In this document: positions 1 through 64,000 of the stretch, one piece after another
Position numbering within the stretch: the stretch's first letter is position 1
How the letters are laid out: each line of letters starts with the position of its first letter
Source of the DNA: a virus
Lineage: Duplodnaviria > Heunggongvirae > Uroviricota > Caudoviricetes
Virus record (IMG/VR): IMGVR_UViG_3300017971_000004
Coordinates: 64,001-128,000 of that record
Length of the DNA stretch: 64,000 bases
Strand: one strand, 5' to 3'
Notes under the pieces: model-generated
What the model was told of the DNA's origin: nothing
Database searches by the model: none
Seen by the model: the letters and a program-made list of their open reading frames with translations, nothing else
Translations under genes and position numbers: made by a program

Positions 1-63
1 GCGTCGCGTTCTTCCTTGGTCTCGTAGCGCCCGGTGTCCGGATTCCAGTAAGGTCCACTCATC
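1..63 (-). CDS. hypothetical protein, N-terminal 21 codons only; gene continues leftwards beyond window start
   Basis: reverse complement of 1-63 reads ATG AGT GGA CCT TAC TGG AAT CCG GAC ACC GGG... (MSGPYWNPDTGRYETKEERD), open to the window edge. Confidence 0.4.
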
Positions 64-76
64 TTGAATCTCCTGT

Positions 77-385
77 TCAACTTCCTCTCTTCCGAGACCG
101 GTAGCGCTTCACCCGCGCCAACCCCTTGGCTCGCACCCGATCCCGGTACTCCTTCAGCTCCGCCACCTGGGCGCGGAGCTGCGTGTTCTCCTTTTCCAGC
201 TCGGCGATGCGTGCCGGCACGCAGATCGTCTCGCCGTCAACCACGACGTTCCCGTTGGGATCCTGAGAGCACTTGCCGTTCTCGAACTCGCCAACCGTCT
301 TGCAGTAGCGCGGCACCCACGACGGGCAGTTCCGCGACGTGCACCGCGCCACCCCGTCCACCAGCTTCGGCTGAACCTCGGGCAC
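77..385 (-). CDS. hypothetical protein with C-terminal coiled-coil/basic tail
   Basis: ORF track 102 aa, GTG start, plausible composition (ELEKENTQLRAQVAELKEYRDRVR). Confidence 0.5.
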   Translation of the reverse strand: MPEVQPKLVDGVARCTSRNCPSWVPRYCKTVGEFENGKCSQDPNGNVVVDGETICVPARIAELEKENTQLRAQVAELKEYRDRVRAKGLARVKRYRSRKRGS

Positions 386-685
386 TCAGCGCTCCTCGAC
401 CAGCTGGGCCACGACTACAGGCTCCAGGCTGCATGGCTCACACAACGTAATCTCCACCGGCTCCATCAGCGGCTCGGTCATCTCTTCGTTCGGTCCCATG
501 ATGTTGGCCAGCAGGGCGTTCCCACCGAGCATCCCGGTCAGGTGGTCCTGCCGCACCACCGCGTCCCGTTTCACCCCGTGCCGCTCGATCTTCAAGGTCC
601 AGAAGATGGGCAGCCCGGCGTGCCCGATGGGTTTCCCGCAGCTCGCGCAGATCGCTCGCTTCCTCAGTTCGTCTTCACGCATCTC
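386..685 (-). CDS. hypothetical Cys-containing small protein (start taken at internal MREDELRK..., upstream part of ORF 386..844 is Arg/Ser-rich junk)
   Basis: protein-like composition only from MREDELRKRAICASCGKPIGH onward. Confidence 0.4.
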   Translation of the reverse strand, partial: EMREDELRKRAICASCGKPIGHAGLPIFWTLKIERHGVKRDAVVRQDHLTGMLGGNALLANIMGPNEEMTEPLMEPVEITLCEPCSLEPVVVAQLVEER

Positions 686-959
686 AATCCTCCCGCTTCC
701 AGCCGAGCCTCTCCAGTCTTTCGACTTCCGCCGCCACCTCCTCCTTGCTGTCGTAACGTTCGATTCCGACGTAGGTGAGTATCGCGTTGCCCGGCACATC
801 GTAGACGACTTCCTCGATCTGATACTCGCCGTCACCGTCCACAATCGTTAAACCCACGAACGGCGACAGCGGCATGTCGACCTTCAGCACCATCCTCGCG
901 TCCGTGCTGCAATAGCCGAACTTCTCGCAGCTGAGCCTCAGCTTGATCTCCACCTTCAT
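684..959 (-). CDS. hypothetical protein
   Basis: 91 aa ORF with balanced composition, abuts downstream gene. Confidence 0.5.
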   Translation of the reverse strand: MKVEIKLRLSCEKFGYCSTDARMVLKVDMPLSPFVGLTIVDGDGEYQIEEVVYDVPGNAILTYVGIERYDSKEEVAAEVERLERLGWKRED

Positions 960-985
960 TTCAGTCCTCCCGAGCTGCCAGGACC

Positions 986-1441
986 TCAGAGCGTCCTGAT
1001 GTCCTCCGTCATCTTCAGAAGATCGATCTCCTCTTTAACTGCGAGAATCGTGACCTTCGTCTTGCTGCCGGGTGGCGTCGTCAGCCTGATGAGCTTCTTC
1101 TTTCTGAGTGCCTTGAGTGCTCGGGAGACAGTGCTGCGGTCACAACCGATCCACTCGGCGATGTCGTTAATCGGTACCTGCATCGATGCCGAGTTGATCT
1201 CGGCTGCCATGTTCCAGAGATAGATACCGACGTCGAGAGTGCGACCCTTGGCCCGAGCGGCGCGCCGGAACCAGTTCATCGGGAAGTTCTCTAGCCGTCT
1301 TGAGTTCTGGAACAACCGTGGCACGATGCCTCTGGATCGTTCCAAAAGCATGTTTTCGTACTTATCGGAGAAGTAGTTCAGCTCGTTGCAGAGTTGGCCC
1401 AGCGCCAACTTCGTTTCGGCATATGGAGAGATCGGTTCCAT
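986..1441 (-). CDS. winged-helix/HTH DNA-binding protein (putative transcriptional regulator)
   Basis: C-terminal segment DIAEWIGCDRSTVSRALKALRKKKLIRL resembles MarR/GntR-type HTH. Confidence 0.5.
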   Translation of the reverse strand: MEPISPYAETKLALGQLCNELNYFSDKYENMLLERSRGIVPRLFQNSRRLENFPMNWFRRAARAKGRTLDVGIYLWNMAAEINSASMQVPINDIAEWIGCDRSTVSRALKALRKKKLIRLTTPPGSKTKVTILAVKEEIDLLKMTEDIRTL

Positions 1442-1442
1442 C

Positions 1443-1796
1443 TCAGTCCTCCCGAGCTGCCAAGATACGGAGCGTATCGAGGTCCTCGATGACCTCGGCC
1501 ACCCCCACCATCAGCAGCCGCCCGTCGAGCCTCTCGGTGCGCGGCTCGTACTTCCGGAACAGGTGGTCGATCTGGTTCTTGACGCGCCGCAGCACGAACT
1601 TCAACGGGTCGGGCGCATGGTGCTCCACCGAAGATGCCTCGACTTCATCTATCGGCACCACCGTCAGCCCCATCTTCCGAAGCTCGGGCTCCACGTAGGC
1701 CGTCACCCAGTGCCGGCTGGTGCCGAAGCACTTGAATGCCCGCTGGAGCGCGTTCTTCAGGTCCGCCTCGATACTTGAGTGCAAGTTCTCCGACAT
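1443..1796 (-). CDS. hypothetical protein
   Basis: 117 aa ORF immediately downstream of a sigma70-like promoter at 1829-1860. Confidence 0.5.
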   Translation of the reverse strand: MSENLHSSIEADLKNALQRAFKCFGTSRHWVTAYVEPELRKMGLTVVPIDEVEASSVEHHAPDPLKFVLRRVKNQIDHLFRKYEPRTERLDGRLLMVGVAEVIEDLDTLRILAARED

Positions 1797-1828
1797 CTGC
1801 TACCTCCCATATTCACACATAGACCCTC

Positions 1829-1860
1829 TCTCAATATACTAAAAGCCCACGGGTGTCAAG
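1829..1860 (-). promoter_or_regulatory. sigma70-like promoter (minus strand: TTGACA - 17 nt - TATTGA) upstream of gene 1443..1796
   Basis: plus-strand tgtcaa at 1854-1859 and tcaata at 1831-1836; same architecture as promoters at 19.07, 27.13 and 30.26 kb. Confidence 0.45.
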
Positions 1861-1896
1861 TTCGAAGTTCAGGGCCGACCTCAACTTCATCTTCCC

Positions 1897-1966
1897 GGCA
1901 ACTTCGTCTCTCAAACGACTTCGTCTTTCAACGACTTCGTCTCTCAAACGACTTCGTCTCTCAGGG
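1897..1966. repeat. tandem repeat, 4 copies of a 17-bp unit CGACTTCGTCTCTCAAA
   Basis: read directly: caacttcgtctctcaaa cgacttcgtctttcaa cgacttcgtctctcaaa cgacttcgtctctcag. Confidence 0.85.
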
Positions 1967-1970
1967 CCAA

Positions 1971-2490
1971 GATGGGACCCGATGCTTTTTGTCGAACCCT
2001 CTCCAACCAGTTTCCACTTGCCAGAATGCTGGTGGGTACATCCGAGGAGTTGGTGACTTCAGTTCGAGTTGGCCAGACTCGGTTCGGATCGGCAACATCG
2101 TTCAACATGAGAACCTTGTCCAACCTTGGCCGAGGTTGCCGAAGTTCTCAAGTTGATGAAGTTGACTTCGTCACATCGGATGAACGTCGGCAATGATTGG
2201 CCAGGATGGGACCCAATTCTCCAGCTGGAGAAGTCGGCCAACTTCGTCTCCCAGAGCCAAGATGGGACCCGTACAAGTTCGGAAGATGGGACCCAATCGA
2301 AGTTCGGGAACTTGGTCGATATGGGACCCAAGAAAGCATAGAAGAAGCCTTCTTCGGGGGTTGGGGAAGTCGAAAAGGATCGTTCGAAGTTTTTGAGATG
2401 ATAGGGGTTGCCAGGATTGTCCAATGATTATGTGGAGTTGGACGGTATTGGTAGGATTGGAATCCGATATATTATCTGGGGATGGGACCC
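1971..2490. repeat. iteron-like array: six direct copies of (G/T)ATGGGACCC at about 1971, 2205, 2261, 2285, 2320 and 2481
   Basis: motif gatgggaccc read six times in the same orientation within a non-coding stretch. Confidence 0.8.
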
Positions 2491-3419
2491 AAATCTATGT
2501 GATCCAAAGCCCGGGATCGCGATCCGATAATCAGCTAGATCGACCCCCGGGGTCCAATAATCCCCAAGATCCGCCGAAATCAGCATAATCTTCGGCAAAC
2601 TTAGGAAGATTATCCAACTTCCAGCAAACTTCAGCCCAACTTCAGGACCAGCCGCCTTGTCGGATTGTCAACACTCAGGAAGATTCACCCTTGTCAGATT
2701 ATCAATAGGCAACACGATGGATTATCGGATTGACTTGCCCAACACCTGGCCAACTTCAGCCCAGGTTGGCGAGATGAATGCGCCCATCTTGGCCAGGATT
2801 GGCCCGAACTCGGGAACCTCTACAACCTATCCCTGGAGCCCAAGCTCCTTAAGCACGGACAGGACTTCACGGAGCTGCTTCGAGGAGCCGCCCAGACCAG
2901 CTCTGCGCCCCGCTACCAGCCATCGCCAGCGCCTGCCGGCCTTCCAGATGTACACCATATCGAACCTCCTCGTCGAGCCTATCAATCCTTCCCAAGGCGG
3001 GTCAACTTTTCGGCTCTCCGTTGGTCGGAGACCACATCTTCCGAACTTCGACCAAGTTCGGGAAAGGTTGGTGAAGATGGATCACGATCCGTCTGACGAG
3101 AGTGTATCGATTCTTGATGGAATTGCGCAATCGTTAACGGTCGGGCAAGTTGGGTGTTGACGAATCGTCAACTCTATTTCGAATATCAATGCGGTTCGAG
3201 GATGGATTTTCGGATTAGTTCAATGTTTGCGAGAGGTTGATGAAGTTCGGCTGGGGAAGTTGCCGAAGATTGTTCAAGGATCGCGGATTTTGGATCGGAT
3301 TGGGACGGATCGCGATCCGCGCGATCCGCTGGTCTGGTCGATTCTCACCTATATACTGAGAGCCTACTTGACGGGTACTTGATGGCCGCTTGCTTGCCAA
3401 TCCCGACCCAACCTCACCA

Positions 3420-3740
3420 ATCTCCGTCCACTTCGTTCCAATCTCGGCAACTTGCTCCCTCTATCCAATCCTTGGCCACTCCGTTCCGAACTTGGCAACT
3501 TCGAACCAACCTCATCTATCTGTCCAACTCCTTGGATGTACCCAGGCGAGTTTCTGGTGGGGGAAGTATCTACCGACTTCATCAAGCTTGCCGACTTACT
3601 CCAGCCGGCCAATCCTTGTCCACTTCGTTCGAGTGAAGCAACTTGGTCAACTTCATCCCTTCGAGCTAACTTCATCTATCTGGCCAACTCGAACTGAAGT
3701 CACCAACTCCTCGGATATACCCAGGCGAGTTTGGCTGATG
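3420..3740. repeat. imperfect direct repeat of about 140-160 bp (units about 3420-3560 and 3610-3740)
   Basis: shared segments ccacttcgttc..caacttg, cttcatctatctg(t/g)ccaactc, caactcct(t/c)ggat(g/a)tacccaggcgagttt. Confidence 0.7.
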
Positions 3741-4092
3741 AGCTATGAGGAGAGGGGATGTACTTACCATGGAGAGAATCTGCCGCGCCATCCTCCTTTT
3801 CAACCACCTGATGTATCGGGTGCAATCTTAGCTTGGACCGACGAAGTCGTTAGAACTTCGAAGTTGAAGTTCAGAAGTTCGGGACTTCGAGGTTCAGCAA
3901 GTTCGGGCCGTCATACAGACGGTTGCTCCAGGGTACCGGTCACGAGGATCTGAGAGACGAAGTCGTGACTTCCCACATTCCTTCGACCGCTTCGTCCACG
4001 GGATCCTTGAACTTGGGTTTGCTCCAGCTCCGGGCCGCGAGCTGGGCTCGAAGATCAGCCAGGTCTGTATCTTCGTCGTGCTCGCCTACCAA

Positions 4093-4535
4093 TCACTCGT
4101 CCTCTTCATCTTCCCAATGTTCGTCGAGTCCTTCGTTCCAGATCTCCAGCTGACGCTCGGGCTTCAGAAGTTGGTTTTTCGAAAGAACCGCATACTCCTG
4201 CTTGAGACGCTCCTGGCTGCCCTGCTGACGGCGCGCGAGACGATAAGGGTAGAACTCCACCGGCAGCTCCGGCAGCCCGCAGAGGCGGCGGTGCAGCTGC
4301 TGGACGCCCCAGGAGGGCTCGTACCGGTCGCAGACGTGGAGAACTTCATCAATGGGATTCGGGAACTTCATCTTCTTGAGATCTTCGAACTTCTTGGAAG
4401 TATCGAGATCGTAGAAGCAGTATACCTCCTCCTCGAAGATCTCCTTGTCGCCGATGATGCCCATCCTCGTGTCGACCGCCCGGTGCTCGCAGGTGGCGCA
4501 GCATTCGGGGAACGTCGGTCTCGGCTTGCCCATGA
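4093..4535 (-). CDS. hypothetical protein (start at internal MGKPRPTFPECCATCEH...; longer ORF 4093..4800 has Arg-rich junk N-terminus)
   Basis: ATG at about 4533-4535; acidic C-terminus EHWEDEEDE. Confidence 0.5.
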
Positions 4536-4589
4536 CCCCTCCTACAGCTTGGTCGCGACGATATGAATGAACATCGCATCGTCTCCATT

Positions 4590-5009
4590 TCAACCGTTCT
4601 CCTTCGATTTCTCCAGTTCCTTCTCCAGCTTGTCGATGGCGGCGTCCACCTTCTTCCCGTAGGCCCGCATCCGCTCCAGGTAGGCCTCGACGGCGGCTCG
4701 CTCCTCCCGGTACAGATCGGGCTGCTGGTACTTCAGGACGCCCGTGATGCCGCCCTGCTTCTCGGTCCTGAACCTGCCGGCACCGATCATCATCGCGCAC
4801 AGGTCGAACGGGGACGCCGACTGCTCTTCGCCCTGGAGATAGAGCGTCAGCCCGGTCTTCTCGCTCTTGTGGACCGTGAAGACCTGCTTGTGCTGGGAGA
4901 TGTAGCTGTCGCAGATCTCCACGTACTCCAGCACGCTGAACTGAGGAGAGCCGGTACTCTCGTCGATGAGATAGAGCTTCTTGGGGCGGTCTTTCTCGGG
5001 TTCGGACAT
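4590..5009 (-). CDS. hypothetical protein
   Basis: 139 aa ORF, good composition. Confidence 0.55.
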   Translation of the reverse strand: MSEPEKDRPKKLYLIDESTGSPQFSVLEYVEICDSYISQHKQVFTVHKSEKTGLTLYLQGEEQSASPFDLCAMMIGAGRFRTEKQGGITGVLKYQQPDLYREERAAVEAYLERMRAYGKKVDAAIDKLEKELEKSKENG

Positions 5010-5018
5010 CCTTTCCTC

Positions 5019-5318
5019 CTACTGCAAGCCGTTCAGCCGTCCCAGCAGCTCGTCCGCGAGCGCCAGGTAATGAGGCACGAGGTTTTGATTGCCGTCCGGG
5101 TTGCCGTTGGAGTTCCCGGCGAGCGCTTCTCTCCAGAAGGTGAGGGCCTCCCGGAAACCTTCGACCATCTCCGTGATCTTGGACCGCTGTTCGTCCGAGG
5201 GTTCGAAACCCTGTCGAAAGTCGACTAAGGTGTCTTCCAGCATCGCCAGCGTGGCCCCGAACTGGCCGTGGATTTCCATGACGCGGTCGATGGCTTCCTG
5301 CTTGGTCAGCTCAGTCAT
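5019..5318 (-). CDS. hypothetical protein
   Basis: 99 aa ORF. Confidence 0.55.
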   Translation of the reverse strand: MTELTKQEAIDRVMEIHGQFGATLAMLEDTLVDFRQGFEPSDEQRSKITEMVEGFREALTFWREALAGNSNGNPDGNQNLVPHYLALADELLGRLNGLQ

Positions 5319-5640
5319 GTTTCTCCATCTCGAAGGTGATCACGAGCGCACCCCTGTCGGAGATGGTCGCCCTCGTTTTCACTCGGATCACCGAGACCGC
5401 CAGCTTGAAGTGAAGCAGGCTCGGATCCTCCTCGTCGACCCAGACGGGACATTCGTAGTCCTCCAGCCCGAGATCGACCGTGGCGAACCAGGCCTCTCCG
5501 ACCGGCGTCTCCTCCCAGGGCAATACCAGCGCGCCCCAGTCGGGACCGTATACCTTCCCGAGATCCGCCGGGTTCACCAGGATCGCGTCGCTCCCGGGCG
5601 TGTCAGGCCAGAGATCCGGAATCAATTGATCGTTCGACAT
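5311..5640 (-). CDS. hypothetical protein
   Basis: 109 aa ORF, overlaps neighbour by a few nt as in operons. Confidence 0.55.
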   Translation of the reverse strand: MSNDQLIPDLWPDTPGSDAILVNPADLGKVYGPDWGALVLPWEETPVGEAWFATVDLGLEDYECPVWVDEEDPSLLHFKLAVSVIRVKTRATISDRGALVITFEMEKHD

Positions 5641-5641
5641 C

Positions 5642-5770
5642 TCAGCTCTCCTGCTCTTCTCCTCCGTAGATGACCATCACCGGCTCGATCTCTTCGCCGG
5701 CTACGTCCTCGATGTATTTGATGCAGGCGATGCAATAATCATCAGCATCACTGAAGATTTCTTTTTTCAT
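5642..5770 (-). CDS. small hypothetical protein (42 aa, MKKEIFSDADDYCIACIKYIED...)
   Basis: internal ATG at about 5768-5770; upstream ORF extension is Arg-rich junk. Confidence 0.3.
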   Translation of the reverse strand: MKKEIFSDADDYCIACIKYIEDVAGEEIEPVMVIYGGEEQES

Positions 5771-6114
5771 ATCGTCTCCTTGAACCGTTCCAGCTCTCCG
5801 TCGATCTCGCGTATCCGAAAAATCTGACCTTCGATCATTCCTGCCAACCGGAACATCTCTTCTTCGAGCATCTCGTTGACGGTCGGCTCCTCCCACGACC
5901 AGATCCACCTCCAGGCCAGCCGCTGGAATCCCCGGAGATGGGTGACGCACCAGCTCTCCGCTTCGTCGCGTTCTTCCCAAAGCATGAACCTTTCGACTTC
6001 GCGCAACAGGTCCCAGCCGAGACTCTCCAAAGCTCCTGCCGGCACGGCTTGGTACAGGTGGGCTCCGATCATCTCCTTGAGGAAGTCGGCTTCGAGGATT
6101 GGTTCAGAGTTCAT
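5767..6114 (-). CDS. hypothetical protein
   Basis: 115 aa ORF, ATGA-type overlap with downstream gene. Confidence 0.5.
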   Translation of the reverse strand: MNSEPILEADFLKEMIGAHLYQAVPAGALESLGWDLLREVERFMLWEERDEAESWCVTHLRGFQRLAWRWIWSWEEPTVNEMLEEEMFRLAGMIEGQIFRIREIDGELERFKETI

Positions 6115-6332
6115 TCCGGAACCTGCACCACGGTCGTCCGGTCGTAGTCAGGTTCTCCGGTTACGGCGATGCGCATCTCCGGATCCTTGGGCTGGCGACC
6201 GCCGGTCACCGTCTCCATCGCACCGTGGTCCCATGCTTCCGCCTTGTCGCGAGCCTCGTCCTCGTCTTCGGCCTCCACTACCCTCCAGACCTCGACAGTT
6301 ATCGGGACGCTAATCTCGAACTTGGGCATCAT
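6111..6332 (-). CDS. hypothetical acidic protein
   Basis: 73 aa ORF. Confidence 0.5.
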   Translation of the reverse strand: MMPKFEISVPITVEVWRVVEAEDEDEARDKAEAWDHGAMETVTGGRQPKDPEMRIAVTGEPDYDRTTVVQVPE

Positions 6333-6550
6333 GGTTCTCCTTCTTGGCGCACTGCCGACACTGCTTATGCTTTATCTCCGCGAGGTCCTTTTCGGCCTCG
6401 GCAGGATGACAAACCTTCTCATGACCGCATTCCAGGATGAAGAAGACGCTTTTACCACGTTGGATACGATCAACCACCAGGCGTTTCGGGCCACCTTTCG
6501 GTCGGCTGCGGGGACGGTCCTTGCGCCGTCTGTGTCCCCTCGCGCTCATC
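6310..6550 (-). CDS. small basic zinc-ribbon-like protein (start at MSARGHRRRK...)
   Basis: CGHEKVCH..CRQCAKK Cys pairs; trimmed from ORF 6310..6672. Confidence 0.4.
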
Positions 6551-7160
6551 AATCCTCTTCCGGATGCGCTTTGCACCATTCGCAGTCGCAGTCGGGATCG
6601 TCGTGCCAGTTGATCCAGGCGATATCGTCGCCTTCGAGGGAGACGCCGCCAGGCATCTTGCACTCCGAGCACCGAACTTCGTCACCTTCGTAGAACTCCT
6701 CGTCGCTCGGGCTATCGGTGAGGATCTCTGGGTCGCCCCCGCAGTATGGACAGCTGTCCCACTCGATCATCACCCAGCGCTTGCCGAAGGCGTCTTTCTC
6801 AGCTGAATAAGAAGAAGAAAAAACTTTGTTTTTCTTGACTTTGCTCGACTCGCGCACCTTTTGCTTGAACTCTTCGATGATGTCGAGCCGGTTGGTGACG
6901 GGATTGCAATAGTCTTCTCGAAAGCTGCGAATCTCCTCGGCCATCTTGACGGCCACCTTTCGCCAGTCGAGGTTTTCGGTATCGGGGCGCAGGAAAGCGG
7001 GCTCGCATTCGCTGAGCGCGCCCACGATGCGGTCGGCGATCTCCTTGCGCTCCAGCAGCTTGACGCCGTAGCCAGCGAGAACGTCCACGATGAGCGTCCA
7101 CGATGCGCTGTAGAGTAGGTTTTTCGGACGAGTTCCAAGGGTAGGTTCAACCTTCTTCAT
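6549..7160 (-). CDS. hypothetical Cys-rich (zinc-binding?) protein, start at MKKVEPTLG...
   Basis: CPYCGG...CSECK...CDCEWC motifs; ATG at about 7158-7160. Confidence 0.5.
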   Translation of the reverse strand: MKKVEPTLGTRPKNLLYSASWTLIVDVLAGYGVKLLERKEIADRIVGALSECEPAFLRPDTENLDWRKVAVKMAEEIRSFREDYCNPVTNRLDIIEEFKQKVRESSKVKKNKVFSSSYSAEKDAFGKRWVMIEWDSCPYCGGDPEILTDSPSDEEFYEGDEVRCSECKMPGGVSLEGDDIAWINWHDDPDCDCEWCKAHPEED

Positions 7161-7338
7161 GGCTCGTCTCCTCTCCGTACTGTCGCTCGATGTGCATTCC
7201 GGCAGCCACCGCCCGCTCGACTCCCTCCAAATACTCCTTGGCCGTGAAGACATGGCCGCGCAGTACCTGGATCAACCACATGCCGACCGCTCCGAGTGCG
7301 ATTCCCGATGCTACGCACATGATCTCATTCATCTTCAA
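7147..7338 (-). CDS. small membrane protein
   Basis: 63 aa with hydrophobic segment VASGIALGAVGMWLIQVL. Confidence 0.4.
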   Translation of the reverse strand: MKMNEIMCVASGIALGAVGMWLIQVLRGHVFTAKEYLEGVERAVAAGMHIERQYGEETSHEEG

Positions 7339-7552
7339 CTCCTGCGGGCTCGATGTGAGCCCATGCGCCGACGAGCACCCGGTTCCACTTCCAGCTGTCG
7401 GCTTCGATCTCCTCGTGTTCTTCGTCGGTCATTCCCCACCAGAGATGGTCCAGTTGGCCGAGCAGCTCGTCCTCTTCGTCCTCGGTGAGAACTTCGAGGA
7501 ACTGGTTGATCAAGTACGCGTCGTGCAGCTTCTGGTACTCAGTCTTCATCTG
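7325..7552 (-). CDS. hypothetical acidic protein (MKTEYQKLHD...)
   Basis: C-terminal third of ORF 7325..7882; ATG overlaps TGA of the upstream frame. Confidence 0.45.
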   Translation of the reverse strand, partial: QMKTEYQKLHDAYLINQFLEVLTEDEEDELLGQLDHLWWGMTDEEHEEIEADSWKWNRVLVGAWAHIEPAGVEDE

Positions 7553-7882
7553 GATGAGGATCGTCCAAGTAGGGATCCTGCTCCTTGAACTCACGCCGCA
7601 CCTCTTCGATGCGGACGTACTCGACGGTGCCCTCCTCTGCGCCTCCTTGACCAGCTCTCGCTGATCGGCACGGAGCTTCGAATACTTGTAGTACTTGTAC
7701 TCTTCGATGACGCGTCGAAGCGTTTCCTCATCGCTCTCGTGAACAAGGCGAACTCCGGCCATCAACGCGCTGGTGAGCTGTGCCAACTCCAACTCGTGTA
7801 AGATTCGCTTCAGATCAGCTGTTAGTTCAGCCATCCTCATTGGGATCGCCCCCTTCATCTGCCGGCACGTAGCCGATGGCAT
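7540..7882 (-). pseudogene. hypothetical gene with apparent frameshift near 7640-7650 (N-terminal part in one frame, C-terminal AEEGTVEYVRIEEVRREFKEQDPYLDDPHPDED* in another)
   Basis: hand translation of both frames across 7541-7650; protein-like sequence switches frame. Confidence 0.35.
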
Positions 7883-8132
7883 TCTTGCCGAGCATCACCG
7901 TGCGCTCCACCGGCACTCCTAGCCAGCGGGCCATCTGCTTCTGCTTCTCCTTGCGCCTCCAGACGAAGTGACCGTGGATGAGCGCGATCACGACGCAAAT
8001 CAGCGTGAGCGCGCCCTGGCAGAACCACCACCAGAACTCTCGGTCGGATTGCAGCACAAGCCCCATGATAATGGCGAACGCGAGCCCGATGAGCCCGCAC
8101 CAGACGGGCGAGTAGGCGATCTTGATCTTCAT
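7827..8132 (-). CDS. membrane protein, 2 predicted TM helices
   Basis: IAYSPVWCGLIGLAFAIIMGLVL and ALTLICVVIALIHGHFV hydrophobic stretches. Confidence 0.45.
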   Translation of the reverse strand: MKIKIAYSPVWCGLIGLAFAIIMGLVLQSDREFWWWFCQGALTLICVVIALIHGHFVWRRKEKQKQMARWLGVPVERTVMLGKNAIGYVPADEGGDPNEDG

Positions 8133-8560
8133 TCCGCAGGCCTTCCGTTGATGAGCTTGGCTACATCCAAGAATCCCAGCCAACCTCCGCCAACTACTTC
8201 GGCGATAACGTAGCGAGGCTTCTCCTCGTCAGGCTCGTAGATCCGAAGGCCGGTAATGAAGTAAGCGATGCCGGTCTCGATGTTCTCGTCGGTGATGATC
8301 TGCTGGATGCGCTGCTCGATGAAGACGGTCGCTCCCTGATCGGCTCTCCGGGACTTCTCCAGAATCCCCTCGACTTGCTCTCTCGTCCAGGGAGGTTCCA
8401 CCTGTAAAGGAGCAGGACCGTACAGCTGCTGGAAGACCTGCGACATGGCCGAAGAGCGTTCCTGCTTTGACGACTCGTCGTGAGGAGGGTGCTCGGTCGC
8501 TCCGGCTATCCTGCGCCGGTACAGCTCCCTGGACTTCGGACAATCGTCCTTACAGCTCAT
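8129..8560 (-). CDS. hypothetical protein
   Basis: 143 aa ORF. Confidence 0.5.
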   Translation of the reverse strand: MSCKDDCPKSRELYRRRIAGATEHPPHDESSKQERSSAMSQVFQQLYGPAPLQVEPPWTREQVEGILEKSRRADQGATVFIEQRIQQIITDENIETGIAYFITGLRIYEPDEEKPRYVIAEVVGGGWLGFLDVAKLINGRPAE

Positions 8561-8934
8561 TTTTCTTCTCCAGCTGTAATTTTTGCAAATTCATCGACTC
8601 GATCCTTGTACAACGTCGTCCGGATCCGCTCCAATTCGCGCTCACGAGCCTCCAGGCGGCGCTGTGTTCGCCGATGAGCCTCCTTCTCGACCCGGAGGGC
8701 CTCTTCCAGCTCGGGGAGCTTACGGAGCCGCTCACGGCCTTCCTCGACGAGATTGAGTGCCGTCGCCCTGTTCGTAGTCATCAATTTCAGCTGATATTGT
8801 AAATCTGCATTACGCTTGGCCAGACCGTCGATTGTCAAGTAGAGCTTCACCCGCTCGAAGTCGCTGCCGAACAGAGGATCCTTCTCGGCTCGAAGGGCTC
8901 GCTCAACCGACTGCCGGATGTCCGAGGACATATC
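8557..8934 (-). CDS. coiled-coil protein (start possibly at 9030)
   Basis: heptad-like charged sequence LRKLPELEEALRVEKEAHRRTQRRLEARERELERIR. Confidence 0.45.
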   Translation of the reverse strand, partial: DMSSDIRQSVERALRAEKDPLFGSDFERVKLYLTIDGLAKRNADLQYQLKLMTTNRATALNLVEEGRERLRKLPELEEALRVEKEAHRRTQRRLEARERELERIRTTLYKDRVDEFAKITAGEEK

Positions 8935-8968
8935 CATGAACTCCTTGGGAATCTTCAGTTTTTCGAGC

Positions 8969-9820
8969 TTATCGTCGTCCACGATGGCCCCCTCCTTCCA
9001 AACCGAGCGCCTTGCGCTTCGCCTCTTCAATGACCTTCCAAGCCTCGTAGTAGCGGTTGAAATGGTCTTCGAGGGCCATGATGAGCCGTCCCATGTTGGC
9101 CTTGTAGAAGCCGGCGCAATTGACGCAGCCGCACTCGACGATCTTCCATTCGTCGTCGACCATGCAGACGTCCATCACGAAGGCGTCGGCGAGCTGGAAG
9201 ACCTTGACCATCTTCTCGCAGAACTCTCGGGCTGCGGGATCGATAGCTCCGCTTTGCACGACCTGTGTCCCGAGCTTGTAGAGACTCCCCGTGACGATCT
9301 CACCGCCCACCACCCAGAAGCGATACTCCTTTTGGATCTTCTTCACCGAGGCGACCTGGATGGGCGTCAGACTGCTCAGCGACGAAGTGTGGCCGTCCGT
9401 GAGCTTCCGCTGCTGGAACTCGCGCCAGCCGTCCTCGTCGAACACCTGGCCGTTGAAATCCTTGGTATCAGCGCACGGGCGGATGAAATAGGCCTGCTTC
9501 TCCCACTTCCAGTCGTCCCGGAACTTCCGAAGCTCCGAGTCCCAGTTGAGAAGATGCTCCCGGTAATGGTTGCGATACACGAAGAAGTGATGATTCGCGT
9601 TCACCAGAACGCCCGGCACCCAGTCGAACTTCTTGGCCAACCGGACCATCTTGAGCGAGCCGAACACGAAGACATCCCGCCGCTTGGTCTGAACTTCGAA
9701 GTTCTCGACGAACGGCAGAACTTTGACGACTTCCCAGTCGAGCTGAAGACGCTCCAACGTCCGCGTCAGAGCATCATACCCTTCCTCGCGGAACACGTTC
9801 TCTTGTATCACATAGAACAT
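8969..9820 (-). CDS. ATP-grasp domain protein
   Basis: C-terminal ADAFVMDVCMVDDEWKIVECGCVNCAGFY resembles the ATP-grasp metal/ATP loop; start placed at MFYVIQ (9820), just downstream of promoter -10 at 9834-9839. Confidence 0.5.
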   Translation of the reverse strand: MFYVIQENVFREEGYDALTRTLERLQLDWEVVKVLPFVENFEVQTKRRDVFVFGSLKMVRLAKKFDWVPGVLVNANHHFFVYRNHYREHLLNWDSELRKFRDDWKWEKQAYFIRPCADTKDFNGQVFDEDGWREFQQRKLTDGHTSSLSSLTPIQVASVKKIQKEYRFWVVGGEIVTGSLYKLGTQVVQSGAIDPAAREFCEKMVKVFQLADAFVMDVCMVDDEWKIVECGCVNCAGFYKANMGRLIMALEDHFNRYYEAWKVIEEAKRKALGLEGGGHRGRR

Positions 9821-9833
9821 CTCTTGCGCTCTG

Positions 9834-9862
9834 ACTATATAGAGGAAAGTTTCCCCTGTCAA
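9834..9862 (-). promoter_or_regulatory. sigma70-like promoter (TTGACA - 17 - TATAGT) for the ATP-grasp gene
   Basis: plus-strand tgtcaa 9857-9862 and actata 9834-9839. Confidence 0.45.
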
Positions 9863-9885
9863 GCAGACAGATCGACAGCTTCTGC

Positions 9886-10271
9886 CTACTCCGGCTGCTT
9901 CACTTTCATCCGCTGGCTCACACTCTCGATGTGGTCGATGGTCTTGCCGGCATCGTTCAAGATGTAGGCTTCTCCGTCGAACACGATGTGTGTTTCCTGA
10001 TTCCCCTTGCGGACTTCGACTACTGTCGCACCGCTCCAGCTGCTCGGGCCGGAGATGAGTTCACCTCCACGACGACATTCCGAAGGCATCAACCAAACCC
10101 CATCTTCGGGTGGAACAGGAAGAATACCGTCCTCGGTCATCCGCTCCAAGTCCTCCGAACTGAGGTACGCCCAAATCTTGATGCTGTCACCTTCGCAATA
10201 GAACCAGGGCGTCTCTCGTGGACCTCCCCAACATCTGTACTTCGAGCTGGCGTCGATCTTGATGATCATGA
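9886..10271 (-). CDS. hypothetical protein (start at MIIKIDASSKY...)
   Basis: trimmed from ORF 9886..10365. Confidence 0.45.
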
Positions 10272-10430
10272 CCTTTCTCCTTTCTGCGGCCTTCTGGCTG
10301 ACTATCTTGCTGTCGATCTGTCTGGGGATAATATACAGGATTGGGAGATGGTGGAATCGAACCACTTGCCTCGTGGAGGAGCGGGTTTACAGCCCACCGC
10401 AGGCCCAGCCTGCCTTAGAGCACCTCCCGT

Positions 10431-10519
10431 TGCACGGGGTGGGATTCGAACCCACACTGTCTCTTAAGCGTTGCCCTGGGGCCTGAACCCAGCGCCTCTA
10501 CCAGTTGGGCTACCCGTGC
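10431..10519 (-). tRNA. tRNA-Leu(CAG)-like, class II (long, poorly paired variable arm)
   Basis: hand-folded: acceptor GCACGGG/CCCGTGC, T-arm GTGGG-TTCGAAT-CCCAC, anticodon stem CTGGG/CCCAG loop TTCAGGC. Confidence 0.5.
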
Positions 10520-10557
10520 GCTATCTAGATGCTAATTAGCGTCTAATTAGCATCTGG

Positions 10558-10630
10558 TGGACAGGGACGGAGTCGAACCGCCTACACCCGGAACTTCAAT
10601 CCGGTGCTCTACCAGTTGAGCTACCTGTCC
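10558..10630 (-). tRNA. tRNA-Phe(GAA)
   Basis: clean cloverleaf GGACAGG-TA-GCTC-AACTGGTA-GAGC-A-CCGGA-TTGAAGT-TCCGG-GTGTA-GGCGG-TTCGACT-CCGTC-CCTGTCC-A. Confidence 0.8.
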
Positions 10631-10632
10631 GT

Positions 10633-10705
10633 TGCGCGTGGAGGGATTCGAACCCCAACATCCGGACCCTCAGTCCGGCGACTCTGCCAGTTGGCCTACA
10701 CGCGC
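10633..10705 (-). tRNA. tRNA, anticodon GAG (Leu-type) in a class-I-length (73 nt) body
   Basis: acceptor GCGCGTG/CACGCGC, anticodon stem CCGGA/TCCGG loop CTGAGGG; weak D-stem and 4-nt variable loop. Confidence 0.5.
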
Positions 10706-10772
10706 GTTGTGTTTCACCTGCTGTCAGCAACCTCCGTTGTCGCTCACTTTCGAACGAATCTGATCAACCAAG

Positions 10773-10846
10773 TGCGACCGCCGGGAGTCGAACCCGGAAC
10801 ATCCTGCTTTTGAAACAGGCGACTCTGCCAGTTGGCCTACGGTCGC
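10773..10846 (-). tRNA. tRNA, anticodon CAA (Leu-type) in a class-I-length body
   Basis: acceptor GCGACCG/CGGTCGC, T-arm CCGGG-TTCGACT-CCCGG, anticodon stem CCTGT/GCAGG loop TTCAAAA; D-region identical to previous tRNA. Confidence 0.5.
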
Positions 10847-10850
10847 TCGA

Positions 10851-10923
10851 TGCGTCCGCCAGGATTCGAACCTGGAACCCCCGGTGTTTAAAGCCGGTGC
10901 CTCTGCCGTTGAGCCACGGACGC
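10851..10923 (-). tRNA. tRNA, anticodon UAA (Leu-type) in a class-I-length body
   Basis: acceptor GCGTCCG/CGGACGC, T-arm CCAGG-TTCGAAT-CCTGG, anticodon stem CCGGC/ACCGG (one C.A mismatch) loop TTTAAAC. Confidence 0.45.
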
Positions 10924-10927
10924 TCGG

Positions 10928-11001
10928 CAGGAGAGCCAGGATTCGAACCTGGGTTTGAGGACTTGGAAACCTCCGTGCTGGACCGCTCGCACTACTCTCC
11001 C
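10928..11001 (-). tRNA. tRNA-Trp(CCA)
   Basis: acceptor GGGAGAG/CTCTCCT, D-stem GTGC/GCAC, anticodon loop TTCCAAG. Confidence 0.55.
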
Positions 11002-11003
11002 GT

Positions 11004-11076
11004 GGTGACCGACGAGACTTGAACTCGCAACGACCGGGGCCACATCCCGGCGCTCTACCAGTTGAGCTACGGCCAC
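11004..11076 (-). tRNA. tRNA-His(GTG), discriminator C, no encoded G-1
   Basis: GTGGCCG-TA-GCTC-AACTGGTA-GAGC-G-CCGGG-ATGTGGC-CCCGG-TCGTT-GCGAG-TTCAAGT-CTCGT-CGGTCAC-C. Confidence 0.75.
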
Positions 11077-11078
11077 AG

Positions 11079-11163
11079 CGGAGGACGCAGGGCTCGAACC
11101 TGCACCGGGATGAACCGGACGACGCCTTAGCAGGGCGCTGCGATACCATTCTGCCAGTCCTCC
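11079..11163 (-). tRNA. tRNA-Ser(GCT), class II
   Basis: acceptor GGAGGAC/GTCCTCC, anticodon stem GCGCC/GGCGT loop CTGCTAA, long variable arm with CCGG-TTCAT-CCGG stem. Confidence 0.75.
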
Positions 11164-11228
11164 ACATTAAAATTTTCCTCCATTTTCTTTAATAGTTCGG
11201 ATCCTAATTAAAACTTTCTTCAATACTG
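11164..11228 (-). promoter_or_regulatory. AT-rich (about 28% GC) spacer inside the tRNA array, candidate internal promoter or processing region
   Basis: acattaaaattttcctccattttctttaatagttcggatcctaattaaaactttcttcaatactgag in an otherwise >60% GC region. Confidence 0.3.
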
Positions 11229-11301
11229 AGTCCCGAGCCGGAATCGAACCGGCGTCTGAGGATTTGCAGTCCCCCGCTTGAACCTGCTCAGCTACCGGGA
11301 C
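11229..11301 (-). tRNA. tRNA-Cys(GCA), discriminator U
   Basis: acceptor GTCCCGG/TCGGGAC, anticodon stem GGGGA/TCCTC loop CTGCAAA, T-arm GCCGG-TTCGATT-CCGGC. Confidence 0.7.
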
Positions 11302-11304
11302 AAG

Positions 11305-11376
11305 CAGGGCCGGGCGGAGTCGAACCGCCGTACTCGGGTCCAAAGCCCGATGCTCTACACGTTGAGCTACGACCCC
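11305..11376 (-). tRNA. tRNA-Gln(TTG)
   Basis: GGGGTCG-TA-GCTC-AACGTGTA-GAGC-A-TCGGG-CTTTGGA-CCCGA-GTAC-GGCGG-TTCGACT-CCGCC-CGGCCCT. Confidence 0.7.
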
Positions 11377-11378
11377 GG

Positions 11379-11468
11379 AGGAGGGCGAGGGATTCGAACC
11401 CCCACGCCGGGACAACGCCGACGACCGCGATTTTCGAGACCGCTCCAATACCGTTCTGGCAGCCCTCC
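11379..11468 (-). tRNA. tRNA-Ser(CGA), class II; 3-prime CC encoded and abutting next tRNA
   Basis: acceptor GGAGGGC/GCCCTCC, anticodon stem GCGGT/ATCGC loop CTCGAAA, long variable arm. Confidence 0.7.
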
Positions 11469-11513
11469 GATTGGTAAATCTTTCCATCACTTAACACTTC
11501 TTTACCGTTCGAG

Positions 11514-11600
11514 CGGAAGCGCCTGGACTCGAACCAGGACCACGGGAAACCGTGCTCTCGGCCTTCCAAGCCGGGGCCTTACCGTTGAGGCTACGCTTCC
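11514..11600 (-). tRNA. tRNA-Ser(GGA), class II
   Basis: acceptor GGAAGCG/CGCTTCC, D-stem GCCT/AGGC, anticodon loop TTGGAAG, variable arm CACGG-TTTC-CCGTG, T-arm CCTGG-TTCGAGT-CCAGG. Confidence 0.65.
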
Positions 11601-11738
11601 GAACTGGAAACGATTAGCTTAGATAAAGCAGTGATTGATGCTGGATAAACGAGGAGAGACACCAGAGGCGGGGAGCCTTGGCGGTGGGGGCGATCATCTT
11701 TCCGATTCGCTTTCGACGTTTCATCGGTCTCTCCTCGG

Positions 11739-11812
11739 TCCGGGCGAGAGGATTTGAACCTCCAACCTCTAGATCCCGAATCTAGCGTGCTACCAGATTG
11801 CACTACACCCGG
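11739..11812 (-). tRNA. tRNA-Pro(CGG)
   Basis: CCGGGTG-TA-GTGC-AATCTGGTA-GCAC-G-CTAGA-TTCGGGA-TCTAG-AGGTT-GGAGG-TTCAAAT-CCTCT-CGCCCGG-A. Confidence 0.75.
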
Positions 11813-11942
11813 ATAGTCTACAGCCCCTCGCGGGGTGGTGTAGGCTTCCGGGCTGGTCGTGCTGTCTGGTTCTTCTTCATCGCACGCTTCTTCGCGCCGC
11901 TACGCGGCGAAGTCTCAAATATAGAAGAAGCCCTCAAAGAGA

Positions 11943-12437
11943 TCAAGCAGAAAGTTCAGAGTCGAGCTTTTCCTTCAAGCCGGTGCCGCTCTCCGTGGTC
12001 ATCCCCCACTGGATGTCCTCATAGGGAATCTCGTTCTCGCGCATCAGCTCCTGGATCAACGCGCGGCCTACTCCCTTTCCCTGCGCCTCGGGCTTGACCT
12101 CGATCATCTTGAGATGCGTCTCGCCGCGCCAGAGAGTGTAGTCCACGTAGCCGAGCCCTTCGCCGGTCTTTGCGTCCTTGGCGACGATCCAGGCGTCCCA
12201 CTGGTCGCCGAGGGCATCACCCCCGTGCTCGAAGGCGAGGGCGTCGCCCTGCTGGGCGTTCCGACCCGTTACGAAAGGAAGCAGCCGAAGAAGAAGCATC
12301 CACTGAGAGAACGCGTTCTCCTCTTCGAAGCGTCTTTTCTCCCGCTCGATGGCCCGCTCAGGTTCATCCTCTTCGATCTCGGGCACCTCGTCACCGATGC
12401 GACGAAGGGCTTCCGTGTTCAGTCCGTGGAGCCGCAT
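11943..12437 (-). CDS. GNAT-family N-acetyltransferase with conserved N-terminal leader MRLHGLNTEALRRI
   Basis: acetyl-CoA binding motif MIEVKPEAQGKGVGRALIQELMRE; start trimmed to the MRLHGLN methionine. Confidence 0.6.
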   Translation of the reverse strand: MRLHGLNTEALRRIGDEVPEIEEDEPERAIEREKRRFEEENAFSQWMLLLRLLPFVTGRNAQQGDALAFEHGGDALGDQWDAWIVAKDAKTGEGLGYVDYTLWRGETHLKMIEVKPEAQGKGVGRALIQELMRENEIPYEDIQWGMTTESGTGLKEKLDSELSA

Positions 12438-13090
12438 CAGTCCTCCCAGACCGAATCGATGAGGTCGTAGATGAGATCGACCTGCTCGTCGGCGAAGTGC
12501 CAGCGGACATCGATGTTGTCGTCGGCCCATTTCTTCGGATCGCCGTCTAGCTCCTCGGACATCGCGCACCAGTCGGCCACCATCTCCGCGATGTCGAGGT
12601 CGCCCATCCCGGTACCGTCGATGACCTCGTCGGGAGCTGCATCCCGGTCGTCCTCGTCGACCACATCGAGCGTCTCCATCTGATGATACTCAGGGTGATG
12701 CTTGCTGTTCAGGATGTGGTGCTGCGTGGCGACGTTGATCGCGTCCTCCATCCCCCCGGGCAGCTCGCACTCGATGCCCTCATCCTCGCACTTGTAGCGC
12801 CAGGTCAGCCAGATGTACGGCTCCAGCTCGGGCTCTTCGAACTTGATCTGGTCGTGTTCTTCACCGCGCTCGATCAGGCCGTCGAAACCGTCCCAGGCAT
12901 CCTCGATCTTCTTGCAGTACTTCTGCACGCGCTCGATGTGCTTGTTGGTCCGGTCGTAGAAGTGCTGTTCCATCTCGTCGGTGATCTGCTGAGCGACACG
13001 CCGAAGGCTGTCAAGCGCGCCCTGGACAGTCATGCCACTACGCATTCCGACCCGGATGATCGCGTTCCGGTCGAGTCCCCGAAGTCTCAT
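12437..13090 (-). CDS. acidic hypothetical protein with N-terminal leader MRLRGLDRNAIIRVG
   Basis: start trimmed to MRLRGLD; ATGA overlap with previous gene. Confidence 0.5.
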   Translation of the reverse strand: MRLRGLDRNAIIRVGMRSGMTVQGALDSLRRVAQQITDEMEQHFYDRTNKHIERVQKYCKKIEDAWDGFDGLIERGEEHDQIKFEEPELEPYIWLTWRYKCEDEGIECELPGGMEDAINVATQHHILNSKHHPEYHQMETLDVVDEDDRDAAPDEVIDGTGMGDLDIAEMVADWCAMSEELDGDPKKWADDNIDVRWHFADEQVDLIYDLIDSVWED

Positions 13091-13374
13091 CCCTCTTTCA
13101 CCGGAGGAAGGTCCCGCAGGACTTCCCACGCCTCGTTGAAGATCCAAGGAGTCTCATCGTATCGTCCATTCTGCTGCTTGAGTAGCACCACGTAACAGTG
13201 ATCATCGATGGCGATCTGAGCACGACCTCCGTACTCGTCTGCCAGCGTAGCTACGGGCTCGAACTCCGCGCCCTCCGGATCATCGTTGTCCCAGATAGCT
13301 CGATCATCGGTCTCCACTTGCACGTATCTCGCGATACGTCGAAGTGACTCTCGGTTGAGACCGTGGAGTCTCAC
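13087..13374 (-). CDS. small hypothetical protein with N-terminal leader (GTG start) MRLHGLNRESLRRIARY
   Basis: 95 aa ORF; GTG start verified by hand at 13372-13374. Confidence 0.5.
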   Translation of the reverse strand: MRLHGLNRESLRRIARYVQVETDDRAIWDNDDPEGAEFEPVATLADEYGGRAQIAIDDHCYVVLLKQQNGRYDETPWIFNEAWEVLRDLPPVKEG

Positions 13375-13802
13375 ATTCCGCCCCCGAACAGACGCTTCAC
13401 GACGTCGAGCGGGAGCACCGTCTCCAACCCGAAGGTCGGGTCGTCCAGGTCGGCCTGGAAGAAGATACCCGGCTGGAACGGGATGAGACCGTGCCCCAAG
13501 ATGATTGCGGCAACCTTCTTCTGACGCTCCACGAGCGCTTCCAGCCAGCGCTCGGCTCCGTTGAAGATGATGAACTTGCCCTGCTCCTCCCAGACCTCTA
13601 CGGGGGCCTGAGAACCGGCTGAGCCTACTCCGTGAAGGATACTGTCGGCAGCTTCGTCGAGCGAATAGATGTCGACCGCCATGTCGGTCAACGGGATGTC
13701 GATGATCTTTGGAGGCGGCATCAGCTCCCCTACCAGACGTTCTCCCATCTTCTCCAAGATGAACTCGTCAACACTTCGGTATGGTCTTGGACGGTTTCTC
13801 AT
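13371..13802 (-). CDS. hypothetical protein
   Basis: 143 aa ORF. Confidence 0.5.
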   Translation of the reverse strand: MRNRPRPYRSVDEFILEKMGERLVGELMPPPKIIDIPLTDMAVDIYSLDEAADSILHGVGSAGSQAPVEVWEEQGKFIIFNGAERWLEALVERQKKVAAIILGHGLIPFQPGIFFQADLDDPTFGLETVLPLDVVKRLFGGGM

Positions 13803-13835
13803 GAAGATAAATATACAGGAAGGTGGGTCGGAAAT

Positions 13836-14117
13836 CTAAAGCTTGGGAGGTTCGGCCACCGATCGAGCCCAGGCACGGGCAGCGACATGTTGCTGTTCGA
13901 CGCGCTCATGAACGATGCGAGCGACTTCGTCGTAGGAGTCTCCGGCGTCGCCATCGACGCCTTCTGTGTAGACGACGTCCTTCTTGCGATGACCGTTCCG
14001 AATAGTCGCCCCCGGCCCGTAGGCAGCCACGACGGCGGCAGCGTCTTCCGGCAGCTTGCAGGCCGCAACGTACTCGCCTTCGGGGGTGTAGACTTTGAAC
14101 TGCGGTGCTCCTGCCAT
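13836..14117 (-). CDS. hypothetical protein
   Basis: 93 aa ORF. Confidence 0.5.
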   Translation of the reverse strand: MAGAPQFKVYTPEGEYVAACKLPEDAAAVVAAYGPGATIRNGHRKKDVVYTEGVDGDAGDSYDEVARIVHERVEQQHVAARAWARSVAEPPKL

Positions 14118-14118
14118 C

Positions 14119-14493
14119 TTAGCCCTCTTTAGAGAGTCTGTTGCATCCCCAGCACAGGTCCGTGATCGGGTCTTCCCCGTCGATCAAGTTGCCGCAGCAT
14201 CGACAACGAACGGGATGGAGATATCCTCGGTACAAGCCGTCGAGCATCGAGGCAACGATGCGCCCGTCTTCCGTCAACTCCACGGGACGAAGTCCGCTGG
14301 CACAAGGCGCTCCGATGACAACCAGGCCGAGCTTCTCCAGTTGCTCGTGGCAAGGAGCGTGCCCACGCCGCTGGTAGTTCTCGAACCCCGGATGCTTTCG
14401 CACCTGCTCGATCACCTTCAGGTGGCGGAGCGCCGTCCCGGTCGTATCAGGATAGCTACGCGAGAACAGGTCAATCGCTACGGATTGATGGTT
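14119..14493 (-). CDS. hypothetical protein with C-terminal zinc-ribbon (CRCCGN...CWGCN)
   Basis: start at internal MNHQSVAID; two Cys pairs at C-terminus. Confidence 0.45.
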   Translation of the reverse strand, partial: NHQSVAIDLFSRSYPDTTGTALRHLKVIEQVRKHPGFENYQRRGHAPCHEQLEKLGLVVIGAPCASGLRPVELTEDGRIVASMLDGLYRGYLHPVRCRCCGNLIDGEDPITDLCWGCNRLSKEG

Positions 14494-14495
14494 CA

Positions 14496-14687
14496 TCAGC
14501 CGTTCTCCTTCTTCCGGATGATCTTGACGGGCGTCCACTGCGAACCGAAGTTCGAGCCGAGTCCGCTCTCCCACTGGACGCCGATCACGTCGCCGTGGGG
14601 GTAACGGCTCCAGGCACGCGGATCAACCACGATGCCCAAGACCCCCGTGTCAGTACGGATGACTTCTTCTCCTTTCTGGAACTCCAT
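14496..14687 (-). CDS. small hypothetical protein (MEFQKGEEVIRTDTGVLGIVVD...)
   Basis: trimmed from ORF 14496..14873. Confidence 0.45.
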   Translation of the reverse strand: MEFQKGEEVIRTDTGVLGIVVDPRAWSRYPHGDVIGVQWESGLGSNFGSQWTPVKIIRKKENG

Positions 14688-14893
14688 CAGTCGAGCCCCA
14701 ACCGGTGCGCGACCGCCTCGCACTCGTGACAAGTTATACCGTCCTTCAGCTGGCCGGCACGGTTGCGCTTGACACCTGCCAGCGTCGGACGACTGGGGTC
14801 CGCCGCCGATTCGCAGACGTGCTCCCAAAGGAGCGCGCTGAGAGGCTTCGCCCACTTGGGACGATTCTTCCACTTCGGAGCCTTCTTTGTCAT
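14687..14893 (-). CDS. small hypothetical protein
   Basis: 68 aa; GGAGG ribosome-binding site 8 nt upstream of ATG (plus-strand cctcc 14902-14906). Confidence 0.5.
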   Translation of the reverse strand: MTKKAPKWKNRPKWAKPLSALLWEHVCESAADPSRPTLAGVKRNRAGQLKDGITCHECEAVAHRLGLD

Positions 14894-14933
14894 GTCATTG
14901 CCCTCCTGTTGGTGTCATTCTTGATACTCTCTC

Positions 14934-14964
14934 TATATAGCACAGAGTCTACCCGATAAGCAAG
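14934..14964 (-). promoter_or_regulatory. sigma70-like promoter (TTGCTT - 18 - TATATA) for gene 14687..14893; copy 1 of a 30-bp repeated motif
   Basis: plus tatata 14934-14939, aagcaa about 14958-14963; motif repeated at 15265-15300. Confidence 0.4.
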
Positions 14965-14973
14965 CAAATTCTA

Positions 14974-15007
14974 GATAAAAAAGGCCGATGCTCAAAAGCA
15001 CCGGCCT
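14974..15007 (-). terminator. rho-independent terminator (minus strand)
   Basis: GGCCGGTGCTTTTGAGCATCGGCC hairpin followed by TTTTTTATC in minus orientation. Confidence 0.55.
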
Positions 15008-15276
15008 GGTTAGATCTTCACATGTAGATCGCGGGCGCAACCCGCATGCCACCTCTAAGTATCCGGTACTTGAGTTAAGTACCGGATCGTGGCGCGGGCG
15101 TGTTGGTGCGCCACAAAAACCCCTTTTTTCGACTCTGATCGGTGCCGGGAGCTAGCGGCTGTCAACCGTGAGTATTCCTGATTGACTCGAAGCGCCGGGG
15201 GAGGAGGCGGCGATGTGATCTTCGAGACCAACCAAGCAAGGACACCGATCATCTTCTTTGGGTCTCCCTTTGACAC
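14975..15276 (-). ncRNA. candidate structured non-coding transcript (about 300 nt) between promoter copy 2 and the 14974-15007 terminator
   Basis: three consecutive hairpins: GCGGGCGCAACCCGC (15038-15052), 10-bp perfect stem ATCCGGTACT-TGAGTTA-AGTACCGGAT (15058-15088), GTGGCGC...GCGCCAC (15094-15120); no credible ORF. Confidence 0.3.
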
Positions 15277-15282
15277 CCTCTC

Positions 15283-15312
15283 TGTATAGCAGATAGTCCA
15301 CCACGAAGTCAA
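15283..15312 (-). promoter_or_regulatory. sigma70-like promoter (TTGACT - 18 - TATACA), copy 2 of the repeated promoter motif
   Basis: plus tgtata 15283-15288 and agtcaa 15307-15312; shares ctctct(a/g)tatagca core with 14921-14945. Confidence 0.4.
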
Positions 15313-15336
15313 GCTAATCCGAAAAAAGAGAAGCTG

Positions 15337-15634
15337 CTACAGAGTCTCATCAACGACGTTGCCCAAGGTATCCAGGGCAATGTCCTTGATGAGTTCCTGA
15401 AGCTCTCGGAAACGAGGATGAGAAGTGAACCGTTCCTCGGCTCGGGCCAAGGTAATGCCTCCTCTCGGAAGCTTGTTCCAGTCGACGGCTGAAGACCGAG
15501 GCAGCCTGCGCGGCAGCTTGCGGAAGCCCCCATTCAAGATCTGTCAAGACATCGTCCCAGTCGACCTCGAATCCTTCGCGCTCGATGCGCTCCTTCTCTT
15601 CCTGATAGCCGCCACCGAACGGATCACTCGACAT
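15337..15634 (-). pseudogene. hypothetical gene with apparent +1 frameshift at a G5/C5 homopolymer (about 15525-15529)
   Basis: N-terminal MSSDPFGGGYQEEKERIEREGFEVDWDDVLTDLEWG in one frame, C-terminal ...AVDWNKLPRGGITLARAEERFTSHPRFRELQELIKDIALDTLGNVVDETL* in the adjacent frame. Confidence 0.35.
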
Positions 15635-16178
15635 CGGGCTCCTCCATCACTTCATGGGGCTCTTCGTCAATGCGATGCATCTCGAACTCGACGCCGGCCT
15701 CGTTGCAGACTTCTTCGAAACCTTCGATCACCTTGTCAGTGTCCTCCCAGATCTCCACCCGTGTCGGCTGATGTTCCTCGATGAGTTGACGGAGCATCTC
15801 GGGCTTCCAGACTTCTGAGCGAGAGCCCTCCGGGGCGAGCCGGATCTCATCGAAGTCGAGATCTTGTTGATCGAGCAGCTCGTTGATCCGATCTTCGAAC
15901 TTCTCGAAGCGACCAGTCACGAGCACGAACGCCGCGTCAGCTGCTTGCTCCGACTCGTGAGCGTCTCGAAGAACCTTTTGCACCCACCAGTCGGTCGTGG
16001 GCTCCTCGGGCACCTGAGGCTCCTCCAGGCTCTTCTCGTTGGACCACCATCCTCGCTCGGGCCACCCTTTCGGTTTCTCGGGACTACGGAACAGAGTGCC
16101 GTCGAAGTCGTACAGATGAAGCACCTTTGCTCCCGCGAGGCGGCGGAGTCCTTGCTTGGTAATGCCGAGAACGATCAT
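15624..16178 (-). CDS. HAD-superfamily phosphatase-like protein
   Basis: motif I LYDFDGTLF, motif II VLVTGR; acidic C-terminus. Confidence 0.55.
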   Translation of the reverse strand: MIVLGITKQGLRRLAGAKVLHLYDFDGTLFRSPEKPKGWPERGWWSNEKSLEEPQVPEEPTTDWWVQKVLRDAHESEQAADAAFVLVTGRFEKFEDRINELLDQQDLDFDEIRLAPEGSRSEVWKPEMLRQLIEEHQPTRVEIWEDTDKVIEGFEEVCNEAGVEFEMHRIDEEPHEVMEEPDVE

Positions 16179-16218
16179 CCCGTTAATTCTACTCGATGTT
16201 CATTGGGTGCTATAAAAA

Positions 16219-16539
16219 TCAACCGCCTTCGACCAAGGGAGGAGCTTCGTCCGCCTCGGGTTCGGCAACCGGACCAGCCACTTCCATCGCCTCGCCAGGA
16301 ATGATACGGGCGACGTCTCCTTTCCCGACGACCGGTGTCACCTCGGTCGTAGCCAAAGTCGACTGAAGTTCGGTCAGGACCTTCTCCTCGACGAGATCGT
16401 CCACTGTCTTGCCGGCATCCTGAGCCGCCTGAAGATCGGCTGGGGTCAACTCGATGTTGAAGTCGACCTCCACGTCCCGTTGATCGGTCTTGACCGTCTC
16501 GCCCGACTCGTTCTTGTAGACGATGTTTACCTTGATCAT
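16219..16539 (-). CDS. hypothetical protein (start at MIKVNIVYKNESG...)
   Basis: trimmed from ORF 16219..16608. Confidence 0.45.
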   Translation of the reverse strand: MIKVNIVYKNESGETVKTDQRDVEVDFNIELTPADLQAAQDAGKTVDDLVEEKVLTELQSTLATTEVTPVVGKGDVARIIPGEAMEVAGPVAEPEADEAPPLVEGG

Positions 16540-16540
16540 C

Positions 16541-16915
16541 TCATCCTCCTCGCGAGAGCGCGACTTTCCCCACCTTTTCCTGCATCTCCACCAAGGAAAC
16601 AAGACCATCCCGCATGGTCTCGTGCATCTCCATCACCATCTGGGTGGCGTTGAGCTGAACTTGGTTGAAGACACGTTCGGCGGTCCGACAGGCCGCACAG
16701 CGAACTCCGAAGGCGTACCTGCCGATGTTCTTCTTCTTCAACTGGCTGGTCTCGAACAACAGGCACGATGCTTCGTTTTCTTCGGAGCCTCGCGATCTGT
16801 ACCATTCGCAAGGTCTCAGACCTTGAACAGCTTCTCCGTCCACGATCCGGTGGCTTCTCGTGATGCAGCTTCGAGGTCCGCACTCGATAGAGAGCACCGG
16901 CATGATCTTCGTCAT
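16541..16915 (-). CDS. hypothetical Cys-containing protein
   Basis: start at internal MTKIMPVLSIECGPRSC... Confidence 0.45.
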   Translation of the reverse strand: MTKIMPVLSIECGPRSCITRSHRIVDGEAVQGLRPCEWYRSRGSEENEASCLLFETSQLKKKNIGRYAFGVRCAACRTAERVFNQVQLNATQMVMEMHETMRDGLVSLVEMQEKVGKVALSRGG

Positions 16916-17031
16916 CTCGACTTGTCCTTCTTCTTGCGCTCGACGTGACCGATGTATCGTTCTGCGAGAATACCCATCACGAACCCCACGAGACCCGCAA
17001 TGATCCACCCCGAGATAGTCCATTCCAGCAT
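16912..17031 (-). CDS. very small membrane protein (MLEWTISGWIIAGLVGFVMGILAERYIGHVERKKKDKSR)
   Basis: single TM helix then basic tail. Confidence 0.3.
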   Translation of the reverse strand: MLEWTISGWIIAGLVGFVMGILAERYIGHVERKKKDKSR

Positions 17032-17119
17032 CGTTTCGACTCCAGTCCCAACATCCCCATACAGTATAAACGGTAGGTGTTTGGTAACTGTGAAGTGCCG
17101 ATATTTTTCATGGCGATGC

Positions 17120-17302
17120 TTACGGGAGGTACTGCTCGTAGATCTCCTCGATCTTCTGGATCTGAACTTCCGTGAACTCCCGACCATCGTCCACCAGCTC
17201 GGTCATGGACTGGACGAAGTCGATCTCCCAGCTCGTGTAATCCATCCCGTCCGTCTCGTCGATGTGCTCTTGCAGCTCGGTGACCATGTCCTCGGGGTCC
17301 AT
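17120..17302 (-). CDS. small acidic protein
   Basis: start at internal MDPEDMVTEL. Confidence 0.4.
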   Translation of the reverse strand: MDPEDMVTELQEHIDETDGMDYTSWEIDFVQSMTELVDDGREFTEVQIQKIEEIYEQYLP

Positions 17303-17637
17303 CAGACGTTCTCCACCGGGACTGTGATGTTGTGGTCCCACAAGCATTTTTCCAGGACATGAACACGACGCTGGAGTCGCCGAATGATCTCGAACCCAGG
17401 CTGGTGCACCAGCTCGCCGGTCGAGCCGGGGAACAGCGCGCCCTTCAAGAACTCCCTGAGAGCTGCAACGATCGCCACGTCGCTCTCGGCCTGGCGTCCG
17501 TGGATGTAGATATCGCCGTTGGGCTCCAGGCGCAGGATCTGGAGATCCTTGCCGTCCGGAGTGGTGCAGTGAAAACAGATGTTTCCATCCAAGTCCTCGG
17601 TATGTTCTCGAATCGTGACACTCTCGTCGCCGCTCAT
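17302..17637 (-). CDS. hypothetical protein
   Basis: 111 aa ORF. Confidence 0.5.
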   Translation of the reverse strand: MSGDESVTIREHTEDLDGNICFHCTTPDGKDLQILRLEPNGDIYIHGRQAESDVAIVAALREFLKGALFPGSTGELVHQPGFEIIRRLQRRVHVLEKCLWDHNITVPVENV

Positions 17638-17647
17638 GCTCGCCTCC

Positions 17648-17944
17648 TTACCTCAAGTGAAAACCGAGCGACATTGCCTGCGCCCGGAGTCGTTGCATCT
17701 CGTCGACCAGCTTGATCTTCGCCTGGTCGAGCGCCGTCTCCCTGCTGAGCCAGTAATCATTGCAAGAGACGTGGTGCTCGATCCAGTTGGAGGTGTCGAC
17801 ATCATAGGTCCTCCCGATCACCGTCTCGTGGGTCGTGCCGGGGTAAATGACCTCTTGCGCCTCCACCCGGAAAAGCTTCGCACTCCTCTCATCGAGGTTC
17901 ACGTAGAAGACGTGGTCGCCCTTCTGTACTTTTCCCGGCTCCAT
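17648..17944 (-). CDS. hypothetical protein (start at MEPGKVQKGDHVFYVNL...)
   Basis: trimmed from ORF 17648..18154. Confidence 0.45.
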   Translation of the reverse strand: MEPGKVQKGDHVFYVNLDERSAKLFRVEAQEVIYPGTTHETVIGRTYDVDTSNWIEHHVSCNDYWLSRETALDQAKIKLVDEMQRLRAQAMSLGFHLR

Positions 17945-18186
17945 CAGTGAAGCGTTCCGTCGCCCTGGATACCGCCTGAAAACGGCACCGGAGGGCCATT
18001 CTTGGACGGCATGTCGGTGACTGTCCAGATCAGCAGCCCCTGCTGCGTGTCGACATTGATGTTGACCGCAGCCACAACCCCGACCGTTTCGCCCTCGACC
18101 TTCTTGATATAGTCGGCGAATGCTTCGGAAGCCTGCTGAGCAGTGAACGCCCATTGCCGAAGATTCGCCCGTTTTATCTTGCTCAT
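17944..18186 (-). CDS. hypothetical protein
   Basis: 85 aa ORF. Confidence 0.4.
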   Translation of the reverse strand: MSKIKRANLRQWAFTAQQASEAFADYIKKVEGETVGVVAAVNINVDTQQGLLIWTVTDMPSKNGPPVPFSGGIQGDGTLH

Positions 18187-18347
18187 GTTCCTTCCCCGCA
18201 CTCGATGACCACCTTCTCTCCCTCCAATCTTACTCGTTCGATCTCGTAATACTGCCGTCCGATGGCAACGACGACCTCCTGATCCAGCTGCCCCTCCAGC
18301 TCCACGAGCAGGTCACACACCCGGTCGAGGCGCTCCTTATCCATCGA
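18183..18347 (-). CDS. small hypothetical protein
   Basis: C-terminal part of ORF 18183..18443. Confidence 0.35.
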   Translation of the reverse strand, partial: SMDKERLDRVCDLLVELEGQLDQEVVVAIGRQYYEIERVRLEGEKVVIECGEGT

Positions 18348-18657
18348 CATCCTCCCAGTCGATGTCGTTGACGCAGCCGATCTCCCACGGAGCGATATCG
18401 AGATCGACCCCGTTGAAATAGACCGTATCAACCTCGCCATCACCGTTCAGATAGAGCGTGGTATCGATCTTTCGGATACCCCAGAAGTAAGAGGCCGTGA
18501 TGAGGTACTGGAAGTCGAAAGAGGATTCAGGCTGCTCCATCGCCATCTGCGCCACAGCGCCCAAGCACGCGGACTCGACCGTGTAGAAGTTCGGCAAGAT
18601 GAACACACCGTCCAAAAGATCGACCATCCGTGTCGGACCTTTGTTCGTCGGGAACAT
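18337..18657 (-). CDS. hypothetical protein
   Basis: C-terminal part of ORF 18337..18792. Confidence 0.4.
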   Translation of the reverse strand: MFPTNKGPTRMVDLLDGVFILPNFYTVESACLGAVAQMAMEQPESSFDFQYLITASYFWGIRKIDTTLYLNGDGEVDTVYFNGVDLDIAPWEIGCVNDIDWEDVDG

Positions 18658-18689
18658 GCTCTGAATATACAGGAAGCGGATCGAGAAGC

Positions 18690-19040
18690 CTAGTTCTTCA
18701 CCAACCTGAGATGAGGTTTGGACTCGGGCCACTCCTTCGGAGGGGAAACAGGAGGCGGAGGGAGTGGAAACGACCACCACCAGCCGTCCCAATCCTTGTT
18801 GGGCTGAACTTCACCGGTCGCAGGATCGTGAGTTAACGTCACGTAGCCGGCGATGTTGCCGAACTTGTCGGCAACGAGGTAGCGCCCGATGCGTTTGGGG
18901 CGCTCTTGGCTCCAATGCCCGTTGAGATATCCAGTCCACGAGCAGGTGACGCCGTCCTGATACTGCTCGTCATCTTTCTCACGGACAACCTTGATGGGAT
19001 CTTTGGGAACTGGGGCGTTCATCTCGTTTGGATTCTTCAT
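18690..19040 (-). CDS. hypothetical protein with WW-rich C-terminus
   Basis: 116 aa, first gene after promoter at 19045-19078. Confidence 0.5.
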   Translation of the reverse strand: MKNPNEMNAPVPKDPIKVVREKDDEQYQDGVTCSWTGYLNGHWSQERPKRIGRYLVADKFGNIAGYVTLTHDPATGEVQPNKDWDGWWWSFPLPPPPVSPPKEWPESKPHLRLVKN

Positions 19041-19044
19041 AACC

Positions 19045-19078
19045 TGATAAATATCATAGAATGAGGGAGGCTGTCAAT
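19045..19078 (-). promoter_or_regulatory. sigma70-like promoter with extended core TATATTGACAG
   Basis: plus ctgtcaatat 19071-19080; minus orientation TTGACA - 17 - ATATTT. Confidence 0.45.
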
Positions 19079-19096
19079 ATAGAAAGAGTACTAGAG

Positions 19097-19822
19097 CTAC
19101 TTTTTCAGCCGTCTCGCGATGCGTTCCAACTGGCCGTCCCCGAGACCTTTCTTGTACCGACCTTGGCGGTCGAACTCCAGGTTTTCGTCCTCTTCCTCCT
19201 CCAGCCATCCGAGCGCCTTGAGGGCTTCCCCGATCTGCTCTTCGGAGGGATAGGAGCCGCCGGTATCGGTCCGATAATCCAGCGCATCCTGGTTGTTCTC
19301 CCACAGCCAGCCGAAGACCTTCTCCTCCCAGTCGTCCGGGGCTGTGTCGGAGACCATTGGGGCTTCCATTCGGATGTTCTCCAAGGTCTCCTCGTATTCA
19401 CGCCGGCTGACGTCTTCATCACTCAGTACGGGGTAGTCCATGAGCGCGCCGGCCAGCTCCTCCAGTTTCTGGCCAACATCCGTCAGCTCGCCGCTCGGCT
19501 CCAGGACGCGGACCGCGTACTCGCCGTTGTCGAGACGAACGAAGTCCTCGCTGGTGGGATCGATGCTGTTCAGCGTCTCGATGACCATCTCCATGTTCGA
19601 CTCGTCCCGGTGGGACATCATGTCCTTGTAGCCCTGAATGGTGGCCCACTGGTCGGCCTCGTCCCCTTCGAGACCGAGGTAATGGAAGATCGAGACCGGG
19701 CTCGTCTCCGGCGCGTAGTAGAGGCCGGCATCGCTGAGCAGTCCCCGGAACTCCATGATCTTAGGTTGAAGATCGCCTCGGTAGGTCTGCCGGTCATCGT
19801 CTTCCCAAATGTATCGAGGCAT
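19097..19822 (-). CDS. hypothetical acidic protein
   Basis: 241 aa ORF. Confidence 0.55.
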   Translation of the reverse strand: MPRYIWEDDDRQTYRGDLQPKIMEFRGLLSDAGLYYAPETSPVSIFHYLGLEGDEADQWATIQGYKDMMSHRDESNMEMVIETLNSIDPTSEDFVRLDNGEYAVRVLEPSGELTDVGQKLEELAGALMDYPVLSDEDVSRREYEETLENIRMEAPMVSDTAPDDWEEKVFGWLWENNQDALDYRTDTGGSYPSEEQIGEALKALGWLEEEEDENLEFDRQGRYKKGLGDGQLERIARRLKK

Positions 19823-20847
19823 CAGATTATCCCCTTCTTCCTTGCCTCGGACAATACACGTTCGCCGAGGTCTCTCGGGTACAGCTCCCCGATGTTGAGG
19901 ATCACGTCGATGGTGGAGTAGCCGCCATCCACCAGCGCCCGGATGTCGTTCATGACATCCGTGTAGCCGCTCTCCCCGATCCGCAGCATGTCTTCCTCGC
20001 TGTCCCAGCCTGGTCCGTTCTCCAGCGGAGAACCCGATTGGCGATAGGGCTCCAGCTCGCCGATGTCCATCCGAAGCGCCCCTTCGTGCAGGTAGGGACG
20101 CAAGGGCCTCTCCTTGCGAGGAGGTTTATCATCGGGGTCGACCGGCCCGGACGGGCGCGGAGCGCTCGTCTGCGTGTCCTGAGAGTGCGTGAGCGGGTCG
20201 TAGCGGGGAGTTCTGGGTCCTCCGCTGCCTGGTGACCACTCCGGCGTCTCCGGCTCCTGAGGGCCGAAATGAGCGAAGTCAGGGGCACGTACCTGCTTGG
20301 TGGTCGGATCCGGAGGATCGGAGAAGCTCGGGTTGTCCTCGTCGACATAGCCGGCGATGATGCGAGAGCCCCCGTGAGCCTTGATGGCCTTCTCCTGCTG
20401 GAGAGCGTCTTCCTTGGTCTCGTGCCGTCCCAGCAGCTTGGAGCCGTCGCTCGTATAGAGCCCCCACTCCTTCCCGCTGCCGTCCTTGTCCTCTTCCCGC
20501 AGCTTCTTGATCACGGCAGTCGTCGCCAGCCCCGTGGCCGGCTGGAGTGAGTAGTTCATCTCCAGCTCGGCGCTGTCCAGGGTCTCAACCCCTTCCGGAA
20601 CAGCGGCTCCGGCTTGATCCGCAGGCATCAGGACCGTGTTGGTGGTGTCCGGGGCGTTCTCCACGACGAGGTACTCGTTGCCCTCCGGGCCGTACACCGA
20701 CTGTCCTACCTGGAGCTGGCTCGGATCGAACGGCTGCTCTGTCTGGGAGTAGCGGCGCACCAGCTCGTGGAAGATGACTTCCGACCTCACCCGTCTCCTC
20801 CTGGTCGCTGCTCGCGACGGTTTCGCCATGAGTTCCATCTCCGCCAT
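19822..20847 (-). CDS. hypothetical protein
   Basis: 341 aa ORF. Confidence 0.55.
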   Translation of the reverse strand: MAEMELMAKPSRAATRRRRVRSEVIFHELVRRYSQTEQPFDPSQLQVGQSVYGPEGNEYLVVENAPDTTNTVLMPADQAGAAVPEGVETLDSAELEMNYSLQPATGLATTAVIKKLREEDKDGSGKEWGLYTSDGSKLLGRHETKEDALQQEKAIKAHGGSRIIAGYVDEDNPSFSDPPDPTTKQVRAPDFAHFGPQEPETPEWSPGSGGPRTPRYDPLTHSQDTQTSAPRPSGPVDPDDKPPRKERPLRPYLHEGALRMDIGELEPYRQSGSPLENGPGWDSEEDMLRIGESGYTDVMNDIRALVDGGYSTIDVILNIGELYPRDLGERVLSEARKKGII

Positions 20848-20896
20848 TGTATGGCAGAAATCGTGGGAACTCTTAAATTCGCGTCATCCCTTTTGC

Positions 20897-21691
20897 TCAG
20901 ATTTCATCGGTCTCCGCTCCGAGCCATTTAGCCACCCGAGTGATGTGCCGGTCGTACTTGAAAGACCTCGTGGATCGCGGATTTGACGTGGGCCAGAGTC
21001 TCCAAGGACGGGGGTGAGGCTTGCGGTCCCCGTTCAGCCCCACTGGGTTATTTACACTCCGCTTGGCCATTTCCTTCGCTGCCCAAATCATTCCGGGATC
21101 AAGCGAGAGAATCTGATCCAGGAGCTGCCGGCTGATGTCTCCCTTGCGGCGCACCTGAAGCGGGCCGAAGTCGGCCTTGATGCGGGTGCGCTGGAACTGT
21201 TTCGAGGAGATGATCTTGTAGATGGTCTCCCGATCGTAGGTGAGCTGGAGGTTCTTTACGAGCCCCTCGCTGACCGCCCACTCCCTGGTTTGAAGGTCGA
21301 TGGCGCAGACGTTGAAGCCGCTCTCGTTGTGGGCCACCGCCAGGACGCCCCACGGGTTCAGCTCGACGCCATGCTCTGCTTCGGCCTCATCGATGGACTT
21401 CAAGACCCAGGTCGCCCATTCGGACGCACGCTGCCGCCGCTTGGCATCGGTTTTGACGCGCTTGCCACACTCGTACCAGTACGGTTTTCGATCGCCATTC
21501 TTCTGCTTGATGCTCCGCGACTTCAAGACCGCCTGCACGAACCGGTCGTGCAAGCTCTCCTGTTTTGCTTCGGCCACGTCCGATCCCGCATCGATTGGCT
21601 GCGCCTCCAACGGGAGTCCCGCTTCATCGCCGAAAGCCCCGGTAACGACGAGCAGCGCCGCGAAGATGATGGCCAGAACTACATGTCTCAT
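20897..21691 (-). CDS. secreted lytic transglycosylase (SLT domain), candidate endolysin or virion-associated lysin
   Basis: N-terminal signal peptide MRHVVLAIIFAALLVVTGAFG; SLT catalytic motif AVAHNESGFN. Confidence 0.6.
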   Translation of the reverse strand: MRHVVLAIIFAALLVVTGAFGDEAGLPLEAQPIDAGSDVAEAKQESLHDRFVQAVLKSRSIKQKNGDRKPYWYECGKRVKTDAKRRQRASEWATWVLKSIDEAEAEHGVELNPWGVLAVAHNESGFNVCAIDLQTREWAVSEGLVKNLQLTYDRETIYKIISSKQFQRTRIKADFGPLQVRRKGDISRQLLDQILSLDPGMIWAAKEMAKRSVNNPVGLNGDRKPHPRPWRLWPTSNPRSTRSFKYDRHITRVAKWLGAETDEI

Positions 21692-21787
21692 GCTGGTCCT
21701 CCGTTCAGCGAAATGTATTAATCCTACAAGATGCGAAGTCGGAATCCTTCAATCCGGATCACATCTATATAAGAAGAGTCCACCGGA

Positions 21788-22456
21788 TCAGATGCCGAAA
21801 GCATCCAGCTGGTCCTTCTTGCTGTTGTCGATCCAGTAGAACCGAGTGAAGCCTTTCCCGTCGTACTGCCGTCGCAGCGCGCGGTCGAGAACTTCTCCGA
21901 CCCAGTAGAACAGACAGTAGTCGGTGTAATCGGTACCCTTCCCGTCGAAGGAGAACCTCCGAACGAATTCGCCGATCTCGATGGGTGGACGCTCTCGGAA
22001 CAGGCGCATCCGTTTGATCGAGCCGGCGAAACCCACGCGCAGCAGGAAGACTGCCACCCCGGTCGGATGCAGAATGCTCAAGGACTTCCGAACGAACTCC
22101 TCGGCCAGAGAGTACGGCGGGTTCGTAGCGATGATGTCCCATCCTCCGTGCTCACGGACTTCAGAAGGAGTGTACTGCTCCCAGGGGGCCGTCAAGAAGT
22201 CCGTCCGATATCGGCGCTGCGGTTCCTCGGTGACTACCGACCAGTCGTCGATGATGTCGATACCTACCATCTCGCCGTCGTAGCCGATGTCGGCAGCCGA
22301 CTTGATAAAGGGGTAGGTGAGGCCGCATCCGGGTTCGAGGATGTGGAGCTTGTTCTCGTAGGGATGGAAGTCAGTGGCCCGCAAGAAGGCCCACTGCGCG
22401 TAGCGATACGGGGTCGGATAGAAGTCCCGTCCGCCCCCAGATGGATTTCTAGGCAT
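21788..22456 (-). CDS. N6-adenine DNA methyltransferase, gamma class
   Basis: motif X DFYPTP, motif I LEPGCGLTYPF, motif IV NPPY (IIATNPPYS) in gamma-class order; start at internal MPRNPSGGG. Confidence 0.7.
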   Translation of the reverse strand: MPRNPSGGGRDFYPTPYRYAQWAFLRATDFHPYENKLHILEPGCGLTYPFIKSAADIGYDGEMVGIDIIDDWSVVTEEPQRRYRTDFLTAPWEQYTPSEVREHGGWDIIATNPPYSLAEEFVRKSLSILHPTGVAVFLLRVGFAGSIKRMRLFRERPPIEIGEFVRRFSFDGKGTDYTDYCLFYWVGEVLDRALRRQYDGKGFTRFYWIDNSKKDQLDAFGI

Positions 22457-22604
22457 CGTTTCCTCCTGCACGCAATATACGGGATTGAAGATCGTTGACC
22501 CTGAAGAGAAGCTCACCGGACGGAGGGCAATCCGCATCCCAACTTCGGGTGACAAGTCCGAAGTTGGTGGTGAACCTCTCTTCGGGATCAACGATCCCGA
22601 GAGA

Positions 22605-23228
22605 TCAGAACGTACACTCCCCGTTCTCGGGGTCGCAGGTCACGCAGCCGCCCATGCACTGGACGGCGTACTCGTAGAAGCTCGTACAGACCGATCCCGG
22701 GTACATCTCCGGGCAATTGATGTACGTCTCCCAGGTGCCGGTCCAGGAGGCTGTGCAGCTGTCACTGGTGCCGTCGCAGTACTTGACCGCATCCATCTTC
22801 TGGAAGAGGTCCCCGCACTCCTCGTCGCACTGGTAGAAGGCCTCTTCCTCGCAGATGACCTCGTCCTCGGGTTCGAAGAAGTAGCACCCGTCGCAGCAGG
22901 GACCGGCCATGCATTCGCATCCGGTGTCGGTGTCAATATCGCTGTCCGTGCCGGTATCTGTATCGGTATAAGTATCCGTATCTGTAGAGGAATCAGTATC
23001 CGTATCAGCGTCCGTGTCGGTGTCGAGATCAGTCCCCGTATCCGTGGAAGTGTCCGTTTCTACATCGGAATCGGTGTCGGTGTCAGTATCTGTATCGGTG
23101 TCGGTATCCGTGTCGGAGTCGAGATCGGTCCCCGCGTCGTCATCCCATCCGCCGTCTGCCGGAGCCTCAATGCTGGTGTCATAGCAGCCGGCCAACATCA
23201 GAGCCATGCTCATGATCCAGGTTTTCAT
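22605..23228 (-). CDS. lipoprotein with long (Asp-Thr)n repeat region and C-terminal 14-Cys domain
   Basis: lipobox MALMLAGC; DTDTDTDTDTDTDSDVETDTSTDTGTD...; hexamer repeats visible at 22930-23130. Confidence 0.6.
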   Translation of the reverse strand: MKTWIMSMALMLAGCYDTSIEAPADGGWDDDAGTDLDSDTDTDTDTDTDTDTDSDVETDTSTDTGTDLDTDTDADTDTDSSTDTDTYTDTDTGTDSDIDTDTGCECMAGPCCDGCYFFEPEDEVICEEEAFYQCDEECGDLFQKMDAVKYCDGTSDSCTASWTGTWETYINCPEMYPGSVCTSFYEYAVQCMGGCVTCDPENGECTF

Positions 23229-23238
23229 CTGTCCCTCC

Positions 23239-24678
23239 TTACTCGAACTTCTTCGAGTCTACCACAGCGAGAGCCGCGCCGATGCGGCAGAGGCAGTCGT
23301 AGTAGTCCTCGCTGAGATGGTTGCCCGCGCTCTCGTGGCCCAGCTCATGGATGACGAGCCGAAGGATCGACTCGACCGGCCCGTTGAACCAAGCTCTCCC
23401 CAGGATCGCCACGTTGAACGCGATCCTCCGATGGCCGTACTGCGCAGCGCAGGTCGCGTCCGGGGATTCCATCATCGTGACCGTCACCCCGAAGTCGAAG
23501 GCAGCCCGCGACACTGCTTTCGAAAGGCGTTCGACCCGGTGCATCCCGGCGGTCCAATCATCGCGGGGAATGGTACGTCCATCCGCCACACCCTGCCGGA
23601 AGATCACCGAAGAAGCCGGAATGGCCTCGGCTTCCCGCATCCGCGCCCACTCTTCGCGGCTCATCTCCTTCGGTGAGACGACGTGGTACCCGTTGGCGAT
23701 CCCCCGTTCCCGTCCGTAGTCGTCGCCGGGAGTCAGGACCATGCGGCGTTCGCCCCATCGAAGATCGGCAATGGTAAGGAGCGCGTCGTGCTCGATGCGT
23801 TCGTCGGCGGCTCCGTCCCGCACCCATGCTTCGGAAGCATCTTCCTTGCGGAGCTGCGACACCATGACGTTGAGCACCTCGGCTCGCACGTCCTGGAGGA
23901 ACGCCGGCTGCACGTTATCCCGGTCGGAGTTCAAGGGAACGCGCTGACCGATGTTGTAGTGCCACCTGTCGCCCGTGGGCATCACCGGGATACCCAGCTC
24001 GTAGATACTGGGCTCCTCGCCAGGCGCGGGCTCGTAGACCTCGATGAAGGTCTTCCGACGCGTCTGTCGATACTGCCCCTCCTCGTTCTCGAACTCCGTC
24101 TGGAGCGTCACATCGTGGAGCACGTCGTCCGGCATCCGGGGCTCGACCGACTTGCCGTTCACCCGGTACTCGATCTGCTGCGGCATCAGGATCGTCTTGG
24201 CGACCCGAACGCACTCCTTGATCTCGTTCCGGGTCATCGGGATGTACGCCTCGAATACCGAGCCGCTGTCCCGCTTCACGCGCTTGCGCTCTTCCCGCGT
24301 CCCGTCCTCGTGGAAGACCACGGTTCCGGTCGTAGTCGAGACGGTCGCCTTCTTCGCCAGTGACAGGACCTGCTTGTCGCCCATGTTGAAGCGCCCGGCC
24401 TTGGTCGGATCCTTGCGCTTCCGCGTGTGGGCGAAGAGAGTGAAGGCGTGCCGCAGGTCGTAAAAACCTTCGGGCGCGTCGTCCGCGCAGACCACTTGGG
24501 CCAGCGGTTTCCCCGGTACCGGCTTGATGGTGAGCTTGCAGATGGTGACGCCCGCTTCGTCGCGGACGTTCTGCACCAGCTCCTTGACGATGAACGACTT
24601 CGGTCGGTGCTCGTTCATCTGGCCGAGACCGGCCTTGTCGGCCCCGAACCATCCTTTCTGTCGTTTTGCCATTGTCAT
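23239..24678 (-). CDS. GHKL-family ATPase with C-terminal HExxHx5H zinc-peptidase-like motif
   Basis: N-box ELVQNVRDE, G1 ADDAPEGF, G2 GRFNMGDK; C-terminal VIHELGHESAGNH. Confidence 0.55.
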   Translation of the reverse strand: MTMAKRQKGWFGADKAGLGQMNEHRPKSFIVKELVQNVRDEAGVTICKLTIKPVPGKPLAQVVCADDAPEGFYDLRHAFTLFAHTRKRKDPTKAGRFNMGDKQVLSLAKKATVSTTTGTVVFHEDGTREERKRVKRDSGSVFEAYIPMTRNEIKECVRVAKTILMPQQIEYRVNGKSVEPRMPDDVLHDVTLQTEFENEEGQYRQTRRKTFIEVYEPAPGEEPSIYELGIPVMPTGDRWHYNIGQRVPLNSDRDNVQPAFLQDVRAEVLNVMVSQLRKEDASEAWVRDGAADERIEHDALLTIADLRWGERRMVLTPGDDYGRERGIANGYHVVSPKEMSREEWARMREAEAIPASSVIFRQGVADGRTIPRDDWTAGMHRVERLSKAVSRAAFDFGVTVTMMESPDATCAAQYGHRRIAFNVAILGRAWFNGPVESILRLVIHELGHESAGNHLSEDYYDCLCRIGAALAVVDSKKFE

Positions 24679-24711
24679 TGCCCTCCTTGTTCGAACGAAT
24701 GATTCCGTCGA

Positions 24712-27093
24712 CTACTCGATCTCCTTTCTCTTCGCAGCCAGGCCCTCCAGGAACTCGATGACGCTGAGATGCTCCGGGATCTCCTCGCCGGCATTGACCG
24801 CGTCCACGATGTTGCCCTTCATCTTGATGAGTTCGACCATGTCCTCGTCGAAGGTGCCTTCGCCGTAGAGCCAGTACGAGTTGACCGATGAGGCCTTCGA
24901 GCCGATGCGGTGAACACGGGCCTCGGCCTGTTCCATGATGGCCATGTGCCAGCCGAACTCGACGAAGGCCACGCTGCTGGCGACCTGGAGGTTCAGCCCG
25001 AAGTTGGTAGCCTGCATGGAAGCGACCAGAACACGGCAGCTGTCATCGTTCCAGAACTTGTCCTTCGCGGCCTCGCGCTGCTCGTCGGAGTCGCCTCCCG
25101 AGATGGTGGCCGGATTGTAGTCAGTGAGCGCCTCGGCCAGCTGCTGCTGGATGTTCCGATGATGGGCGAAGACCACCAGCTTGCCGTCGTTGTCAAGGAA
25201 GTTCTTGATCCACTCGATGCAGCCGTTGAGCTTGTGCCTGACAGCGAGCTGGCGCAACCCGTTGATCCGAACCAGCGCCTCGGCGCGGTAGGCTTTGTCG
25301 AAGGCCTTCCGGGCATCATCCGTATCCAGAACGCCCCGTTCGATCTTCCGGTCGATGACCCATCGGACTACATCATCAACGGCTCTCCGGTATTCGGTGA
25401 CGCGGTCGATCTCGATGGGAACCTCGGTGCGCTGCAACGGGGGCAGCTCCTTGGCCACGTCCTTCTTCTCGCGGCGAACGTAGCAGCTGGCGCGCAGCTT
25501 CCGGGCCAGCTCCTCCAGGTTGGTCGCGCCGTTCATGTCCCAGCCGTACTGGGTGCGGGTCGCGCCGCAGTAGCGCCGCATGAACTTCCAGGCCCCTCCG
25601 AACTCCTTCAGACGATCCAGGAAGGCCAACTGGTTGACCAGCTCGACCGGGCGGTTGAGGAGGGGCGTCCCGCTCAGACAGAGACGGATCGGGATGTTCT
25701 TGGACAGCTCGATAGCGGCTTCAGAACGTTGGGCCTTCTTGTTCTTGACCTGCTGGCTCTCGTCGAGGACGATGGCCTTCCACGGAACGTCCTTGAGGCC
25801 GTCCAGGTGCTTCTTGAGGATGTCGTAGTTGATGATGACCACCTCACCCCCGTACTGGGTGAGATCGCCGCCAGAAACGACCTGAGCGCTTCTGGCGGGC
25901 AGCCAGCGCCGGACCTCCTGCGCCCACTGGAGCTTGACCGCCTTGGGAACGACCACGAGGGCCGGGTAGGCGTCCTCGGCCTGGAGCACGCCGAGGGCCT
26001 GGATGGTCTTGCCGAGTCCCATCTCGTCGGCGATGAAGCAACACTTGGTCTCAGTGGCGTACTTGATGCCTCCACGCTGGAAAGGACGGAGCTTCAGGTC
26101 GCCGCTTCCGAGGCCTTCGATCTCGATGTCGGCGTCGACCGCCTGGGAGGCGTGGATGCGCTCGCGGGTCGCCTTCTCCATCGTGGTGACCTCGTCGCGA
26201 AGGCCGGCTTCGACCCGGAGGTTGAACTCGTCCGCCAGCGCCAAGACCCTGCGCCCTGCCTCGACGGTCAGCGGGAAGTAGTTGACGTCCCGAGGACCAC
26301 CATTGCGTCCGGCCCAGTCGCGACCTTCGATGGTCTGCATCTTGTTGACGAGGGCCGGATCGTAGTCAGTCTTGGTGGCAATCCGGTCGCCATCGATCCA
26401 AACCTGCGGCTTCACAGCAGCATCCGCTTCCTCAGCGAGGATGGCACTGACCTTCTCGTCAAGCACCGCGCGATCGGCCCCGGAGATGATGAAGCCGAAG
26501 TCCTCGATGATGGCGGGAAGGAGCTTAAGGCCAGCGTCCCGCATCCTCCAGAAACTGCCCATCCACTTGCGGTCGGCCCAGGCAGCTTCCTTGATGCGGT
26601 CGATCAGCTCGTAGTTCTTGGGGCTGTACAGCTCGAAGTGGTTCTCGCGCTCGTTGTAGACGGCGACCATCTGCTTCTTGTAAGTGAGCAGGTAGGATGG
26701 GAGCGCCGTCTCGCCGCGTTGGACCTTCTCCAAGTCGACCTTGGCCTGGGCGCGCTCGGCCTTGGTTTTCATCGCCTTGGAGACTTCGCCGCGCTTCGGC
26801 TCGCGCTCCCAGTTGACCTTGACCTTGGGAAGCGCGTCCACGTCGACACCGTAAGCCTCCAACTGACCTCGATACTTGGTGAGCATGTTACGGACGACGT
26901 GACAGGTCTCGGCGTCCCACTCGCTCGGGTCGACCCAGGCGATGTAGTTGCCGAACGACTGATCCGGCTTGTTGAAGCCGTGGTCGTCGCGGGTCATTGC
27001 GCCATCGCACACGGCGGATAGCCTGGAGCAGGCATCCTTGAGGATGGCGGCAGCCTCGGTGATTTCAATGGTCATGTTGTCAGTGCCCTCCTT
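24712..27093 (-). CDS. SNF2-family helicase (start at MKEGTDNMTIEITE, about 27093)
   Basis: DEMGLGKT, LSGTPLLNRP, helicase C motifs; upstream part of ORF to 27399 is out-of-context junk overlapping the promoter. Confidence 0.8.
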   Translation of the reverse strand, partial: KEGTDNMTIEITEAAAILKDACSRLSAVCDGAMTRDDHGFNKPDQSFGNYIAWVDPSEWDAETCHVVRNMLTKYRGQLEAYGVDVDALPKVKVNWEREPKRGEVSKAMKTKAERAQAKVDLEKVQRGETALPSYLLTYKKQMVAVYNERENHFELYSPKNYELIDRIKEAAWADRKWMGSFWRMRDAGLKLLPAIIEDFGFIISGADRAVLDEKVSAILAEEADAAVKPQVWIDGDRIATKTDYDPALVNKMQTIEGRDWAGRNGGPRDVNYFPLTVEAGRRVLALADEFNLRVEAGLRDEVTTMEKATRERIHASQAVDADIEIEGLGSGDLKLRPFQRGGIKYATETKCCFIADEMGLGKTIQALGVLQAEDAYPALVVVPKAVKLQWAQEVRRWLPARSAQVVSGGDLTQYGGEVVIINYDILKKHLDGLKDVPWKAIVLDESQQVKNKKAQRSEAAIELSKNIPIRLCLSGTPLLNRPVELVNQLAFLDRLKEFGGAWKFMRRYCGATRTQYGWDMNGATNLEELARKLRASCYVRREKKDVAKELPPLQRTEVPIEIDRVTEYRRAVDDVVRWVIDRKIERGVLDTDDARKAFDKAYRAEALVRINGLRQLAVRHKLNGCIEWIKNFLDNDGKLVVFAHHRNIQQQLAEALTDYNPATISGGDSDEQREAAKDKFWNDDSCRVLVASMQATNFGLNLQVASSVAFVEFGWHMAIMEQAEARVHRIGSKASSVNSYWLYGEGTFDEDMVELIKMKGNIVDAVNAGEEIPEHLSVIEFLEGLAAKRKEIE

Positions 27094-27104
27094 CATTGTC
27101 TCTA

Positions 27105-27137
27105 GATATATCACGAGAGTATGGGACCTGTCAATAT
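27105..27137 (-). promoter_or_regulatory. sigma70-like promoter, extended core TTTTTATATTGACAG, driving the SNF2 operon
   Basis: plus tgtcaa 27129-27134; -10 ATATAT about 27105-27111. Confidence 0.5.
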
Positions 27138-27162
27138 AAAAAAAGCCCACCCTAAGAAGAGA

Positions 27163-27200
27163 AACCGGGCGGCGCGGGAGGGCAAGACCTACGCCGCCCG
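27163..27200 (-). terminator. hairpin terminator for gene 27212..28048
   Basis: 10-bp GC stem CCGGGCGGCG...CGCCGCCCGG followed in minus orientation by a T-rich tract. Confidence 0.5.
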
Positions 27201-27211
27201 GCGATGGAAGG

Positions 27212-28048
27212 CTACTTTCCGAGACCTTTCCGAATCTGGACATGCTCCGAGTCGCGCTCACCGTCCTGGTAATGCTTGACTCCGGTATGCTTCGCACGAG
27301 GACGTGGCTTCTTCTCCTCAGGATCTTCGAATCCCTTCGACCGGAGCCATGCCTTGGCGATGCCTTCGTATCGAACAGCCAGCGCGGTGATCTGCTCACC
27401 TTGCTCGGACGCCTCCTCCTGCTCCTTCAGCTCCTTGAGACGCTTGGCGAAACCAAACACAAGTCCTTCACGGTACTCGCGCTTGGCCGCGTTCCGATAC
27501 GACTCGAAGGTTTTGTAGTAGTAGCGTCCCAGACTGCTCATCAGCTGTCGCATCAGGCCGCGTTGCCGGTCTGGATTCTCCCACTCGGCGCGGTCGACAT
27601 GATATTTCCGGGACAGCTCTCTGATCTGGTTGAAGACCGACTGGAAGGCGTAAGCTGCCATCGAGGCGTTGAGTTTCACCCCGTAGAACATCAGTCGCCC
27701 ACCAGTCCAGTAGGTGGGCTCGATGTAGGTCACCGAAGCGTCCATATAGTCGGCCACCACGATAGCCAAGGACAAGGCCCACTTAGCAGTCTGCTTGGTC
27801 TTCATGTCGATGACCACCCCATCCGCCTCCGGCCCCTGAGCGGCTCCAGGAGCGCCCACGACCTCGACGTCCTCCATCTCCAGGCCGTACTGGAGCATCA
27901 GCCTCCGCGCCAGCTCCAGGGCAGCCTGGGCTTCGTGGTCGACGTCCTCTGGCTTCTCCGCGTTCCGGACAGCGTTCTCGGCCCGGTTGAAGAGCAGCTG
28001 GACGCGCTCGATGACCTTCTTCAGCTTGTCTGGATCAACTTCGGGCAT
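27212..28048 (-). CDS. hypothetical protein with DUF2786-like N-terminal helix
   Basis: KLKKVIERVQLLFNRAENAVRNAEKPEDVDHEAQAALELARRLMLQYGL resembles the DUF2786 consensus. Confidence 0.45.
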   Translation of the reverse strand: MPEVDPDKLKKVIERVQLLFNRAENAVRNAEKPEDVDHEAQAALELARRLMLQYGLEMEDVEVVGAPGAAQGPEADGVVIDMKTKQTAKWALSLAIVVADYMDASVTYIEPTYWTGGRLMFYGVKLNASMAAYAFQSVFNQIRELSRKYHVDRAEWENPDRQRGLMRQLMSSLGRYYYKTFESYRNAAKREYREGLVFGFAKRLKELKEQEEASEQGEQITALAVRYEGIAKAWLRSKGFEDPEEKKPRPRAKHTGVKHYQDGERDSEHVQIRKGLGK

Positions 28049-28355
28049 CGCAGTCGCATTCTTCCGTTCGTGGCTTCCCGCAAGTCGCGCACCACCGGGC
28101 TTCACTATGGACCTGTTCGATCCATGCCACGGTCTCGGCCCAGCTTTCGTTGCCCCGTTGATGGGGCCACGCCCTCTCTCCTTTCGCGAGCGCGTTCGTG
28201 ATGGCAGTTATTTCCTCGATGATTTCCTCGCGCTTCTTCTCCACATAGTAGTCGATGAGCTGTTCCGGCGTCGCGTCGTAGACGATAATGTCATCCACGA
28301 TAGTAGAGAAGATGGCGAACTTGCCGCTTGGCATCTTGACGATTCGATGACCCAT
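28035..28355 (-). CDS. hypothetical Cys-containing protein
   Basis: 112 aa ORF trimmed to MGHRIVKMPSG. Confidence 0.4.
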   Translation of the reverse strand: MGHRIVKMPSGKFAIFSTIVDDIIVYDATPEQLIDYYVEKKREEIIEEITAITNALAKGERAWPHQRGNESWAETVAWIEQVHSEARWCATCGKPRTEECDCDARS

Positions 28356-28891
28356 CAGTCCGCCATCCCCCACAGGATGTCCAGGGCGCGCTTGTAACGC
28401 CGCTCGATGCTGCGCTCCTGCTCGGGCAGCCCCTCGATCCGGGAAAGGTTGTCCTGGAGATCAGCGAGCTTCACGCGCAGCGCGATGCGCGCCGCCTCCT
28501 GCATGTCTGAATTCGGGTACACCGACTTGCTGGCTTCCTTGATCGACCGGATGTACTGGACATAGGTCGGTCGATGCACCCCGGCTTCCGCAGGCGGACG
28601 AGTGAGCAAACGGACCGCCTCGACGACGCTGACGCTGAATCCTTCGATACGCAGGTCTTCCGGCGTGGCGTCAGTGTCTTCGCAGACATCGTGAAGCACC
28701 GCGACTTTCATCGCATCCAGATCCGGCCCGAGAATCGGCAGTCCGACGCCTTGTCGATTCTCTTTCCAAGCTACCGCCACCATGACGCGGAGCGGATGCA
28801 GGATGTAGGGATGCCCCTGCTTGTCGACTTGGCCTGCGTGAGTATTGGCGGCAAGCTCGATGGCTCGCTCGATTGATCCGTCCCGTCTCAT
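28355..28891 (-). CDS. HD-domain (p)ppGpp hydrolase-like protein (small alarmone hydrolase)
   Basis: RelA/SpoT hydrolase motifs AANTHAGQVDKQGHPYILHPLRV and AVLHDVCEDT. Confidence 0.6.
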   Translation of the reverse strand: MRRDGSIERAIELAANTHAGQVDKQGHPYILHPLRVMVAVAWKENRQGVGLPILGPDLDAMKVAVLHDVCEDTDATPEDLRIEGFSVSVVEAVRLLTRPPAEAGVHRPTYVQYIRSIKEASKSVYPNSDMQEAARIALRVKLADLQDNLSRIEGLPEQERSIERRYKRALDILWGMAD

Positions 28892-29097
28892 TTTTTCATT
28901 TACCTTCTTCTTGAAGCTGTTCCATCCAACGATTAACCAGCGCACTCCAAACTTCATCAGATTTATATGTAGGAGTTAAAGGAATCTCCCCAAATACCTC
29001 GAAAAAACGAATCTTGAATTTTTTGGGGGACAATAACTGACTTGTGGTAAGTTTAAGTTTTTTTTCCTTCTAAGTAGAACTCGTAAAAAGATGGCTG

Positions 29098-29113
29098 AGT
29101 GTTCTTGAACACT
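29098..29113. promoter_or_regulatory. perfect palindrome AGTGTTC-TT-GAACACT inside a 200-bp AT-rich island, candidate operator
   Basis: read directly at 29098-29113; island 28958-29157 is about 35% GC. Confidence 0.35.
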
Positions 29114-29157
29114 ATTTTGTCAAATACAATAGAAACAAGATCATATCTACGCATCGC

Positions 29158-30216
29158 TTACCACTCCTCTTCGCAGTTATTGCAATAGTACCGAGGCTCG
29201 TCATCCTCGGCATCCGGGTTCGCATCCTCGATGCCAGTGCTGCCGCAGGCCGGGCAACGCACCGTGTCATCGTCCGCGTCCTCTTCGTCGTCCGCCCTAT
29301 CGTCAATGTCGTCGACGTGATACGCGCGGTTCTCCTTCTGCCGGTAGTCCTCCGCGAAGGTGTAGAGTTCTTCCTTCATCTTCCGCTCGACGGCCACCAT
29401 CTTGTCCCAAAGGTCGGGGTCGCGGAGCGCCTGGACGGCCTCGGTCACCAGCTGATCGAGGGCCTTGGGCTCGACCGCGTCCAGCTCCCAGCTGGAGTCG
29501 CCGTACTGCTCGATGTACTTGTCGGCGCGGGAGTCGGTCAACTTGGCCGGGTTCTCGGGAGGCCGGAGTTCCTCGACCTGGGAGTACTTGAGCGCCAGCC
29601 GCTCGAAGGTCACCGGGTGCCCCGAGAACAGCGAGAGGCGCTCCTCCACATCACGGTCCATGTCCAGACCGCTGGGGTCGTGGTCGCCCAGGTACAGGAT
29701 GTGGATGCGCTTGTCGTCGTTCTTGTAGAGCCGCTTCAGCCGCTGCCCTATACGGTACATCATCGACTGGCTGGAGTAGCCCTTGTTGGCCGTGAAGTTC
29801 ACGTCCAGGCGACGGCAGACGGGGATGAGGACGCCTTCGAGCGCCTGCTTCTCCACCATGACCTCGATGTGGTTCGACTGCCCCTCCCACTTGTCGATAG
29901 CGAAGGAGCGCGCCGCCGCCTCGATGATGTCCGCCGGGCTGTCCCAGTGCGACGGCGACTCAGTCTTGCGGCCACGGTCGACGATCATGTCCCAGTCGAT
30001 CAGCCCGGCCATGCGCGCGTCGTTCACGAGCGTCCCGAGCGTCTTGTACTCCTTCTGGTTGTTCGGGATGATGTCCTTGGACACCAGCTGATAAAAGAGT
30101 TGCCGCAACGTCAGGTCGTAGCCCTGAGCCTTGTAGCTGTCCAGAATCGCGTTGATGGTTTGGAGCAGCTGGAGCTTATCATCTCGAAAGTCCCGCTCGA
30201 TGAATGCTTGTTTCAC
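29158..30216 (-). CDS. Spo11/TopoVI-A-like protein (winged-helix with candidate catalytic Tyr plus Toprim) with acidic linker and C-terminal zinc ribbon
   Basis: LRQLFYQLV (compare Spo11 VRDIFYSNV), Toprim VMVEKQAL, KGY, GDHDPSG; C-terminal CPACG...CNNCE. Confidence 0.5.
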   Translation of the reverse strand: MKQAFIERDFRDDKLQLLQTINAILDSYKAQGYDLTLRQLFYQLVSKDIIPNNQKEYKTLGTLVNDARMAGLIDWDMIVDRGRKTESPSHWDSPADIIEAAARSFAIDKWEGQSNHIEVMVEKQALEGVLIPVCRRLDVNFTANKGYSSQSMMYRIGQRLKRLYKNDDKRIHILYLGDHDPSGLDMDRDVEERLSLFSGHPVTFERLALKYSQVEELRPPENPAKLTDSRADKYIEQYGDSSWELDAVEPKALDQLVTEAVQALRDPDLWDKMVAVERKMKEELYTFAEDYRQKENRAYHVDDIDDRADDEEDADDDTVRCPACGSTGIEDANPDAEDDEPRYYCNNCEEEW

Positions 30217-30238
30217 GCGATTGCTCTCCTTTTTCCCA

Positions 30239-30270
30239 GATTCTTAACATATGCTGAGGGTTCTGTCAAT
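30239..30270 (-). promoter_or_regulatory. sigma70-like promoter, core TTTTTATATTGACAG, upstream of the Spo11-like gene
   Basis: plus tgtcaa 30264-30269; -10 TAAGAAT about 30240-30246. Confidence 0.45.
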
Positions 30271-30281
30271 ATAAAAAGATA

Positions 30282-30812
30282 CTACACCCTGGAAGTGCGC
30301 CGCCCAATCCGGTAGACGTGCGTGACCGAAATGCCAAACTTGGATGCCAACTCCTTACGAGGAACTCCCTTTTCGAATTGGAGGCGCAGCATAGCAACCT
30401 GCTGATCCGTGAGCTTCGATTGTGGATGATGCTCTCCTCGAAGTCCTGATCCCCTTCCGCGAACAAAGGGATTCAGGTGCGGTTGCGTGCGGGCACCATT
30501 ACGGTCGCCAGAGGCGGTGCGCCCCTTTCGATCCCGATCAACGTTGTTATCACGTTGAGTACCCAGAAAAAGATGATCTACACGTACACATTTTGGATTA
30601 TCGCATTGATGCAGAACATGAATACCCTTAGGAATCTTCCCGTGTTCCAGCATCCACGCGACCCGATGCGCATAGAGAGGGTGGGAACTTAGCTTCCGAG
30701 CTTGAAGCAGCCCATATCCGTTCCGGGTCACATAGCCCGTCCACTCCCAGCACTTCGAGGTCTTGACTACTTTGCGCCAAAACCGTTCAACAAATTCAAC
30801 AGGAAACTCCAT
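30282..30812 (-). CDS. HNH homing endonuclease (HNH_3-type) with C-terminal HTH
   Basis: CWEWTGY..NGYG..AHRVAWMLEHGKIPKGIHVLHQCDNPKCVRVDHLFLGTQRDN. Confidence 0.8.
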   Translation of the reverse strand: MEFPVEFVERFWRKVVKTSKCWEWTGYVTRNGYGLLQARKLSSHPLYAHRVAWMLEHGKIPKGIHVLHQCDNPKCVRVDHLFLGTQRDNNVDRDRKGRTASGDRNGARTQPHLNPFVRGRGSGLRGEHHPQSKLTDQQVAMLRLQFEKGVPRKELASKFGISVTHVYRIGRRTSRV

Positions 30813-30859
30813 GCCTTAACATAGCACAAGCGATAGTAACTATCAATAACAGTGTTAGG

Positions 30860-31099
30860 CTATCTAGCGCGCTTCACACGGATGGTTTTAGGCGCACTGA
30901 GAGGACACTGAATGGTGACTTCTTGGTCACCAAACGAGGTATCTTCGACTTTTAACACCTCGCAGTTCGGATACCTGGACTTGATGTGTTCGAGCAATGG
31001 GTCGTGACATCCGCAGAGGGCGATCATTGTTGCCAGCAACAACATGCCGAGGCAGCCTACGAGAAGAATCAAGGGAACTGCGAAGTGCTTGAAGCTCAT
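30860..31099 (-). CDS. small secreted or membrane Cys-rich protein
   Basis: MSFKHFAVPLILLVGCLGMLLLATMIALCGC signal-like N-terminus; rest of ORF 30860..31858 is junk. Confidence 0.35.
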   Translation of the reverse strand: MSFKHFAVPLILLVGCLGMLLLATMIALCGCHDPLLEHIKSRYPNCEVLKVEDTSFGDQEVTIQCPLSAPKTIRVKRAR

Positions 31100-32301
31100 C
31101 GACCCCGAGGAACGGCCTTGATCTGGTCCCACCGAACCTTGATGAGATGGCGTCCATCCTCGGTCCGCATGAGATAGTAGTTGCCGTTCTTGTCCCAAAG
31201 GGTCTCGGCGTAACCGCGCGTTCCCTTCGGATAGGTCGTCTTGCCGCCCCACCCCGGACCGGAGACGGTCATCTCCTGCTTCAGCTCGACGTAGTCGTTG
31301 GTGTTGAACGAGAACTGCAACCCTTCCATCTCGGCAGGATCGAGCCCCTCGCGTTTCTCCCCCAGCTCTTCGACGCGCTCTTCGACCGGCTCGACTTCTT
31401 CGAATGCGACTCTCGAAGCCATGACTTCCGGCAGAGGCTCTAGAGGACCAAGATCGACCCCCTCCATCAACTCGGCCAAATCGTTGGCCATGTTCGGAGC
31501 AGCTTCCATTCCCGTCTCGGGGACGTTGAGGTTCTGCTGAATGGCCTGGAGCGACAGGTCGAACATCTGGTTCTCCAGATCGTTCCTCTGCTGCCAGACA
31601 TCGGAATTGTTGTTCTCCCGGTTGGAGTTGACCTGATCCCGAACGTCGAGCAGCTCCCGAATCTTGACAACAGCTTGAGCCTCCAGAGGATCTCCGATGA
31701 AACGGTCGAGGTACTCTTCGAGCTGGTTCGAGTCCCAACAAGCCATCTTCGGACGCGAACCCTGGATAATGATCACCGTCTGGCCGGCAGGAAGCGCCTT
31801 CATGCGTTCCAGGTTGAGCAGGTTCAGCTCGTGCATGATCTGGCGTTCGGACTTCCACAGCTCGTTGAAGATGTCATCGAACTGATCACACTGGGCCGTC
31901 AGCTCGAAGTATTCTTCGAGCATCCGGGTCGCCTCGTCCTCGAACGGCGTCCCCTTCAGCTTCATGTACCAGTCCTCCCAGTGGAGGCTGTCGTGGTAGT
32001 TCCGCTTCTTCATGGCTTGTACCTCCGGAGCCGTGGCTCCTTCGCCGAGAGTGCCGCGCTGCGCCTCGAAGAGATCGACCGCCGCGTTGCCCACGTACTG
32101 CATCAAGGCATCCGAACCATCCAGATCTTCTTCATCTTCGAGATCAGTCTCGATAAAGTCACTCAAGTCCACCGGAATGTCGACCTCCCAGCCGAGGCTA
32201 CCACTCTCCGACACCGTGGCATGATATGCATCGGCATCCTCGGAAGGCTCGATGAGAACATCGAATCCCCGGATCAGCATCGTGTAGGTGTCTTGAGCCA
32301 T
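31096..32301 (-). CDS. hypothetical acidic protein
   Basis: 401 aa ORF. Confidence 0.55.
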   Translation of the reverse strand: MAQDTYTMLIRGFDVLIEPSEDADAYHATVSESGSLGWEVDIPVDLSDFIETDLEDEEDLDGSDALMQYVGNAAVDLFEAQRGTLGEGATAPEVQAMKKRNYHDSLHWEDWYMKLKGTPFEDEATRMLEEYFELTAQCDQFDDIFNELWKSERQIMHELNLLNLERMKALPAGQTVIIIQGSRPKMACWDSNQLEEYLDRFIGDPLEAQAVVKIRELLDVRDQVNSNRENNNSDVWQQRNDLENQMFDLSLQAIQQNLNVPETGMEAAPNMANDLAELMEGVDLGPLEPLPEVMASRVAFEEVEPVEERVEELGEKREGLDPAEMEGLQFSFNTNDYVELKQEMTVSGPGWGGKTTYPKGTRGYAETLWDKNGNYYLMRTEDGRHLIKVRWDQIKAVPRGR

Positions 32302-32304
32302 CTG

Positions 32305-34737
32305 CTACTTCTTCTTCGCCTTCTGCTGCGCGTCGGGATTGCCGGGACGCCCACGGTTCGGACCGTAGGGATTGAGAACGAAACCATCGTTGAGCAGGTG
32401 CGGGAACCAATGGTCCTTCGAGCAGGTGTGGAGTCGGCGCAGGATATAGTTCTGCTCGACATGCGCATACTCACGAGGGAACGAGTCGAGCCCCTGCTCC
32501 TCCGCCTCGACCATGTCCCCCAGCACCACGTCGTAGCCCGGAGGTGTGAACCGCTGAAGCTCGATGTCTTCCACCGCGCCGGGCTTGGCGTCTCCCTCGT
32601 TCTGCGCGTTCTTCATCTTGCCCTCCCTGCCGAAAGCATGTTCTTCGGCCAGTTCGGCCAGGAAGTCCCAGTCGACATAGTACTCCGGGCCGCTGACGGC
32701 CCCGAAGGCTGCCTGGAGCGCTTCCGGCAAGTCGATGTCCTGAGTGCTCTGGACAAGGTCCATCATCTCCGAATGCTTCTTCTGGTCCAAGAGGATGTCA
32801 TCGAAGAGTTCCCGAGTCGTGTCCCCGACATCGAGCAGTTCCTCCCATCCTTCGGCCTGGGCCTTCTTGGCCTTCATCAAGTACTTCCCAATGATCTTCG
32901 CCACCCGCTTGGCCGCGACCTCCTCGACTCCGAACCCGACATAGGCGACGAGGTCCTCGGTGAGCCCGTACCAGTCGATCTGGTTGGGATCAACTCCAAT
33001 GCTCTGCGTCAACGGCAGCACGGCATCGTAGATGACGCTGACCTGATCCTCGACATAAGGCTCCTGCATCGCGAACTTGACCATCTCCATGATCTGCGGC
33101 TGCCGGGTGATCTGGACATAGAGGTCACCGGTCGGATCGCCGCTGCTCTGGTACTGAGGAGTGCTCTGGCCTGGGTACGAGGGCGCGACCACCGTGGGAT
33201 CGGTGGCGATGCCCGGGTCTCCCATTGCGGACGGGATGGCCGGAGAAGTAGCCTGCGCCGCTTTGGCCGTGACTTCGGGCTCAGGAGCAACTTCCTCTTC
33301 GGGCGTCTCGCCGGGAGCAACGACCCCCTCCTCGACCGGAGCACCAGCACTGAGCAGCGCGTTCGCGATGTGGGTCCAGTCGACTTCACCAACTTCCGAG
33401 ACATCTTCCTGCGGAATCGCAGTCTGGAAGGTGGGCTCCGATTCGAGCTGCCGCGCGAAGGTCTGAACGTTGAGGCTCTGGCTGGCGAGCCGGCTGGCGA
33501 TGTTCCAGTACGCAGGATCGCTCACAATGGCGTTGTAGACCTGCTGGGTAGCAGAGTTGATGAAGCCGCCCCAGTAGCCCTCCTGGCCCGTCTCCAGATG
33601 CACAGATGGAGACGTTCCGGTCGGTAGTTCATCACCGAACGGGTCGCTGAAAAACTGCTGGACCTGCTCCCACCATTGCGCGTCGTGCCGGCTCGAATCC
33701 TTGCCGGAATGCTCCTTCTGCTCCTTCTCGCGCTTCTGCTTGTCCGCATTGTCCTGCTGACGATCCCGATCCTTCTTCCGCGACTTCTCTCCTGGCGTCT
33801 CGCGCTTGTAGTCGGAGTCGAGGTCCCGGGGATCGTGGTTCTCCTGTTCGAGCAACGTATCCTTGTTCTCCTTCATCGGAGAACCGGGAACGTTCCAGTC
33901 GCGCTCGTTGAAGTCCTGAGCCTGCCGATGAGCTTCCGAACGAGGAGGACGCCCTTCGTAGCGTGCCTCCCACTCCTCGTAGCTCTCACCCGGCTCACGC
34001 TGACGTTCCCATTCCCGGATCCGCTCACGCTCCCCTTCCGACAGGCCTTTCTCCAACCATTCCTTCGCTTCCTCAGGGGACTCGAACGCCCGCTTCGCCA
34101 AGGACCTCGTAAGAAGGTTCTGGCCGGAGAACTCGCGCGGTTGCCAGCCCCGGCTGTTGCGCTGCTCGACGGCAATGTCCAGCTCGTCCCCCCTCAGAGG
34201 GGGCGAGTACTCGCCGCGCAAAGGCTCCAGGTAGAAAGAGGTGTTGCGGTTCACGATGGAGTCCACCGTGTTCTGCCCGAGCACGTACATCCGGTCCTCG
34301 AAGACGATCGTCGAGGGAGGCACCACGGCCCCATCGTGGATGGTCACCGGCAGAAGAGCCTGCCGCGTCACGCCGGTCACGGTGCAGATGCGCAGGTTGA
34401 ACAGCACCTCGGCGTCGATGATCTGGTCTTCATCGTGACGAGCGTGCCGGACGTTCTTGACGTTGTTGTAAGAGACCTTCGGCGGCAACGGCCAGTGGAG
34501 CACGTCGAGCGCGGCTTGGGCGGCGATGGCGGCTTCCTGGATGAAGGCGTTCAAGCTGCGATCACCGGGCTTCAACCCGACTTGCTTGACCTTCGAAAAG
34601 ATGTCCAGCAAGTCGATGTCGGTCGCAGTCCGATGTTTCATCGCCGCACGCATTTTGGCGACCCTCTCATCCCAGCTCTGGAAGAGCGGATGTGCGGAGA
34701 CGTGGGACTTCTTCTTGAGTTCAGTGAACGTCGGCAT
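32305..34737 (-). CDS. large hypothetical protein (810 aa), possible virion or ejected protein
   Basis: long uninterrupted ORF with protein-like composition; no recognised catalytic motif. Confidence 0.55.
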   Translation of the reverse strand: MPTFTELKKKSHVSAHPLFQSWDERVAKMRAAMKHRTATDIDLLDIFSKVKQVGLKPGDRSLNAFIQEAAIAAQAALDVLHWPLPPKVSYNNVKNVRHARHDEDQIIDAEVLFNLRICTVTGVTRQALLPVTIHDGAVVPPSTIVFEDRMYVLGQNTVDSIVNRNTSFYLEPLRGEYSPPLRGDELDIAVEQRNSRGWQPREFSGQNLLTRSLAKRAFESPEEAKEWLEKGLSEGERERIREWERQREPGESYEEWEARYEGRPPRSEAHRQAQDFNERDWNVPGSPMKENKDTLLEQENHDPRDLDSDYKRETPGEKSRKKDRDRQQDNADKQKREKEQKEHSGKDSSRHDAQWWEQVQQFFSDPFGDELPTGTSPSVHLETGQEGYWGGFINSATQQVYNAIVSDPAYWNIASRLASQSLNVQTFARQLESEPTFQTAIPQEDVSEVGEVDWTHIANALLSAGAPVEEGVVAPGETPEEEVAPEPEVTAKAAQATSPAIPSAMGDPGIATDPTVVAPSYPGQSTPQYQSSGDPTGDLYVQITRQPQIMEMVKFAMQEPYVEDQVSVIYDAVLPLTQSIGVDPNQIDWYGLTEDLVAYVGFGVEEVAAKRVAKIIGKYLMKAKKAQAEGWEELLDVGDTTRELFDDILLDQKKHSEMMDLVQSTQDIDLPEALQAAFGAVSGPEYYVDWDFLAELAEEHAFGREGKMKNAQNEGDAKPGAVEDIELQRFTPPGYDVVLGDMVEAEEQGLDSFPREYAHVEQNYILRRLHTCSKDHWFPHLLNDGFVLNPYGPNRGRPGNPDAQQKAKKK

Positions 34738-35101
34738 GACTGTTCCTCTTCGCGCTCTGGCCTATCTGGATGCGACCGCCGCTGATCTGTACGGCGTTTT
34801 CGCGGCGTTCTCGATCTTCCTTCCGACGCTTGTCGCGATTGGGCTGCTCGGACGTGAGTTCGGTGGCCAGCAGCCGGTCGACGGCGATGATCATGGAAGG
34901 CCGCACGATGATCTCCTCATAAGTATGATCGGGTCGAGGCTCCCAGAAATCGATACGGTCTTCGTCCTTCTCTCGGGCGAGGATGTCGGTCCACAGGTCG
35001 CCGATGTCCTTGTGCTCCGACAACACCTTGAGGACGCAGCCTCTACAAAAGAGACGGTAGAGGTACAGGATGTCCGGCGGATCCTTTGGTTTCCCCTTCA
35101 T
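34721..35101 (-). CDS. hypothetical protein (start at internal MKGKPKDPPD)
   Basis: trimmed from ORF 34721..35275. Confidence 0.35.
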   Translation of the reverse strand: MKGKPKDPPDILYLYRLFCRGCVLKVLSEHKDIGDLWTDILAREKDEDRIDFWEPRPDHTYEEIIVRPSMIIAVDRLLATELTSEQPNRDKRRKEDRERRENAVQISGGRIQIGQSAKRNSHADVH

Positions 35102-35664
35102 TCTCCCTCCACCAGCTGTCGGAGCAGACTTCCCGAAGCACGTTCGGTATGCCAGTCCCGGATGTCCCGTTCGGAAAAAGCAAATAGCGCGAGACGCTCC
35201 CCTACTCGAACATTGTTCTTCTCGCAGAAGCCCCCGTTGACCTCTATAACGCCGTCGACGTGGGCACACCCCCACTGGTCACGGCTACCGACCTTGGTCA
35301 TCTCCTCAATCCGCACGATTTCGCTGTCGCGCAGAAAGAGGATGTCGAGCGGGAACGCCACGGAGCCTTGGTGGAAGGTGACATCGGAGTAGCCTGGATA
35401 TGGGAAGTAGAGTCCATTCCTGGACGGCAACGATTCGTAGGATTGAAGGCCAACCTGCTTCTTCTCCTCGGTGTCCGCGACGTCGCAGCGCACCCAGAGA
35501 TCATCGCTCATCCAAACGGCGTTGACCCGGACGACGGGGATCGGTCGCATCTTGCTGGTGAGCCGCACCAATCCGTGGTCGAACATGTGGATATGAGGTT
35601 GCTCACCTTTGATGAGCAGCCCGTAATCCTCTTCGTACTCACGGGAATGCAGCTTTACCAGCAC
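35098..35664 (-). CDS. hypothetical protein
   Basis: 188 aa ORF. Confidence 0.5.
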   Translation of the reverse strand: MLVKLHSREYEEDYGLLIKGEQPHIHMFDHGLVRLTSKMRPIPVVRVNAVWMSDDLWVRCDVADTEEKKQVGLQSYESLPSRNGLYFPYPGYSDVTFHQGSVAFPLDILFLRDSEIVRIEEMTKVGSRDQWGCAHVDGVIEVNGGFCEKNNVRVGERLALFAFSERDIRDWHTERASGSLLRQLVEGE

Positions 35665-35666
35665 AG

Positions 35667-36119
35667 CTACTTCTTCTTTTTCTTCGACTTGGTCTTCTTC
35701 TTGGGCTCTTCCTTCTTCGGCTCTTCCGGAGGATCCGGCTCCTTGGGAGGCTGCGCCGGCTCAGCAGGAACCTCTTTCTCGGGCTCTTCCTTCTTCGGCT
35801 CTTCCGGAGGATCCGGCTCCTTGGGAGGCTGCGCCGGCTGCGAAACCTTTCTCGGCGACAGCAGTACCAGGCGCGGAGGAGACCCGTGAAGGATCTTGTT
35901 CAACTCCGGCTGCGCCTTCAGCTCGTTGACGGACAGGCCTGTCAACGACACAAGCTCCCGCGACTGCTGCGGCGGGATGAGCACGTTGATCGAGGACTCC
36001 TTGAGCATCTTGCGGCGCTTGTGCTTCGGAGTTCCCTCAGGAATCGTGTAGGACTTGTACACCGTGCAGGAGACGGGTCCCCTGGAGATGTTGTGTACCT
36101 CGTAGGTTTCTTCGGGCAT
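35667..36119 (-). CDS. Pro/Lys-rich protein with internal 15-aa duplication and poly-Lys tail
   Basis: PAQPPKEPDPPEEPKKEEP twice; 45-bp DNA direct repeat at about 35700-35850. Confidence 0.45.
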   Translation of the reverse strand: MPEETYEVHNISRGPVSCTVYKSYTIPEGTPKHKRRKMLKESSINVLIPPQQSRELVSLTGLSVNELKAQPELNKILHGSPPRLVLLSPRKVSQPAQPPKEPDPPEEPKKEEPEKEVPAEPAQPPKEPDPPEEPKKEEPKKKTKSKKKKK

Positions 36120-36129
36120 GTCTTGCCTC

Positions 36130-39100
36130 CTATTCGAACAGGCTCGTCAGCCCCCTCTGGGACCCCAACCCGTACAGCTTCTTGGCGTCCTGGACGGTCA
36201 TGCCCAGCTCGGTGAGCAGCTTCCTGGCGAGAAAGCTCGCCTTCAGCGACGGCACCTGCTCCGGGGTGGTCGCCGAGACTTCCATCTCCTGAACATCGCT
36301 CAGCAGCTGGAGAGCCCTCTCCTCTTCGGATGAACCGTCACCCGCATCGAACTCCGGGAGGGTTGCTTCCGCGCCGGCAGGAGGAGTGGGAGGAGCTGCA
36401 CCCGGCGCTCCAGCATCCGGCGTAGGGGGAGCAGGCGTCATGGGAGCAGCGGGTTCCGGAGCGGCTTGCGAAAGAAGCTTGCGCCGGTTGACCTTGCGCA
36501 GGATCAGCTTGGCCAGCCGTTGCCGGGCTGCCGGCGTCATCGGCTTGGGAACGCCTCCCGGAGCAGGGGCTGCCGGCGTCGGAGGAGTCGGAGCCTTGGG
36601 CTCGGGTACCCCCGGCTTCTCGCCCGGCGTCAACGGCTTCTTCTTGGTTCCCGGCTTGTTCAGCTGGATCTGGAGGATCTTCTTCTTGTCCTCCTCATCC
36701 AGCAGAGCGATATCCTCGGCAGTCCAGCCGAGCGCCTGGAGACCGGAATCGCCGCTTCCGGGAGGAAGAGCTTCGGGCTTCGCGGGACCAGCCGGTGCCG
36801 GAGGAGCCGCAGGAGCGCCTCCAGCCGGCGGAGCACCAGGCGCGGGTGTCGGAGCCGGGGTAGTCGGTTCGGCGAGCGGAGCGCCGGCCTGGGCCTCCCT
36901 GCGGGCGCGCAGATACGCGGCTTTCCTCTTCTGGTAACCCGGATCGTTCAGGTCGGCCTTCTTCTTGTCTTTCTTCTTTCCTTTATCTTTGGTGTCCGGC
37001 TTGGGCTTTCCCGTGTCTCCCTCGGTGAGCTGCTTGCCGTAGTCGCCCATGTAGCCTTCCCAGTACTGCTCGGCTTCCGGATCGACGGCTTCCTTTTCGG
37101 CCCGCTCGGACTTGCGGTCGCACGCGGCCTCGTGATCTTCGTCGGGCATCGAGGAACGGCCCCGGTTCTCGGCTCGGGGACAGCCTTTGCCCCCCTCCAC
37201 CTCGGCCTCCTGGGCATGCCGCCGACCCTCCCGCCACTCGGGATACTCGTCAAGGAAGTCCTCGTAGTCCTTCTCCAGCTCGGCCCACGCCTTCGCGCCT
37301 TCTTCCGAGGTGTCGAAGTAATCGGTATAGACGAATCCGTTGGTGTCCTCATGCAGGATGGCGGCAGCGAAGCTCCACTCGTCGCCATCTTGGTGGACCG
37401 TTACGGGCTCACCGAGATCCAAGAAGGTGTAGACGCCGAAGCCCTCGTCCCCAAGGTCTTCTCCCCAGCCGTCCAGCATTCCGGCATAGAGAAACTCCTG
37501 AACGTTGTCATCGAACTTGCCCGGCCCGAACCGTTCGTAGTTGATGTCGGTGACGTTCCCGATGCTCTCCATCCCGGATTCGTAAGTGGTCTCGGGCTTG
37601 TCGCCCGCGAACTCACCTGCACCGATCTCTTCATCGTCTGGAGGCGTCAGCGCCCGACGCCGGCCCTCCCGCGACGGTTCGGACGAATCCAGAGACTTCT
37701 CGATCCCCGGTTCGGGCTGGACGTCGTCATCAAAAGGGGATTGCTCGTCCTCCCACCTAGACGCCTGAACGGGAGCGACCTGCTCCGCCGACTGCTCGTC
37801 GACGACACCCTGTTCCTCAACGGGAGCGCCTTCCGGCTGCGCCGGCTTGAACTTGGACCAGTCGACCTCCTCGCCGCCCAACGCCATCGTGAGGGCGTGC
37901 AGCTCCTCGGCGGATTCAGCGCCGATCTCACGCCCGTAACTCCCGTCGCCACTCCAGTTCTCCTTGAGCTTGGGGCCTGCGGTGCGCCGCGACTTCTTCT
38001 CCTTCTTCTTGGTCTCCTCGGAACCTCCGGGGGTATAGCCCTTGTCCTTCATCCACCAGCTCAGCGCCCACGGGTTGTCGATGCCGGGCTCGTCCTTCAT
38101 CTCCTTGACGGTTTTCTCCCAGCCCTTCGGAGCCACCGCTTCCTTGTCCTCTTCAGCGGTGACCTCGGACTGTTGACCGATCCGCCGAGCAGCCTTGGCC
38201 GCGCCACCCAGAGCTTCCTCGGCCAGGTAGGCCGACTGGAAATCCAGAGTATCTCCGCGCAGATAGGCATTGATGATCTCGGACGCGGCCAGCTCGTCGT
38301 AACCCTGGTCGACAAGATACGCGATGGCCTCGGAGGTAGTATCCTCCCCGAGCGCCCATTGCGCGAACTTGACCACGCGGCCCTGATGCCGCCGGTAAGC
38401 TACCTTCCAGGCCTCCTCGTCGAACGCCTGCTCGGCCTCTTCCGCATGATCGAATGCCTCGCCGTAGTCCCCCGACTCCATCGCCTGCTCGGCCATCCGG
38501 AGATGCTCGAACATCGCGTCGTTGCCGCTCTCGTCGGCGGCGCGCTTCAGGTCTTGGATGTAGTCGTAGAGGTGCTCGGGATTCAGGTCTCCCCGATCGT
38601 AATCGAAAGGCTCCTCTTCCTCGAACATCTGCGCGCGGCGCTGGTTCTTCTCGGCCTGGTCAGTAGGCAGGAAGATGTTGTTCGCGGCCCACTTCTGAGG
38701 ATCCATGATGTCCCGCAGGAGATCCTCGCTGGGACGCGCTCGGCGCAGGTCCTGGTAGATGGCCGTGGGATCGGGAGTGGCGTCCTCGAACGAGTCGCGG
38801 ATGCCCATCTTGCCTTTCCCTTCGGTCTCCTCGCGCAGCTCCTTCTTCTCGCCCTTGGACTGAGAGATCACCTCCTCCGGGTCGGACGGGTTCTCGCCTT
38901 TGTTGAGCTTCTTGCCGGGCTCCTCGACGGGACGAACCTTGAAGGGATCCTCTTCGGCCTTCCGCCGTGCCGCGACACCAGGAGCCGCTTGAGGAGCCTC
39001 CTCGCCCATCTGGGCCTTCCCGACACCCAGCTGCCCGGGACCGCGCTTGGGCTTCTGAGGCTCATGCAGCCCTTCCTTGCTGGCGACCGCCGACATGTCT

Positions 39101-39966
39101 TCCTCGGACCACGCGCTGAACGCACCGCTCAAGGCGTCCCACACCGCATCCTCATCGGAGTCCACCGGCAGCCGTTGAAGCTCCGAGATGGCGATGAACG
39201 GATCGACAACCATGTCGTTGCGAGCATCGAAGAGATGGACGGTCCCGTCCGGATTGTCTTCGACAGAGATGCTGGTCTGGAAGTTCTCCATCAGCTGCTG
39301 GAGGCGCTCTCCGAGACCACTCATCTGCCGACCACCCGGCATCTGCTGGAGCGTCTCGATCACGTCTTCCTGCGTCTGGCCCCGACGACGACCGAACCGG
39401 TTCCGACCGTCTTCCTCGATGCGGACCTTCTTGTCGTGCCAGTTGGTCGGAGCGCCGGAGGTATCGGAACCGAGGCTCGTGTCGGGGAGACCACCCTCTT
39501 CGATGTTCGGGCGTGGACGCTTGTTGATCGCCGGGTCGAAGCTCTTGAGACCCTTGTTCGTCGAGTCCGGACCGAGGGATGTATCCGGTTTCGAGGTGCC
39601 CTTCTGGTCGGTCCCCTTGGGACGCTGGTTGATCTCCGGATCGAACTTCCCTTTCGGCTCCTTGCTGTCGGAGTCGGGGCCGAGGAGCGACTGAGCATCG
39701 CCGGGAAGCTTGACCTGATCACCTTGGGTCTCGTTGACCTTGGGAATCGGCATGTCGGCCTTCTTGCAGAAGTCGGCCACCACCCGATCGAGATGCCCGA
39801 TGTGGGTCATGTACCCGTCGTGGTCGCCAGGGGGCCAGAGTTCGACCATGTCGTTGTTGTTGATCCGGATCATCCAGCCGCTCGAAGCTTCCACGATCCT
39901 GCCCCGAAGAACGGCGTCCTTCACCTGACGGGGGTTGTACCGGGCTTTCCGTGTTGCGTTGCTCAT
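36130..39966 (-). CDS. giant hypothetical protein (1278 aa), candidate internal virion/ejected protein with Ala/Pro-rich linkers
   Basis: single long ORF; low-complexity AP-rich C-terminal third. Confidence 0.6.
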   Translation of the reverse strand: MSNATRKARYNPRQVKDAVLRGRIVEASSGWMIRINNNDMVELWPPGDHDGYMTHIGHLDRVVADFCKKADMPIPKVNETQGDQVKLPGDAQSLLGPDSDSKEPKGKFDPEINQRPKGTDQKGTSKPDTSLGPDSTNKGLKSFDPAINKRPRPNIEEGGLPDTSLGSDTSGAPTNWHDKKVRIEEDGRNRFGRRRGQTQEDVIETLQQMPGGRQMSGLGERLQQLMENFQTSISVEDNPDGTVHLFDARNDMVVDPFIAISELQRLPVDSDEDAVWDALSGAFSAWSEEDMSAVASKEGLHEPQKPKRGPGQLGVGKAQMGEEAPQAAPGVAARRKAEEDPFKVRPVEEPGKKLNKGENPSDPEEVISQSKGEKKELREETEGKGKMGIRDSFEDATPDPTAIYQDLRRARPSEDLLRDIMDPQKWAANNIFLPTDQAEKNQRRAQMFEEEEPFDYDRGDLNPEHLYDYIQDLKRAADESGNDAMFEHLRMAEQAMESGDYGEAFDHAEEAEQAFDEEAWKVAYRRHQGRVVKFAQWALGEDTTSEAIAYLVDQGYDELAASEIINAYLRGDTLDFQSAYLAEEALGGAAKAARRIGQQSEVTAEEDKEAVAPKGWEKTVKEMKDEPGIDNPWALSWWMKDKGYTPGGSEETKKKEKKSRRTAGPKLKENWSGDGSYGREIGAESAEELHALTMALGGEEVDWSKFKPAQPEGAPVEEQGVVDEQSAEQVAPVQASRWEDEQSPFDDDVQPEPGIEKSLDSSEPSREGRRRALTPPDDEEIGAGEFAGDKPETTYESGMESIGNVTDINYERFGPGKFDDNVQEFLYAGMLDGWGEDLGDEGFGVYTFLDLGEPVTVHQDGDEWSFAAAILHEDTNGFVYTDYFDTSEEGAKAWAELEKDYEDFLDEYPEWREGRRHAQEAEVEGGKGCPRAENRGRSSMPDEDHEAACDRKSERAEKEAVDPEAEQYWEGYMGDYGKQLTEGDTGKPKPDTKDKGKKKDKKKADLNDPGYQKRKAAYLRARREAQAGAPLAEPTTPAPTPAPGAPPAGGAPAAPPAPAGPAKPEALPPGSGDSGLQALGWTAEDIALLDEEDKKKILQIQLNKPGTKKKPLTPGEKPGVPEPKAPTPPTPAAPAPGGVPKPMTPAARQRLAKLILRKVNRRKLLSQAAPEPAAPMTPAPPTPDAGAPGAAPPTPPAGAEATLPEFDAGDGSSEEERALQLLSDVQEMEVSATTPEQVPSLKASFLARKLLTELGMTVQDAKKLYGLGSQRGLTSLFE

Positions 39967-39995
39967 TGTATCCCTCGACCTCGTTGTGAAACGAT

Positions 39996-40553
39996 TCAGC
40001 GCCCTGCTTCTTCGTCCAGTTCGGTCACCATCTCCAGAAGATAAGGATCTCCATCGTAGGCCAAGTCCGTTTCCTCTCCCGCGAGAGAGGGCAGCTGCAA
40101 ACCATGATCTTCATGATCATCGTTCCAGCCTACTCCGTGTCCCATGATCTCCATCGCCAGGTAGTGGCCGAACTCTTTCTCATCGAAAAAGTCCTCATCC
40201 TCTCCCGGCGGCACGAAACCTGCCAGATTCACGTTGTTGATCTGCTCGATTTCGTCGTAGAGCTTGTTGGCGAAGGAGTAAGCTTCTCCGGGAGTCTCCG
40301 GTGCGATGTCCATCAACTCCGCGCCCATGAAGCTGGGAGCATCTTCGATGCCTTCGTACCCGAGTTCACGCGCCTTCTCCTCGGCGTACTCCCACTCCGA
40401 GGCCCACGCCGACACGAAGAAGGCACGAGCCATCCCCTCCAGGATAAGAGGATCGGGACCTCCGAGCGCGAGTTCCTGTTGTTGAGCCGTGAGCCCCATC
40501 TTGCCCGCAATGCGGGAGAGGGCACTATCCGGGACTCCAGGTGGCTTTATCAT
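39996..40553 (-). CDS. hypothetical protein
   Basis: 185 aa ORF. Confidence 0.5.
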   Translation of the reverse strand: MIKPPGVPDSALSRIAGKMGLTAQQQELALGGPDPLILEGMARAFFVSAWASEWEYAEEKARELGYEGIEDAPSFMGAELMDIAPETPGEAYSFANKLYDEIEQINNVNLAGFVPPGEDEDFFDEKEFGHYLAMEIMGHGVGWNDDHEDHGLQLPSLAGEETDLAYDGDPYLLEMVTELDEEAGR

Positions 40554-40558
40554 CAGAT

Positions 40559-42229
40559 CTACTCCCGTCCCTTCCAGTCTTTGAAACCAGGGTGCGGATA
40601 TTCCTCGTCACCTTCCATACTCCACATCTGAAGATCCTCGGCCTCTGTCTCCGCAAAATCCATCTGCTCCTCGGTGTAATCCGCGAAGTACTCCTCATCG
40701 GTGTCACCAGGCTGGAGTGTCAAAAAGCCGAGAAGACCTCGAACAGTCTCGTCCGAATCGATAGCATCCATTGGGCTGGCACCGTAGTCATCACCCTCGA
40801 AGAGAATGTTACCTTTGGGGTCTTCAAAGACATATCGAATCTGGTGTTGACCGGTCCGAGCGCGTGTACCAGCGTCCCACATGCGAAGCCGGTAACCATC
40901 GACGTCTACGTCACGGAGAAGATTGTAATCATCCTCCCCTTCCTCGAAAGTCCAGGACCGCCCCAATTGATCTTCAAAGGCCTGTCGATGAGAAGCCCCT
41001 CGAATTCTCGAAGGAACCGCATCTTCCCGAATGAAGTCGGCCAAAGACATCGGATCAATCATGGTGAGACGGCTTTTCAGCTCATCTACCTGATCGGTCC
41101 AGACTTCAGAGGTGTAGTTGTAAGGAGTAAAGCCACCGAGAATCTCGCCACCGTAATGCACGATGTCGACCATGATGTTGACGCCCCATCCCTCCGTACC
41201 TTCATCGATTCCTTCGTAAGGTCCCGAATCAGCCAACTGGAACGAAATATCGATGGAGTCTTCCTCATCGTCGAGATCGCCGTAGTTGATGTTTACCCAG
41301 TAGCCGTGGTTGCCTTCCCCTTCCATGAAGTAGGGATCACTGACCGCCAGCTGCTCACCGCCTATTTCAGAGACTTCGCGTAGATCTTCGACCGTTTCCT
41401 TTGCCGCTTGCTCTAGACGAGGGCCTGCGATAGCCCAAGCTTCTTCATAGGTTTTGAATGTTCCGTCACCTTCTTGCTGACCTCTTCGTTTCGGCGGAGG
41501 GTTCTTCTTGCGAAACTCCTCTGGATCTCCGCCTCCGATGTCGTGCTTCATGCGCTCGACTACCCAGTCAGCGACTTCCTCTCCTTCGTCAAAAGAGAGG
41601 TCCATCTCCTCGTCGTTGAGGACGGCGAGGATATACTGACGCGCCTTGACCTGATGCGGATGCGGACCGGCCAGACCGTATTTGACCATCAGGCGGTCGT
41701 AGTCGGCCTGGGTCTCGATCTGAGAAGCGATGTGATGGAGATCGGTACGAGGGAGGGTGGCATAGCCGCGCTGGCCGATCTCGACGATGACGTCACCGAC
41801 CGCCGATTTCGGGAAATTCCGCGCGTAGTGTTCTCGCAGCTTCAAGTAGGACGACGCCGTGATGCTGCCGGTCCGGTTCTTCCTCCACATCGATTCGAGA
41901 TGCCCGTGGAAAGCCCGCAGACCGGCATCCCGATCGAGATCCTTGCGCGCCCTGACAATCTGGAGCGCATCATAGACGGAGGCGATGGGGAGCTTCGCAT
42001 GAATCTCACCAGCCTCCTCTTCGAGGGCCTCCGCGATGCGCTGCTGGACCTGATGGATGTGGGGAATGTTTAGACGCAGCTCACGCTCGTTCGCACGCTC
42101 GCGGGCCTTGCGCTCCGCAATCGCCCCCTCGTAGTGGGAGGCGAGGCGCTCGATCCTCAGACCGGGGATTTCCTGTCCAGAGAGATCGGCCAAGTCCTGC
42201 ATGACGTGACGTCCATAGCGAGTGTTCAT
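40559..42229 (-). CDS. hypothetical acidic protein (556 aa)
   Basis: long ORF, no recognised motif. Confidence 0.55.
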   Translation of the reverse strand: MNTRYGRHVMQDLADLSGQEIPGLRIERLASHYEGAIAERKARERANERELRLNIPHIHQVQQRIAEALEEEAGEIHAKLPIASVYDALQIVRARKDLDRDAGLRAFHGHLESMWRKNRTGSITASSYLKLREHYARNFPKSAVGDVIVEIGQRGYATLPRTDLHHIASQIETQADYDRLMVKYGLAGPHPHQVKARQYILAVLNDEEMDLSFDEGEEVADWVVERMKHDIGGGDPEEFRKKNPPPKRRGQQEGDGTFKTYEEAWAIAGPRLEQAAKETVEDLREVSEIGGEQLAVSDPYFMEGEGNHGYWVNINYGDLDDEEDSIDISFQLADSGPYEGIDEGTEGWGVNIMVDIVHYGGEILGGFTPYNYTSEVWTDQVDELKSRLTMIDPMSLADFIREDAVPSRIRGASHRQAFEDQLGRSWTFEEGEDDYNLLRDVDVDGYRLRMWDAGTRARTGQHQIRYVFEDPKGNILFEGDDYGASPMDAIDSDETVRGLLGFLTLQPGDTDEEYFADYTEEQMDFAETEAEDLQMWSMEGDEEYPHPGFKDWKGRE

Positions 42230-42313
42230 GATGGGTACCTCACTTCGAGTTCTTCTCGATTTAGAAACTTTATCACAAAGAGGTTGCTCGATTCTAAAGA
42301 CGGCAGGAATTTT

Positions 42314-42622
42314 TTAAGCGTCCGAAAGAGCTGCCACGAGCCGCCGTAAAGAGTAGCGTTCCTTGCATTTCGAGCACTCGGCCTCGACCGGTAAAGTACC
42401 GAAAACAGTACGGATTGGCTCATCACAGCACGGACTCAGGAGGTCGCGGCAATCATCGTCCCCCGGCTCGGGGCAGTCTTCCTCGGCGGATGATTTCTGC
42501 TTGAGTCTGCGAACTCTTCTCAAGAGATGCATCAACTCCCGGATCTTGCCCTGGGAGGAGTCGTCGGAGCTGATGATCTCGTCGAAGCTTTGCTGAAACT
42601 CGGAAGGGGGCGCAGCAGGCAT
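42314..42622 (-). CDS. hypothetical Cys-containing protein
   Basis: 102 aa ORF. Confidence 0.45.
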   Translation of the reverse strand: MPAAPPSEFQQSFDEIISSDDSSQGKIRELMHLLRRVRRLKQKSSAEEDCPEPGDDDCRDLLSPCCDEPIRTVFGTLPVEAECSKCKERYSLRRLVAALSDA

Positions 42623-42624
42623 GC

Positions 42625-43431
42625 CTAGTTGGCAGGGGAGATCTTCTTCGGAACGATCTTGACCCAGTCCTCACCGTAAGCTCCGAAGTACTGGGACCAG
42701 TATTCGGCGGCGACGTCATCGACCCCGTTCTTCCGCATCCACGCGGCGGCGAGATCGGCACGCACCCGGCGCTTGACCTCCTTCACCAGCTCCACCCCGA
42801 AAGGCCCGTAGTAGTCTTCCCAATAGCTCTTGGCCCGAGAGTCGACAGCGATCCTGCGAGAATCGTCATCCTCGAACTCGGCGAAGATCGCAGCAATCCT
42901 GTGCGCCAAGGTGGGACCGCGCCGGCTGGCAGTGACCTCCAAGCCGTCGTAGAGCGCATCGATAGCGAGCTTGATCGCCTGCTTGTCCTCGTTCGGCAGC
43001 TCCGCGAGGATCTCCGCCGCGACCAGGAACGGCACGTCGAAGTACTTCGACGCCATCCTGGTCTTCATACCGTCCGCCACCGCCTGACGCGCGTCCTGCA
43101 CCATCTTCATGCCGAAGGCGGAACGCAGCTCATCCCAGGTGTGGATGTGCGGAGGCGTTTCCTGCCGCGAGGCCGAATTGAACCGGCGCGACACCGACAC
43201 GGGGATATCCTCGCTCAACGTCGGATCGTCGACGAGGTCCGCCCCGAAGAGTCCCCAGTAGGCCGCGACCGTCTCGGCAGCGATCTTCCTGGAGGCCTGA
43301 CGAGCCTGCGTGTCGAACATTTCCTTTTCCATTCTGCTGCGACGGAGTTTCCTCCGCCCGTTTTCGTCCAGCTCGGCCTCCCACAGATGGTGGGCGCGTC
43401 TGCTGGGCTGTTGCTCGGGTGCGTGTTCCAT
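42625..43431 (-). CDS. hypothetical protein
   Basis: 268 aa ORF. Confidence 0.5.
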   Translation of the reverse strand: MEHAPEQQPSRRAHHLWEAELDENGRRKLRRSRMEKEMFDTQARQASRKIAAETVAAYWGLFGADLVDDPTLSEDIPVSVSRRFNSASRQETPPHIHTWDELRSAFGMKMVQDARQAVADGMKTRMASKYFDVPFLVAAEILAELPNEDKQAIKLAIDALYDGLEVTASRRGPTLAHRIAAIFAEFEDDDSRRIAVDSRAKSYWEDYYGPFGVELVKEVKRRVRADLAAAWMRKNGVDDVAAEYWSQYFGAYGEDWVKIVPKKISPAN

Positions 43432-43449
43432 GTCACACCTCCGGACGGC

Positions 43450-43749
43450 CTAATCGTAAGTCCGACCGTCCCATGCGTCCAGGGATGCCAACTCGAAGTT
43501 GTAGCCCGCGTTGAACTGCTGTTGGGCTCTTTGTTCGGCCTCCTTGTCCGCCAGCCACGACTGGAGCAACTTCGTGATCGCCGTCAGCTTCCAGTCCATG
43601 CTGTACGTCGACACCGTAGCCAATGCCTTCTCGGCCCCTCGAATCAAATTCTCCCAGTAGGAGTTGTCGAGCGGGTTTGCCGCAACTTTCTGCGGAAGGT
43701 CCATCCGCTCAACCACCGACCGAAGAAGTTGTTCCTCTCCCGGCGTCAT
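43450..43749 (-). CDS. hypothetical protein
   Basis: 99 aa ORF. Confidence 0.45.
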   Translation of the reverse strand: MTPGEEQLLRSVVERMDLPQKVAANPLDNSYWENLIRGAEKALATVSTYSMDWKLTAITKLLQSWLADKEAEQRAQQQFNAGYNFELASLDAWDGRTYD

Positions 43750-43811
43750 AACGATTATATATTAACAGGTTCTGTTTAGGAGTTCTAAACTTGAGACAGG
43801 TCTACAATTTT

Positions 43812-44807
43812 TTACGAACCAGGCAGATCGCCCATGATTGACTTGGCCTCCTGGACTCCATCCGGGGTGAGCCGCATGATCTGGTTGTCCCCAGGATCAA
43901 ACTCCAACAGCCCTGGATTGCGGTAGACCTCACGCCGGGTATTGTTCGTTCGGGGTACTCGGCCATCCTCAGTCCGAAGATGCTCCACCAGCTTGACCAC
44001 GTCAACCGAATTGCCGAGCTTGTGGAGAGTCACGAAGACTCGATCACGGAACGAGAAGTTCGTCTTTCCGCACAGCACTGCGCGCTTGACCGGCTTTCTA
44101 AGGCGTCGGATCTTGGACGACTTACGCCTCTTGAGCATGGACTTCGGAAGGATGTCAAAGATCGCATCCAAGAGTGCATCCAGGTAAGGATTGGGCTCAT
44201 CCGAGTCCCGGTTGGGACGGGGGAAAGCCTTCGGCTTCAGATCGAAATAGATCGGCATCCGCATATCGCCGAAGTAGATGGGGCTCGGCACCAGCGCGAA
44301 CTTGCCGTCCGACAACTGAGCGATTTTCGGACTGCCGCGTAGGATGCCCTGGACCACCGGGATCGGCGCGGAGGTCATGATCAAGTTGTCGTCGAGGGCG
44401 TTGATGCAGGCGCAGTAGCGCTTGCTCCTGATCTTCTTGAGCACGTAGTCGTGCCGGCTATAGGAGGACCGCTCGATGTCGAGGAGATAGCACTGCTCAC
44501 CACGCCGCTTGCAGATGTACTTGCGTCGGAACTCCTGGAAAGAGCACTTGAAGTACTTCTTGATCCAGTGATACATCGTCACGAAAGAGACGCCCACGTA
44601 ATCGGCCATGCCGCCAGCGGTCTTGAACGAAGCGGCATCCAGGATCACGTTCTTGATCGACGCGCCGTGCTGTACCTGCGTGATCAGCACCCGGTATGAA
44701 TGCTTTCGTTTACACTCCGAGCAGAAAGCGTATCCGTAAGCCCCCCGCTTGATCCCGTTGTCGGGAAGCGGGTTCACGCAGCCAGGCGAGTCACAGTACG
44801 CGGGCAT
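43812..44807 (-). CDS. zinc-finger/HTH DNA-binding protein
   Basis: N-terminal CDSPGC..CSEC; HTH-like MADYVGVSFVTMYHWIKKY; basic. Confidence 0.45.
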   Translation of the reverse strand: MPAYCDSPGCVNPLPDNGIKRGAYGYAFCSECKRKHSYRVLITQVQHGASIKNVILDAASFKTAGGMADYVGVSFVTMYHWIKKYFKCSFQEFRRKYICKRRGEQCYLLDIERSSYSRHDYVLKKIRSKRYCACINALDDNLIMTSAPIPVVQGILRGSPKIAQLSDGKFALVPSPIYFGDMRMPIYFDLKPKAFPRPNRDSDEPNPYLDALLDAIFDILPKSMLKRRKSSKIRRLRKPVKRAVLCGKTNFSFRDRVFVTLHKLGNSVDVVKLVEHLRTEDGRVPRTNNTRREVYRNPGLLEFDPGDNQIMRLTPDGVQEAKSIMGDLPGS

Positions 44808-44810
44808 CGC

Positions 44811-45236
44811 TCACTTGACGTCGAAGAACTTCTTCACGAACGATTCAAGCTTCAAGAGCGGCTCGGGAATGTAGAGCACTCCCTTGTCCTTGAACTTGAT
44901 CATGTCGACGTAGACCTTCAAATCCCTCTTGAGCTTGGCGACCGTTCGCAAGTTGTCATCGGCCAACGCTGCCTTAGCCTTCGCGACATCTTTCTCACTG
45001 ATCCTAGGCTCCTTGTCCGTTTCGATCATCTCCATCTCGGGAGGAGGGGCTGCGCCGAGCATCTCGTCGAGAAAGTGGCAGTCGTCGTAGGGATGCGTGC
45101 CGCCAGCTTGGACAGACGTTTGAAACTCCTCGTCAGTCACGAGATCGGTCGGCAACCCGAAAGACGGGTCACCGGGGCAACGACCGGTCCTATGGATCAG
45201 CTCAACTGCGTGATCCTTCCACGGTTTCTTCTTCAT
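44811..45236 (-). CDS. hypothetical protein
   Basis: 141 aa ORF. Confidence 0.45.
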   Translation of the reverse strand: MKKKPWKDHAVELIHRTGRCPGDPSFGLPTDLVTDEEFQTSVQAGGTHPYDDCHFLDEMLGAAPPPEMEMIETDKEPRISEKDVAKAKAALADDNLRTVAKLKRDLKVYVDMIKFKDKGVLYIPEPLLKLESFVKKFFDVK

Positions 45237-46479
45237 TGATCCACCTCACTTGGCTGAGGATGCTGTCGAACATCTCGTCGGAACCTTCCTTCTCGATCTC
45301 GTAGAGCTTGCAGTAGTAGCGCATCGCCAGCTGCTGCATGTAGTCTCGATAGAGCTGTCCGACGAACTTCTGCCGAAAGTCCTCCTCGTTGTCGACGGCG
45401 ACCGCAGCCATCGCGCGCTTCCGGTCACCTTTGAAGTTCTGAAGATGTATCTCCATGATGCGGTCGACGTTCTGGTTGATCCACTCCTGCGGGAACGGCG
45501 GAATGCGCGAGTTGAGCATGATCTGATTGATCACATGGTCAACCGCCGTGGACTTCTCGGCGTTCTTCACGTACTTCCCATAGTCCTGGTGAAAACGCTT
45601 CCGGAAGTCTTCGAGGTCTTCGAAGCCCGCATCCTTCGCCAACTCGTCGTCGATTTCGGGGGTATGGATGATCTGGAGATCATGAACCTTCACAGACGCT
45701 TGGACCATCTTGCCGTTGATCTTCTTGTCGTGCTTGGCCTCGAACTCCACCTCGAAGAGATCACCGCGCTCGTGCCGGAGAAGGGACTCTTTCAGCTCGG
45801 GGATGTGGATCACGTCGACTTCCAGCCACTGACCCTGGAAGGTTCCGGCAATGTAGGGCTCGCCGTCTACACTGGCGGTGACGTCGAGGAGCACCTTGTG
45901 CTTCTCGGTGACCACGCTTCCCTCATCGGGTTCCATACTCCGATGCTGCCGCTGCACTTCCTTGAGTCGGCGCTCCCACTCATCTTCCTCCGGCGGCAGC
46001 GGAGGTCGCTTCACGGCCCAGTTGATGGTGCCGCGCATCTCCAGCTCCGGGACGAAGTAGACGATGGATACGATTTGAGGATGTTCGTTCTCGGGCGGAG
46101 GGTAGTTGAACAGCTCCAGGCCCTCCACGAACATGATGTCATCCGTGAGCTTCTCCCGGATGATTTTCGAGAGGATGTTCCCGTACAGCTTCGAGGGACG
46201 CAGCTTCTTCTCCAACATCTTCCGCGCCTGCGGTTGACCACCTCCCTTCTGCTTCCGGGCCTTGATCTTGAACTTGGCAATCAAGCGCTCCCCGAACTCG
46301 TCCCAAAAGTCATCGAACTTCTCCCGAAGCTCCTTGTACGGGACGTAGATCACGACCCGATACGGAGGCGCGAGAGCCTCCACGACCATCGGGGGTACGG
46401 GATTATCGGGCGTCTCGATATCTTCGGATGGTGATTTCGGTGCGGGGCTCTCCGTCATAACCGATGTCTCCTTCCACAA
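45202..46479 (-). CDS. tig: trigger-factor-like chaperone (FKBP-type PPIase domain)
   Basis: LDVTASVDGEPY and GQWLEVDVIHIPE align with E. coli Tig IDFTGSVDGEEF and GQGRMIPGFEDGI; C-terminal ELAKDAGFEDLEDFRKR like ELTAEFIKRFG; 425 aa. Confidence 0.5.
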   Translation of the reverse strand: MWKETSVMTESPAPKSPSEDIETPDNPVPPMVVEALAPPYRVVIYVPYKELREKFDDFWDEFGERLIAKFKIKARKQKGGGQPQARKMLEKKLRPSKLYGNILSKIIREKLTDDIMFVEGLELFNYPPPENEHPQIVSIVYFVPELEMRGTINWAVKRPPLPPEEDEWERRLKEVQRQHRSMEPDEGSVVTEKHKVLLDVTASVDGEPYIAGTFQGQWLEVDVIHIPELKESLLRHERGDLFEVEFEAKHDKKINGKMVQASVKVHDLQIIHTPEIDDELAKDAGFEDLEDFRKRFHQDYGKYVKNAEKSTAVDHVINQIMLNSRIPPFPQEWINQNVDRIMEIHLQNFKGDRKRAMAAVAVDNEEDFRQKFVGQLYRDYMQQLAMRYYCKLYEIEKEGSDEMFDSILSQVRWINEEETVEGSRS

Positions 46480-46876
46480 TCTTTCGACTGTGCTCCTCGC
46501 GTACCAGCTTGTCGTCTACGAGGATCGCGGCCACCTTGATACCTCCTGCAACCGATATCCCCTGCATCGCGTCGAGGATGAAGGCCGGGAGATTATCGAG
46601 ATCAGGCTCGTGACCCCTCTTCACATAAAATACAAGATCAACTTGGATGAGATAATCTATCGGCCTGGATCGTCCTTGATTCCTGTACTGGGTATAGAGG
46701 AGCTGGGAAGTTCGCTGCCGGGCCTGTTTCATCTCGTGGCTGTGATCAATAAAAGGTTGACGCCGCTGCCGAGGATCACGGAAGAGGATGTTGAGATTGT
46801 TCTTCTGGACCCACGGCTTGCCGGTGATCACGAAGTGGAGCGGATCATCGTCCGCGAAGTAGATCGGTTCAAACAT
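46403..46876 (-). CDS. rusA: RusA-family Holliday junction resolvase
   Basis: GHEPDLDNLPAFILDAMQG matches the RusA kPDlDNlvKavlDal core. Confidence 0.6.
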   Translation of the reverse strand: MFEPIYFADDDPLHFVITGKPWVQKNNLNILFRDPRQRRQPFIDHSHEMKQARQRTSQLLYTQYRNQGRSRPIDYLIQVDLVFYVKRGHEPDLDNLPAFILDAMQGISVAGGIKVAAILVDDKLVREEHSRKIVEGDIGYDGEPRTEITIRRYRDAR

Positions 46877-46877
46877 C

Positions 46878-47129
46878 TCAGCAGCACAAGCTGTTCAGGA
46901 TCGCGACTACGGCTTCGTCGTGCCGGAACCAAAGGTTCTTCACAATGTAGTCCCGCTCCTGTGGACCCTGCTCCCACAGATCGCGGACGTAGCGATCCAC
47001 GAAGGGACCGCTGAGTATGCGGATATCGTTGCCCTCGACGCGGTACTGAACCAGATCGAGCTTCCGCTGGACCCGGCGAGCCTTCTCTCCGGCCTGCTCC
47101 TGGCGCGATTGGACCTTCGGATTGGTCAT
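46878..47129 (-). CDS. hypothetical protein
   Basis: 83 aa ORF. Confidence 0.45.
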   Translation of the reverse strand: MTNPKVQSRQEQAGEKARRVQRKLDLVQYRVEGNDIRILSGPFVDRYVRDLWEQGPQERDYIVKNLWFRHDEAVVAILNSLCC

Positions 47130-47683
47130 TTCTTCCCGAGAGGACGAACATTTTCGGCGCGGAGATCCGGAGGCATCCCTTCGACAATCTGGATGTCGGA
47201 GTCCATCCCGATGATGGTCTTGACCGCCAGCTCATACTCGCCGGCCAGCGCTACATCATGGGGCCGGTTGGCCTTCATCACGTAGAGAGACTTGACCTTG
47301 AAGAACATCCAGTCCAACGGACTCAAGATCGTGAAATGCTTGGAGAACTGAGGACCGATGGCCTTGATCCGCTTGGTCTCAGGATCAATGTCGATTGGAA
47401 TCTCCGCGAACATCAACGGTTGGTAGACAGGAAGGAGGCCATCGTCCAGCTCACGGATTCCACCCATGATGGCCCGAGCGTTCACAGTCAGGATCACCAT
47501 CACGGTGCTCTCATTGTACGGATTGCGGATCGCCCGCATGTCGAAGGTACGCTCCAACCAGTCGACGAACTCTTCTTCTTCCTCAGGACCATCGATCCGC
47601 CTGTGAGGATTGCTCGTATCCTCTGAGTGGCTCATTGAGATACTCCTAACGTGGTGATTCCATTCTGTTTTCTGGCAATCCAA
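47126..47683 (-). CDS. hypothetical protein
   Basis: 185 aa ORF. Confidence 0.5.
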   Translation of the reverse strand: MDCQKTEWNHHVRSISMSHSEDTSNPHRRIDGPEEEEEFVDWLERTFDMRAIRNPYNESTVMVILTVNARAIMGGIRELDDGLLPVYQPLMFAEIPIDIDPETKRIKAIGPQFSKHFTILSPLDWMFFKVKSLYVMKANRPHDVALAGEYELAVKTIIGMDSDIQIVEGMPPDLRAENVRPLGKK

Positions 47684-49713
47684 ACTTCGCTGAAAGGCAG
47701 CAGATCGTTAACGTGCCCGCTGTTGTCTGTTACCAAAGCAGTCGCCGCCTGGAGGTTGGTGAAGCTGTCCACGAGCCGTTGGGAATTGGTGATGTCCACG
47801 AAGGCGAAGATCTCATCGAGCAGGATCAGGTTGCATCCGTGGCCGCTTTGAAGAGCAATCTCGTGAAGTGCCCGGATCAGCGCGTTGGCGATCTTGGCGG
47901 TCTCGCCATCCGAATAAAGTCGTGGATCGATATTTTTCGGACCGTCGACGATCTCGACCTTGACCTCGGACTTCAGAAGATCCTTGATGTCGGCAGCTCC
48001 CCGGCTCGACTTCTTTTCCCCGAAGGACGAGATGTTGACCCGGATAGTATCGCCCATAGCGGCCAGGTTCTGGTTCACCTTGTCAGACAGACCGCTCATC
48101 GCCACCGAGAGTCGGTGCAGCTTGATGTAGGGGATGTTGGAGATGAGCCATTCCAAGATGATCAAGTCTGACTTCGAGGACGAGATAGAAGATTCCATTT
48201 CGGTGATCTTCGAGGTTCGGGTCTCAACGGCCTCCTGAAGGTCTTTGATGTCCTGGAGCGCTTTCTGCGCCTGCTGAATCCAGTTCTGGATGGAGACCGT
48301 CTCCGTCCGGTAGCCACCGAGCTGCTGCTGAAGTTGAGAGATCTGGAAAGTGAGCTGCCGGATTTCCTCGGTGAGACGCTCATACTCCGAGTTGCTCGCC
48401 TGCATCTGAACTTTCTTCTCTTCGATCTGCTTGGCAATCTCGTCCGCCTTGACCTTCATCTCCGTGTAGGCCTTGGCGCGAGCATCTTGAACTTCCCGAT
48501 GATGAGCGTCCCGACGTTCGACGGCCTCCTGGTATTGAACCTCCAAGCTGGCAACTTCGCCCTGGAGATGCTTCAGATGTTTCTCGATCTCGGTCTTCCT
48601 GGTCTTGGTGATCTTCGCCCCGCAAGTTGGACAGGATTCGAAGTCTCGAAGATCTCCGTCACGGAGGAAGACAGTAATCGCACCCTTGGCTACATCGACC
48701 TTCGAGCGCATGTTCTGAACCTGCTGCTCGAAGCTGGGGTCGAAGTTCGGCAGGATCTCCTCCAGGTTCCCAGGATTCCGAATCCGAGCCTCCTCCTGCG
48801 CCAGGTCCGAGATCTCCTGAGAGAGTCCGCTGATGCCGCTTCTGGCGTAGATGTCGCGCTGCTGCTGCGAGAGACGTTCCGCATCGGCACCGTGGCCTTG
48901 GATCTGCTCCTCGACCGCTGCGGATGCCTTCGTCACCTCGGTCAGCTGCTGATGGAACCGATGCTCTTGCGCAGCCCAGTCGGTCTGCTCGAACTGCGCA
49001 AGCCGCTGGCGCAATTCTTGCCGAGCCCCGGTCTCGTAAGCAATCTTCTCCTGAGTCTCCGCCACGGTCTTCTGTAGAACGGCCTTCTCGGCACGAGACC
49101 GCGCGAGGATGTGGTCCCACTCCTCGACTCCGGTGATACCGGCGAGGATGTCGATACGTTCCTTGTTGGTACCGCGCAGGAACCGATAGCCCACTCGCTG
49201 GCTCAGGTAAGAGATGGAGACGAACCTGGAGTAGGTGATGCCGAGGGCCTCCGTGATGCGCTTGCGCGTCTCGGACATCGAAGAGCCGCGCTCGTCGAGC
49301 CATTGCTCCCCATCGTAGCGTTCGAAGAAGAGAGAAGTTCCTTTGTAGACAACGCCGTTGTCGGTGTCGATGGCGTAGAACTCGTCCTTCCAGTCACGGC
49401 ACGAAGTCACCCGGTAGTAGATGCCGTCGTCCCCAATGAACTCTACGCGGCCCGCATAACCTCTCTCCCAGACGTCGTTGACGACGCCGTTGCCGCTGAC
49501 CCCGGTCGGGTTCTCGCCGTAGAGGATCTCGCACAGGGCGTTGAACAAGCTGCTCTTTCCGGACCCGTTCGAATCGCCACCGATATCATCGTTCACCCCG
49601 ATCAGGTTCACGAGCCCCCTCCGCTCGACATCGATGTTGGACGAACTCCCGTAGGAGAACATGCCGGTCGGGTTGATGTAGCGGATCGTCAACATCAGGG
49701 CTTGACCTTCCAC
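47632..49713 (-). CDS. sbcC: SbcC/Rad50-like ATPase (recombination nuclease subunit, gp46-like)
   Basis: Walker A GDSNGSGKSS, long coiled-coil middle, C-terminal LILLDEIFAFVD. Confidence 0.75.
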   Translation of the reverse strand: MEGQALMLTIRYINPTGMFSYGSSSNIDVERRGLVNLIGVNDDIGGDSNGSGKSSLFNALCEILYGENPTGVSGNGVVNDVWERGYAGRVEFIGDDGIYYRVTSCRDWKDEFYAIDTDNGVVYKGTSLFFERYDGEQWLDERGSSMSETRKRITEALGITYSRFVSISYLSQRVGYRFLRGTNKERIDILAGITGVEEWDHILARSRAEKAVLQKTVAETQEKIAYETGARQELRQRLAQFEQTDWAAQEHRFHQQLTEVTKASAAVEEQIQGHGADAERLSQQQRDIYARSGISGLSQEISDLAQEEARIRNPGNLEEILPNFDPSFEQQVQNMRSKVDVAKGAITVFLRDGDLRDFESCPTCGAKITKTRKTEIEKHLKHLQGEVASLEVQYQEAVERRDAHHREVQDARAKAYTEMKVKADEIAKQIEEKKVQMQASNSEYERLTEEIRQLTFQISQLQQQLGGYRTETVSIQNWIQQAQKALQDIKDLQEAVETRTSKITEMESSISSSKSDLIILEWLISNIPYIKLHRLSVAMSGLSDKVNQNLAAMGDTIRVNISSFGEKKSSRGAADIKDLLKSEVKVEIVDGPKNIDPRLYSDGETAKIANALIRALHEIALQSGHGCNLILLDEIFAFVDITNSQRLVDSFTNLQAATALVTDNSGHVNDLLPFSEVWIARKQNGITTLGVSQ

Positions 49714-49958
49714 ATCTCGTCGATCATGTCGCAGATGACCTTCTTCGCTTCTTCGGGACCACCGTTCACTCCCACCATCGACGTGTGGAACGCCCGCGCC
49801 TGCGTGTCCCCCACCTTCGCGACCGAGACGATCCGGGAGTCGTTCCAGAGAACGTGCTGCGGAGGAAGCACGGCCAAGCTGAAGACAAAGGTATGCTCCT
49901 GGACGAGTTCGCCACCGAGCGAAAAGATGGTGCCCTTCGGCCCTATCTGGTCAGACAT
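49695..49958 (-). CDS. hypothetical protein
   Basis: 87 aa ORF. Confidence 0.4.
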   Translation of the reverse strand: MSDQIGPKGTIFSLGGELVQEHTFVFSLAVLPPQHVLWNDSRIVSVAKVGDTQARAFHTSMVGVNGGPEEAKKVICDMIDEMWKVKP

Positions 49959-50209
49959 CAGATTCCCCCTCGATCAAAGATGGCCACGCGGTGAACGTTC
50001 TGCTTGATGTCCCACTTCTTGAGCTTGCCGCCGCAGGTGCACTTCATCGTCGGATGGATCTCGGGCTTCTCCTCGGTGTCGTTGAACAAGTCCTCGTACT
50101 GCTTGTCACACTTTACGCACTTATAGCCGACCATCCGCATTTCAACTCTCCTGCATCTTCCGGACCATTTCGAAGATCTTGTTCTTCGAAAGGTTGCCGA
50201 CATCGGCAA
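49958..50209 (-). CDS. zinc-ribbon protein
   Basis: CVKCDK...CTCGG. Confidence 0.4.
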   Translation of the reverse strand: MPMSATFRRTRSSKWSGRCRRVEMRMVGYKCVKCDKQYEDLFNDTEEKPEIHPTMKCTCGGKLKKWDIKQNVHRVAIFDRGGI

Positions 50210-51239
50210 ACCCGCTCTCCAGGTAGAGGTCCAGATCGTCGAGCACGCTCTGAGAGGCGCTCATGTCGACCACAGCCTCGTTCTGCTCCACCTGATAGTC
50301 ACGGATGATCTCGATGCTCCGAGCCATCAAGATGTTGGTATAGTTGCTCCACCGCTCGTCGTCGGCGATACGGTCCACATCGGCACGACGACCTTTCAAG
50401 CGCACCTCCACGGCGACATCGTTGACCACCTCGTCCTTGATGTCGATGTTCTCGTAGCGCGTGTCCGGTCCAACTTCGAAAGATGCTCGATGGAAGAAGT
50501 TTCTGGTCGGCACGAAAGTTGTTTCAACGTTCCAACCATCTGCACCCCGAGTCGCCGTCACCTCCAGCCAACCGCGCTGTCGGTCCGCGTCAGCCCGGGT
50601 GCGCTGGAGCACGGAGCCAAGGTACCCGCCCCGGGTGTTCCGGAACGGCAGCTGCTGCGGGACGTGGAGATCCCCGGCGAGCACGAAGTCCCACTCGGGC
50701 CGGTCGAGCTGGTTGGCTTCGAGGCCATCCGCGAAGGTACGGTCACCGTCATCCTCCATGAATGATCCGCGCACGATGGCGTGGAAGAGAAAGAGGTTGA
50801 GCTGCTCCGGATTGGGCTTGTAGTTGGCCATGTCGAACGGCACGTCGGCAGGGAGCGCGTTGATCGCGTAGGTCTCCTTATTGATGGTCATCGGTTCGTC
50901 CAGAACAACGAGATTCGGGAGAGTCCGAAGCGATTCAGAAGTATGCCACTCCCGGTTGTTCTTGGTCCAGTCGTGGTTGCCCACCAGATGATAGTGCGGA
51001 ACTCCAGAACGCTCCCAAAGCGCATCCGCCAACGCGCGATCGGCCCTGACTTTGATCTCATCCTCAGGTTCCCGCTTGAGAAAGCGGTCACCACAGAAGA
51101 TGGAGAAGTCGAACTGACCGTCAACGACACGCTGATGGGCGGCGCGCTCGATGGCGAGAGTATCGTCGAGAGTGATGCACCGCGCCGCCAGCCGATCGTG
51201 ATGAATGTCACTGTATGCAAGGAAACGGATGGCGCTCAT
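50142..51239 (-). CDS. sbcD: SbcD/Mre11-like nuclease (gp47-like)
   Basis: calcineurin-like phosphoesterase motifs LAYSDIHHD, GDRF, GNHD, GDLH. Confidence 0.8.
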   Translation of the reverse strand: MSAIRFLAYSDIHHDRLAARCITLDDTLAIERAAHQRVVDGQFDFSIFCGDRFLKREPEDEIKVRADRALADALWERSGVPHYHLVGNHDWTKNNREWHTSESLRTLPNLVVLDEPMTINKETYAINALPADVPFDMANYKPNPEQLNLFLFHAIVRGSFMEDDGDRTFADGLEANQLDRPEWDFVLAGDLHVPQQLPFRNTRGGYLGSVLQRTRADADRQRGWLEVTATRGADGWNVETTFVPTRNFFHRASFEVGPDTRYENIDIKDEVVNDVAVEVRLKGRRADVDRIADDERWSNYTNILMARSIEIIRDYQVEQNEAVVDMSASQSVLDDLDLYLESGFADVGNLSKNKIFEMVRKMQES

Positions 51240-51514
51240 GAGCTTTCCCCCTCCACTCTAAGCGGCGTCGAGTTCACCACGGTCAGGAAGGTCACCAAGA
51301 ACGGGAAGATGTCATCAACGAACTCGTGAAGCTTCTCACCAATCTCCTCTTTGGAAACTCCGGCATGCACTTCCGGAGACGTCTTCAGAAATCGCAAAAC
51401 GATGTACTTGCACAAGACATCGATATCCTCGGTGAGCAGCTCCTCGTCGAGCTTGTGGAGATGGTCCTTGACTACCTGGAGGTAGCCGTCACCGGGATCA
51501 GACAAAGTACCCAT
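51236..51514 (-). CDS. hypothetical protein
   Basis: 92 aa ORF. Confidence 0.4.
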   Translation of the reverse strand: MGTLSDPGDGYLQVVKDHLHKLDEELLTEDIDVLCKYIVLRFLKTSPEVHAGVSKEEIGEKLHEFVDDIFPFLVTFLTVVNSTPLRVEGESS

Positions 51515-52502
51515 ACCGAGTCAGAATCTCCCTCTCGATCTTGACCATCAGATCCGGATCGACATCGAGCATCTGCGCCGCATTCTCAACACCCTGGCCA
51601 AGACGTGTTCCCTGGTAGGAGTAATGGGTACCGGCCTTCTCGATGACCCCAACGTTCTTGGCGCTTCCGATTCGGATGATGTCGAGCGCACGAGGGAAGC
51701 CATCTCCGAAACGAAGCTCGACCTCGGCTTCCCGGAAGGGCGGCGCGACCTTGTTCTTGACGACCTTGAAGCGCACCTTCTGGCCGATGATCTGCTCGCC
51801 CTGCTTGGACTTACCGATCTGCTTCACCTCCACGCGCTGGGTGGCATAGAACTTCAGAGCGCGACCCCCGGTGGTCGTTTCGGGATTACCGAACATGACG
51901 CCAATCTTCATCCGGATCTGGTTGATGAAGATGACCACCACCCCGGTCCGGGAGACTGTCGCGGTGAGCTTGCGAAGCGCCTGAGCCATCATCCTCGCTT
52001 GCAACCCCACATGCGAGTCGCCGTAGTCCCCCTCCAGCTCGGCCTTGGGGACGAGGTTGGCGACGGAATCGTAGACGACGACGTCACCCGGCTTCATGTT
52101 CTCGCAGATGGCATGGCCCATCTCCAGCGCATCCTCTCCGCAGTCAGGTTGCGAGAAGAGTAGATCGGAGAAGTTGACGCCGAGCTTCTTGGCGTAGCTC
52201 GTATCAAGCGCATGTTCGACATCGATGAACGCTGCCACCCCCTCGGACCGCTGAGCCGCGACGATGGCTTGGAGGGTGGCCGTGGTCTTGCCCGATCCTT
52301 CCGAACCGAAGAACTCCACGATGCGCCCTTGCGGATAGCCTCCCCCGAGCGCGATGTCGAGACCGAGGATACCAGACGAAATCCGAGGTACATTCTCGAT
52401 CTTGGTCGCATCGAGGGTTGTCAGCCCCGAGAAGTCTTTTCCTCGGGTCGATTGGATCTTCTTGAGGATGTCGACCGTGCGACTCTTGGTCTCCTTCGAC
52501 AT
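51498..52502 (-). CDS. recA: RecA/UvsX-like recombinase
   Basis: LGLDIALGGGYPQGRIVEFFGSEGSGKTT and downstream RecA core. Confidence 0.85.
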   Translation of the reverse strand: MSKETKSRTVDILKKIQSTRGKDFSGLTTLDATKIENVPRISSGILGLDIALGGGYPQGRIVEFFGSEGSGKTTATLQAIVAAQRSEGVAAFIDVEHALDTSYAKKLGVNFSDLLFSQPDCGEDALEMGHAICENMKPGDVVVYDSVANLVPKAELEGDYGDSHVGLQARMMAQALRKLTATVSRTGVVVIFINQIRMKIGVMFGNPETTTGGRALKFYATQRVEVKQIGKSKQGEQIIGQKVRFKVVKNKVAPPFREAEVELRFGDGFPRALDIIRIGSAKNVGVIEKAGTHYSYQGTRLGQGVENAAQMLDVDPDLMVKIEREILTRYGYFV

Positions 52503-52511
52503 GACGACCCC

Positions 52512-54134
52512 CTACCAGGAACGCCGCCGACCCGGAGGATCCTCGCCACCCGGAGGTGTCCGCTCGGGAGGAGCGCCTTGCGGAGGAGCCGTGGTGGGCG
52601 GCGTTTGGGTCTGCGCCGGAGGAGCGCCGGGAGGGGCTCCAGGGGGCTGCTGAGCCGGAGGAAAACCCGGAGGAGCGGCAGCACCCGGTTGCGCCGGAGG
52701 AGCGCCGGGAGGGGCTCCAGGGGGCTGCTGAGCCGGAGGAGCGCCGGGGGGCTGAGAGAGATCGACCACGGGCACCGTCCCGCCAGGAGTCGACACCGGG
52801 ACCGGCTGGGCAGCCGGAGGCTGCGGCGGAATGGGAGCACCACTCTGCTGGGCCGGAGGAGCGCCCGGCGGGGCTCCAGGGGGCGGCTGCACCGCCGGAG
52901 GCTGACCTGCCGGAGGAGCACCGGGAGGCATCGTACCGGCGGGCACTGCGTAGCCGTCAGGAGAAACAGCCCCGGAAGAAGGCGGAGCGCCCGGAGGAGT
53001 GCCCGTCGACACCGGAGGCACATATCCTTGAGCGGGAGGAGCACCAGGCGGCACGTAACCCTGCGCGGGAGGAGCACCCATAGGCTGACCGGTAGGCTGC
53101 CCTGTCGGGTAGCCGGTTGGCTGGCCCGCTGCCGGAGCACCGGTTGCAGCAGCCTCCCCGTACTCGGTAGCGGATGTCTTCTCGCGCTCGGCGTAATAGA
53201 GGCCTTCCTCGTAAGTGATCATGTGAACAAAGTCCGAAGGATCGATCATCGCCCCTTGGTTCATGATGTACTGCACCCATTCGGGAGGATATGGATGGTA
53301 CCGGTTAACGAACATGATGTCGTACTTCGTATTCCGCAGATCTCCGGCCTTGCACTCGGTGGTGTTCTTCACGACGGAGAGGACCGGAAAACCCGCATCG
53401 GTCGGCTCGAAGAAGCGGAAACCGCCGGGCATCGCTTCATAGAGCGCTAAGAGCTTCTGGTAGATGCTCTTCGGCGAGAACCAGATCTGGTGCTCGACCG
53501 TCTCCTCACCCTCATCCTTGGGACGCGTGCCCACGAACTTGGCGTGATCGAAGACGCCAATCACGAAGCGCGTGTCCACCCCGAACTTGCGAGCCGCATC
53601 CCGTTCCGCCGACAGCACCGGATGGTTGTCAACGAACTTCCAGTAGCCGTCCTTGGAAAGCGAACGCTTATCGGTGCCGCAGGTGTCCCAGCACTTGTTG
53701 TACGCGTCCCAATGCCGCTGCTCCTCCTCACAGAAAGCGCAACGCGGCTGATCGAACAGCGGCCCGCGTCCGAGGCTCTCCACGAGGTACTTGTTCAGTG
53801 CAAGAGGACACAGGATCTGTCCGAACTTCATGGTCCCGTCCGGATGGTTGAAGTTCTGAACGTTGTGGACCGGCAGCCGGAAGTAGAAGGTAGAGATAGG
53901 AGCGCTCGGATTCATCGAGACGAGCCCGCTTCCCACCATTCCGTACTTGGCAGCCGTCTCCGGATCCGGGTTGAACATCTTCCAGTTGTGGGGAGAGAAA
54001 AGCGGAATGATGACGTCGTTGTTGACGACTTGCCCAGCCTTGTCGGGGAGCGGCCTGAAGAGCCGCTTGTCCCGAGAGGACCCCTTCTCGTCCCGCTCCT
54101 TCTCACGCTGATAGGGCATCGTGAATTCGCTCAT
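52512..54134 (-). CDS. zinc-binding protein with about 260-aa Pro/Ala/Gln/Gly-rich repetitive C-terminal tail; possible ssDNA-binding (gp32-like) protein
   Basis: N-domain CPLALNKY...CAFCEE...CWDTCG; tail of (GAPPAQ)-like repeats; start at MSEFTMPYQ. Confidence 0.35.
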   Translation of the reverse strand: MSEFTMPYQREKERDEKGSSRDKRLFRPLPDKAGQVVNNDVIIPLFSPHNWKMFNPDPETAAKYGMVGSGLVSMNPSAPISTFYFRLPVHNVQNFNHPDGTMKFGQILCPLALNKYLVESLGRGPLFDQPRCAFCEEEQRHWDAYNKCWDTCGTDKRSLSKDGYWKFVDNHPVLSAERDAARKFGVDTRFVIGVFDHAKFVGTRPKDEGEETVEHQIWFSPKSIYQKLLALYEAMPGGFRFFEPTDAGFPVLSVVKNTTECKAGDLRNTKYDIMFVNRYHPYPPEWVQYIMNQGAMIDPSDFVHMITYEEGLYYAEREKTSATEYGEAAATGAPAAGQPTGYPTGQPTGQPMGAPPAQGYVPPGAPPAQGYVPPVSTGTPPGAPPSSGAVSPDGYAVPAGTMPPGAPPAGQPPAVQPPPGAPPGAPPAQQSGAPIPPQPPAAQPVPVSTPGGTVPVVDLSQPPGAPPAQQPPGAPPGAPPAQPGAAAPPGFPPAQQPPGAPPGAPPAQTQTPPTTAPPQGAPPERTPPGGEDPPGRRRSW

Positions 54135-54787
54135 ACCTTTCCTCCTCGGATCTTCTCCATCACCCGGGCGTCGGGTACGGAGACGCCATCGATGTTGTAT
54201 CGCTTGGCCATCTGCATCTTGGCGTACAGATCCAGATGGAACGACTGCGAGTTGAGGCGTTCGGCCACCTTTTCCACGGTCTCGAATTCTTCCTGGAGAC
54301 GTTTCATCGTGGCTTCGACCGTCTCGAAGTACCACGGCGTCTCCACGTACAGGTACTTGTACATGGCAGCGCTGAACTCGACCTCGGTGCCGGCGAAGCC
54401 GCGCCGCTGATCGGCAGCGGAGAACGCGGCGGTCGCGTACTTCTGGCGCTCGTTATCCGTGGTCTCGTTGGAGTAGATCTGAATGACCATCTCCTTGACG
54501 GCGGTGTCGGTCGGCTTCGGCTCGCCGTAGGCGAAGACCACCAGCTTAGCGTAGGACTTGTTGTGCGCCCACCACTTCCGCTGCCACTCGTCCTTGAACC
54601 GTTCGTAGCGCATCTTCAGACGCACCGCCAAGGCCTCCCAGTATGATTGGTTCGCGGAGTGGGTCCGCAGCATGGTCTCGACATCGTTCTCGTCAAAACG
54701 CAGCAGCTCCAGGACGTCCGTCTCCGGAAGATGCTCGTCGAGGACGATCTGTACCTGTCCTCTGTTGATACCGATGCCGAACTTCAC
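54131..54787 (-). CDS. hypothetical protein in the replisome block
   Basis: 218 aa ORF. Confidence 0.5.
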   Translation of the reverse strand: MKFGIGINRGQVQIVLDEHLPETDVLELLRFDENDVETMLRTHSANQSYWEALAVRLKMRYERFKDEWQRKWWAHNKSYAKLVVFAYGEPKPTDTAVKEMVIQIYSNETTDNERQKYATAAFSAADQRRGFAGTEVEFSAAMYKYLYVETPWYFETVEATMKRLQEEFETVEKVAERLNSQSFHLDLYAKMQMAKRYNIDGVSVPDARVMEKIRGGKV

Positions 54788-55086
54788 TTCTTCTCCTCGC
54801 TCACGCGCCGTGCCGACCTGGCCTGTCCTTTCCTGCCATAGAGCTTCTTTCCCACGCTCTCCCGCTTCTTGGGCTCCTCGATTTCCTCCCGAACTAGCTC
54901 ACCCTCGGACCTGACGACGTACTGCTCGATGGGGATCTTGATCTCCTCGTGGATACCGCAGCGCCCGCAGACGACGTGAGCGTAATAGAACTCGGTCGTC
55001 AGCGCGCACCCCCGGTTCCGCATCCAGTTTCCGCACTTGGGGCATTTCAAGTCCGAGTGCCATGCGAGCTTTGTACCCTCCGCCAT
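54784..55086 (-). CDS. zinc-ribbon protein
   Basis: CPKCGN...CGRCG. Confidence 0.45.
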   Translation of the reverse strand: MAEGTKLAWHSDLKCPKCGNWMRNRGCALTTEFYYAHVVCGRCGIHEEIKIPIEQYVVRSEGELVREEIEEPKKRESVGKKLYGRKGQARSARRVSEEKK

Positions 55087-56157
55087 TCACCGGCATACCT
55101 TGACCGCGAACACGTCCCAGACGATCCGGGGGTACGAGGTATGCTGCATGAACTCCATCGTGATCTCCCACTCGCGGCTGAGCATCTTCAGATCCGCTAG
55201 TGACAAGGTTAAATTACAGGAAAGAGATTCGAGCGGAATCCCACTTTGAAGTTCGACCCCGGTGACACCGGCCAAGTACACCCCGAAGTCCCGAAGCAGG
55301 ATAGGGATGCCTTCCGAGAAGAGATACTGAAGATCGCGCCCTTCTCGATGCCAGCGACGGATCTCCTCCAGGAACAGCCGGAGGTTACGCTGGTCGAGAA
55401 CATCGGCCAAGTCTCCGTATTCCTGTCGAGAGATGACCCCGACCGAACCCTGGAGCACGTCGATATCGAGGTTCTCCCCTCCGGCGGCGATGATCATCGC
55501 GTCGAGGATCTGTTGAACATCCCGGAGCGAACCTCCGCCGTATCGTGCCAGAGCACGCAAGAAGCCCTCGGTATAGCCCAAGCCTTCTTGTTCCACGATG
55601 TACCGAAGGTTCGAGTAGATGTCGGCCTCGGAAAGAGGCTGGAGAGGCATTCTCAAGCAGCGGGACCTGATAGTATCTTCGAGCTTCTGAGGATCTGTCG
55701 TGACCAGGATGAAAATGGTGTTCTTCGGGGGCTCTTCGATGGTCTTGAGAAGCGCCGCCTGGGCAGACTTCGAGAGCATGTGGGCTTCGTCCAGGATGAC
55801 GACCCGGTAGTTGTGGATGATGACCTGAGACAGGATGGAATCCAGCTCGCGAACATCCTCGACGCGAGAGTTCGAGGCAGCGTCCAGTTCCAGAATCGAG
55901 AAATTGGCGACCATGTCCGCATCCCGACAGGAATCGCATTCACAACATGGCTCTTCGGCTGGAAGAAAGTTGGGACAGTTGAGAGCCTTGGCGTAAAGTC
56001 GAGCCAAGGTCGTCTTGCCGGTACCCCGGATGCCTGAGAACAACATCGCCTTGGGAACTCGCCCCATCTTGATGGAGTTCACCAGGATCCGCTTCGAGAC
56101 TTCCTGGCCGACGACCTCGGCGAATCGACGCGGACGGTACTTGATCGAGGACTGCAC
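55087..56157 (-). CDS. dnaX: clamp-loader ATPase (DnaX gamma/tau-like)
   Basis: KYRPRRFAEVVGQE, Walker A GIRGTGKTT, zinc module CPNF..CCECDSC, ILDEAHML, SRC sensor. Confidence 0.8.
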   Translation of the reverse strand: MQSSIKYRPRRFAEVVGQEVSKRILVNSIKMGRVPKAMLFSGIRGTGKTTLARLYAKALNCPNFLPAEEPCCECDSCRDADMVANFSILELDAASNSRVEDVRELDSILSQVIIHNYRVVILDEAHMLSKSAQAALLKTIEEPPKNTIFILVTTDPQKLEDTIRSRCLRMPLQPLSEADIYSNLRYIVEQEGLGYTEGFLRALARYGGGSLRDVQQILDAMIIAAGGENLDIDVLQGSVGVISRQEYGDLADVLDQRNLRLFLEEIRRWHREGRDLQYLFSEGIPILLRDFGVYLAGVTGVELQSGIPLESLSCNLTLSLADLKMLSREWEITMEFMQHTSYPRIVWDVFAVKVCR

Positions 56158-56163
56158 TGAACG

Positions 56164-57048
56164 CTACTTGTAGTACTTCAAGTCGATCCCGTAGAACTCC
56201 TTGATGGCCTGCTTGATCCGAACGACCCTGGGGCTCTTGTTCGCCGGCTTGGCCCACCCCCAGTTGCCGAACTTGGACCGATTGGCCAACTTCCAAGCTT
56301 CCTGGAAGTATGTTTCGGGATCGGCCCTCCGGGCATTCCGGAACAAGCGATAGGCCGCGCCAGGGTTGTTCTGCCAAAGGTTGAAGAAGAGGGCCGCAAG
56401 GGGCGTCTCCCAGGTCACCGGGTTCTCACCGTCCAACAGCCAGTTGATGCTTTTGCCGCCCAGCGGAGGACGATTGTAATCGAGCTGCTTCTTGAACTCC
56501 TGCTTGGCGAAGTGGGTCTGGGCCTCAGCCACCCCGAACTCGTTCCCCATCTCACCGAAGAATTCCGCCAGCCGGAGCGCGTGCTTCTTCTGATCCAAGA
56601 AAGTTCCGTATCTGAGACGGCCCATGCAAGCATCGACGATCTTCTTCCGCTCAGCCTTCTTGTTCGGATTGAGAGTGTGGACACCCGCCAACACGAACTT
56701 GCCGCCTCTGATGTTGAAGCCGAACTGCTGAAACGCGCCCCCCTCCGAGCCACACACCTCTTCGAAGAGGGTCGAGTCCCCGTCGCTCTCGAAGTCGTAG
56801 ACGTCGATGGACTTGAAGCTCTCCAGCAGCTTCTGGAGCCGACCGCTCTTGAAGGTCCACTGCATGAAGCCCCAAGTGACGCCGGTCTCGTCGTACATCA
56901 CCACGGTGTCGTGCGCGCCTTCGCAGCGGGCGACGACGCCCATGATCTTCGTCCACGGACCGAACGGCTGCGGAGGGCTGTAGAGATTGGTACCCTTGAC
57001 GCGAGGGCCACCGCCCTTCTTGTACTTGACCCACTTGGCTTGCATCAC
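56164..57048 (-). CDS. hypothetical protein
   Basis: 294 aa ORF. Confidence 0.5.
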   Translation of the reverse strand: MMQAKWVKYKKGGGPRVKGTNLYSPPQPFGPWTKIMGVVARCEGAHDTVVMYDETGVTWGFMQWTFKSGRLQKLLESFKSIDVYDFESDGDSTLFEEVCGSEGGAFQQFGFNIRGGKFVLAGVHTLNPNKKAERKKIVDACMGRLRYGTFLDQKKHALRLAEFFGEMGNEFGVAEAQTHFAKQEFKKQLDYNRPPLGGKSINWLLDGENPVTWETPLAALFFNLWQNNPGAAYRLFRNARRADPETYFQEAWKLANRSKFGNWGWAKPANKSPRVVRIKQAIKEFYGIDLKYYK

Positions 57049-57839
57049 TTCTTCCCCTTCTTCTTCGAAGCCCTTTTCCGAGGCTTCGACTTCCTGGGCT
57101 CACTGACAGGAACCCCGGCTTTCCTCATCGAATCCTGGTTCTTGCGCCTGATCTTGGCAGCCTTCTTGTAGTGCTGCGTCTCGGCCTCCTTGTGAGCCTT
57201 CCCACGCTTGTGGGCAGACAAGCCGCTGGGACTCTGCGCCTGATAATCGCAGACGGCGCAGTACGAGGCCTCGGCTTCGATCTTGGCGCGCTCTTCCTCG
57301 GCCCGCTTCCGGTAGAACGCCTCTTCGCCTTTGTACTTGCACTTCGACTTGGCATGCCGGTTGAGGTCATCGATGTCCCTGAAGCCGAGGTTGCACTCGG
57401 GGCACCAGAACGCGGGCTTCTGCTCCTCGACGCCGCAGAACTTGCCGGCTTCGCGAGGCTCGAAATTCTCACGCAGCGCGATGGTGCGCTTCTCGGCAGG
57501 CGTCAACGAAAGCAGGACTTCCAGACGGTCCATCAGCCCACGATACGAACGCATGTCCTGGTCGAGGACGCCACTCACCGCCTCCTTGAGAACGGAGGTA
57601 TCGAAGATGTTCTCTTCGAGCCAGTACAGTGTTCCCAGGATGACGAGCACATCCCGCTTCCTGGAGGTCGCGTCATCGAGCTGGCGACGCAGCTGCCTGG
57701 TAAGACGGTCGAGTTCGTCGTTTTCCTGGATCAAGGAATCCAGGACGACCTTGAACTTCTGATCGAGAACCCCACGGCGCAGGATATCATCCTCTCCGTA
57801 CTTCTCGATGAGTTGGTCTCGGGTATCCTCTGTCGGCAT
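57045..57839 (-). CDS. C2H2-type zinc-finger protein with Lys-rich tail
   Basis: CPECNLGFRDIDDLNRH and CAVCDYQAQSPSGLSAH. Confidence 0.5.
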   Translation of the reverse strand: MPTEDTRDQLIEKYGEDDILRRGVLDQKFKVVLDSLIQENDELDRLTRQLRRQLDDATSRKRDVLVILGTLYWLEENIFDTSVLKEAVSGVLDQDMRSYRGLMDRLEVLLSLTPAEKRTIALRENFEPREAGKFCGVEEQKPAFWCPECNLGFRDIDDLNRHAKSKCKYKGEEAFYRKRAEEERAKIEAEASYCAVCDYQAQSPSGLSAHKRGKAHKEAETQHYKKAAKIRRKNQDSMRKAGVPVSEPRKSKPRKRASKKKGKK

Positions 57840-57840
57840 C

Positions 57841-60153
57841 TTACTCCTCCTCTTTGTACTTGTCCGACCAGCGCTGCACGACTTCGGTATCGATCAAGAT
57901 CGGTATCGAGAAGTTGGTGCGCGCCTTCATCTTGGTGACCATGTTATCGTACATGATCTTCTTGACCTGCTCGACCGCGCTCTTATGGGAGTACACCACT
58001 AACTCGTCATGGATGTGAAGAATCGGGCACGCGGCAACCTCGTAGCGCCTGAAATCGTTGTAGATGCCAATCAGCGACAAGGACGTCATGTCGACGGCGG
58101 ATCCTTGAATCGGCTGGTTCACTCCCTGTCGAAGGGCGCGCCCCACTTTGCCGCTAATGTACTTGACTTCGCGATTAACGAAGCAAGAGTAGAGATGTTC
58201 GCAATCAGGACAGCTCGGACGGATATCAGAACTGCGTCGGGTCTGCACGAGATCCTTCAGATGGGACTCGCTCAGGCTGCAACGGGCAACTGCTCCGTAA
58301 GGTCCGTAGATTATCTCGAAAGCCTCCTCGAACGTGAGACCTACACTACTCGGATGAGGACCGTTCCGATAACAGACAGGACGGGAGTCCCGGCTGGGCC
58401 AAGTAGCGCTCTCCGGAATGACGAGCTGCGCGTCGGGAAGGTGACGCACACGCCCGAAGATGTTCCGTGAGACGCCGTACTCCCGGAGGTTCTGATGGGT
58501 GTCGTCGATCCACTGTTTGAGAACCGGAGCTGCCCCGAAGTAGTCCTCGTGGATCAACTTGTGCGCCTCCTCGATGGAGATGCCGAGACGCTCGGCCAGA
58601 GAGAACTCCGACTCGCCGTAAGCGATTCCGAAGTTGACGGCCTTGGCGTCGGAACGTTGCTTCGGATACTTCTTCTTGACCTCCCCGATCGGGCAATCGA
58701 GATTCCAGATACGGTGCGCCATCGCGGAGTGCATGTCGTGTCCCGCGAGGAAGCCCTCGATCCAGACAGGTTCCTGCGAGACGTGGGCGATGACGCGCAG
58801 CTCGATCTGGGAGAAGTCGGAGAAGACGAGGATATGGTCCTCGTCGGCGCACCACATCGACTTGACGATGATGCCACCGTTCTCGGGCCGAGGCAGCGTG
58901 GTCAGATTAGGCTCGGTGAGCTTCAACCTGCCAGTGACGCTATCCATCCAGTAGTGAGGATGAACCCAGCCGATGGTGCCACCGTTTGTACGCTCGACAA
59001 TCTTGTCCAGAGCGGCTTCGGCGTAGTGGCCGTGGATCTGCTCGGCACGACGATATTCGAGGATGTGGTCCTTGATCGGATGTTCGAGCGCTTTGATGGT
59101 GTCAGCATCGGTGACCCACTTGCCGTCCTTGCTCTTGCGGCCAGGAAGGCCGAGACCCCCCTCCGCCTTGGGGCGGAAGAGAGCCTCTCCAAGCTGATGC
59201 GGAGAACCGACGTTGATATTGCTTTTGGTCCTGGACGCCCCCATCGGTTGTTGATGCACAGCAGCAGGATCGTTTTTTTCAAGCATCTTGCGAATTTGAT
59301 CTTGTGCGCGCTTCATGATCGCCGCCTGCTCACGATGAACCTGCTGCGCTCGCTGAATGTCGAGCGGAACTCCGTGCAGCTCCATCACCGTCAAGACGTG
59401 CGAAAGAGGCATGATTAGTTCGCGGAAGAGCGGGAGCATACCTTCTTCTTCGACCTTTGGCTCGAACACGAACTTCAACGACAGCGTCAGGTCGGCGTCG
59501 GCGCACCCGTAAGGATACAACTTGTCGAGAGGCACCTTCGAGTATCGCTTCAGGTGCTGGTCGTAGAAAGCCAGGGCCTCCGTGAGATCGCTCTTGAACA
59601 GACTCGCCTCGGCGCGTAGGTAGGCATCCGCCATGCCCAGCTTCAGGATCTGACCCTTCAGCCCGAAGTCGGACTTGAGGGCATGAGAGCACACGACGCG
59701 ATCCTCATCGATGAGAGCGTGCGCCAGCATCGTGTCGAAGGCGAAGTTCTCGACGAAAATATCATTGAGCATCGCCAGCTGGAAGATGTCGAACTTGCCG
59801 TTCTGCGCAACCTTGGGAACCGGAGACTCCAGGACCTCTCTGAGCGCGTTCAAGACCGCCTCCTGGTGAGGCCAGTAAGGGCGATCATAGGCATCGGTGA
59901 GCGGTAGATAAGCCGCGATACCTGGAATCCAAGGCTCTGTGACCTGCGTGCGCCCCCACGCGAAGGAGATGCCGCAGATGCATTCCTCGAAGGCATCAGG
60001 CAGCTTCTTCTTACCCTTCCATGTCGGATGGTTGGTCTCGATGTCGAAGGAGAACTCCGGAGCTTTCAAAAGCTCGCCAAACAACCACGAGATCTTCTTC
60101 GGATTGTCGATGAGATGGTACGTCTTGGGGACCTGGGTTTCCGAAAAATACAT
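57841..60153 (-). CDS. polA: family A DNA polymerase (Pol I-like) with 3-5 exonuclease domain
   Basis: exo I FSFDIETN; motif B RRSDAKAVNFGIAYGES; motif C HDELVV. Confidence 0.85.
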   Translation of the reverse strand: MYFSETQVPKTYHLIDNPKKISWLFGELLKAPEFSFDIETNHPTWKGKKKLPDAFEECICGISFAWGRTQVTEPWIPGIAAYLPLTDAYDRPYWPHQEAVLNALREVLESPVPKVAQNGKFDIFQLAMLNDIFVENFAFDTMLAHALIDEDRVVCSHALKSDFGLKGQILKLGMADAYLRAEASLFKSDLTEALAFYDQHLKRYSKVPLDKLYPYGCADADLTLSLKFVFEPKVEEEGMLPLFRELIMPLSHVLTVMELHGVPLDIQRAQQVHREQAAIMKRAQDQIRKMLEKNDPAAVHQQPMGASRTKSNINVGSPHQLGEALFRPKAEGGLGLPGRKSKDGKWVTDADTIKALEHPIKDHILEYRRAEQIHGHYAEAALDKIVERTNGGTIGWVHPHYWMDSVTGRLKLTEPNLTTLPRPENGGIIVKSMWCADEDHILVFSDFSQIELRVIAHVSQEPVWIEGFLAGHDMHSAMAHRIWNLDCPIGEVKKKYPKQRSDAKAVNFGIAYGESEFSLAERLGISIEEAHKLIHEDYFGAAPVLKQWIDDTHQNLREYGVSRNIFGRVRHLPDAQLVIPESATWPSRDSRPVCYRNGPHPSSVGLTFEEAFEIIYGPYGAVARCSLSESHLKDLVQTRRSSDIRPSCPDCEHLYSCFVNREVKYISGKVGRALRQGVNQPIQGSAVDMTSLSLIGIYNDFRRYEVAACPILHIHDELVVYSHKSAVEQVKKIMYDNMVTKMKARTNFSIPILIDTEVVQRWSDKYKEEE

Positions 60154-60156
60154 CGG

Positions 60157-60750
60157 TCATTCCTTGCTGGCTACATTCCCATCGACTTCTTCTACCGGCT
60201 CTCCGTCAGGGTACTTTTCCAGGTACTTCCACATCTCGGTAGCGACAATTATCAGATCTCGCAGCTCTCGCTGCTGGAGGAACTCGCTGCGGTTCCACTG
60301 GCTGTCGCTGTGCCACTCATGCTGGAAACGAGCTAAGTAAGTTCCTCCTTCGTTAATATACAGTTCCGCCACGACCGACCCGCACTTGAACTCTCGAACA
60401 GGTCGGATGTAGGGGATCACACGTTCATCCTGCCGATCCTCGTGCTCGACGGGAGCCCATGTCGTGATGATATCGGTCGTGGCCACCGTTTTCGTGTTGC
60501 GCCCGAAACGTCGCATCTCTTTGTGGCAGACAGAAATGTACTCCATGGCCCGAGTAGCGGCGATCACCAAGCAAGGCACATCGACAACACGCAAAAAAGA
60601 AGAGAAGAATCGATCTTCCCCGATCTTCGTCTCCGTCTTGCAGATGACATCGAAGTAGACCCTTTCCTGGGTACCCCTCTTCCAGATTTCGAGCACAACA
60701 CTGTTGTTGACTGCTTCGGCGATTTTCACATCTTCGTAGGAGACGTCCAT
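60157..60750 (-). CDS. hypothetical protein
   Basis: 197 aa ORF. Confidence 0.5.
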   Translation of the reverse strand: MDVSYEDVKIAEAVNNSVVLEIWKRGTQERVYFDVICKTETKIGEDRFFSSFLRVVDVPCLVIAATRAMEYISVCHKEMRRFGRNTKTVATTDIITTWAPVEHEDRQDERVIPYIRPVREFKCGSVVAELYINEGGTYLARFQHEWHSDSQWNRSEFLQQRELRDLIIVATEMWKYLEKYPDGEPVEEVDGNVASKE

Positions 60751-60767
60751 CCGTAAACCTCGGTAGA

Positions 60768-61418
60768 TCAGCTCTTCTTGCGGTCGCGATACTCGATCAC
60801 GTCCTTCTCGCGCACGTAGGTCATACCGTCCACGACGACCTTCTCGACGTTCTTGCGCCGGACGTGACTGTACATGTTCACATAGGTGCAGCCGTACACT
60901 TTAGCGGCCTTCGCGATGGTGATGAGTTCATTTCCGTCTTCATCGAAAACCGGCCCCTTCTTCTTCTTGAGATGCTTCTTCGAATCGTCCTCCTCGATCC
61001 CAAGCCCCATCTGGGCTTCATCGGAAGGTTCGTCCTCCGGGTTCTCGGCTGCCAGGCGCTCCATCACAAGTTCGTAAAGCCGCTTGTAGGTCATCTTCTT
61101 GAGGTTGTGGGTAAGGGCCTTCTTGAGGGTCGGCTTCTTCTTGGCCTCCCCGATGCCGAGCCGGTACGCCAGAGCAGCCAAGCAGAAGTAATGGATATGG
61201 CAGGTGATCTTGCACTGTCGCCCTGGAACATTGTTGCAGTATTCGCACGGCTCCCCGTTCTCCAAAGGAGCTTGGATGTTGCAAACATGCGCCTTCAACT
61301 TGGGATCAGAGAAGCACTCCAGCCCAATGACCTCGTCACCAAGTCGCGAAGAGTAGAACTCGTTGATCTGCTTGAGCACCTCTGCGTCGAGGTGAACCTT
61401 CTGCTTTATCCGAGCCAC
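60768..61418 (-). CDS. DNA-binding protein (Cys cluster plus C-terminal HTH-like segment)
   Basis: CEYCNN...CKITCH; IAKAAKVYGCTYVNMYSHVRR. Confidence 0.45.
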   Translation of the reverse strand: MARIKQKVHLDAEVLKQINEFYSSRLGDEVIGLECFSDPKLKAHVCNIQAPLENGEPCEYCNNVPGRQCKITCHIHYFCLAALAYRLGIGEAKKKPTLKKALTHNLKKMTYKRLYELVMERLAAENPEDEPSDEAQMGLGIEEDDSKKHLKKKKGPVFDEDGNELITIAKAAKVYGCTYVNMYSHVRRKNVEKVVVDGMTYVREKDVIEYRDRKKS

Positions 61419-61427
61419 GGTGCCCTC

Positions 61428-62540
61428 CTAACCAGATGCCTTCGGAAACAGAGTCACGTCGTTGAAGCTCTCGTTGTCAGCGAGGATCAGTCGAGCCCCC
61501 GCATCGTACAAGTCAATGCGCTCCCCATAAGACTTGAGACCACTGAGCAGCTTGTTTTTATGAACACGAAACTTGATTTTTCGGTACGGTCCCGGCTCTA
61601 CGCACTGAATAGTTTCAGACGCCTCGCACTTAGAAAACGTGACCGCACTTACCTTCCATACCGTACAGTTCTGATTGCGGCCTATTTGCTCAAAGTGGAC
61701 CTGAGATTCGTCAGTTCCTACGACCGCCGAGATGAGGTCGAGAACGTCCGTGAGCTGCTTACGGTCAAAGGCATACCGGTCACCGGCCACCTCCACCTGC
61801 GGGAGACCGTCCACGAGCCCAAGTTGGCCCACGTACTCGCCTATCTCATCGGCCCAGAGCGGCATGTAGAAAAAGACGTCCTTGTCCAGCCGAAGCCCCA
61901 GATGGTTCTCTCCCACGAAGACACCGACCACATTATCCTTGAAGGAGTAGATCGCCCGGGACATCTCATCGGAGACCACAAAGCGCCGAGTAGCGCAGCT
62001 CAACGGAGTGCAGGCGATACTGCGCCACGCCGCGTGCGAGAACTTGAACACGCGTGCCACAGCTCCCGTGTTGTCCACCAGAACTCCCTGAAACCGCTTA
62101 GTCTTCCCAACGGACGAATAGGCAGCCGACACCGCGTTCATGAGCCACTTGGCTTCGTCACCCTGGAGCGTCTCGAACACCGGCATACGCATCGGTTGGT
62201 AGAACTCCAGCGTGGGGAACGTAACTGAGATGTTGTCCTCTTCGATTCGCAAGCTGTTCCCCACCGGAGTCAGCTTGATCCGACTGCCGGGATAAAGCTT
62301 CTTGAAGAGCGCGATGAACTTGGACGACTCGACACCCCCTTGAAAAGGAGTTCCTCCGGCTACCTCGATGTGGACCATGACGAAGGCCAGCTGGGACTGC
62401 GCGAACATCGAGAACACGCTCCCGTCGCAAGACAGGTAGATATAGGAGTTCTTCGAGTTGGTGCGCTCGATGGCCGTACAGAACTGGACGCCCAGTCCAT
62501 GATCGATGATGAAGCTGTCTCCTTCTGGTTGAATCAGCAT
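61428..62540 (-). CDS. hypothetical protein; size and position suggest a sliding-clamp (beta-clamp/gp45-like) subunit
   Basis: 370 aa, sits between polymerase and sigma/primase genes; no motif verified. Confidence 0.3.
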   Translation of the reverse strand: MLIQPEGDSFIIDHGLGVQFCTAIERTNSKNSYIYLSCDGSVFSMFAQSQLAFVMVHIEVAGGTPFQGGVESSKFIALFKKLYPGSRIKLTPVGNSLRIEEDNISVTFPTLEFYQPMRMPVFETLQGDEAKWLMNAVSAAYSSVGKTKRFQGVLVDNTGAVARVFKFSHAAWRSIACTPLSCATRRFVVSDEMSRAIYSFKDNVVGVFVGENHLGLRLDKDVFFYMPLWADEIGEYVGQLGLVDGLPQVEVAGDRYAFDRKQLTDVLDLISAVVGTDESQVHFEQIGRNQNCTVWKVSAVTFSKCEASETIQCVEPGPYRKIKFRVHKNKLLSGLKSYGERIDLYDAGARLILADNESFNDVTLFPKASG

Positions 62541-63457
62541 ACTTGACTCGCTCGAAGGTAGATCGGCGTCTTGCCGAAGGTGTGGAGCGGAATGCCACTG
62601 GATACTTCGTAATCGCGCTCGATCTCGAAACGCGACAAACCGACCTGACGATGAGACAGTCCGGTATATTGAGAGATCGACCGTGTGGGCATCGCAGGAT
62701 TGTCGAGCAAGCAGCCCAGGACGACGAGCGCTTCGGGAGACAGTGTGTCACCGAGTCCCATGATTGTCTCGTCGGAGATAACTTGCTGCTCCGGGTTGGA
62801 GCCGTAGTCAGATAGATAGCTGGAAATCTCGGCGGAAGACGGATAGAGAGTGTGGTCGAATTCTTCGCGTGAGCTGGGGATATCGATGTCGACCAGATGG
62901 ACGGACTTGCGCATGTTCTTGACCTTGCGCTTCTCGGAAAACGTCTTCCTCGGACCACTCCGGACGGTGACAGCACGTTCGCTGATACTGTCGATCACGA
63001 AGCCTTTCTTAGCCGTGAAGTGAGAAGCGAGCAGATTCACATACTGCTGATGGATCTCACGGTAGACGCTCGACTCGATCTTGCCGCGCTTGACCAGCTC
63101 CAGGTTCTTGCAGTCGGTCCAGAAGCGTTTATGGAGACGCACGTTGTGCGGCAACGTCTCAATCAGGACCGCCATTCCATCGAAGGCGACAATGCGGTAC
63201 AGGTTCCCGTTGTAGCGCCACAGATTTTGGCGGTACATGTCGTTGACCTTGACGAGGCCGACGAAGATGTCTCCAAGCACATCTTCCGGAGGGGTGTTGG
63301 TTATCCTGGAAACTCGTTCGACGGCATGGCACAAGAAATTCGACCATCTGTTAATCGCAGCCGCCAGCGCTGGATGCTCCCGTTCCAGGCCGGCGATGGT
63401 CATCCTCACCATGACGTCCAGCTTCATCACGCCCTCCACAACTCCGCGATTCGTTCT
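62534..63457 (-). CDS. sigma-factor-like transcription protein (region 4 HTH)
   Basis: C-terminal PTRSISQYTGLSHRQVGLSRFEIERDY; start at internal MKLDVMVRM. Confidence 0.45.
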   Translation of the reverse strand, partial: RTNRGVVEGVMKLDVMVRMTIAGLEREHPALAAAINRWSNFLCHAVERVSRITNTPPEDVLGDIFVGLVKVNDMYRQNLWRYNGNLYRIVAFDGMAVLIETLPHNVRLHKRFWTDCKNLELVKRGKIESSVYREIHQQYVNLLASHFTAKKGFVIDSISERAVTVRSGPRKTFSEKRKVKNMRKSVHLVDIDIPSSREEFDHTLYPSSAEISSYLSDYGSNPEQQVISDETIMGLGDTLSPEALVVLGCLLDNPAMPTRSISQYTGLSHRQVGLSRFEIERDYEVSSGIPLHTFGKTPIYLRASQVC

Positions 63458-64000
63458 GCGGACAAACCGCCAGGGTCCTCGTGGCGTTCCAGTTGAATGA
63501 GACCCGCGTTGACACCGGACGCGAGCAGCTCGTTCTGGATCACCTTCCCGTAGTTCTTCTTCGGTGTCGCCGCATCGCCGTCGAGGCACACCTCGGGCGT
63601 AAGTCCGAGGTCACGGCAGATCTGCACGATGCGGTTGAGCTGCGCATCGGATGCCTCCTTTGTGAAGAGGCCGACGCTCTGAATGCCGAAACGATAGAGG
63701 TTCCATACGTCGGACGCGCCCTCCACGATCCAGAAACGGCCCGACCGGTTCCAAGGAAGCAGCCACCCCCCGTACAACAGTCGTTGAATCGGTGAAGACG
63801 AAGGACTGCGCCAACGCAGCCGCGATTTTGGGTTGAGGTAGCGGACCTGGAAGGTGAGATAGACACCGTTGAGATCGTAGACGGGAAGAATGATCGAGTC
63901 CTGCACGCTGATGCCAGCTGAAACGCCGAGACGCCCGTAGAGCAGCCCAAAAGTATCGATGACATTCCGGTCGAGACCACGCTCCTCCAGGTACGGGACG
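63427..64000 (-). CDS. Toprim-domain protein, probable DnaG-like primase; 5-prime end beyond window
   Basis: Toprim EGASDVW...LDGDAATPKK; reading frame stays open upstream of 63906 to the window edge. Confidence 0.45.
   Translation of the reverse strand, partial: VPYLEERGLDRNVIDTFGLLYGRLGVSAGISVQDSIILPVYDLNGVYLTFQVRYLNPKSRLRWRSPSSSPIQRLLYGGWLLPWNRSGRFWIVEGASDVWNLYRFGIQSVGLFTKEASDAQLNRIVQICRDLGLTPEVCLDGDAATPKKNYGKVIQNELLASGVNAGLIQLERHEDPGGLSAERIAELWRA

Follow-up and report, generated by a model that had tools for sequence, protein, structure and literature searches.

The window, by which we mean the whole 64,000-nucleotide stretch of phage DNA analysed here, carries nearly all of its credible genes on the minus strand. 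Two of the small ones, p99 and p68, enclose the interval 14894-15336, which consists of its own promoter, a folded non-coding body of about 300 nt and a strong terminator. The GC content of the interval is 0.52, slightly under that of the flanks. From upstream to downstream, the features are as follows.

15337-15634, minus strand: gene p99, upstream of the interval
15243-15324, minus strand: promoter copy P2, a paralog of the whole p68 promoter and 5'UTR unit
15260-15278, minus strand: 5'-terminal stem-loop of the predicted P2 transcript, GGGUGUC-AAAGG-GAGACCC
15136-15251, minus strand: 5' domain, closed by a long-range stem of 9-11 bp (15243-15251 with 15136-15144)
15193-15212, minus strand: apical hairpin CGCCG/CGGCG with the 10-nt C-rich loop CCUCCUCCCC (15207-15198)
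15117-15131, minus strand: A6-G4-U5 tract AAAAAAGGGGUUUUU, single-stranded, joining both halves of the RNA
15088-15115, minus strand: hairpin H3, GUGGCGC/GCGCCAC, with a 7-8 bp stem (15089-15114) and a 12-nt loop, -11.6 kcal/mol
15061-15087, minus strand: hairpin H4, AUCCGGUACUU/AAGUACCGGAU, with a 5-nt loop, -15.3 kcal/mol
15010-15058, minus strand: composite imperfect hairpin region H5, with the alternative folds GCGGG/CCCGC and GAUCU/AGAUC
14976-15007, minus strand: intrinsic terminator, with a stem at 15007-14982 of 11 pairs (7 of them G-C), a 4-nt loop and a U-run
14894-14975, minus strand: promoter copy P1 and the p68 5'UTR, orthologous to the promoter that precedes the p68 homolog in the related locus L081
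14687-14893, minus strand: gene p68, 68 aa without a known domain, downstream of the interval and the first gene of the unit served by P1

The original prediction described two copies of a 30-bp promoter motif. Both copies are present (14922-14944 and 15271-15293), and the motif has exactly two matches in the 64 kb even with three mismatches permitted, against an expectation of zero. The length had been underestimated: P1, P2 and the L081 ortholog align over about 80 columns with a mean column identity of 77%, the L081 ortholog included. The minus-strand hexamers TTG(C/A)(T/C)T-18-TATA(T/C)A were confirmed in both copies. P2 is located right behind the p99 stop codon and has the -35 hexamer TTGACT (15312-15307), an 18-nt spacer and the -10 hexamer TATACA (15288-15283), with a transcript start predicted at a G around 15277-15275. 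In P1, TTGCTT (14963-14958) and TATATA (14939-14934) are likewise separated by 18 nt, and the unit continues with the Shine-Dalgarno sequence AGGAGGG and the ATG at 14893. P2 retains the -35, the -10 and the 5' stem-loop, which has counterparts in P1 and in the L081 ortholog (GGUGUCA-GAGG-UGACACC in the latter), but its ancestral Shine-Dalgarno AGGAGGG has decayed to AGAAGAU. On this pattern, P2 looks selected for transcription and not for translation.

Promoters of the P1/P2 type recur before genes, both in the phage itself and in its three syntenic relatives. The family comprises eight sites, of which four are in the window (P1, P2, 1857 and 9862), one in L080, two in L081 and one in L084, and it is described by TTGnnn, a spacer of 15-18 nt (17-18 nt in 7/8), TATAnn and a purine-rich start. 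All eight lie on the gene strand, which supports the minus-strand reading, and six stand directly before the ribosome-binding site and start codon of a gene; this is not so for P2 or for the L080 site, downstream of which lies a leader of about 400 nt. A profile made from the eight sites recovers those sites and no others. By the sigma-70 criterion (a TTGACA-like -35 and a TATAAT-like -10 that are 16-18 nt apart, with A2 and T6 in the -10), the -10 hexamers of P1 and P2 have the proper spacing and A2 with an A in place of T6, and the P1 -35 agrees with the consensus at 3/6 positions. It is because of the A at position 6 that a consensus scan did not list P1 and P2 on the minus strand. Taken together, the sequence comparisons indicate that the P1/P2-type promoter is real and is on the gene strand.

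The terminator, claimed at 14974-15007, was found as a hairpin at 15007-14982 that is followed at once by a U-run (tail TTTTTATCTA on the minus strand). Its G+C-rich stem-loop of -19.7 kcal/mol and the immediate U-run are those of an intrinsic, Rho-independent terminator, and it stands immediately before P1, the functional promoter of p68. Across the 60 kb scanned, the gene strand has no other canonical intrinsic terminator, and none was found on the plus strand. In this assembly, p99 is split by a deletion of 2 bp between 15488 and 15487. No convincing terminator belongs to p99 itself, so transcripts from upstream probably also stop at 15007-14982. The comparative data agree with and strengthen the proposed architecture: a promoter on the gene strand, some 300 nt that contain no gene, a terminator, and a second promoter for the next gene.

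The minus-strand RNA is predicted to fold at -127.7 kcal/mol, which corresponds to z = -5.3 relative to dinucleotide shuffles (z = -2.9 for the plus strand). After correction for GC content, the interval ranks in the top 0.5% for structure among 619 genome windows of equal size. The three hairpins that had been predicted are there, together with several more, and the stem described as a perfect one of 10 bp is in fact a perfect one of 11 bp, that of H4 (15061-15071 with 15077-15087). H3 and H4 are one nucleotide apart. In the 5' domain, nine perfect base pairs of the closing stem bury the only ATG of the interval, and the domain holds a long hairpin (15236-15177), capped by the CCUCCUCCCC loop, and a small one (15172-15152). 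The loop is predicted to be unpaired and is complementary to the AGGAGGG-type Shine-Dalgarno sequences of the phage; we regard it as a candidate seed.

The absence of a credible open reading frame (ORF), also part of the original prediction, was upheld. The codon log-odds are negative for all ORFs of the interval, and their GC1/2/3 values are flat (the GC3 of real genes is about 0.72). Gene callers called no gene here on identical contigs, and a search of 5.8 billion proteins yielded no homolog of an 85-aa ORF. By coding statistics, ribosome-binding site and homologs together, the interval does not resemble a small gene. A small protein or leader peptide could nevertheless be proposed for a 65-codon ORF (MIGVLAWLVSKITSPPPPPALRV...) that runs from ATG 15252 to a stop at 15055. 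This ATG takes the position of the start codon of the ancestral unit and has GGGAGA about 10 nt upstream, and the C-rich "loop" would simply encode five prolines (the PPPPP run of the CCGCCUCCUCCCCCG stretch), which might stall ribosomes. However, the log-odds of this ORF are -0.10 and its GC3 is 0.59, as compared with +0.1 to +0.3 and about 0.72 in the neighbouring small genes. The strong ancestral Shine-Dalgarno is gone, the ATG is paired within the closing stem, and the reading frame passes through both H3 and the 11-bp hairpin H4. The ORF finds no homolog among the same 5.8 billion proteins and no Pfam or PHROG match, it was not called as a gene on the identical contigs, and by our own estimate an ORF of 65 codons arises by chance in about one quarter of such GC-rich intervals. 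On the strength of the coding statistics and the absent homologs, we rejected a small protein as very unlikely.

Homology searches gave a uniform picture of the RNA body. At gathering thresholds, Rfam 15 reported only tRNAs in the whole window. With E-values up to 10, the best match within 14800-15450 was P26, which scored 19 bits against a threshold of 36 and was driven by the terminator hairpin; 6C, RsaE, T-box, riboswitches, CRISPR repeats, Y RNA, ROOL and GOLLD were all without a match. ARAGORN found no tRNA or tmRNA in 14894-15336. Elsewhere in the window, it located 14 tRNAs at 10342-11812. GenBank phages contained no DNA match in either the near or the distant search mode. Only the window copy was recovered by nhmmer from loci L001-L059 and by the covariance models R1 and R2 from 602 kb (the window and related loci), so that the covariance-model search of related phages, which had been put forward as a check of the original prediction, returned no homolog. 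Neither blastn nor shuffle-controlled Smith-Waterman alignment produced a homolog of the RNA body, and the body has no similarity to the neighbouring genes. In IMG/VR, the motif and degenerate promoter patterns matched nothing or four unrelated low-GC phages, and the 11-bp hairpin pattern had no match in GTDB genomes. To the extent of these sequence searches, the RNA body is an orphan.

Syntenic relatives came from the p99 and p68 searches only. Relatives of the HAD gene in IMG/VR and JGI metagenomes are at most 51% identical and not syntenic, DUF5662 loci show no synteny, and the p143 alignment had no match in IMG/VR or GTDB; DNA polymerase relatives are known at 55% identity. The three closest syntenic relatives, L080, L081 and L084, are without the RNA body. 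The site after p99 is hypervariable, with four different contents in four related genomes, and in the relatives it is occupied by a DnaJ-like gene, an unrelated 400-nt leader (L080) or another gene. We considered that the body could be a pseudogene remnant of the DnaJ-like gene and rejected this, as tblastn detected no similarity. All contigs that carry the element are identical in the region compared (L012-L014). The closest relatives lack the element, so that neither covariation nor signs of purifying selection are seen. Of the interpretation originally offered, the architecture is supported; for a functional RNA, the different content of this site in the closest relatives leaves no support from conservation or covariation.

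The explanation that we prefer, with confidence a little short of even, is that the interval constitutes a non-coding transcription unit in its own right, specific to this lineage, i.e. a "moron" without a protein, and that its product is probably a phage sRNA of about 300 nt. Host RNA polymerase would start near 15276 and stop near 14978, and the resulting RNA of about 300 nt would comprise a protective 5' stem-loop, the 5' domain, three to four further hairpins and the terminator hairpin with its U-tail. Read-through from the HAD-p99 operon would end at the same terminator at 15007-14982, and the sequence of the interval would double as the 3'UTR and insulator of this operon. The unit may have originated by duplication of the p68 promoter and 5'UTR, loss of the ribosome-binding site and acquisition of a structured body and a terminator. 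That a discrete RNA is made from the interval appears somewhat probable; that this RNA has a selected function we regard as possible, with more doubt than confidence.

A serious rival is that the interval is a non-functional scar and insulator, composed of a duplicated promoter and foreign filler that were left by recombination when the accessory (DnaJ-like) gene found here in relatives was removed or replaced. Selection would then act on two things only, the terminator at the end of the HAD-p99 operon and P1 as the point where transcription resumes for p68, and any P2 transcript would be a by-product. The four contents of this hypervariable site, the orphan body without conservation and the lack of significant target complementarity all agree with such an origin, and the promoter duplication itself could be a recombination footprint. 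However, the -35, -10 and 5' stem-loop of P2 are intact despite the decayed Shine-Dalgarno. Structure in the top 0.5% of the genome and a perfect 11-bp hairpin are unexpected of random filler, and about 35 nt, not 300, would be enough for the terminator alone. We consider the scar rather unlikely, although it deserves to be taken seriously. The RNA element could instead act in cis as a leader that modifies the polymerase or refolds, such that transcription continues past the terminator into the p68 operon, as a put-like processive antiterminator or an attenuator would do, with P1 giving unmodified transcription. The put antiterminator RNA of HK022, which causes RNA polymerase to pass downstream terminators, is about 70 nt long and contains two bulged stem-loops and a triplex (PMC9378689). 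Compared by layout alone, H3 and H4 (15115-15061) resemble it, being two adjacent stem-loops with a phage promoter before them and a terminator after them. Furthermore, CGGUG/CACCG cores that could pair alternatively are common to GAUCGGUGUC, GGCACCGAUC and the terminator arm GGCCGGUGCU, and in L080 this site holds a long structured leader right in front of a gene. Yet the H3 and H4 stems are perfect, without the bulges described for put, and together measure 54 nt as opposed to about 70 (PMC9378689). The alternative antiterminator pairing would involve just 6-7 bp against the 11-bp stem of the terminator, and Rfam contains no riboswitch, T-box or leader-family match. Unlike in put, a promoter follows the terminator, and this promoter, P1, lies between terminator and gene and makes a regulated leader redundant. 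A cis-acting leader is accordingly improbable in our judgement.

Two further readings concern the motif and the DNA itself. If the motif were active in plus orientation, or in both orientations, TTGACA-16-GATAGT (15270-15297) and TTGATA-16-CAGAGT (14921-14948) would give rise to antisense transcripts, and transcription from the left site would cross the whole structured interval, resulting in a sense/antisense RNA pair. The sigma-70-like plus-strand reading of copy 2 scores 10/12 in the consensus scan, as does the antisense CTGACA-16-TAGAAT of the L081 ortholog, and the plus-strand fold is better than chance. But the antisense signal exists in the three Pb-type sites only (P1, P2 and L081_Pb), where it arises from the palindromic 5' stem-loop (TGACAC), whereas the gene-strand signal exists in all eight sites of the family and mostly directly before a gene start. 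The gene orientation of the window, the missing plus-strand terminator and the poor -10 hexamer CAGAGT also speak against plus-strand activity, and we hold it to be highly unlikely. Alternatively, the interval could function at the DNA level as a replication origin, a packaging site or a protein platform, the hairpins being cruciforms or binding sites. The perfect 11-bp palindrome, the other inverted repeats and the slightly low GC content would fit. However, iterons and an AT-rich unwinding element are absent, a far better origin-like candidate is located at 1860-4000, and the asymmetry of the interval, with its one-directional terminator and stronger minus-strand folding, points to transcription. 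This reading is hardly credible. Several known classes of RNA element were also considered and found to lack support: for a type I/III toxin-antitoxin system there was neither a hydrophobic toxin ORF nor repeats, for a CsrB-like sponge no repeated loop motif, for a retron, omega-RNA or CRISPR-repeat mimic neither a partner gene nor a CRISPR-DR match in Rfam, and for a bacterial Y RNA beside RNA-repair genes neither an Rfam match nor, in the 30 window proteins that were scanned, a Ro protein.

A non-coding transcription unit of the kind we prefer can be compared with several known systems. In lambdoid phage genomics, morons are independent promoter-to-terminator units inserted between conserved phage genes. 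The interval likewise has its own host-type promoter and intrinsic terminator, lies between genes that are adjacent or differently spaced in relatives, and, as an autonomous unit, is missing at the same site in close relatives. Unlike classical morons, it does not carry the usual protein cargo, and its promoter is a duplicate of that of the neighbouring gene and not foreign. DapZ and MicL of enterobacteria exemplify 3'UTR-type sRNAs that are transcribed from an internal promoter and end at the same terminator as the upstream mRNA. Similarly, the operon and P2 transcripts would have the 15007-14982 terminator and 3' sequence in common, with the difference that P2 is positioned after the stop codon and not inside the gene. 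sRNAs with C-rich loops, such as 6C/B11 of Actinobacteria and RsaE/RoxS of Firmicutes, target G-rich ribosome-binding sites. The predicted RNA shares with them an exposed C/U loop complementary to the Shine-Dalgarno sequence and a 3' intrinsic terminator. It differs in having a single C-rich loop rather than several, in being much longer and in lacking an Rfam match. Finally, transcript-end mapping has revealed sRNAs encoded by virulent and jumbo Pseudomonas phages (PMC10914365, PMC9163698, PMC8244752, PMC7318152, PMC11512511; reviewed in PMC12197685). Like these, the interval is an intergenic non-coding unit of a large phage, with a promoter at one end and an intrinsic terminator at the other. 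The Pseudomonas phage sRNAs are known from experiment, whereas the one described here is predicted, is longer than most (about 300 nt) and shares no sequence with any described family.

As far as sequence prediction goes, the interval has the hallmarks of a trans-acting sRNA gene, namely a promoter and a terminator of its own and, between the two, no ORF predicted to be translated. The likeliest mode of action of such an sRNA would be base pairing in trans, in which the exposed loop would bind AGGAGGG-type ribosome-binding sites of phage or host mRNAs and, speculatively, lower their translation. The cofold binding energies to 87 start regions of the window were the same as those to random 60-mers, with no enrichment, and the best complementarity in the window, 13 nt to the HAD mRNA, was marginal. 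RNAduplex target predictions were discarded, as they consisted of unrealistic long-range duplexes. Furthermore, 300 nt is long for a base-pairing sRNA, which counts against this reading. A function that operates specifically by an anti-Shine-Dalgarno mechanism is distinctly unlikely by our estimate. It is still less probable that, in this large phage of high GC content, the duplicated promoter and 5'UTR evolved into a dedicated non-coding RNA gene that founds a new family, either with a loop that mimics the anti-Shine-Dalgarno or as a put-like antiterminator. As a mimic, the loop would copy the 16S anti-Shine-Dalgarno CCUCCU and make the RNA a general competitor or repressor of ribosome-binding sites, by which host or early-phage translation would be re-programmed. 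In the put-like version, the paired stem-loops would constitute a factor-independent antiterminator outside lambdoid phages.

In practice, the conserved promoter family can help to annotate the transcription units of this uncultured group of phages. If the interval is merely a scar with a terminator, it represents ordinary phage mosaicism. If, on the other hand, the RNA is made and functional, it would be a new and unrelated member of the still small set of phage regulatory RNAs, and its locus would provide a clear example of how such RNA genes arise at a hypervariable accessory site.

The window derives from a contig of ~188 kb, an uncultured phage-like genome with ~58% G+C, and encodes a DNA polymerase A, a SNF2 helicase and an SbcC-like ATPase; nearly all of its credible genes lie on the minus strand. 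The interval under study is a 443-nt gap (14894-15336) flanked by two small genes. Its features are given here in minus-strand order, and those with two arms come from an inverted-repeat search.

15624-16178: HAD_SAK_1 / polynucleotide-kinase-phosphatase-like gene (HAD), upstream of p99
15337-15634, minus strand: p99, which comes after the HAD gene and ends at 15337, the upstream neighbour
15271-15293, minus strand: right promoter copy (P2), TTGACT-18-TATACA
15278-15260, minus strand: 5'-terminal stem-loop
~15277-15275, minus strand: predicted RNA start
15251-15136, minus strand: 5' domain, whose long-range closing stem buries the sole ATG
15136-15144 / 15243-15251: perfect 9-bp long-range stem
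15236-15177, minus strand: long hairpin inside the 5' domain, apex CGCCG/CGGCG, 10-nt loop CCUCCUCCCC
15186-15192 / 15220-15226: 7-bp core of the long hairpin
15089-15095 / 15108-15114: 7-bp hairpin (H3)
15061-15071 / 15077-15087: perfect 11-bp hairpin (H4)
14982-14992 / 14997-15007, minus strand: terminator stem
14922-14944, minus strand: left promoter copy (P1), TTGCTT-18-TATATA
14893-14687, minus strand: p68, the downstream neighbour

Compared with contigs of other samples that otherwise match it exactly, the window is missing 2 bp ('CA' on the minus strand) at 15487/15488. This loss splits the 99-aa p99 gene into ORFs of 94 and 66 aa. The record of the 188,555-bp JGI contig has the truncated 94-aa product, so the loss is an assembly error or else a genuine variant.

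The original prediction had read the two motif copies as minus-oriented promoters with an 18-nt spacer, a reading that the comparative data partly strengthen. The copies are the sole matches in 64 kb even at three mismatches, where chance predicts none, and promoters of the same build occur on the gene strand of three syntenic relatives, which we found by a p99 protein search. The identities to the window are 74% (HAD), 62% (p99) and 81% (p143) for L080, and 81%, 55% and 76%, respectively, for L081-L083; L084 has a p99 identity of 77% and covers neither HAD nor p143. The promoter directly follows the p99 stop codon in each relative (TTGACG-17-TATACA in L080, TTGCTT-18-TATATA in L081, TTGACG-17-TATATA in L084), and a second one precedes the p68 homolog of L081. 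Two further window sites, at 1857 and 9862, are each followed by a ribosome-binding site and an ATG in the eight-site alignment. All eight sites are on the gene strand, and their profile matches nothing else in the window and loci searched. At the level of sequence, the alignment shows a putative promoter family conserved on this strand.

The promoter at 1857-1826, which drives a gene with its start at 1796, also marks the end of a ~2.1-kb stretch (1860-4000) with no credible ORF, a G+C content of ~0.52 and 29 families of dispersed short repeats. Among them are 15-23-mers containing GATGGGACCC (5 copies), GGTTGGGGAAGT-like 12-mers (7 copies), GGATCGCGATCCG (3 copies) and tandem 17/33-nt repeats at 1884-1963. 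An origin or iteron field is one possibility for this stretch, a regulatory region another.

P1, P2 and the L081 p68 promoter align as one homologous ~80-nt unit with 77% mean column identity, which comprises the -35 element, spacer, -10 element, purine-rich start and 5' stem-loop. The P1 and L081 copies also contain an AGGAGGG Shine-Dalgarno sequence and a start codon. P2 retains the transcription signals and the stem-loop and carries AGAAGAU at the Shine-Dalgarno position. Because P1 shares this unit with the L081 p68 promoter, it is its ortholog; by the same three-copy alignment, P2 is a paralogous copy that has lost its Shine-Dalgarno sequence. The comparison thus shows a duplication of one family member with selective loss of the ribosome-binding site, as expected if P2 continues to be used for transcription but not for translation.

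Transcription from P2 would yield an RNA of ~300 nt. The 309-nt minus-strand RNA has a folding energy of -127.7 kcal/mol, which corresponds to z = -5.3 relative to dinucleotide shuffles; the plus strand reaches z = -2.9. With G+C regressed out, just 0.5% of the 619 genome windows of equal size fold more strongly. The 5' domain is followed, 5' to 3', by a single-stranded A6-G4-U5 tract, H3, H4 at a spacing of one nucleotide, a composite hairpin (H5, 15010-15058) and the terminator. The hairpins that had been proposed are present, but the "perfect 10-bp stem" among them is actually 11 bp long. The proposed hairpin and U-run terminator was recovered with 11 pairs (7 G-C), a 4-nt loop and -19.7 kcal/mol. 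Consensus scans over 60 kb found no second terminator on the gene strand in which a long G+C stem is joined to an uninterrupted U-run; hence, no complete cassette from promoter to terminator other than this one, which begins at P2, was seen in the window. As p99 itself lacks a convincing terminator, transcripts from upstream probably stop here as well. Elsewhere, folding is strongest genome-wide in windows at 22352-22763 (residual z of -3.6 and -4.4), shortly followed downstream by a 12-nt periodic repeat (TCGGTGTCGGTATC-like) within an ORF at 22915-23128, and a 200-nt intergenic stretch at 28958-29157 has a G+C content of just 0.34 versus 58% for the genome.

The interval after P2 is non-coding, as had been proposed. 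Codon log-odds are negative for every ORF in the gap and GC3 does not rise, in contrast to the neighbouring small genes, and gene callers left the gap empty on contigs assembled independently (L012-L014, which are identical in the region compared). For the 85-aa ORF, its 65-aa ATG version included, a search of 5.8 billion proteins gave no homolog, and neither Pfam nor PHROG gave a match. The gap contains no tRNA or tmRNA; at gathering thresholds Rfam matched only the tRNAs of the window, and at E up to 10 it gave only sub-threshold matches driven by the terminator hairpin.

Conservation of the RNA itself finds no support. Covariance models of the 5' domain and the hairpin block matched the window copy alone in 602 kb (the window and 55 related loci), nothing similar to the interval was found in GenBank phages, and IMG/VR and GTDB genomes gave no further relatives. 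In L081 a DnaJ-like gene (239 aa) comes directly after p99. In L080 the DnaJ-like gene is preceded by an unrelated leader of ~400 nt with strong structure, L084 has a different gene at this site, and the window has the ~300-nt structured stretch and terminator. The DnaJ-like gene is absent from the whole window and left no detectable remnant in the gap; in shuffle-controlled local alignments the ~300 nt between P2 and the terminator resembled neither the L080 leader, the DnaJ genes, p68 and its neighbours, nor locus L059. The site immediately downstream of p99 is thus hypervariable and accessory, and its cargo in the window is an orphan. Since HAD and GNAT genes adjoin in the relative L015, the 3.5 kb that separates them in the window, gap included, is accessory.

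The L080 leader (5340-5745, between the conserved promoter and the DnaJ-like gene; MFE -150.5 kcal/mol, z = -2.9) is closed by a ~25-bp terminal helix (AGAAGAAGCGAUGAGAGGGGCGACCGG / CCGGUCGCCCUUCUCAUCCCUUCUUCU). Rfam gave no match to it, nor did the window or the other loci contain a homolog. UUCG- and GNRA-type tetranucleotides (GAAA, GUAA, GCAA), read by eye in its sequence, could cap hairpins. In the 5'UTR of the L081 DnaJ-like gene, between promoter and ATG, a small hairpin with a Shine-Dalgarno-like GGAGAGG in its loop is followed by a U-run (5336-5362; GTGACTGGAGAGGTCAC CATTTTTT) and could be an attenuator. The HAD and GNAT acetyltransferase genes, for their part, belong to a cluster suggestive of RNA repair or tRNA biology (8969-16178), together with an R2K-type ATP-grasp protein (8969-9862), a DUF5662 gene and a 14-gene tRNA array (10342-11812).

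The predicted RNA would, speculatively, act in trans through its C-rich loop CCUCCUCCCC, which is predicted to be unpaired and is complementary to the AGGAGGG-type ribosome-binding sites of the phage. Cofolding gave no support for targets inside the window: the mean energy was -6.7 for 87 start regions versus -6.6 for random 60-mers, and the p68 start region was unremarkable at -11. The best predicted pairing in the window joins 15247-15232 to HAD mRNA codons 7-12 (16160-16145; 13 nt perfect, 15/16 overall). It is marginal, being one of 14 comparisons, though just 1% of shuffles attain its score.

A gene-replacement scar, in which only the terminator and P1 would matter, agrees with the absence of conservation, but is at odds with the retained P2 signals and the exceptional structure. 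If the stretch were instead a cis-acting leader, either an attenuator or an element like the HK022 antiterminator RNA put, the adjacent hairpins H3 and H4 would recall the two-stem layout described for put; however, their stems are perfect and shorter, and such control would be redundant given P1. Against a small protein or leader peptide, in whose frame the C-rich loop reads PPPPP, stand the coding statistics, the loss of the Shine-Dalgarno sequence and the burial of the ATG.

The motif might also act as a plus-strand promoter, as sigma-70-like elements occur at 15270-15297 (TTGACA-16-GATAGT, 10/12 in a consensus scan) and 14921-14948 (TTGATA-16-CAGAGT), and likewise on the antisense strand of the L081 p68-promoter ortholog (6169-6142, CTGACA-16-TAGAAT). 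This signal is confined to the three sites with a palindromic 5' stem-loop, at which initiation in both directions is possible; the signal on the gene strand, by contrast, occurs at all eight. An element acting at the DNA level is unlikely, because the features are strand-asymmetric.

In summary, the sequence features first noted are confirmed, and a small RNA is a plausible reading that is partly strengthened as regards promoters, terminator and lack of coding capacity but finds no support in conservation. On present sequence evidence, the interval is best filed as an orphan phage-encoded non-coding transcription unit and candidate small RNA, whose most attractive leads are its putative origin by duplication of a promoter and 5'UTR and its anti-Shine-Dalgarno loop.

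Follow-up and report, generated by a model that had tools for sequence, protein, structure and literature searches.

A probable hypervariable accessory-gene slot and a predicted GHKL ATPase-zinc protease fusion in a large uncultivated phage

Restriction-modification (R-M) operons of prokaryotes can combine MORC/paraMORC GHKL ATPases with methylases and SNF2 helicases (PMC2292703), and the 'GHKL plus C-terminal effector' logic is that of MutL-endonuclease and paraMORC-HEPN (PMC3710099). ArdC, a plasmid anti-restriction protein, consists of an ssDNA-binding domain and a Spartan-like metalloprotease (PMC7213743). In the polyvalent proteins of phages and conjugative elements, the zincin MPTase, the SWI2/SNF2 ATPase and the N6A DNA methylase are central hub domains, read as counter-restriction, and GHKL or Hsp90-like domains are not mentioned (PMC5512222). 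Phage rIIA combines a GHKL N-domain with a variable C-terminal domain and has a counter-defence role, and jumbo phages carry uncharacterised zincin peptidases that have been proposed for maturation (PMC7824862).

The window analysed here, 64,000 nucleotides of a phage contig that is at least 188 kb long, places the three activities of the polyvalent proteins side by side, but in separate genes that are gained and lost independently. Its GHKL protein shares the N-box, the adenine-binding Asp, motif IV and the Q-(R/K) transducer loop with MutL, MORC, paraMORC and topo II. It differs from MutL, MORC and topo II in its effector, a predicted zincin protease, in its divergent G1/G2 boxes and in its context, since the components of a MORC/paraMORC R-M operon (nuclease, methylase, SF2 helicase) provide no conserved neighbour in 160 loci and the window block holds no nuclease. 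Like ArdC, it is a mobile-element protein with a putatively nucleic-acid-directed N-terminal module, a C-terminal zincin, early expression and a place among DNA-handling genes; unlike ArdC, it has no ArdC-N and its N-terminal module is an ATPase, and an anti-restriction activity would follow by analogy. DISARM is represented by generic DrmD-like SNF2 matches only (PADLOC 115 bits; NCBIfam 51-64 against cut-offs of 610-950), with DrmA, DrmB and DrmC absent. Among the BREX components PglX, PglZ, BrxC and BrxA/B/L, the defining set is not present, and PglX, PglZ and BrxC are absent from the block.

Gene order and transcription signals

The four open reading frames lie head to tail on the minus strand at 21788-27096, as the sequence-only reading had it (Table 1). 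Their co-directionality is uninformative because nearly all window genes are on this strand; DNA polymerase, clamp loader and SbcCD are encoded within the same window. The gaps, given earlier as 12-34 nt, measure 39 nt (33 nt from the first ATG of the GHKL open reading frame), 10 nt and 148 nt.

Table 1. Positions of genes and signals in and around the slot.
Feature	Position (strand)	Description
DUF2786/DUF7168 gene	27212..28048 (-)	Backbone, upstream side of slot; Pfam DUF7168 2.9e-18, DUF2786 2.7e-09
Terminator-like hairpin	27153..27202 (-)	12-bp GC stem plus UUUCUCUUCUU
Promoter-like motif	27105..27139 (-)	TATATTGACAG, 18-nt spacer, TGnTATATC; after terminator-like hairpin
SNF2-family DNA helicase	24712..27096 (-)	794 aa; slot gene; alternative start 27075 after AAGGAGGG
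GHKL-zincin	23239..24672 (-)	GHKL ATPase, S5 transducer, helical linker, Wss1-like HExxHx5H zincin (predicted); probable start ATG 24672, 477 aa; ORF from 24678 (479 aa)
Lipobox (LAGC) protein	22605..23228 (-)	Asp/Thr repeats and Cys-rich C-terminal domain
Structured RNA leader	22469..22600 (-)	About 130 nt; long stem with 3-way junction, directly upstream of methyltransferase
Gamma-class N6-adenine DNA methyltransferase	21788..22456 (-)	222 aa, without target-recognition domain; backbone
264-aa secreted protein	20897..21691 (-)	Backbone; syntenic with methyltransferase in L008, L094, L095, L096
p341 and p241	19097..20847 (-)	Backbone

The terminator-like hairpin upstream of the block (MFE -37.2 kcal/mol, z -3.8) is kept in the related phages L008 and L090, and its loop contains UUGCCCUCC, the complement of the phage Shine-Dalgarno sequence GGAGGGCAA. 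A terminator scan of the minus strand from 20.5 to 28.5 kb called no site, and this hairpin is likewise missing from its list. For the strong sigma70-like promoter claimed at 27105-27137, the perfect TTGACA and the conservation of the motif stand, with CTATATTGACAGG (motif yTATATTGACAG) invariant in four related phages. The -10 element departs from the consensus TATAAT and can be read as TATATC or ATATAT; it is a TGn-extended TATATC in the window versus TATAAG in the relatives, and a sigma70 scanner calls nothing. Minus-strand copies of the motif occur at 27127, 19070 and 30262, together with one on the plus strand, a total of 4 versus 0.49 expected for the window. Because the next copy downstream lies only at 19070 and the hairpin is the sole terminator-like site on the minus strand between 20.5 and 28.5 kb, the transcription unit probably comprises seven genes rather than the proposed four-gene operon behind one promoter. 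The p341 and p241 genes probably belong to the same unit, which would end before the promoter-like motif at 19070-19082.

A variable slot between backbone genes

In the relatives, the backbone runs from DUF7168 through the slot to the methyltransferase, the 264-aa protein and p341, and DUF7168 homologs lie beside the slot in L008, L090, L094, L096 and L097. Set out in full, the conserved backbone would read DUF7168, terminator and promoter, slot, structured leader, orphan gamma-class N6A methyltransferase, secreted 264-aa protein, p341 and p241. The slot holds SNF2, GHKL and lipoprotein genes in the window and in L090/L098, only the GHKL gene in L008 (82% identity, with clean indels), SNF2 with an 84-aa and a 197-aa gene but no GHKL gene in L096, and four different genes, an RNA ligase among them, in L094. 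It is empty in L097, where the methyltransferase stands alone. The slot is variable and its genes are autonomous.

The SNF2 gene, missing from L008, encodes an ordinary phage DNA helicase. Both SNF2-rel_dom (1.9e-33; 116.2 bits, cut-off 24.9) and Helicase_C (41.2 bits, cut-off 23.5) exceed the Pfam thresholds, the protein matches phrog_62 at 1.3e-102, and homologs occur in 586 phage records, the top matches listed being annotated as DNA helicase. Assignment to DrmD, ZorD or DpdE was rejected, the matches being to the generic helicase core and far under the family cut-offs (51-131 bits in NCBIfam against cut-offs of 500-1500).

The lipoprotein assignment also stands: the signal peptide, as read from the sequence, ends in LAGC and agrees with the lipobox pattern [LVI][ASTVI][GAS]C (MKTWIMSMALMLAG followed by C), and D/T repeats and a Cys-rich domain follow. 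The gene is a clean indel of about 650 nt relative to L008 and is present in L098. Its Cys-rich domain has a single homolog among 5.8e9 proteins. It is an orphan, moron-like insert, possibly for exclusion or surface modification.

On the backbone side, the methyltransferase has the gamma-class motif order X (FYxTP), I (ExGxG), IV (NPPY), in the form DFYPTP, LEPGCG and TNPPYS conserved in 58 homologs, and its catalytic domain folds most like known DNA methyltransferases of that class, the one read earlier from its sequence. A target-recognition domain is absent: NPPY occupies residues 112-115 of 222, and in the AF2 model the C-terminal residues that remain, about 110, are taken up by the rest of the Rossmann-type catalytic fold. 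Family members measure 180-240 aa. In contrast to M.TaqI/Eco57I/HsdM-type enzymes, this one has only 222 aa and hence no target-recognition domain, lacks a cognate nuclease and has no S-subunit gene beside it. Homologs of this small orphan enzyme occur in 460 phage records, and its most likely task is to protect the phage's own DNA by methylation. A TTG start at 22591 is wrong, as the 148 nt upstream of the ATG at 22456 are non-coding (1-nt indel relative to a related phage). The leader in this interval (MFE -76.1 kcal/mol, z -6.2) has 44 pairs, 12 of them with compensatory changes across four phages, and no match in Rfam. It travels with the methyltransferase, setting that gene apart from those upstream, and methyltransferase expression is most likely controlled or processed through it. 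The next gene downstream had been named a lytic transglycosylase; its product has no Pfam (even at E = 1), PHROG or PDB sequence match, so that membership in SLT or another such family is unsupported.

This comparison bears directly on the proposal that the four genes form one MORC-, DISARM- or BREX-like system acting together in modification, anti-restriction or exclusion. In its favour, one conserved promoter-like motif probably drives transcription of all four genes, which are neighbours on the same strand, the lipoprotein and the trio of other genes are all retained in one 89%-identical relative, and the MORC/paraMORC operons cited above also count for it. Within the same lineage, however, each gene is found without the others: GHKL without SNF2 or lipoprotein in L008, SNF2 and methyltransferase without GHKL in L096, and methyltransferase alone in L097. 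SNF2 lies within 6-8 kb in only 7 of 160 further independent GHKL-zincin loci, and the methyltransferase in none. The block contains neither a nuclease nor any further core defence gene, PADLOC matches only the generic SNF2 core, NCBIfam scores stay far below their cut-offs, and the methyltransferase is separated by its own leader. With the genes non-syntenic in relatives and the methyltransferase an orphan, an outcome that the sequence-only reading had itself named as a refutation, such a system is highly improbable and largely refuted by comparative genomics. The genes are probably co-transcribed in this phage and could still cooperate.

Fold and distribution of the GHKL-zincin family

The sequence-only reading had described the second gene product as a GHKL ATPase with an HExxHx5H tail, in a fusion that it recognised from no described system. 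At the level of fold and motif, it is identified as a Bergerat-fold ATPase followed by a ribosomal-S5-like transducer and a C-terminal zincin (AF2 model, pLDDT 92.9). Residues E33, N37, D40, D66, G95, G100, K102 and H444-E445-x-x-H448-x5-H454 are invariant in 56 homologs. The N-box ExxxNxxD, which supplies the catalytic Glu and an Mg-binding Asn, takes the invariant form E33-L-V-Q-N37-x-x-D40, and the adenine-binding Asp, motif IV (TTTGTVxF) and the transducer Q-(R/K) loop are conserved. The ATP-lid G1/G2 boxes are non-canonical in this branch (DDAPEGF, GRFNMGDK), so that ATP turnover is putative, with D66, G71, G95 and G100 invariant in the 56 homologs. A cyanobacterial plasmid protein of about 30% identity has the same architecture, its boxes being the canonical DNGSG and GRFGRG and its zincin motif HEAAHx5H. 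The window protein does not match Pfam HATPase_c/HATPase_c_3, for which the best family values are 4e-05 to 9e-06 with bit scores under the gathering cut-offs. The helical linker showed no recognisable DNA-binding domain. In members of about 750 aa, an intein is inserted exactly at the Q245 loop.

The predicted protease has a minimal zincin fold, HExxH with a third His five residues on, and this invariant ligand spacing is that of Wss1. In contrast to Wss1/SPRTN, the WLM and SprT-like DNA-dependent metalloproteases, it is fused to a GHKL ATPase rather than to ubiquitin/SUMO- or DNA-binding modules, and Pfam WLM is nowhere above threshold, with weak matches in only 4 of 56 members (best E-value 0.0039).

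Several findings argue against an ordinary ATPase subunit of the type II topoisomerase or gyrase B kind: identity is only 11-13%, Toprim is missing, a zincin occupies the C-terminus, topoisomerase models of Pfam and NCBIfam do not match, and no A-subunit partner is conserved nearby. The chance that the protein is such a subunit is close to nil. An rIIA-like protein, whose GHKL ATPase and variable C-terminus would guard the phage against abortive infection and exclusion encoded by prophages or the host, finds many RIIA structural matches in BFVD (E 1e-10 to 1e-6). These span the generic GHKL module only, at 9-15% identity and TM 0.3-0.4, and the RIIA-annotated matches listed are 618-966 aa long. 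No conserved rIIB-like partner lies beside the gene and the PHROG rIIA family is not matched, which makes this assignment improbable.

The family comprises about 2,400 clusters at 50% identity, with 218 IMG/VR contigs, many of 90-460 kb, and 146 GTDB matches. Its architecture is constant at 470-510 aa across 2,427 cluster representatives, and members are annotated 'hypothetical protein'. PADLOC, PHROGs, Pfam and NCBIfam gave no significant match to the fusion and literature searches did not find the combination, in agreement with the earlier claim; one widespread gene joins a GHKL ATPase to a Wss1-like zinc protease, apparently a fusion not described before. Across the 160 loci, no neighbour cluster recurs in more than 10 (about 6%), and the lipoprotein, the 264-aa gene (LT264) and DUF7168 occur, like the methyltransferase, in none. 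Among 149 flanking ORFs, no Pfam, PADLOC or PHROG family appears in more than 2; the neighbours mostly encode DNA polymerase, SSB, recombinase, dUTPase, methylases and ligase. Some members are located in bacterial chromosomes, and the one on the Methylibium plasmid RPME01 has phage-like surroundings. GHKL-zincin is an autonomous single-gene family.

Proposed role of GHKL-zincin

The fold analogy to DNA enzymes (MutL, MORC, topo II, Wss1) and the DNA-metabolism neighbours point to a link with DNA. Hsp90 and sacsin, which act on proteins and not on DNA, match almost equally well, and Wss1 is no closer than minigluzincins and M48-like proteases. Together with the jumbo-phage zincin peptidases, these count for a protein-directed chaperone-protease that would serve host takeover, quality control or virion maturation and have no DNA role. 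However, the surroundings of the gene in the window, as at most of the 160 loci, are genes for DNA metabolism and accessory genes instead of those for structure or assembly, and the HExxHx5H spacing with the following LSxxYH helix is closer to WLM than to maturation proteases. A chaperone-protease is therefore considered unlikely.

For an ATP-gated protease acting on DNA-bound proteins, the following steps are proposed. Like MutL, MORC and topo II, the protein would shut a dimer gate at its N-terminus once its Bergerat-fold domain binds ATP, and the S5 transducer would read the gamma-phosphate through the invariant QRVPLNxDRDN loop. The ATPase cycle would place the C-terminal Wss1-like Zn protease onto a DNA-bound or cross-linked protein. 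Proteolysis may then shield the DNA of the element from host DNA-binding defence or repair proteins, by analogy with ArdC or SPRTN/Wss1. A counter-restriction role is plausible for the individual genes; SNF2, N6A methylase and zincin are hub domains of polyvalent proteins (PMC5512222).

In conclusion, the reading favoured as a whole, with reasonable though not high confidence, is that the region is a hypervariable accessory-gene slot within a long minus-strand operon of DNA-handling genes, that it holds here three independently mobile genes (a phage SNF2 helicase, a GHKL-S5-zincin enzyme and a lipoprotein moron), and that GHKL-zincin would act as an ATP-gated protease on DNA-bound proteins, probably in counter-defence.

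Gene order and the variable slot

Between 19.1 and 28.0 kb every real gene lies on the minus strand, like most of the window. The source phage is a metagenomic contig of at least 188 kb and is without a close cultured relative, since blastn of the block formed by the SNF2, GHKL-zincin, lipoprotein and methyltransferase (MTase) genes against phages gave only short matches to the SNF2 core. The sequence-only reading, which had described these genes as one four-gene operon and a possible system, is largely right as an observation, with corrections to the MTase start and the gap before it, the promoter, the extent of the unit and a downstream 'lytic transglycosylase', for which family support was not found. 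Its domain calls for SNF2, the 479-aa protein and the MTase are borne out by Pfam and PHROG matches, an AlphaFold model, invariant catalytic residues and motif order.

Features of the SNF2-GHKL-MTase region, in window positions
Feature	Position	Strand	Basis or detail
DUF2786/DUF7168 gene	27212-28048	minus	Pfam
Terminator-like hairpin upstream of SNF2	after DUF7168 gene	minus	GC-rich stem, U-rich tail, z -3.8
Promoter-like motif TATATTGACAG-N18-TATATC	27105-27139	minus	sequence
SNF2 gene	24712-27096	minus	
GHKL-zincin gene	23239-24672	minus	477 aa from second ATG
Lipoprotein gene	22605-23228	minus	SD overlaps stop codon of preceding gene
Non-coding leader, 148 nt	between lipoprotein gene and MTase	minus	
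MTase gene	21788-22456	minus	ATG 22456 behind CAGGAGG
Secreted 264-aa protein gene	20897-21691	minus	
p341 and p241 genes	19097-20847	minus	
Next promoter-motif copy	19070-19082	minus	

The AAGGAGGG ribosome-binding site of the GHKL-zincin gene suits the second ATG, and the contig gene caller agrees; residue numbers here follow the translation of the 479-aa ORF. The gaps between the genes had been taken as short throughout. One of them is instead a structured non-coding element, because the MTase starts at ATG 22456 and the conserved 148 nt upstream carry a frame-breaking indel relative to a related phage. This indel rules out TTG 22591 as the MTase start.

The sequence yTATATTGACAG occurs on the minus strand of the window at 27127-27139, 19070-19082 and 30262-30274, upstream of gene starts, and is invariant in four related phages; relatives carrying it include the contigs L008, L090 and L096. 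A promoter at 27105-27139 is a reasonable inference because of this invariance and repetition, but the strength once ascribed to it is not borne out: the -10 regions downstream of the copies are non-canonical, and the promoter scanner makes no call at this site, where a canonical -10 is missing. Transcription probably continues past the MTase through three further genes instead of ending after four. Their products, the 264-aa protein, p341 and p241, have no Pfam, PHROG or PDB family match.

Upstream of the DUF7168 gene lie a gene for an HD-domain protein (28355-28957, weak HD_4 match) and one for a protein of 352 aa that ends with an acidic tract and a CxxC...CxxC zinc ribbon (29158-30216), both kept in L090, the closest relative. 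On the same strand, positions 47632-60153 hold a replication and recombination module, consisting of a DNA polymerase (phrog_17), a clamp loader (phrog_5846) and SbcC- and SbcD-like nuclease subunits. Near this module, PHROGs match none of several very large ORFs (1278, 810 and 607 aa).

A tblastn comparison of contigs that encode GHKL-protein and MTase homologs shows six versions of one backbone, differing in the slot between the DUF7168 gene and the MTase. SNF2, GHKL and lipoprotein genes fill the slot in the window and in L090 with L098/L099 (89% / 77% identity). In L008 (82%) GHKL stands alone: 466 unrelated nucleotides replace the SNF2 gene, and the lipoprotein gene is gone as a clean indel of ~650 nt (L008 3428-3448). 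L096 carries SNF2 and two small genes, without GHKL; L094 carries four unrelated genes, an RNA ligase gene among them; in L097 the slot is empty, the leader and MTase directly following DUF7168. As slot contents vary among relatives, it is the 264-aa and p341 genes downstream, and neither SNF2 nor GHKL, to which the MTase is linked. In the related phages examined, the 264-aa signal-peptide protein and p341 are syntenic with the MTase in four, and p241 in three.

At distant GHKL-zincin loci the neighbours are unrelated. A survey of 160 further loci (80 GTDB genomes and 80 IMG/VR contigs, 6-8 kb flanks) finds SNF2 in the flanks of 7, and the MTase family, the lipoprotein, the 264-aa protein and DUF7168 in those of none. 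No neighbouring ORF cluster recurs in more than 10 of the 160 loci, and at most 2 of the 149 nearest ORFs belong to any one Pfam, PADLOC or PHROG family. Phages commonly carry members of the SNF2 family (586 records) and of the MTase family (460 records). With the slot comparison, the 160 loci and the commonness of these two families all speaking against it, a system-level interpretation of the four genes is not supported. The sequence-only reading had itself named such an outcome as its refutation. The GHKL-zincin has single-gene autonomy, and the case illustrates that a plausible-looking 'SNF2 + GHKL + methylase' cluster may arise by chance where a phage has a hot spot, a caution for system discovery by adjacency.

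SNF2 matches Pfam SNF2-rel_dom and Helicase_C above threshold and phrog_62 ('DNA helicase', 1.3e-102), with no family match for its N-terminal ~330 residues. Its DrmD, ZorD and DpdE matches in PADLOC and NCBIfam represent the helicase core, far under the family cut-offs; it is an ordinary phage DNA helicase of the variable-slot kind. The lipoprotein gene is a clean moron-type insertion, essentially without relatives. For its Cys-rich C-terminal domain a single homolog turned up among 5.8 billion proteins, a match that gives no clue to host or function, and a role in exclusion or surface modification is a guess. The MTase exhibits the gamma-class motif order, with homologs matching PF07669 and M.TaqI, M.BseCI and HsdM as nearest folds. 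A target-recognition domain is absent, and the enzyme is most simply an orphan self-protection methylase; a PDB sequence search returned nothing for it or for the 264-aa protein.

The leader of the methyltransferase gene

Directly upstream of the MTase start, positions 22469-22600 (minus strand, ~130 nt) form a 29-bp lower stem and a three-way junction, with an MFE of -76.1 kcal/mol (z -6.2). Copies are located at L008 3447-3578, L098 374-504 and L097 2234-2375, and the leader accompanies the MTase whatever gene stands upstream. In the four phages, pairing is kept in 95% of cells and compensatory changes affect 12 of 44 pairs, where shuffles give 5.4 ± 1.7 and slid controls no more than 8. The element is an RNA structure, since G-U pairs occur on the sense strand only. 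It may serve as an RNase III site or a translational operator. Rfam gave no match across 20.8-27.4 kb, leader included. A scan of IMG/VR with the leader's invariant 17-mer yielded 26 loci, none of which scored above noise with a covariance model of the four copies (best 16 bits, E 0.23); they were taken as chance, not as further copies.

UUGCCCUCC is exposed twice, in the leader's invariant small hairpin and in the terminator loop ahead of SNF2. These loops are complementary to the phage's GGAGGGCA(A) ribosome-binding sites, the Shine-Dalgarno of the SNF2 and GHKL genes. As putative anti-Shine-Dalgarno loops, they hint at SD sequestration or RNase III processing. TTGCCCTCC has 6 copies in the window, against 0.71 expected. 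Two are on the minus strand, at 22522-22530 (MTase leader) and 27177-27185 (terminator before the SNF2 promoter), both in hairpin loops; the plus-strand copies are at 14898, 20678, 24678 and 32618. At 24678-24686 the match is a GGAGGGCAA ribosome-binding site, belonging to a minus-strand gene, in reverse complement, and the other three may likewise be reversed ribosome-binding sites. The enrichment as a sign of a repeated regulatory site is largely deflated, with at least one of the four plus-strand matches so explained, and only the two minus-strand copies stay notable.

The GHKL-zincin family

The GHKL-zincin consists of the two-domain ATPase module of the MutL, MORC, topo II and Hsp90 class and a Wss1-like zincin, joined by a helical linker (about residues 258-360). 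The 479-aa protein itself has no significant match in Pfam, PHROGs, PADLOC or NCBIfam. Its homologs give weak but consistent matches to HATPase_c, SACS and HATPase_c_3 at the N-terminus and to WLM at the C-terminus; the AlphaFold model, with 56 homologs as input, reaches a pLDDT of 92.9, and the catalytic residues of both domains are invariant. Readings as a topoisomerase or as a rIIA-like protein fail, contradicted by this architecture and by the partners.

With clusters formed at 50% identity, a profile search retrieves 2,427 representatives at E <= 1e-3 (1,224 at E <= 1e-30); among the 150 best matches listed, nearly all are 470-510 aa long and align end to end. Carriers are phages up to 460 kb, prophages or chromosomes, and plasmids of Planctomycetota, Proteobacteria, Actinobacteria, Verrucomicrobia, Acidobacteria, Cyanobacteria and other phyla. 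In IMG/VR, 218 viral contigs encode a relative, and many of them measure 90-460 kb; in GTDB species genomes of many phyla, 146 stretches encode one, the closest being in Planctomycetota MAGs. Among 50,697 deposited phage records, tblastn of the protein finds one match, in the unannotated record of an uncultured 485-kb phage. Plasmid relatives are annotated 'hypothetical protein' or 'ATP-binding protein' in RefSeq, and a literature search found no paper describing the fusion. The family, ~2,400 clusters at 50% identity isolated here as a large unannotated group with no entry in Pfam, PHROGs, PADLOC or NCBIfam, is apparently undescribed and widespread.

A cyanobacterial plasmid member keeps the whole architecture at ~30% identity over the N-terminal ~290 residues aligned by tblastn. 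Its ATP-lid boxes are canonical (DNGSG and GRFGRG), and it carries HEAAHx5H; a standard GHKL site is therefore the origin of the unusual DDAPEGF and GRFNMGDK boxes seen in the phage branch. On plasmid pAQ6 of Picosynechococcus sp. PCC 7002 (L206 5412-11883), a divergent GHKL-zincin of 519 aa, its G1 and G2 boxes canonical, is flanked by a small gene with a DisA nucleotide-binding domain and a gene for a 1,378-aa CHAT-domain protease. This may be another kind of context for the architecture, one resembling a conflict system.

Three members of ~750 aa (P0163, P0203 and P0253) contain an intein, read from a Cys start, a LAGLIDADG-like block and an HN|C end; Pfam finds no domain in the inserted segment. 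Inteins favour catalytic sites of DNA-metabolism enzymes. The insertion lies exactly before the invariant Q245 of the transducer loop QRVPLNxDRDN and would therefore mark this loop as functionally critical. By position, the loop would contact the gamma-phosphate, like the QTK loop of GyrB or the transducer Lys/Arg of MutL and Hsp90. The intein and the covarying leader, a small new RNA motif, are small, testable discoveries.

Proposed action on element DNA

GHKL-zincin genes reside in DNA-metabolism and accessory regions of mobile elements. ATP would drive dimerisation or clamping, bringing the protease to proteins that bind the element's DNA or are cross-linked to it, in a role of counter-defence or adduct removal. 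The main rival is a protein-directed chaperone-protease, similar to Hsp90 or sacsin. The proposed DNA-directed action has a parallel in ArdC, where a DNA-binding domain is coupled to a Spartan-like protease and type I restriction is overcome (PMC7213743), and a second one in polyvalent proteins with their zincin hub (PMC5512222). Hub domains of these counter-restriction proteins include SNF2, zincin and N6A methylase (PMC5512222), and since the trio mirrors them, the region may be a loose counter-defence toolkit, a likeness of theme, not a system.

A bolder reading, which we regard as rather unlikely, would make the GHKL-zincin a new class of ATP-gated DNA-clamping protease, a stand-alone counter-defence gene of phages, prophages and plasmids across many bacterial phyla, and, separately, the leader a new cis-regulatory RNA whose anti-Shine-Dalgarno loop UUGCCCUCC gates MTase expression. 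Such a protease would remove or degrade host proteins on the invading DNA, for instance complexes of restriction enzymes, nucleoid or defence sensors, and adducts of protein with DNA. If true, the GHKL-zincin would be the first example of a protease driven directly by a Bergerat ATPase. An ATP-driven protease for DNA-bound proteins would link the clamp mechanism of MutL and MORC to Wss1/SPRTN-type proteolysis and represent a new kind of mobile-element counter-defence.
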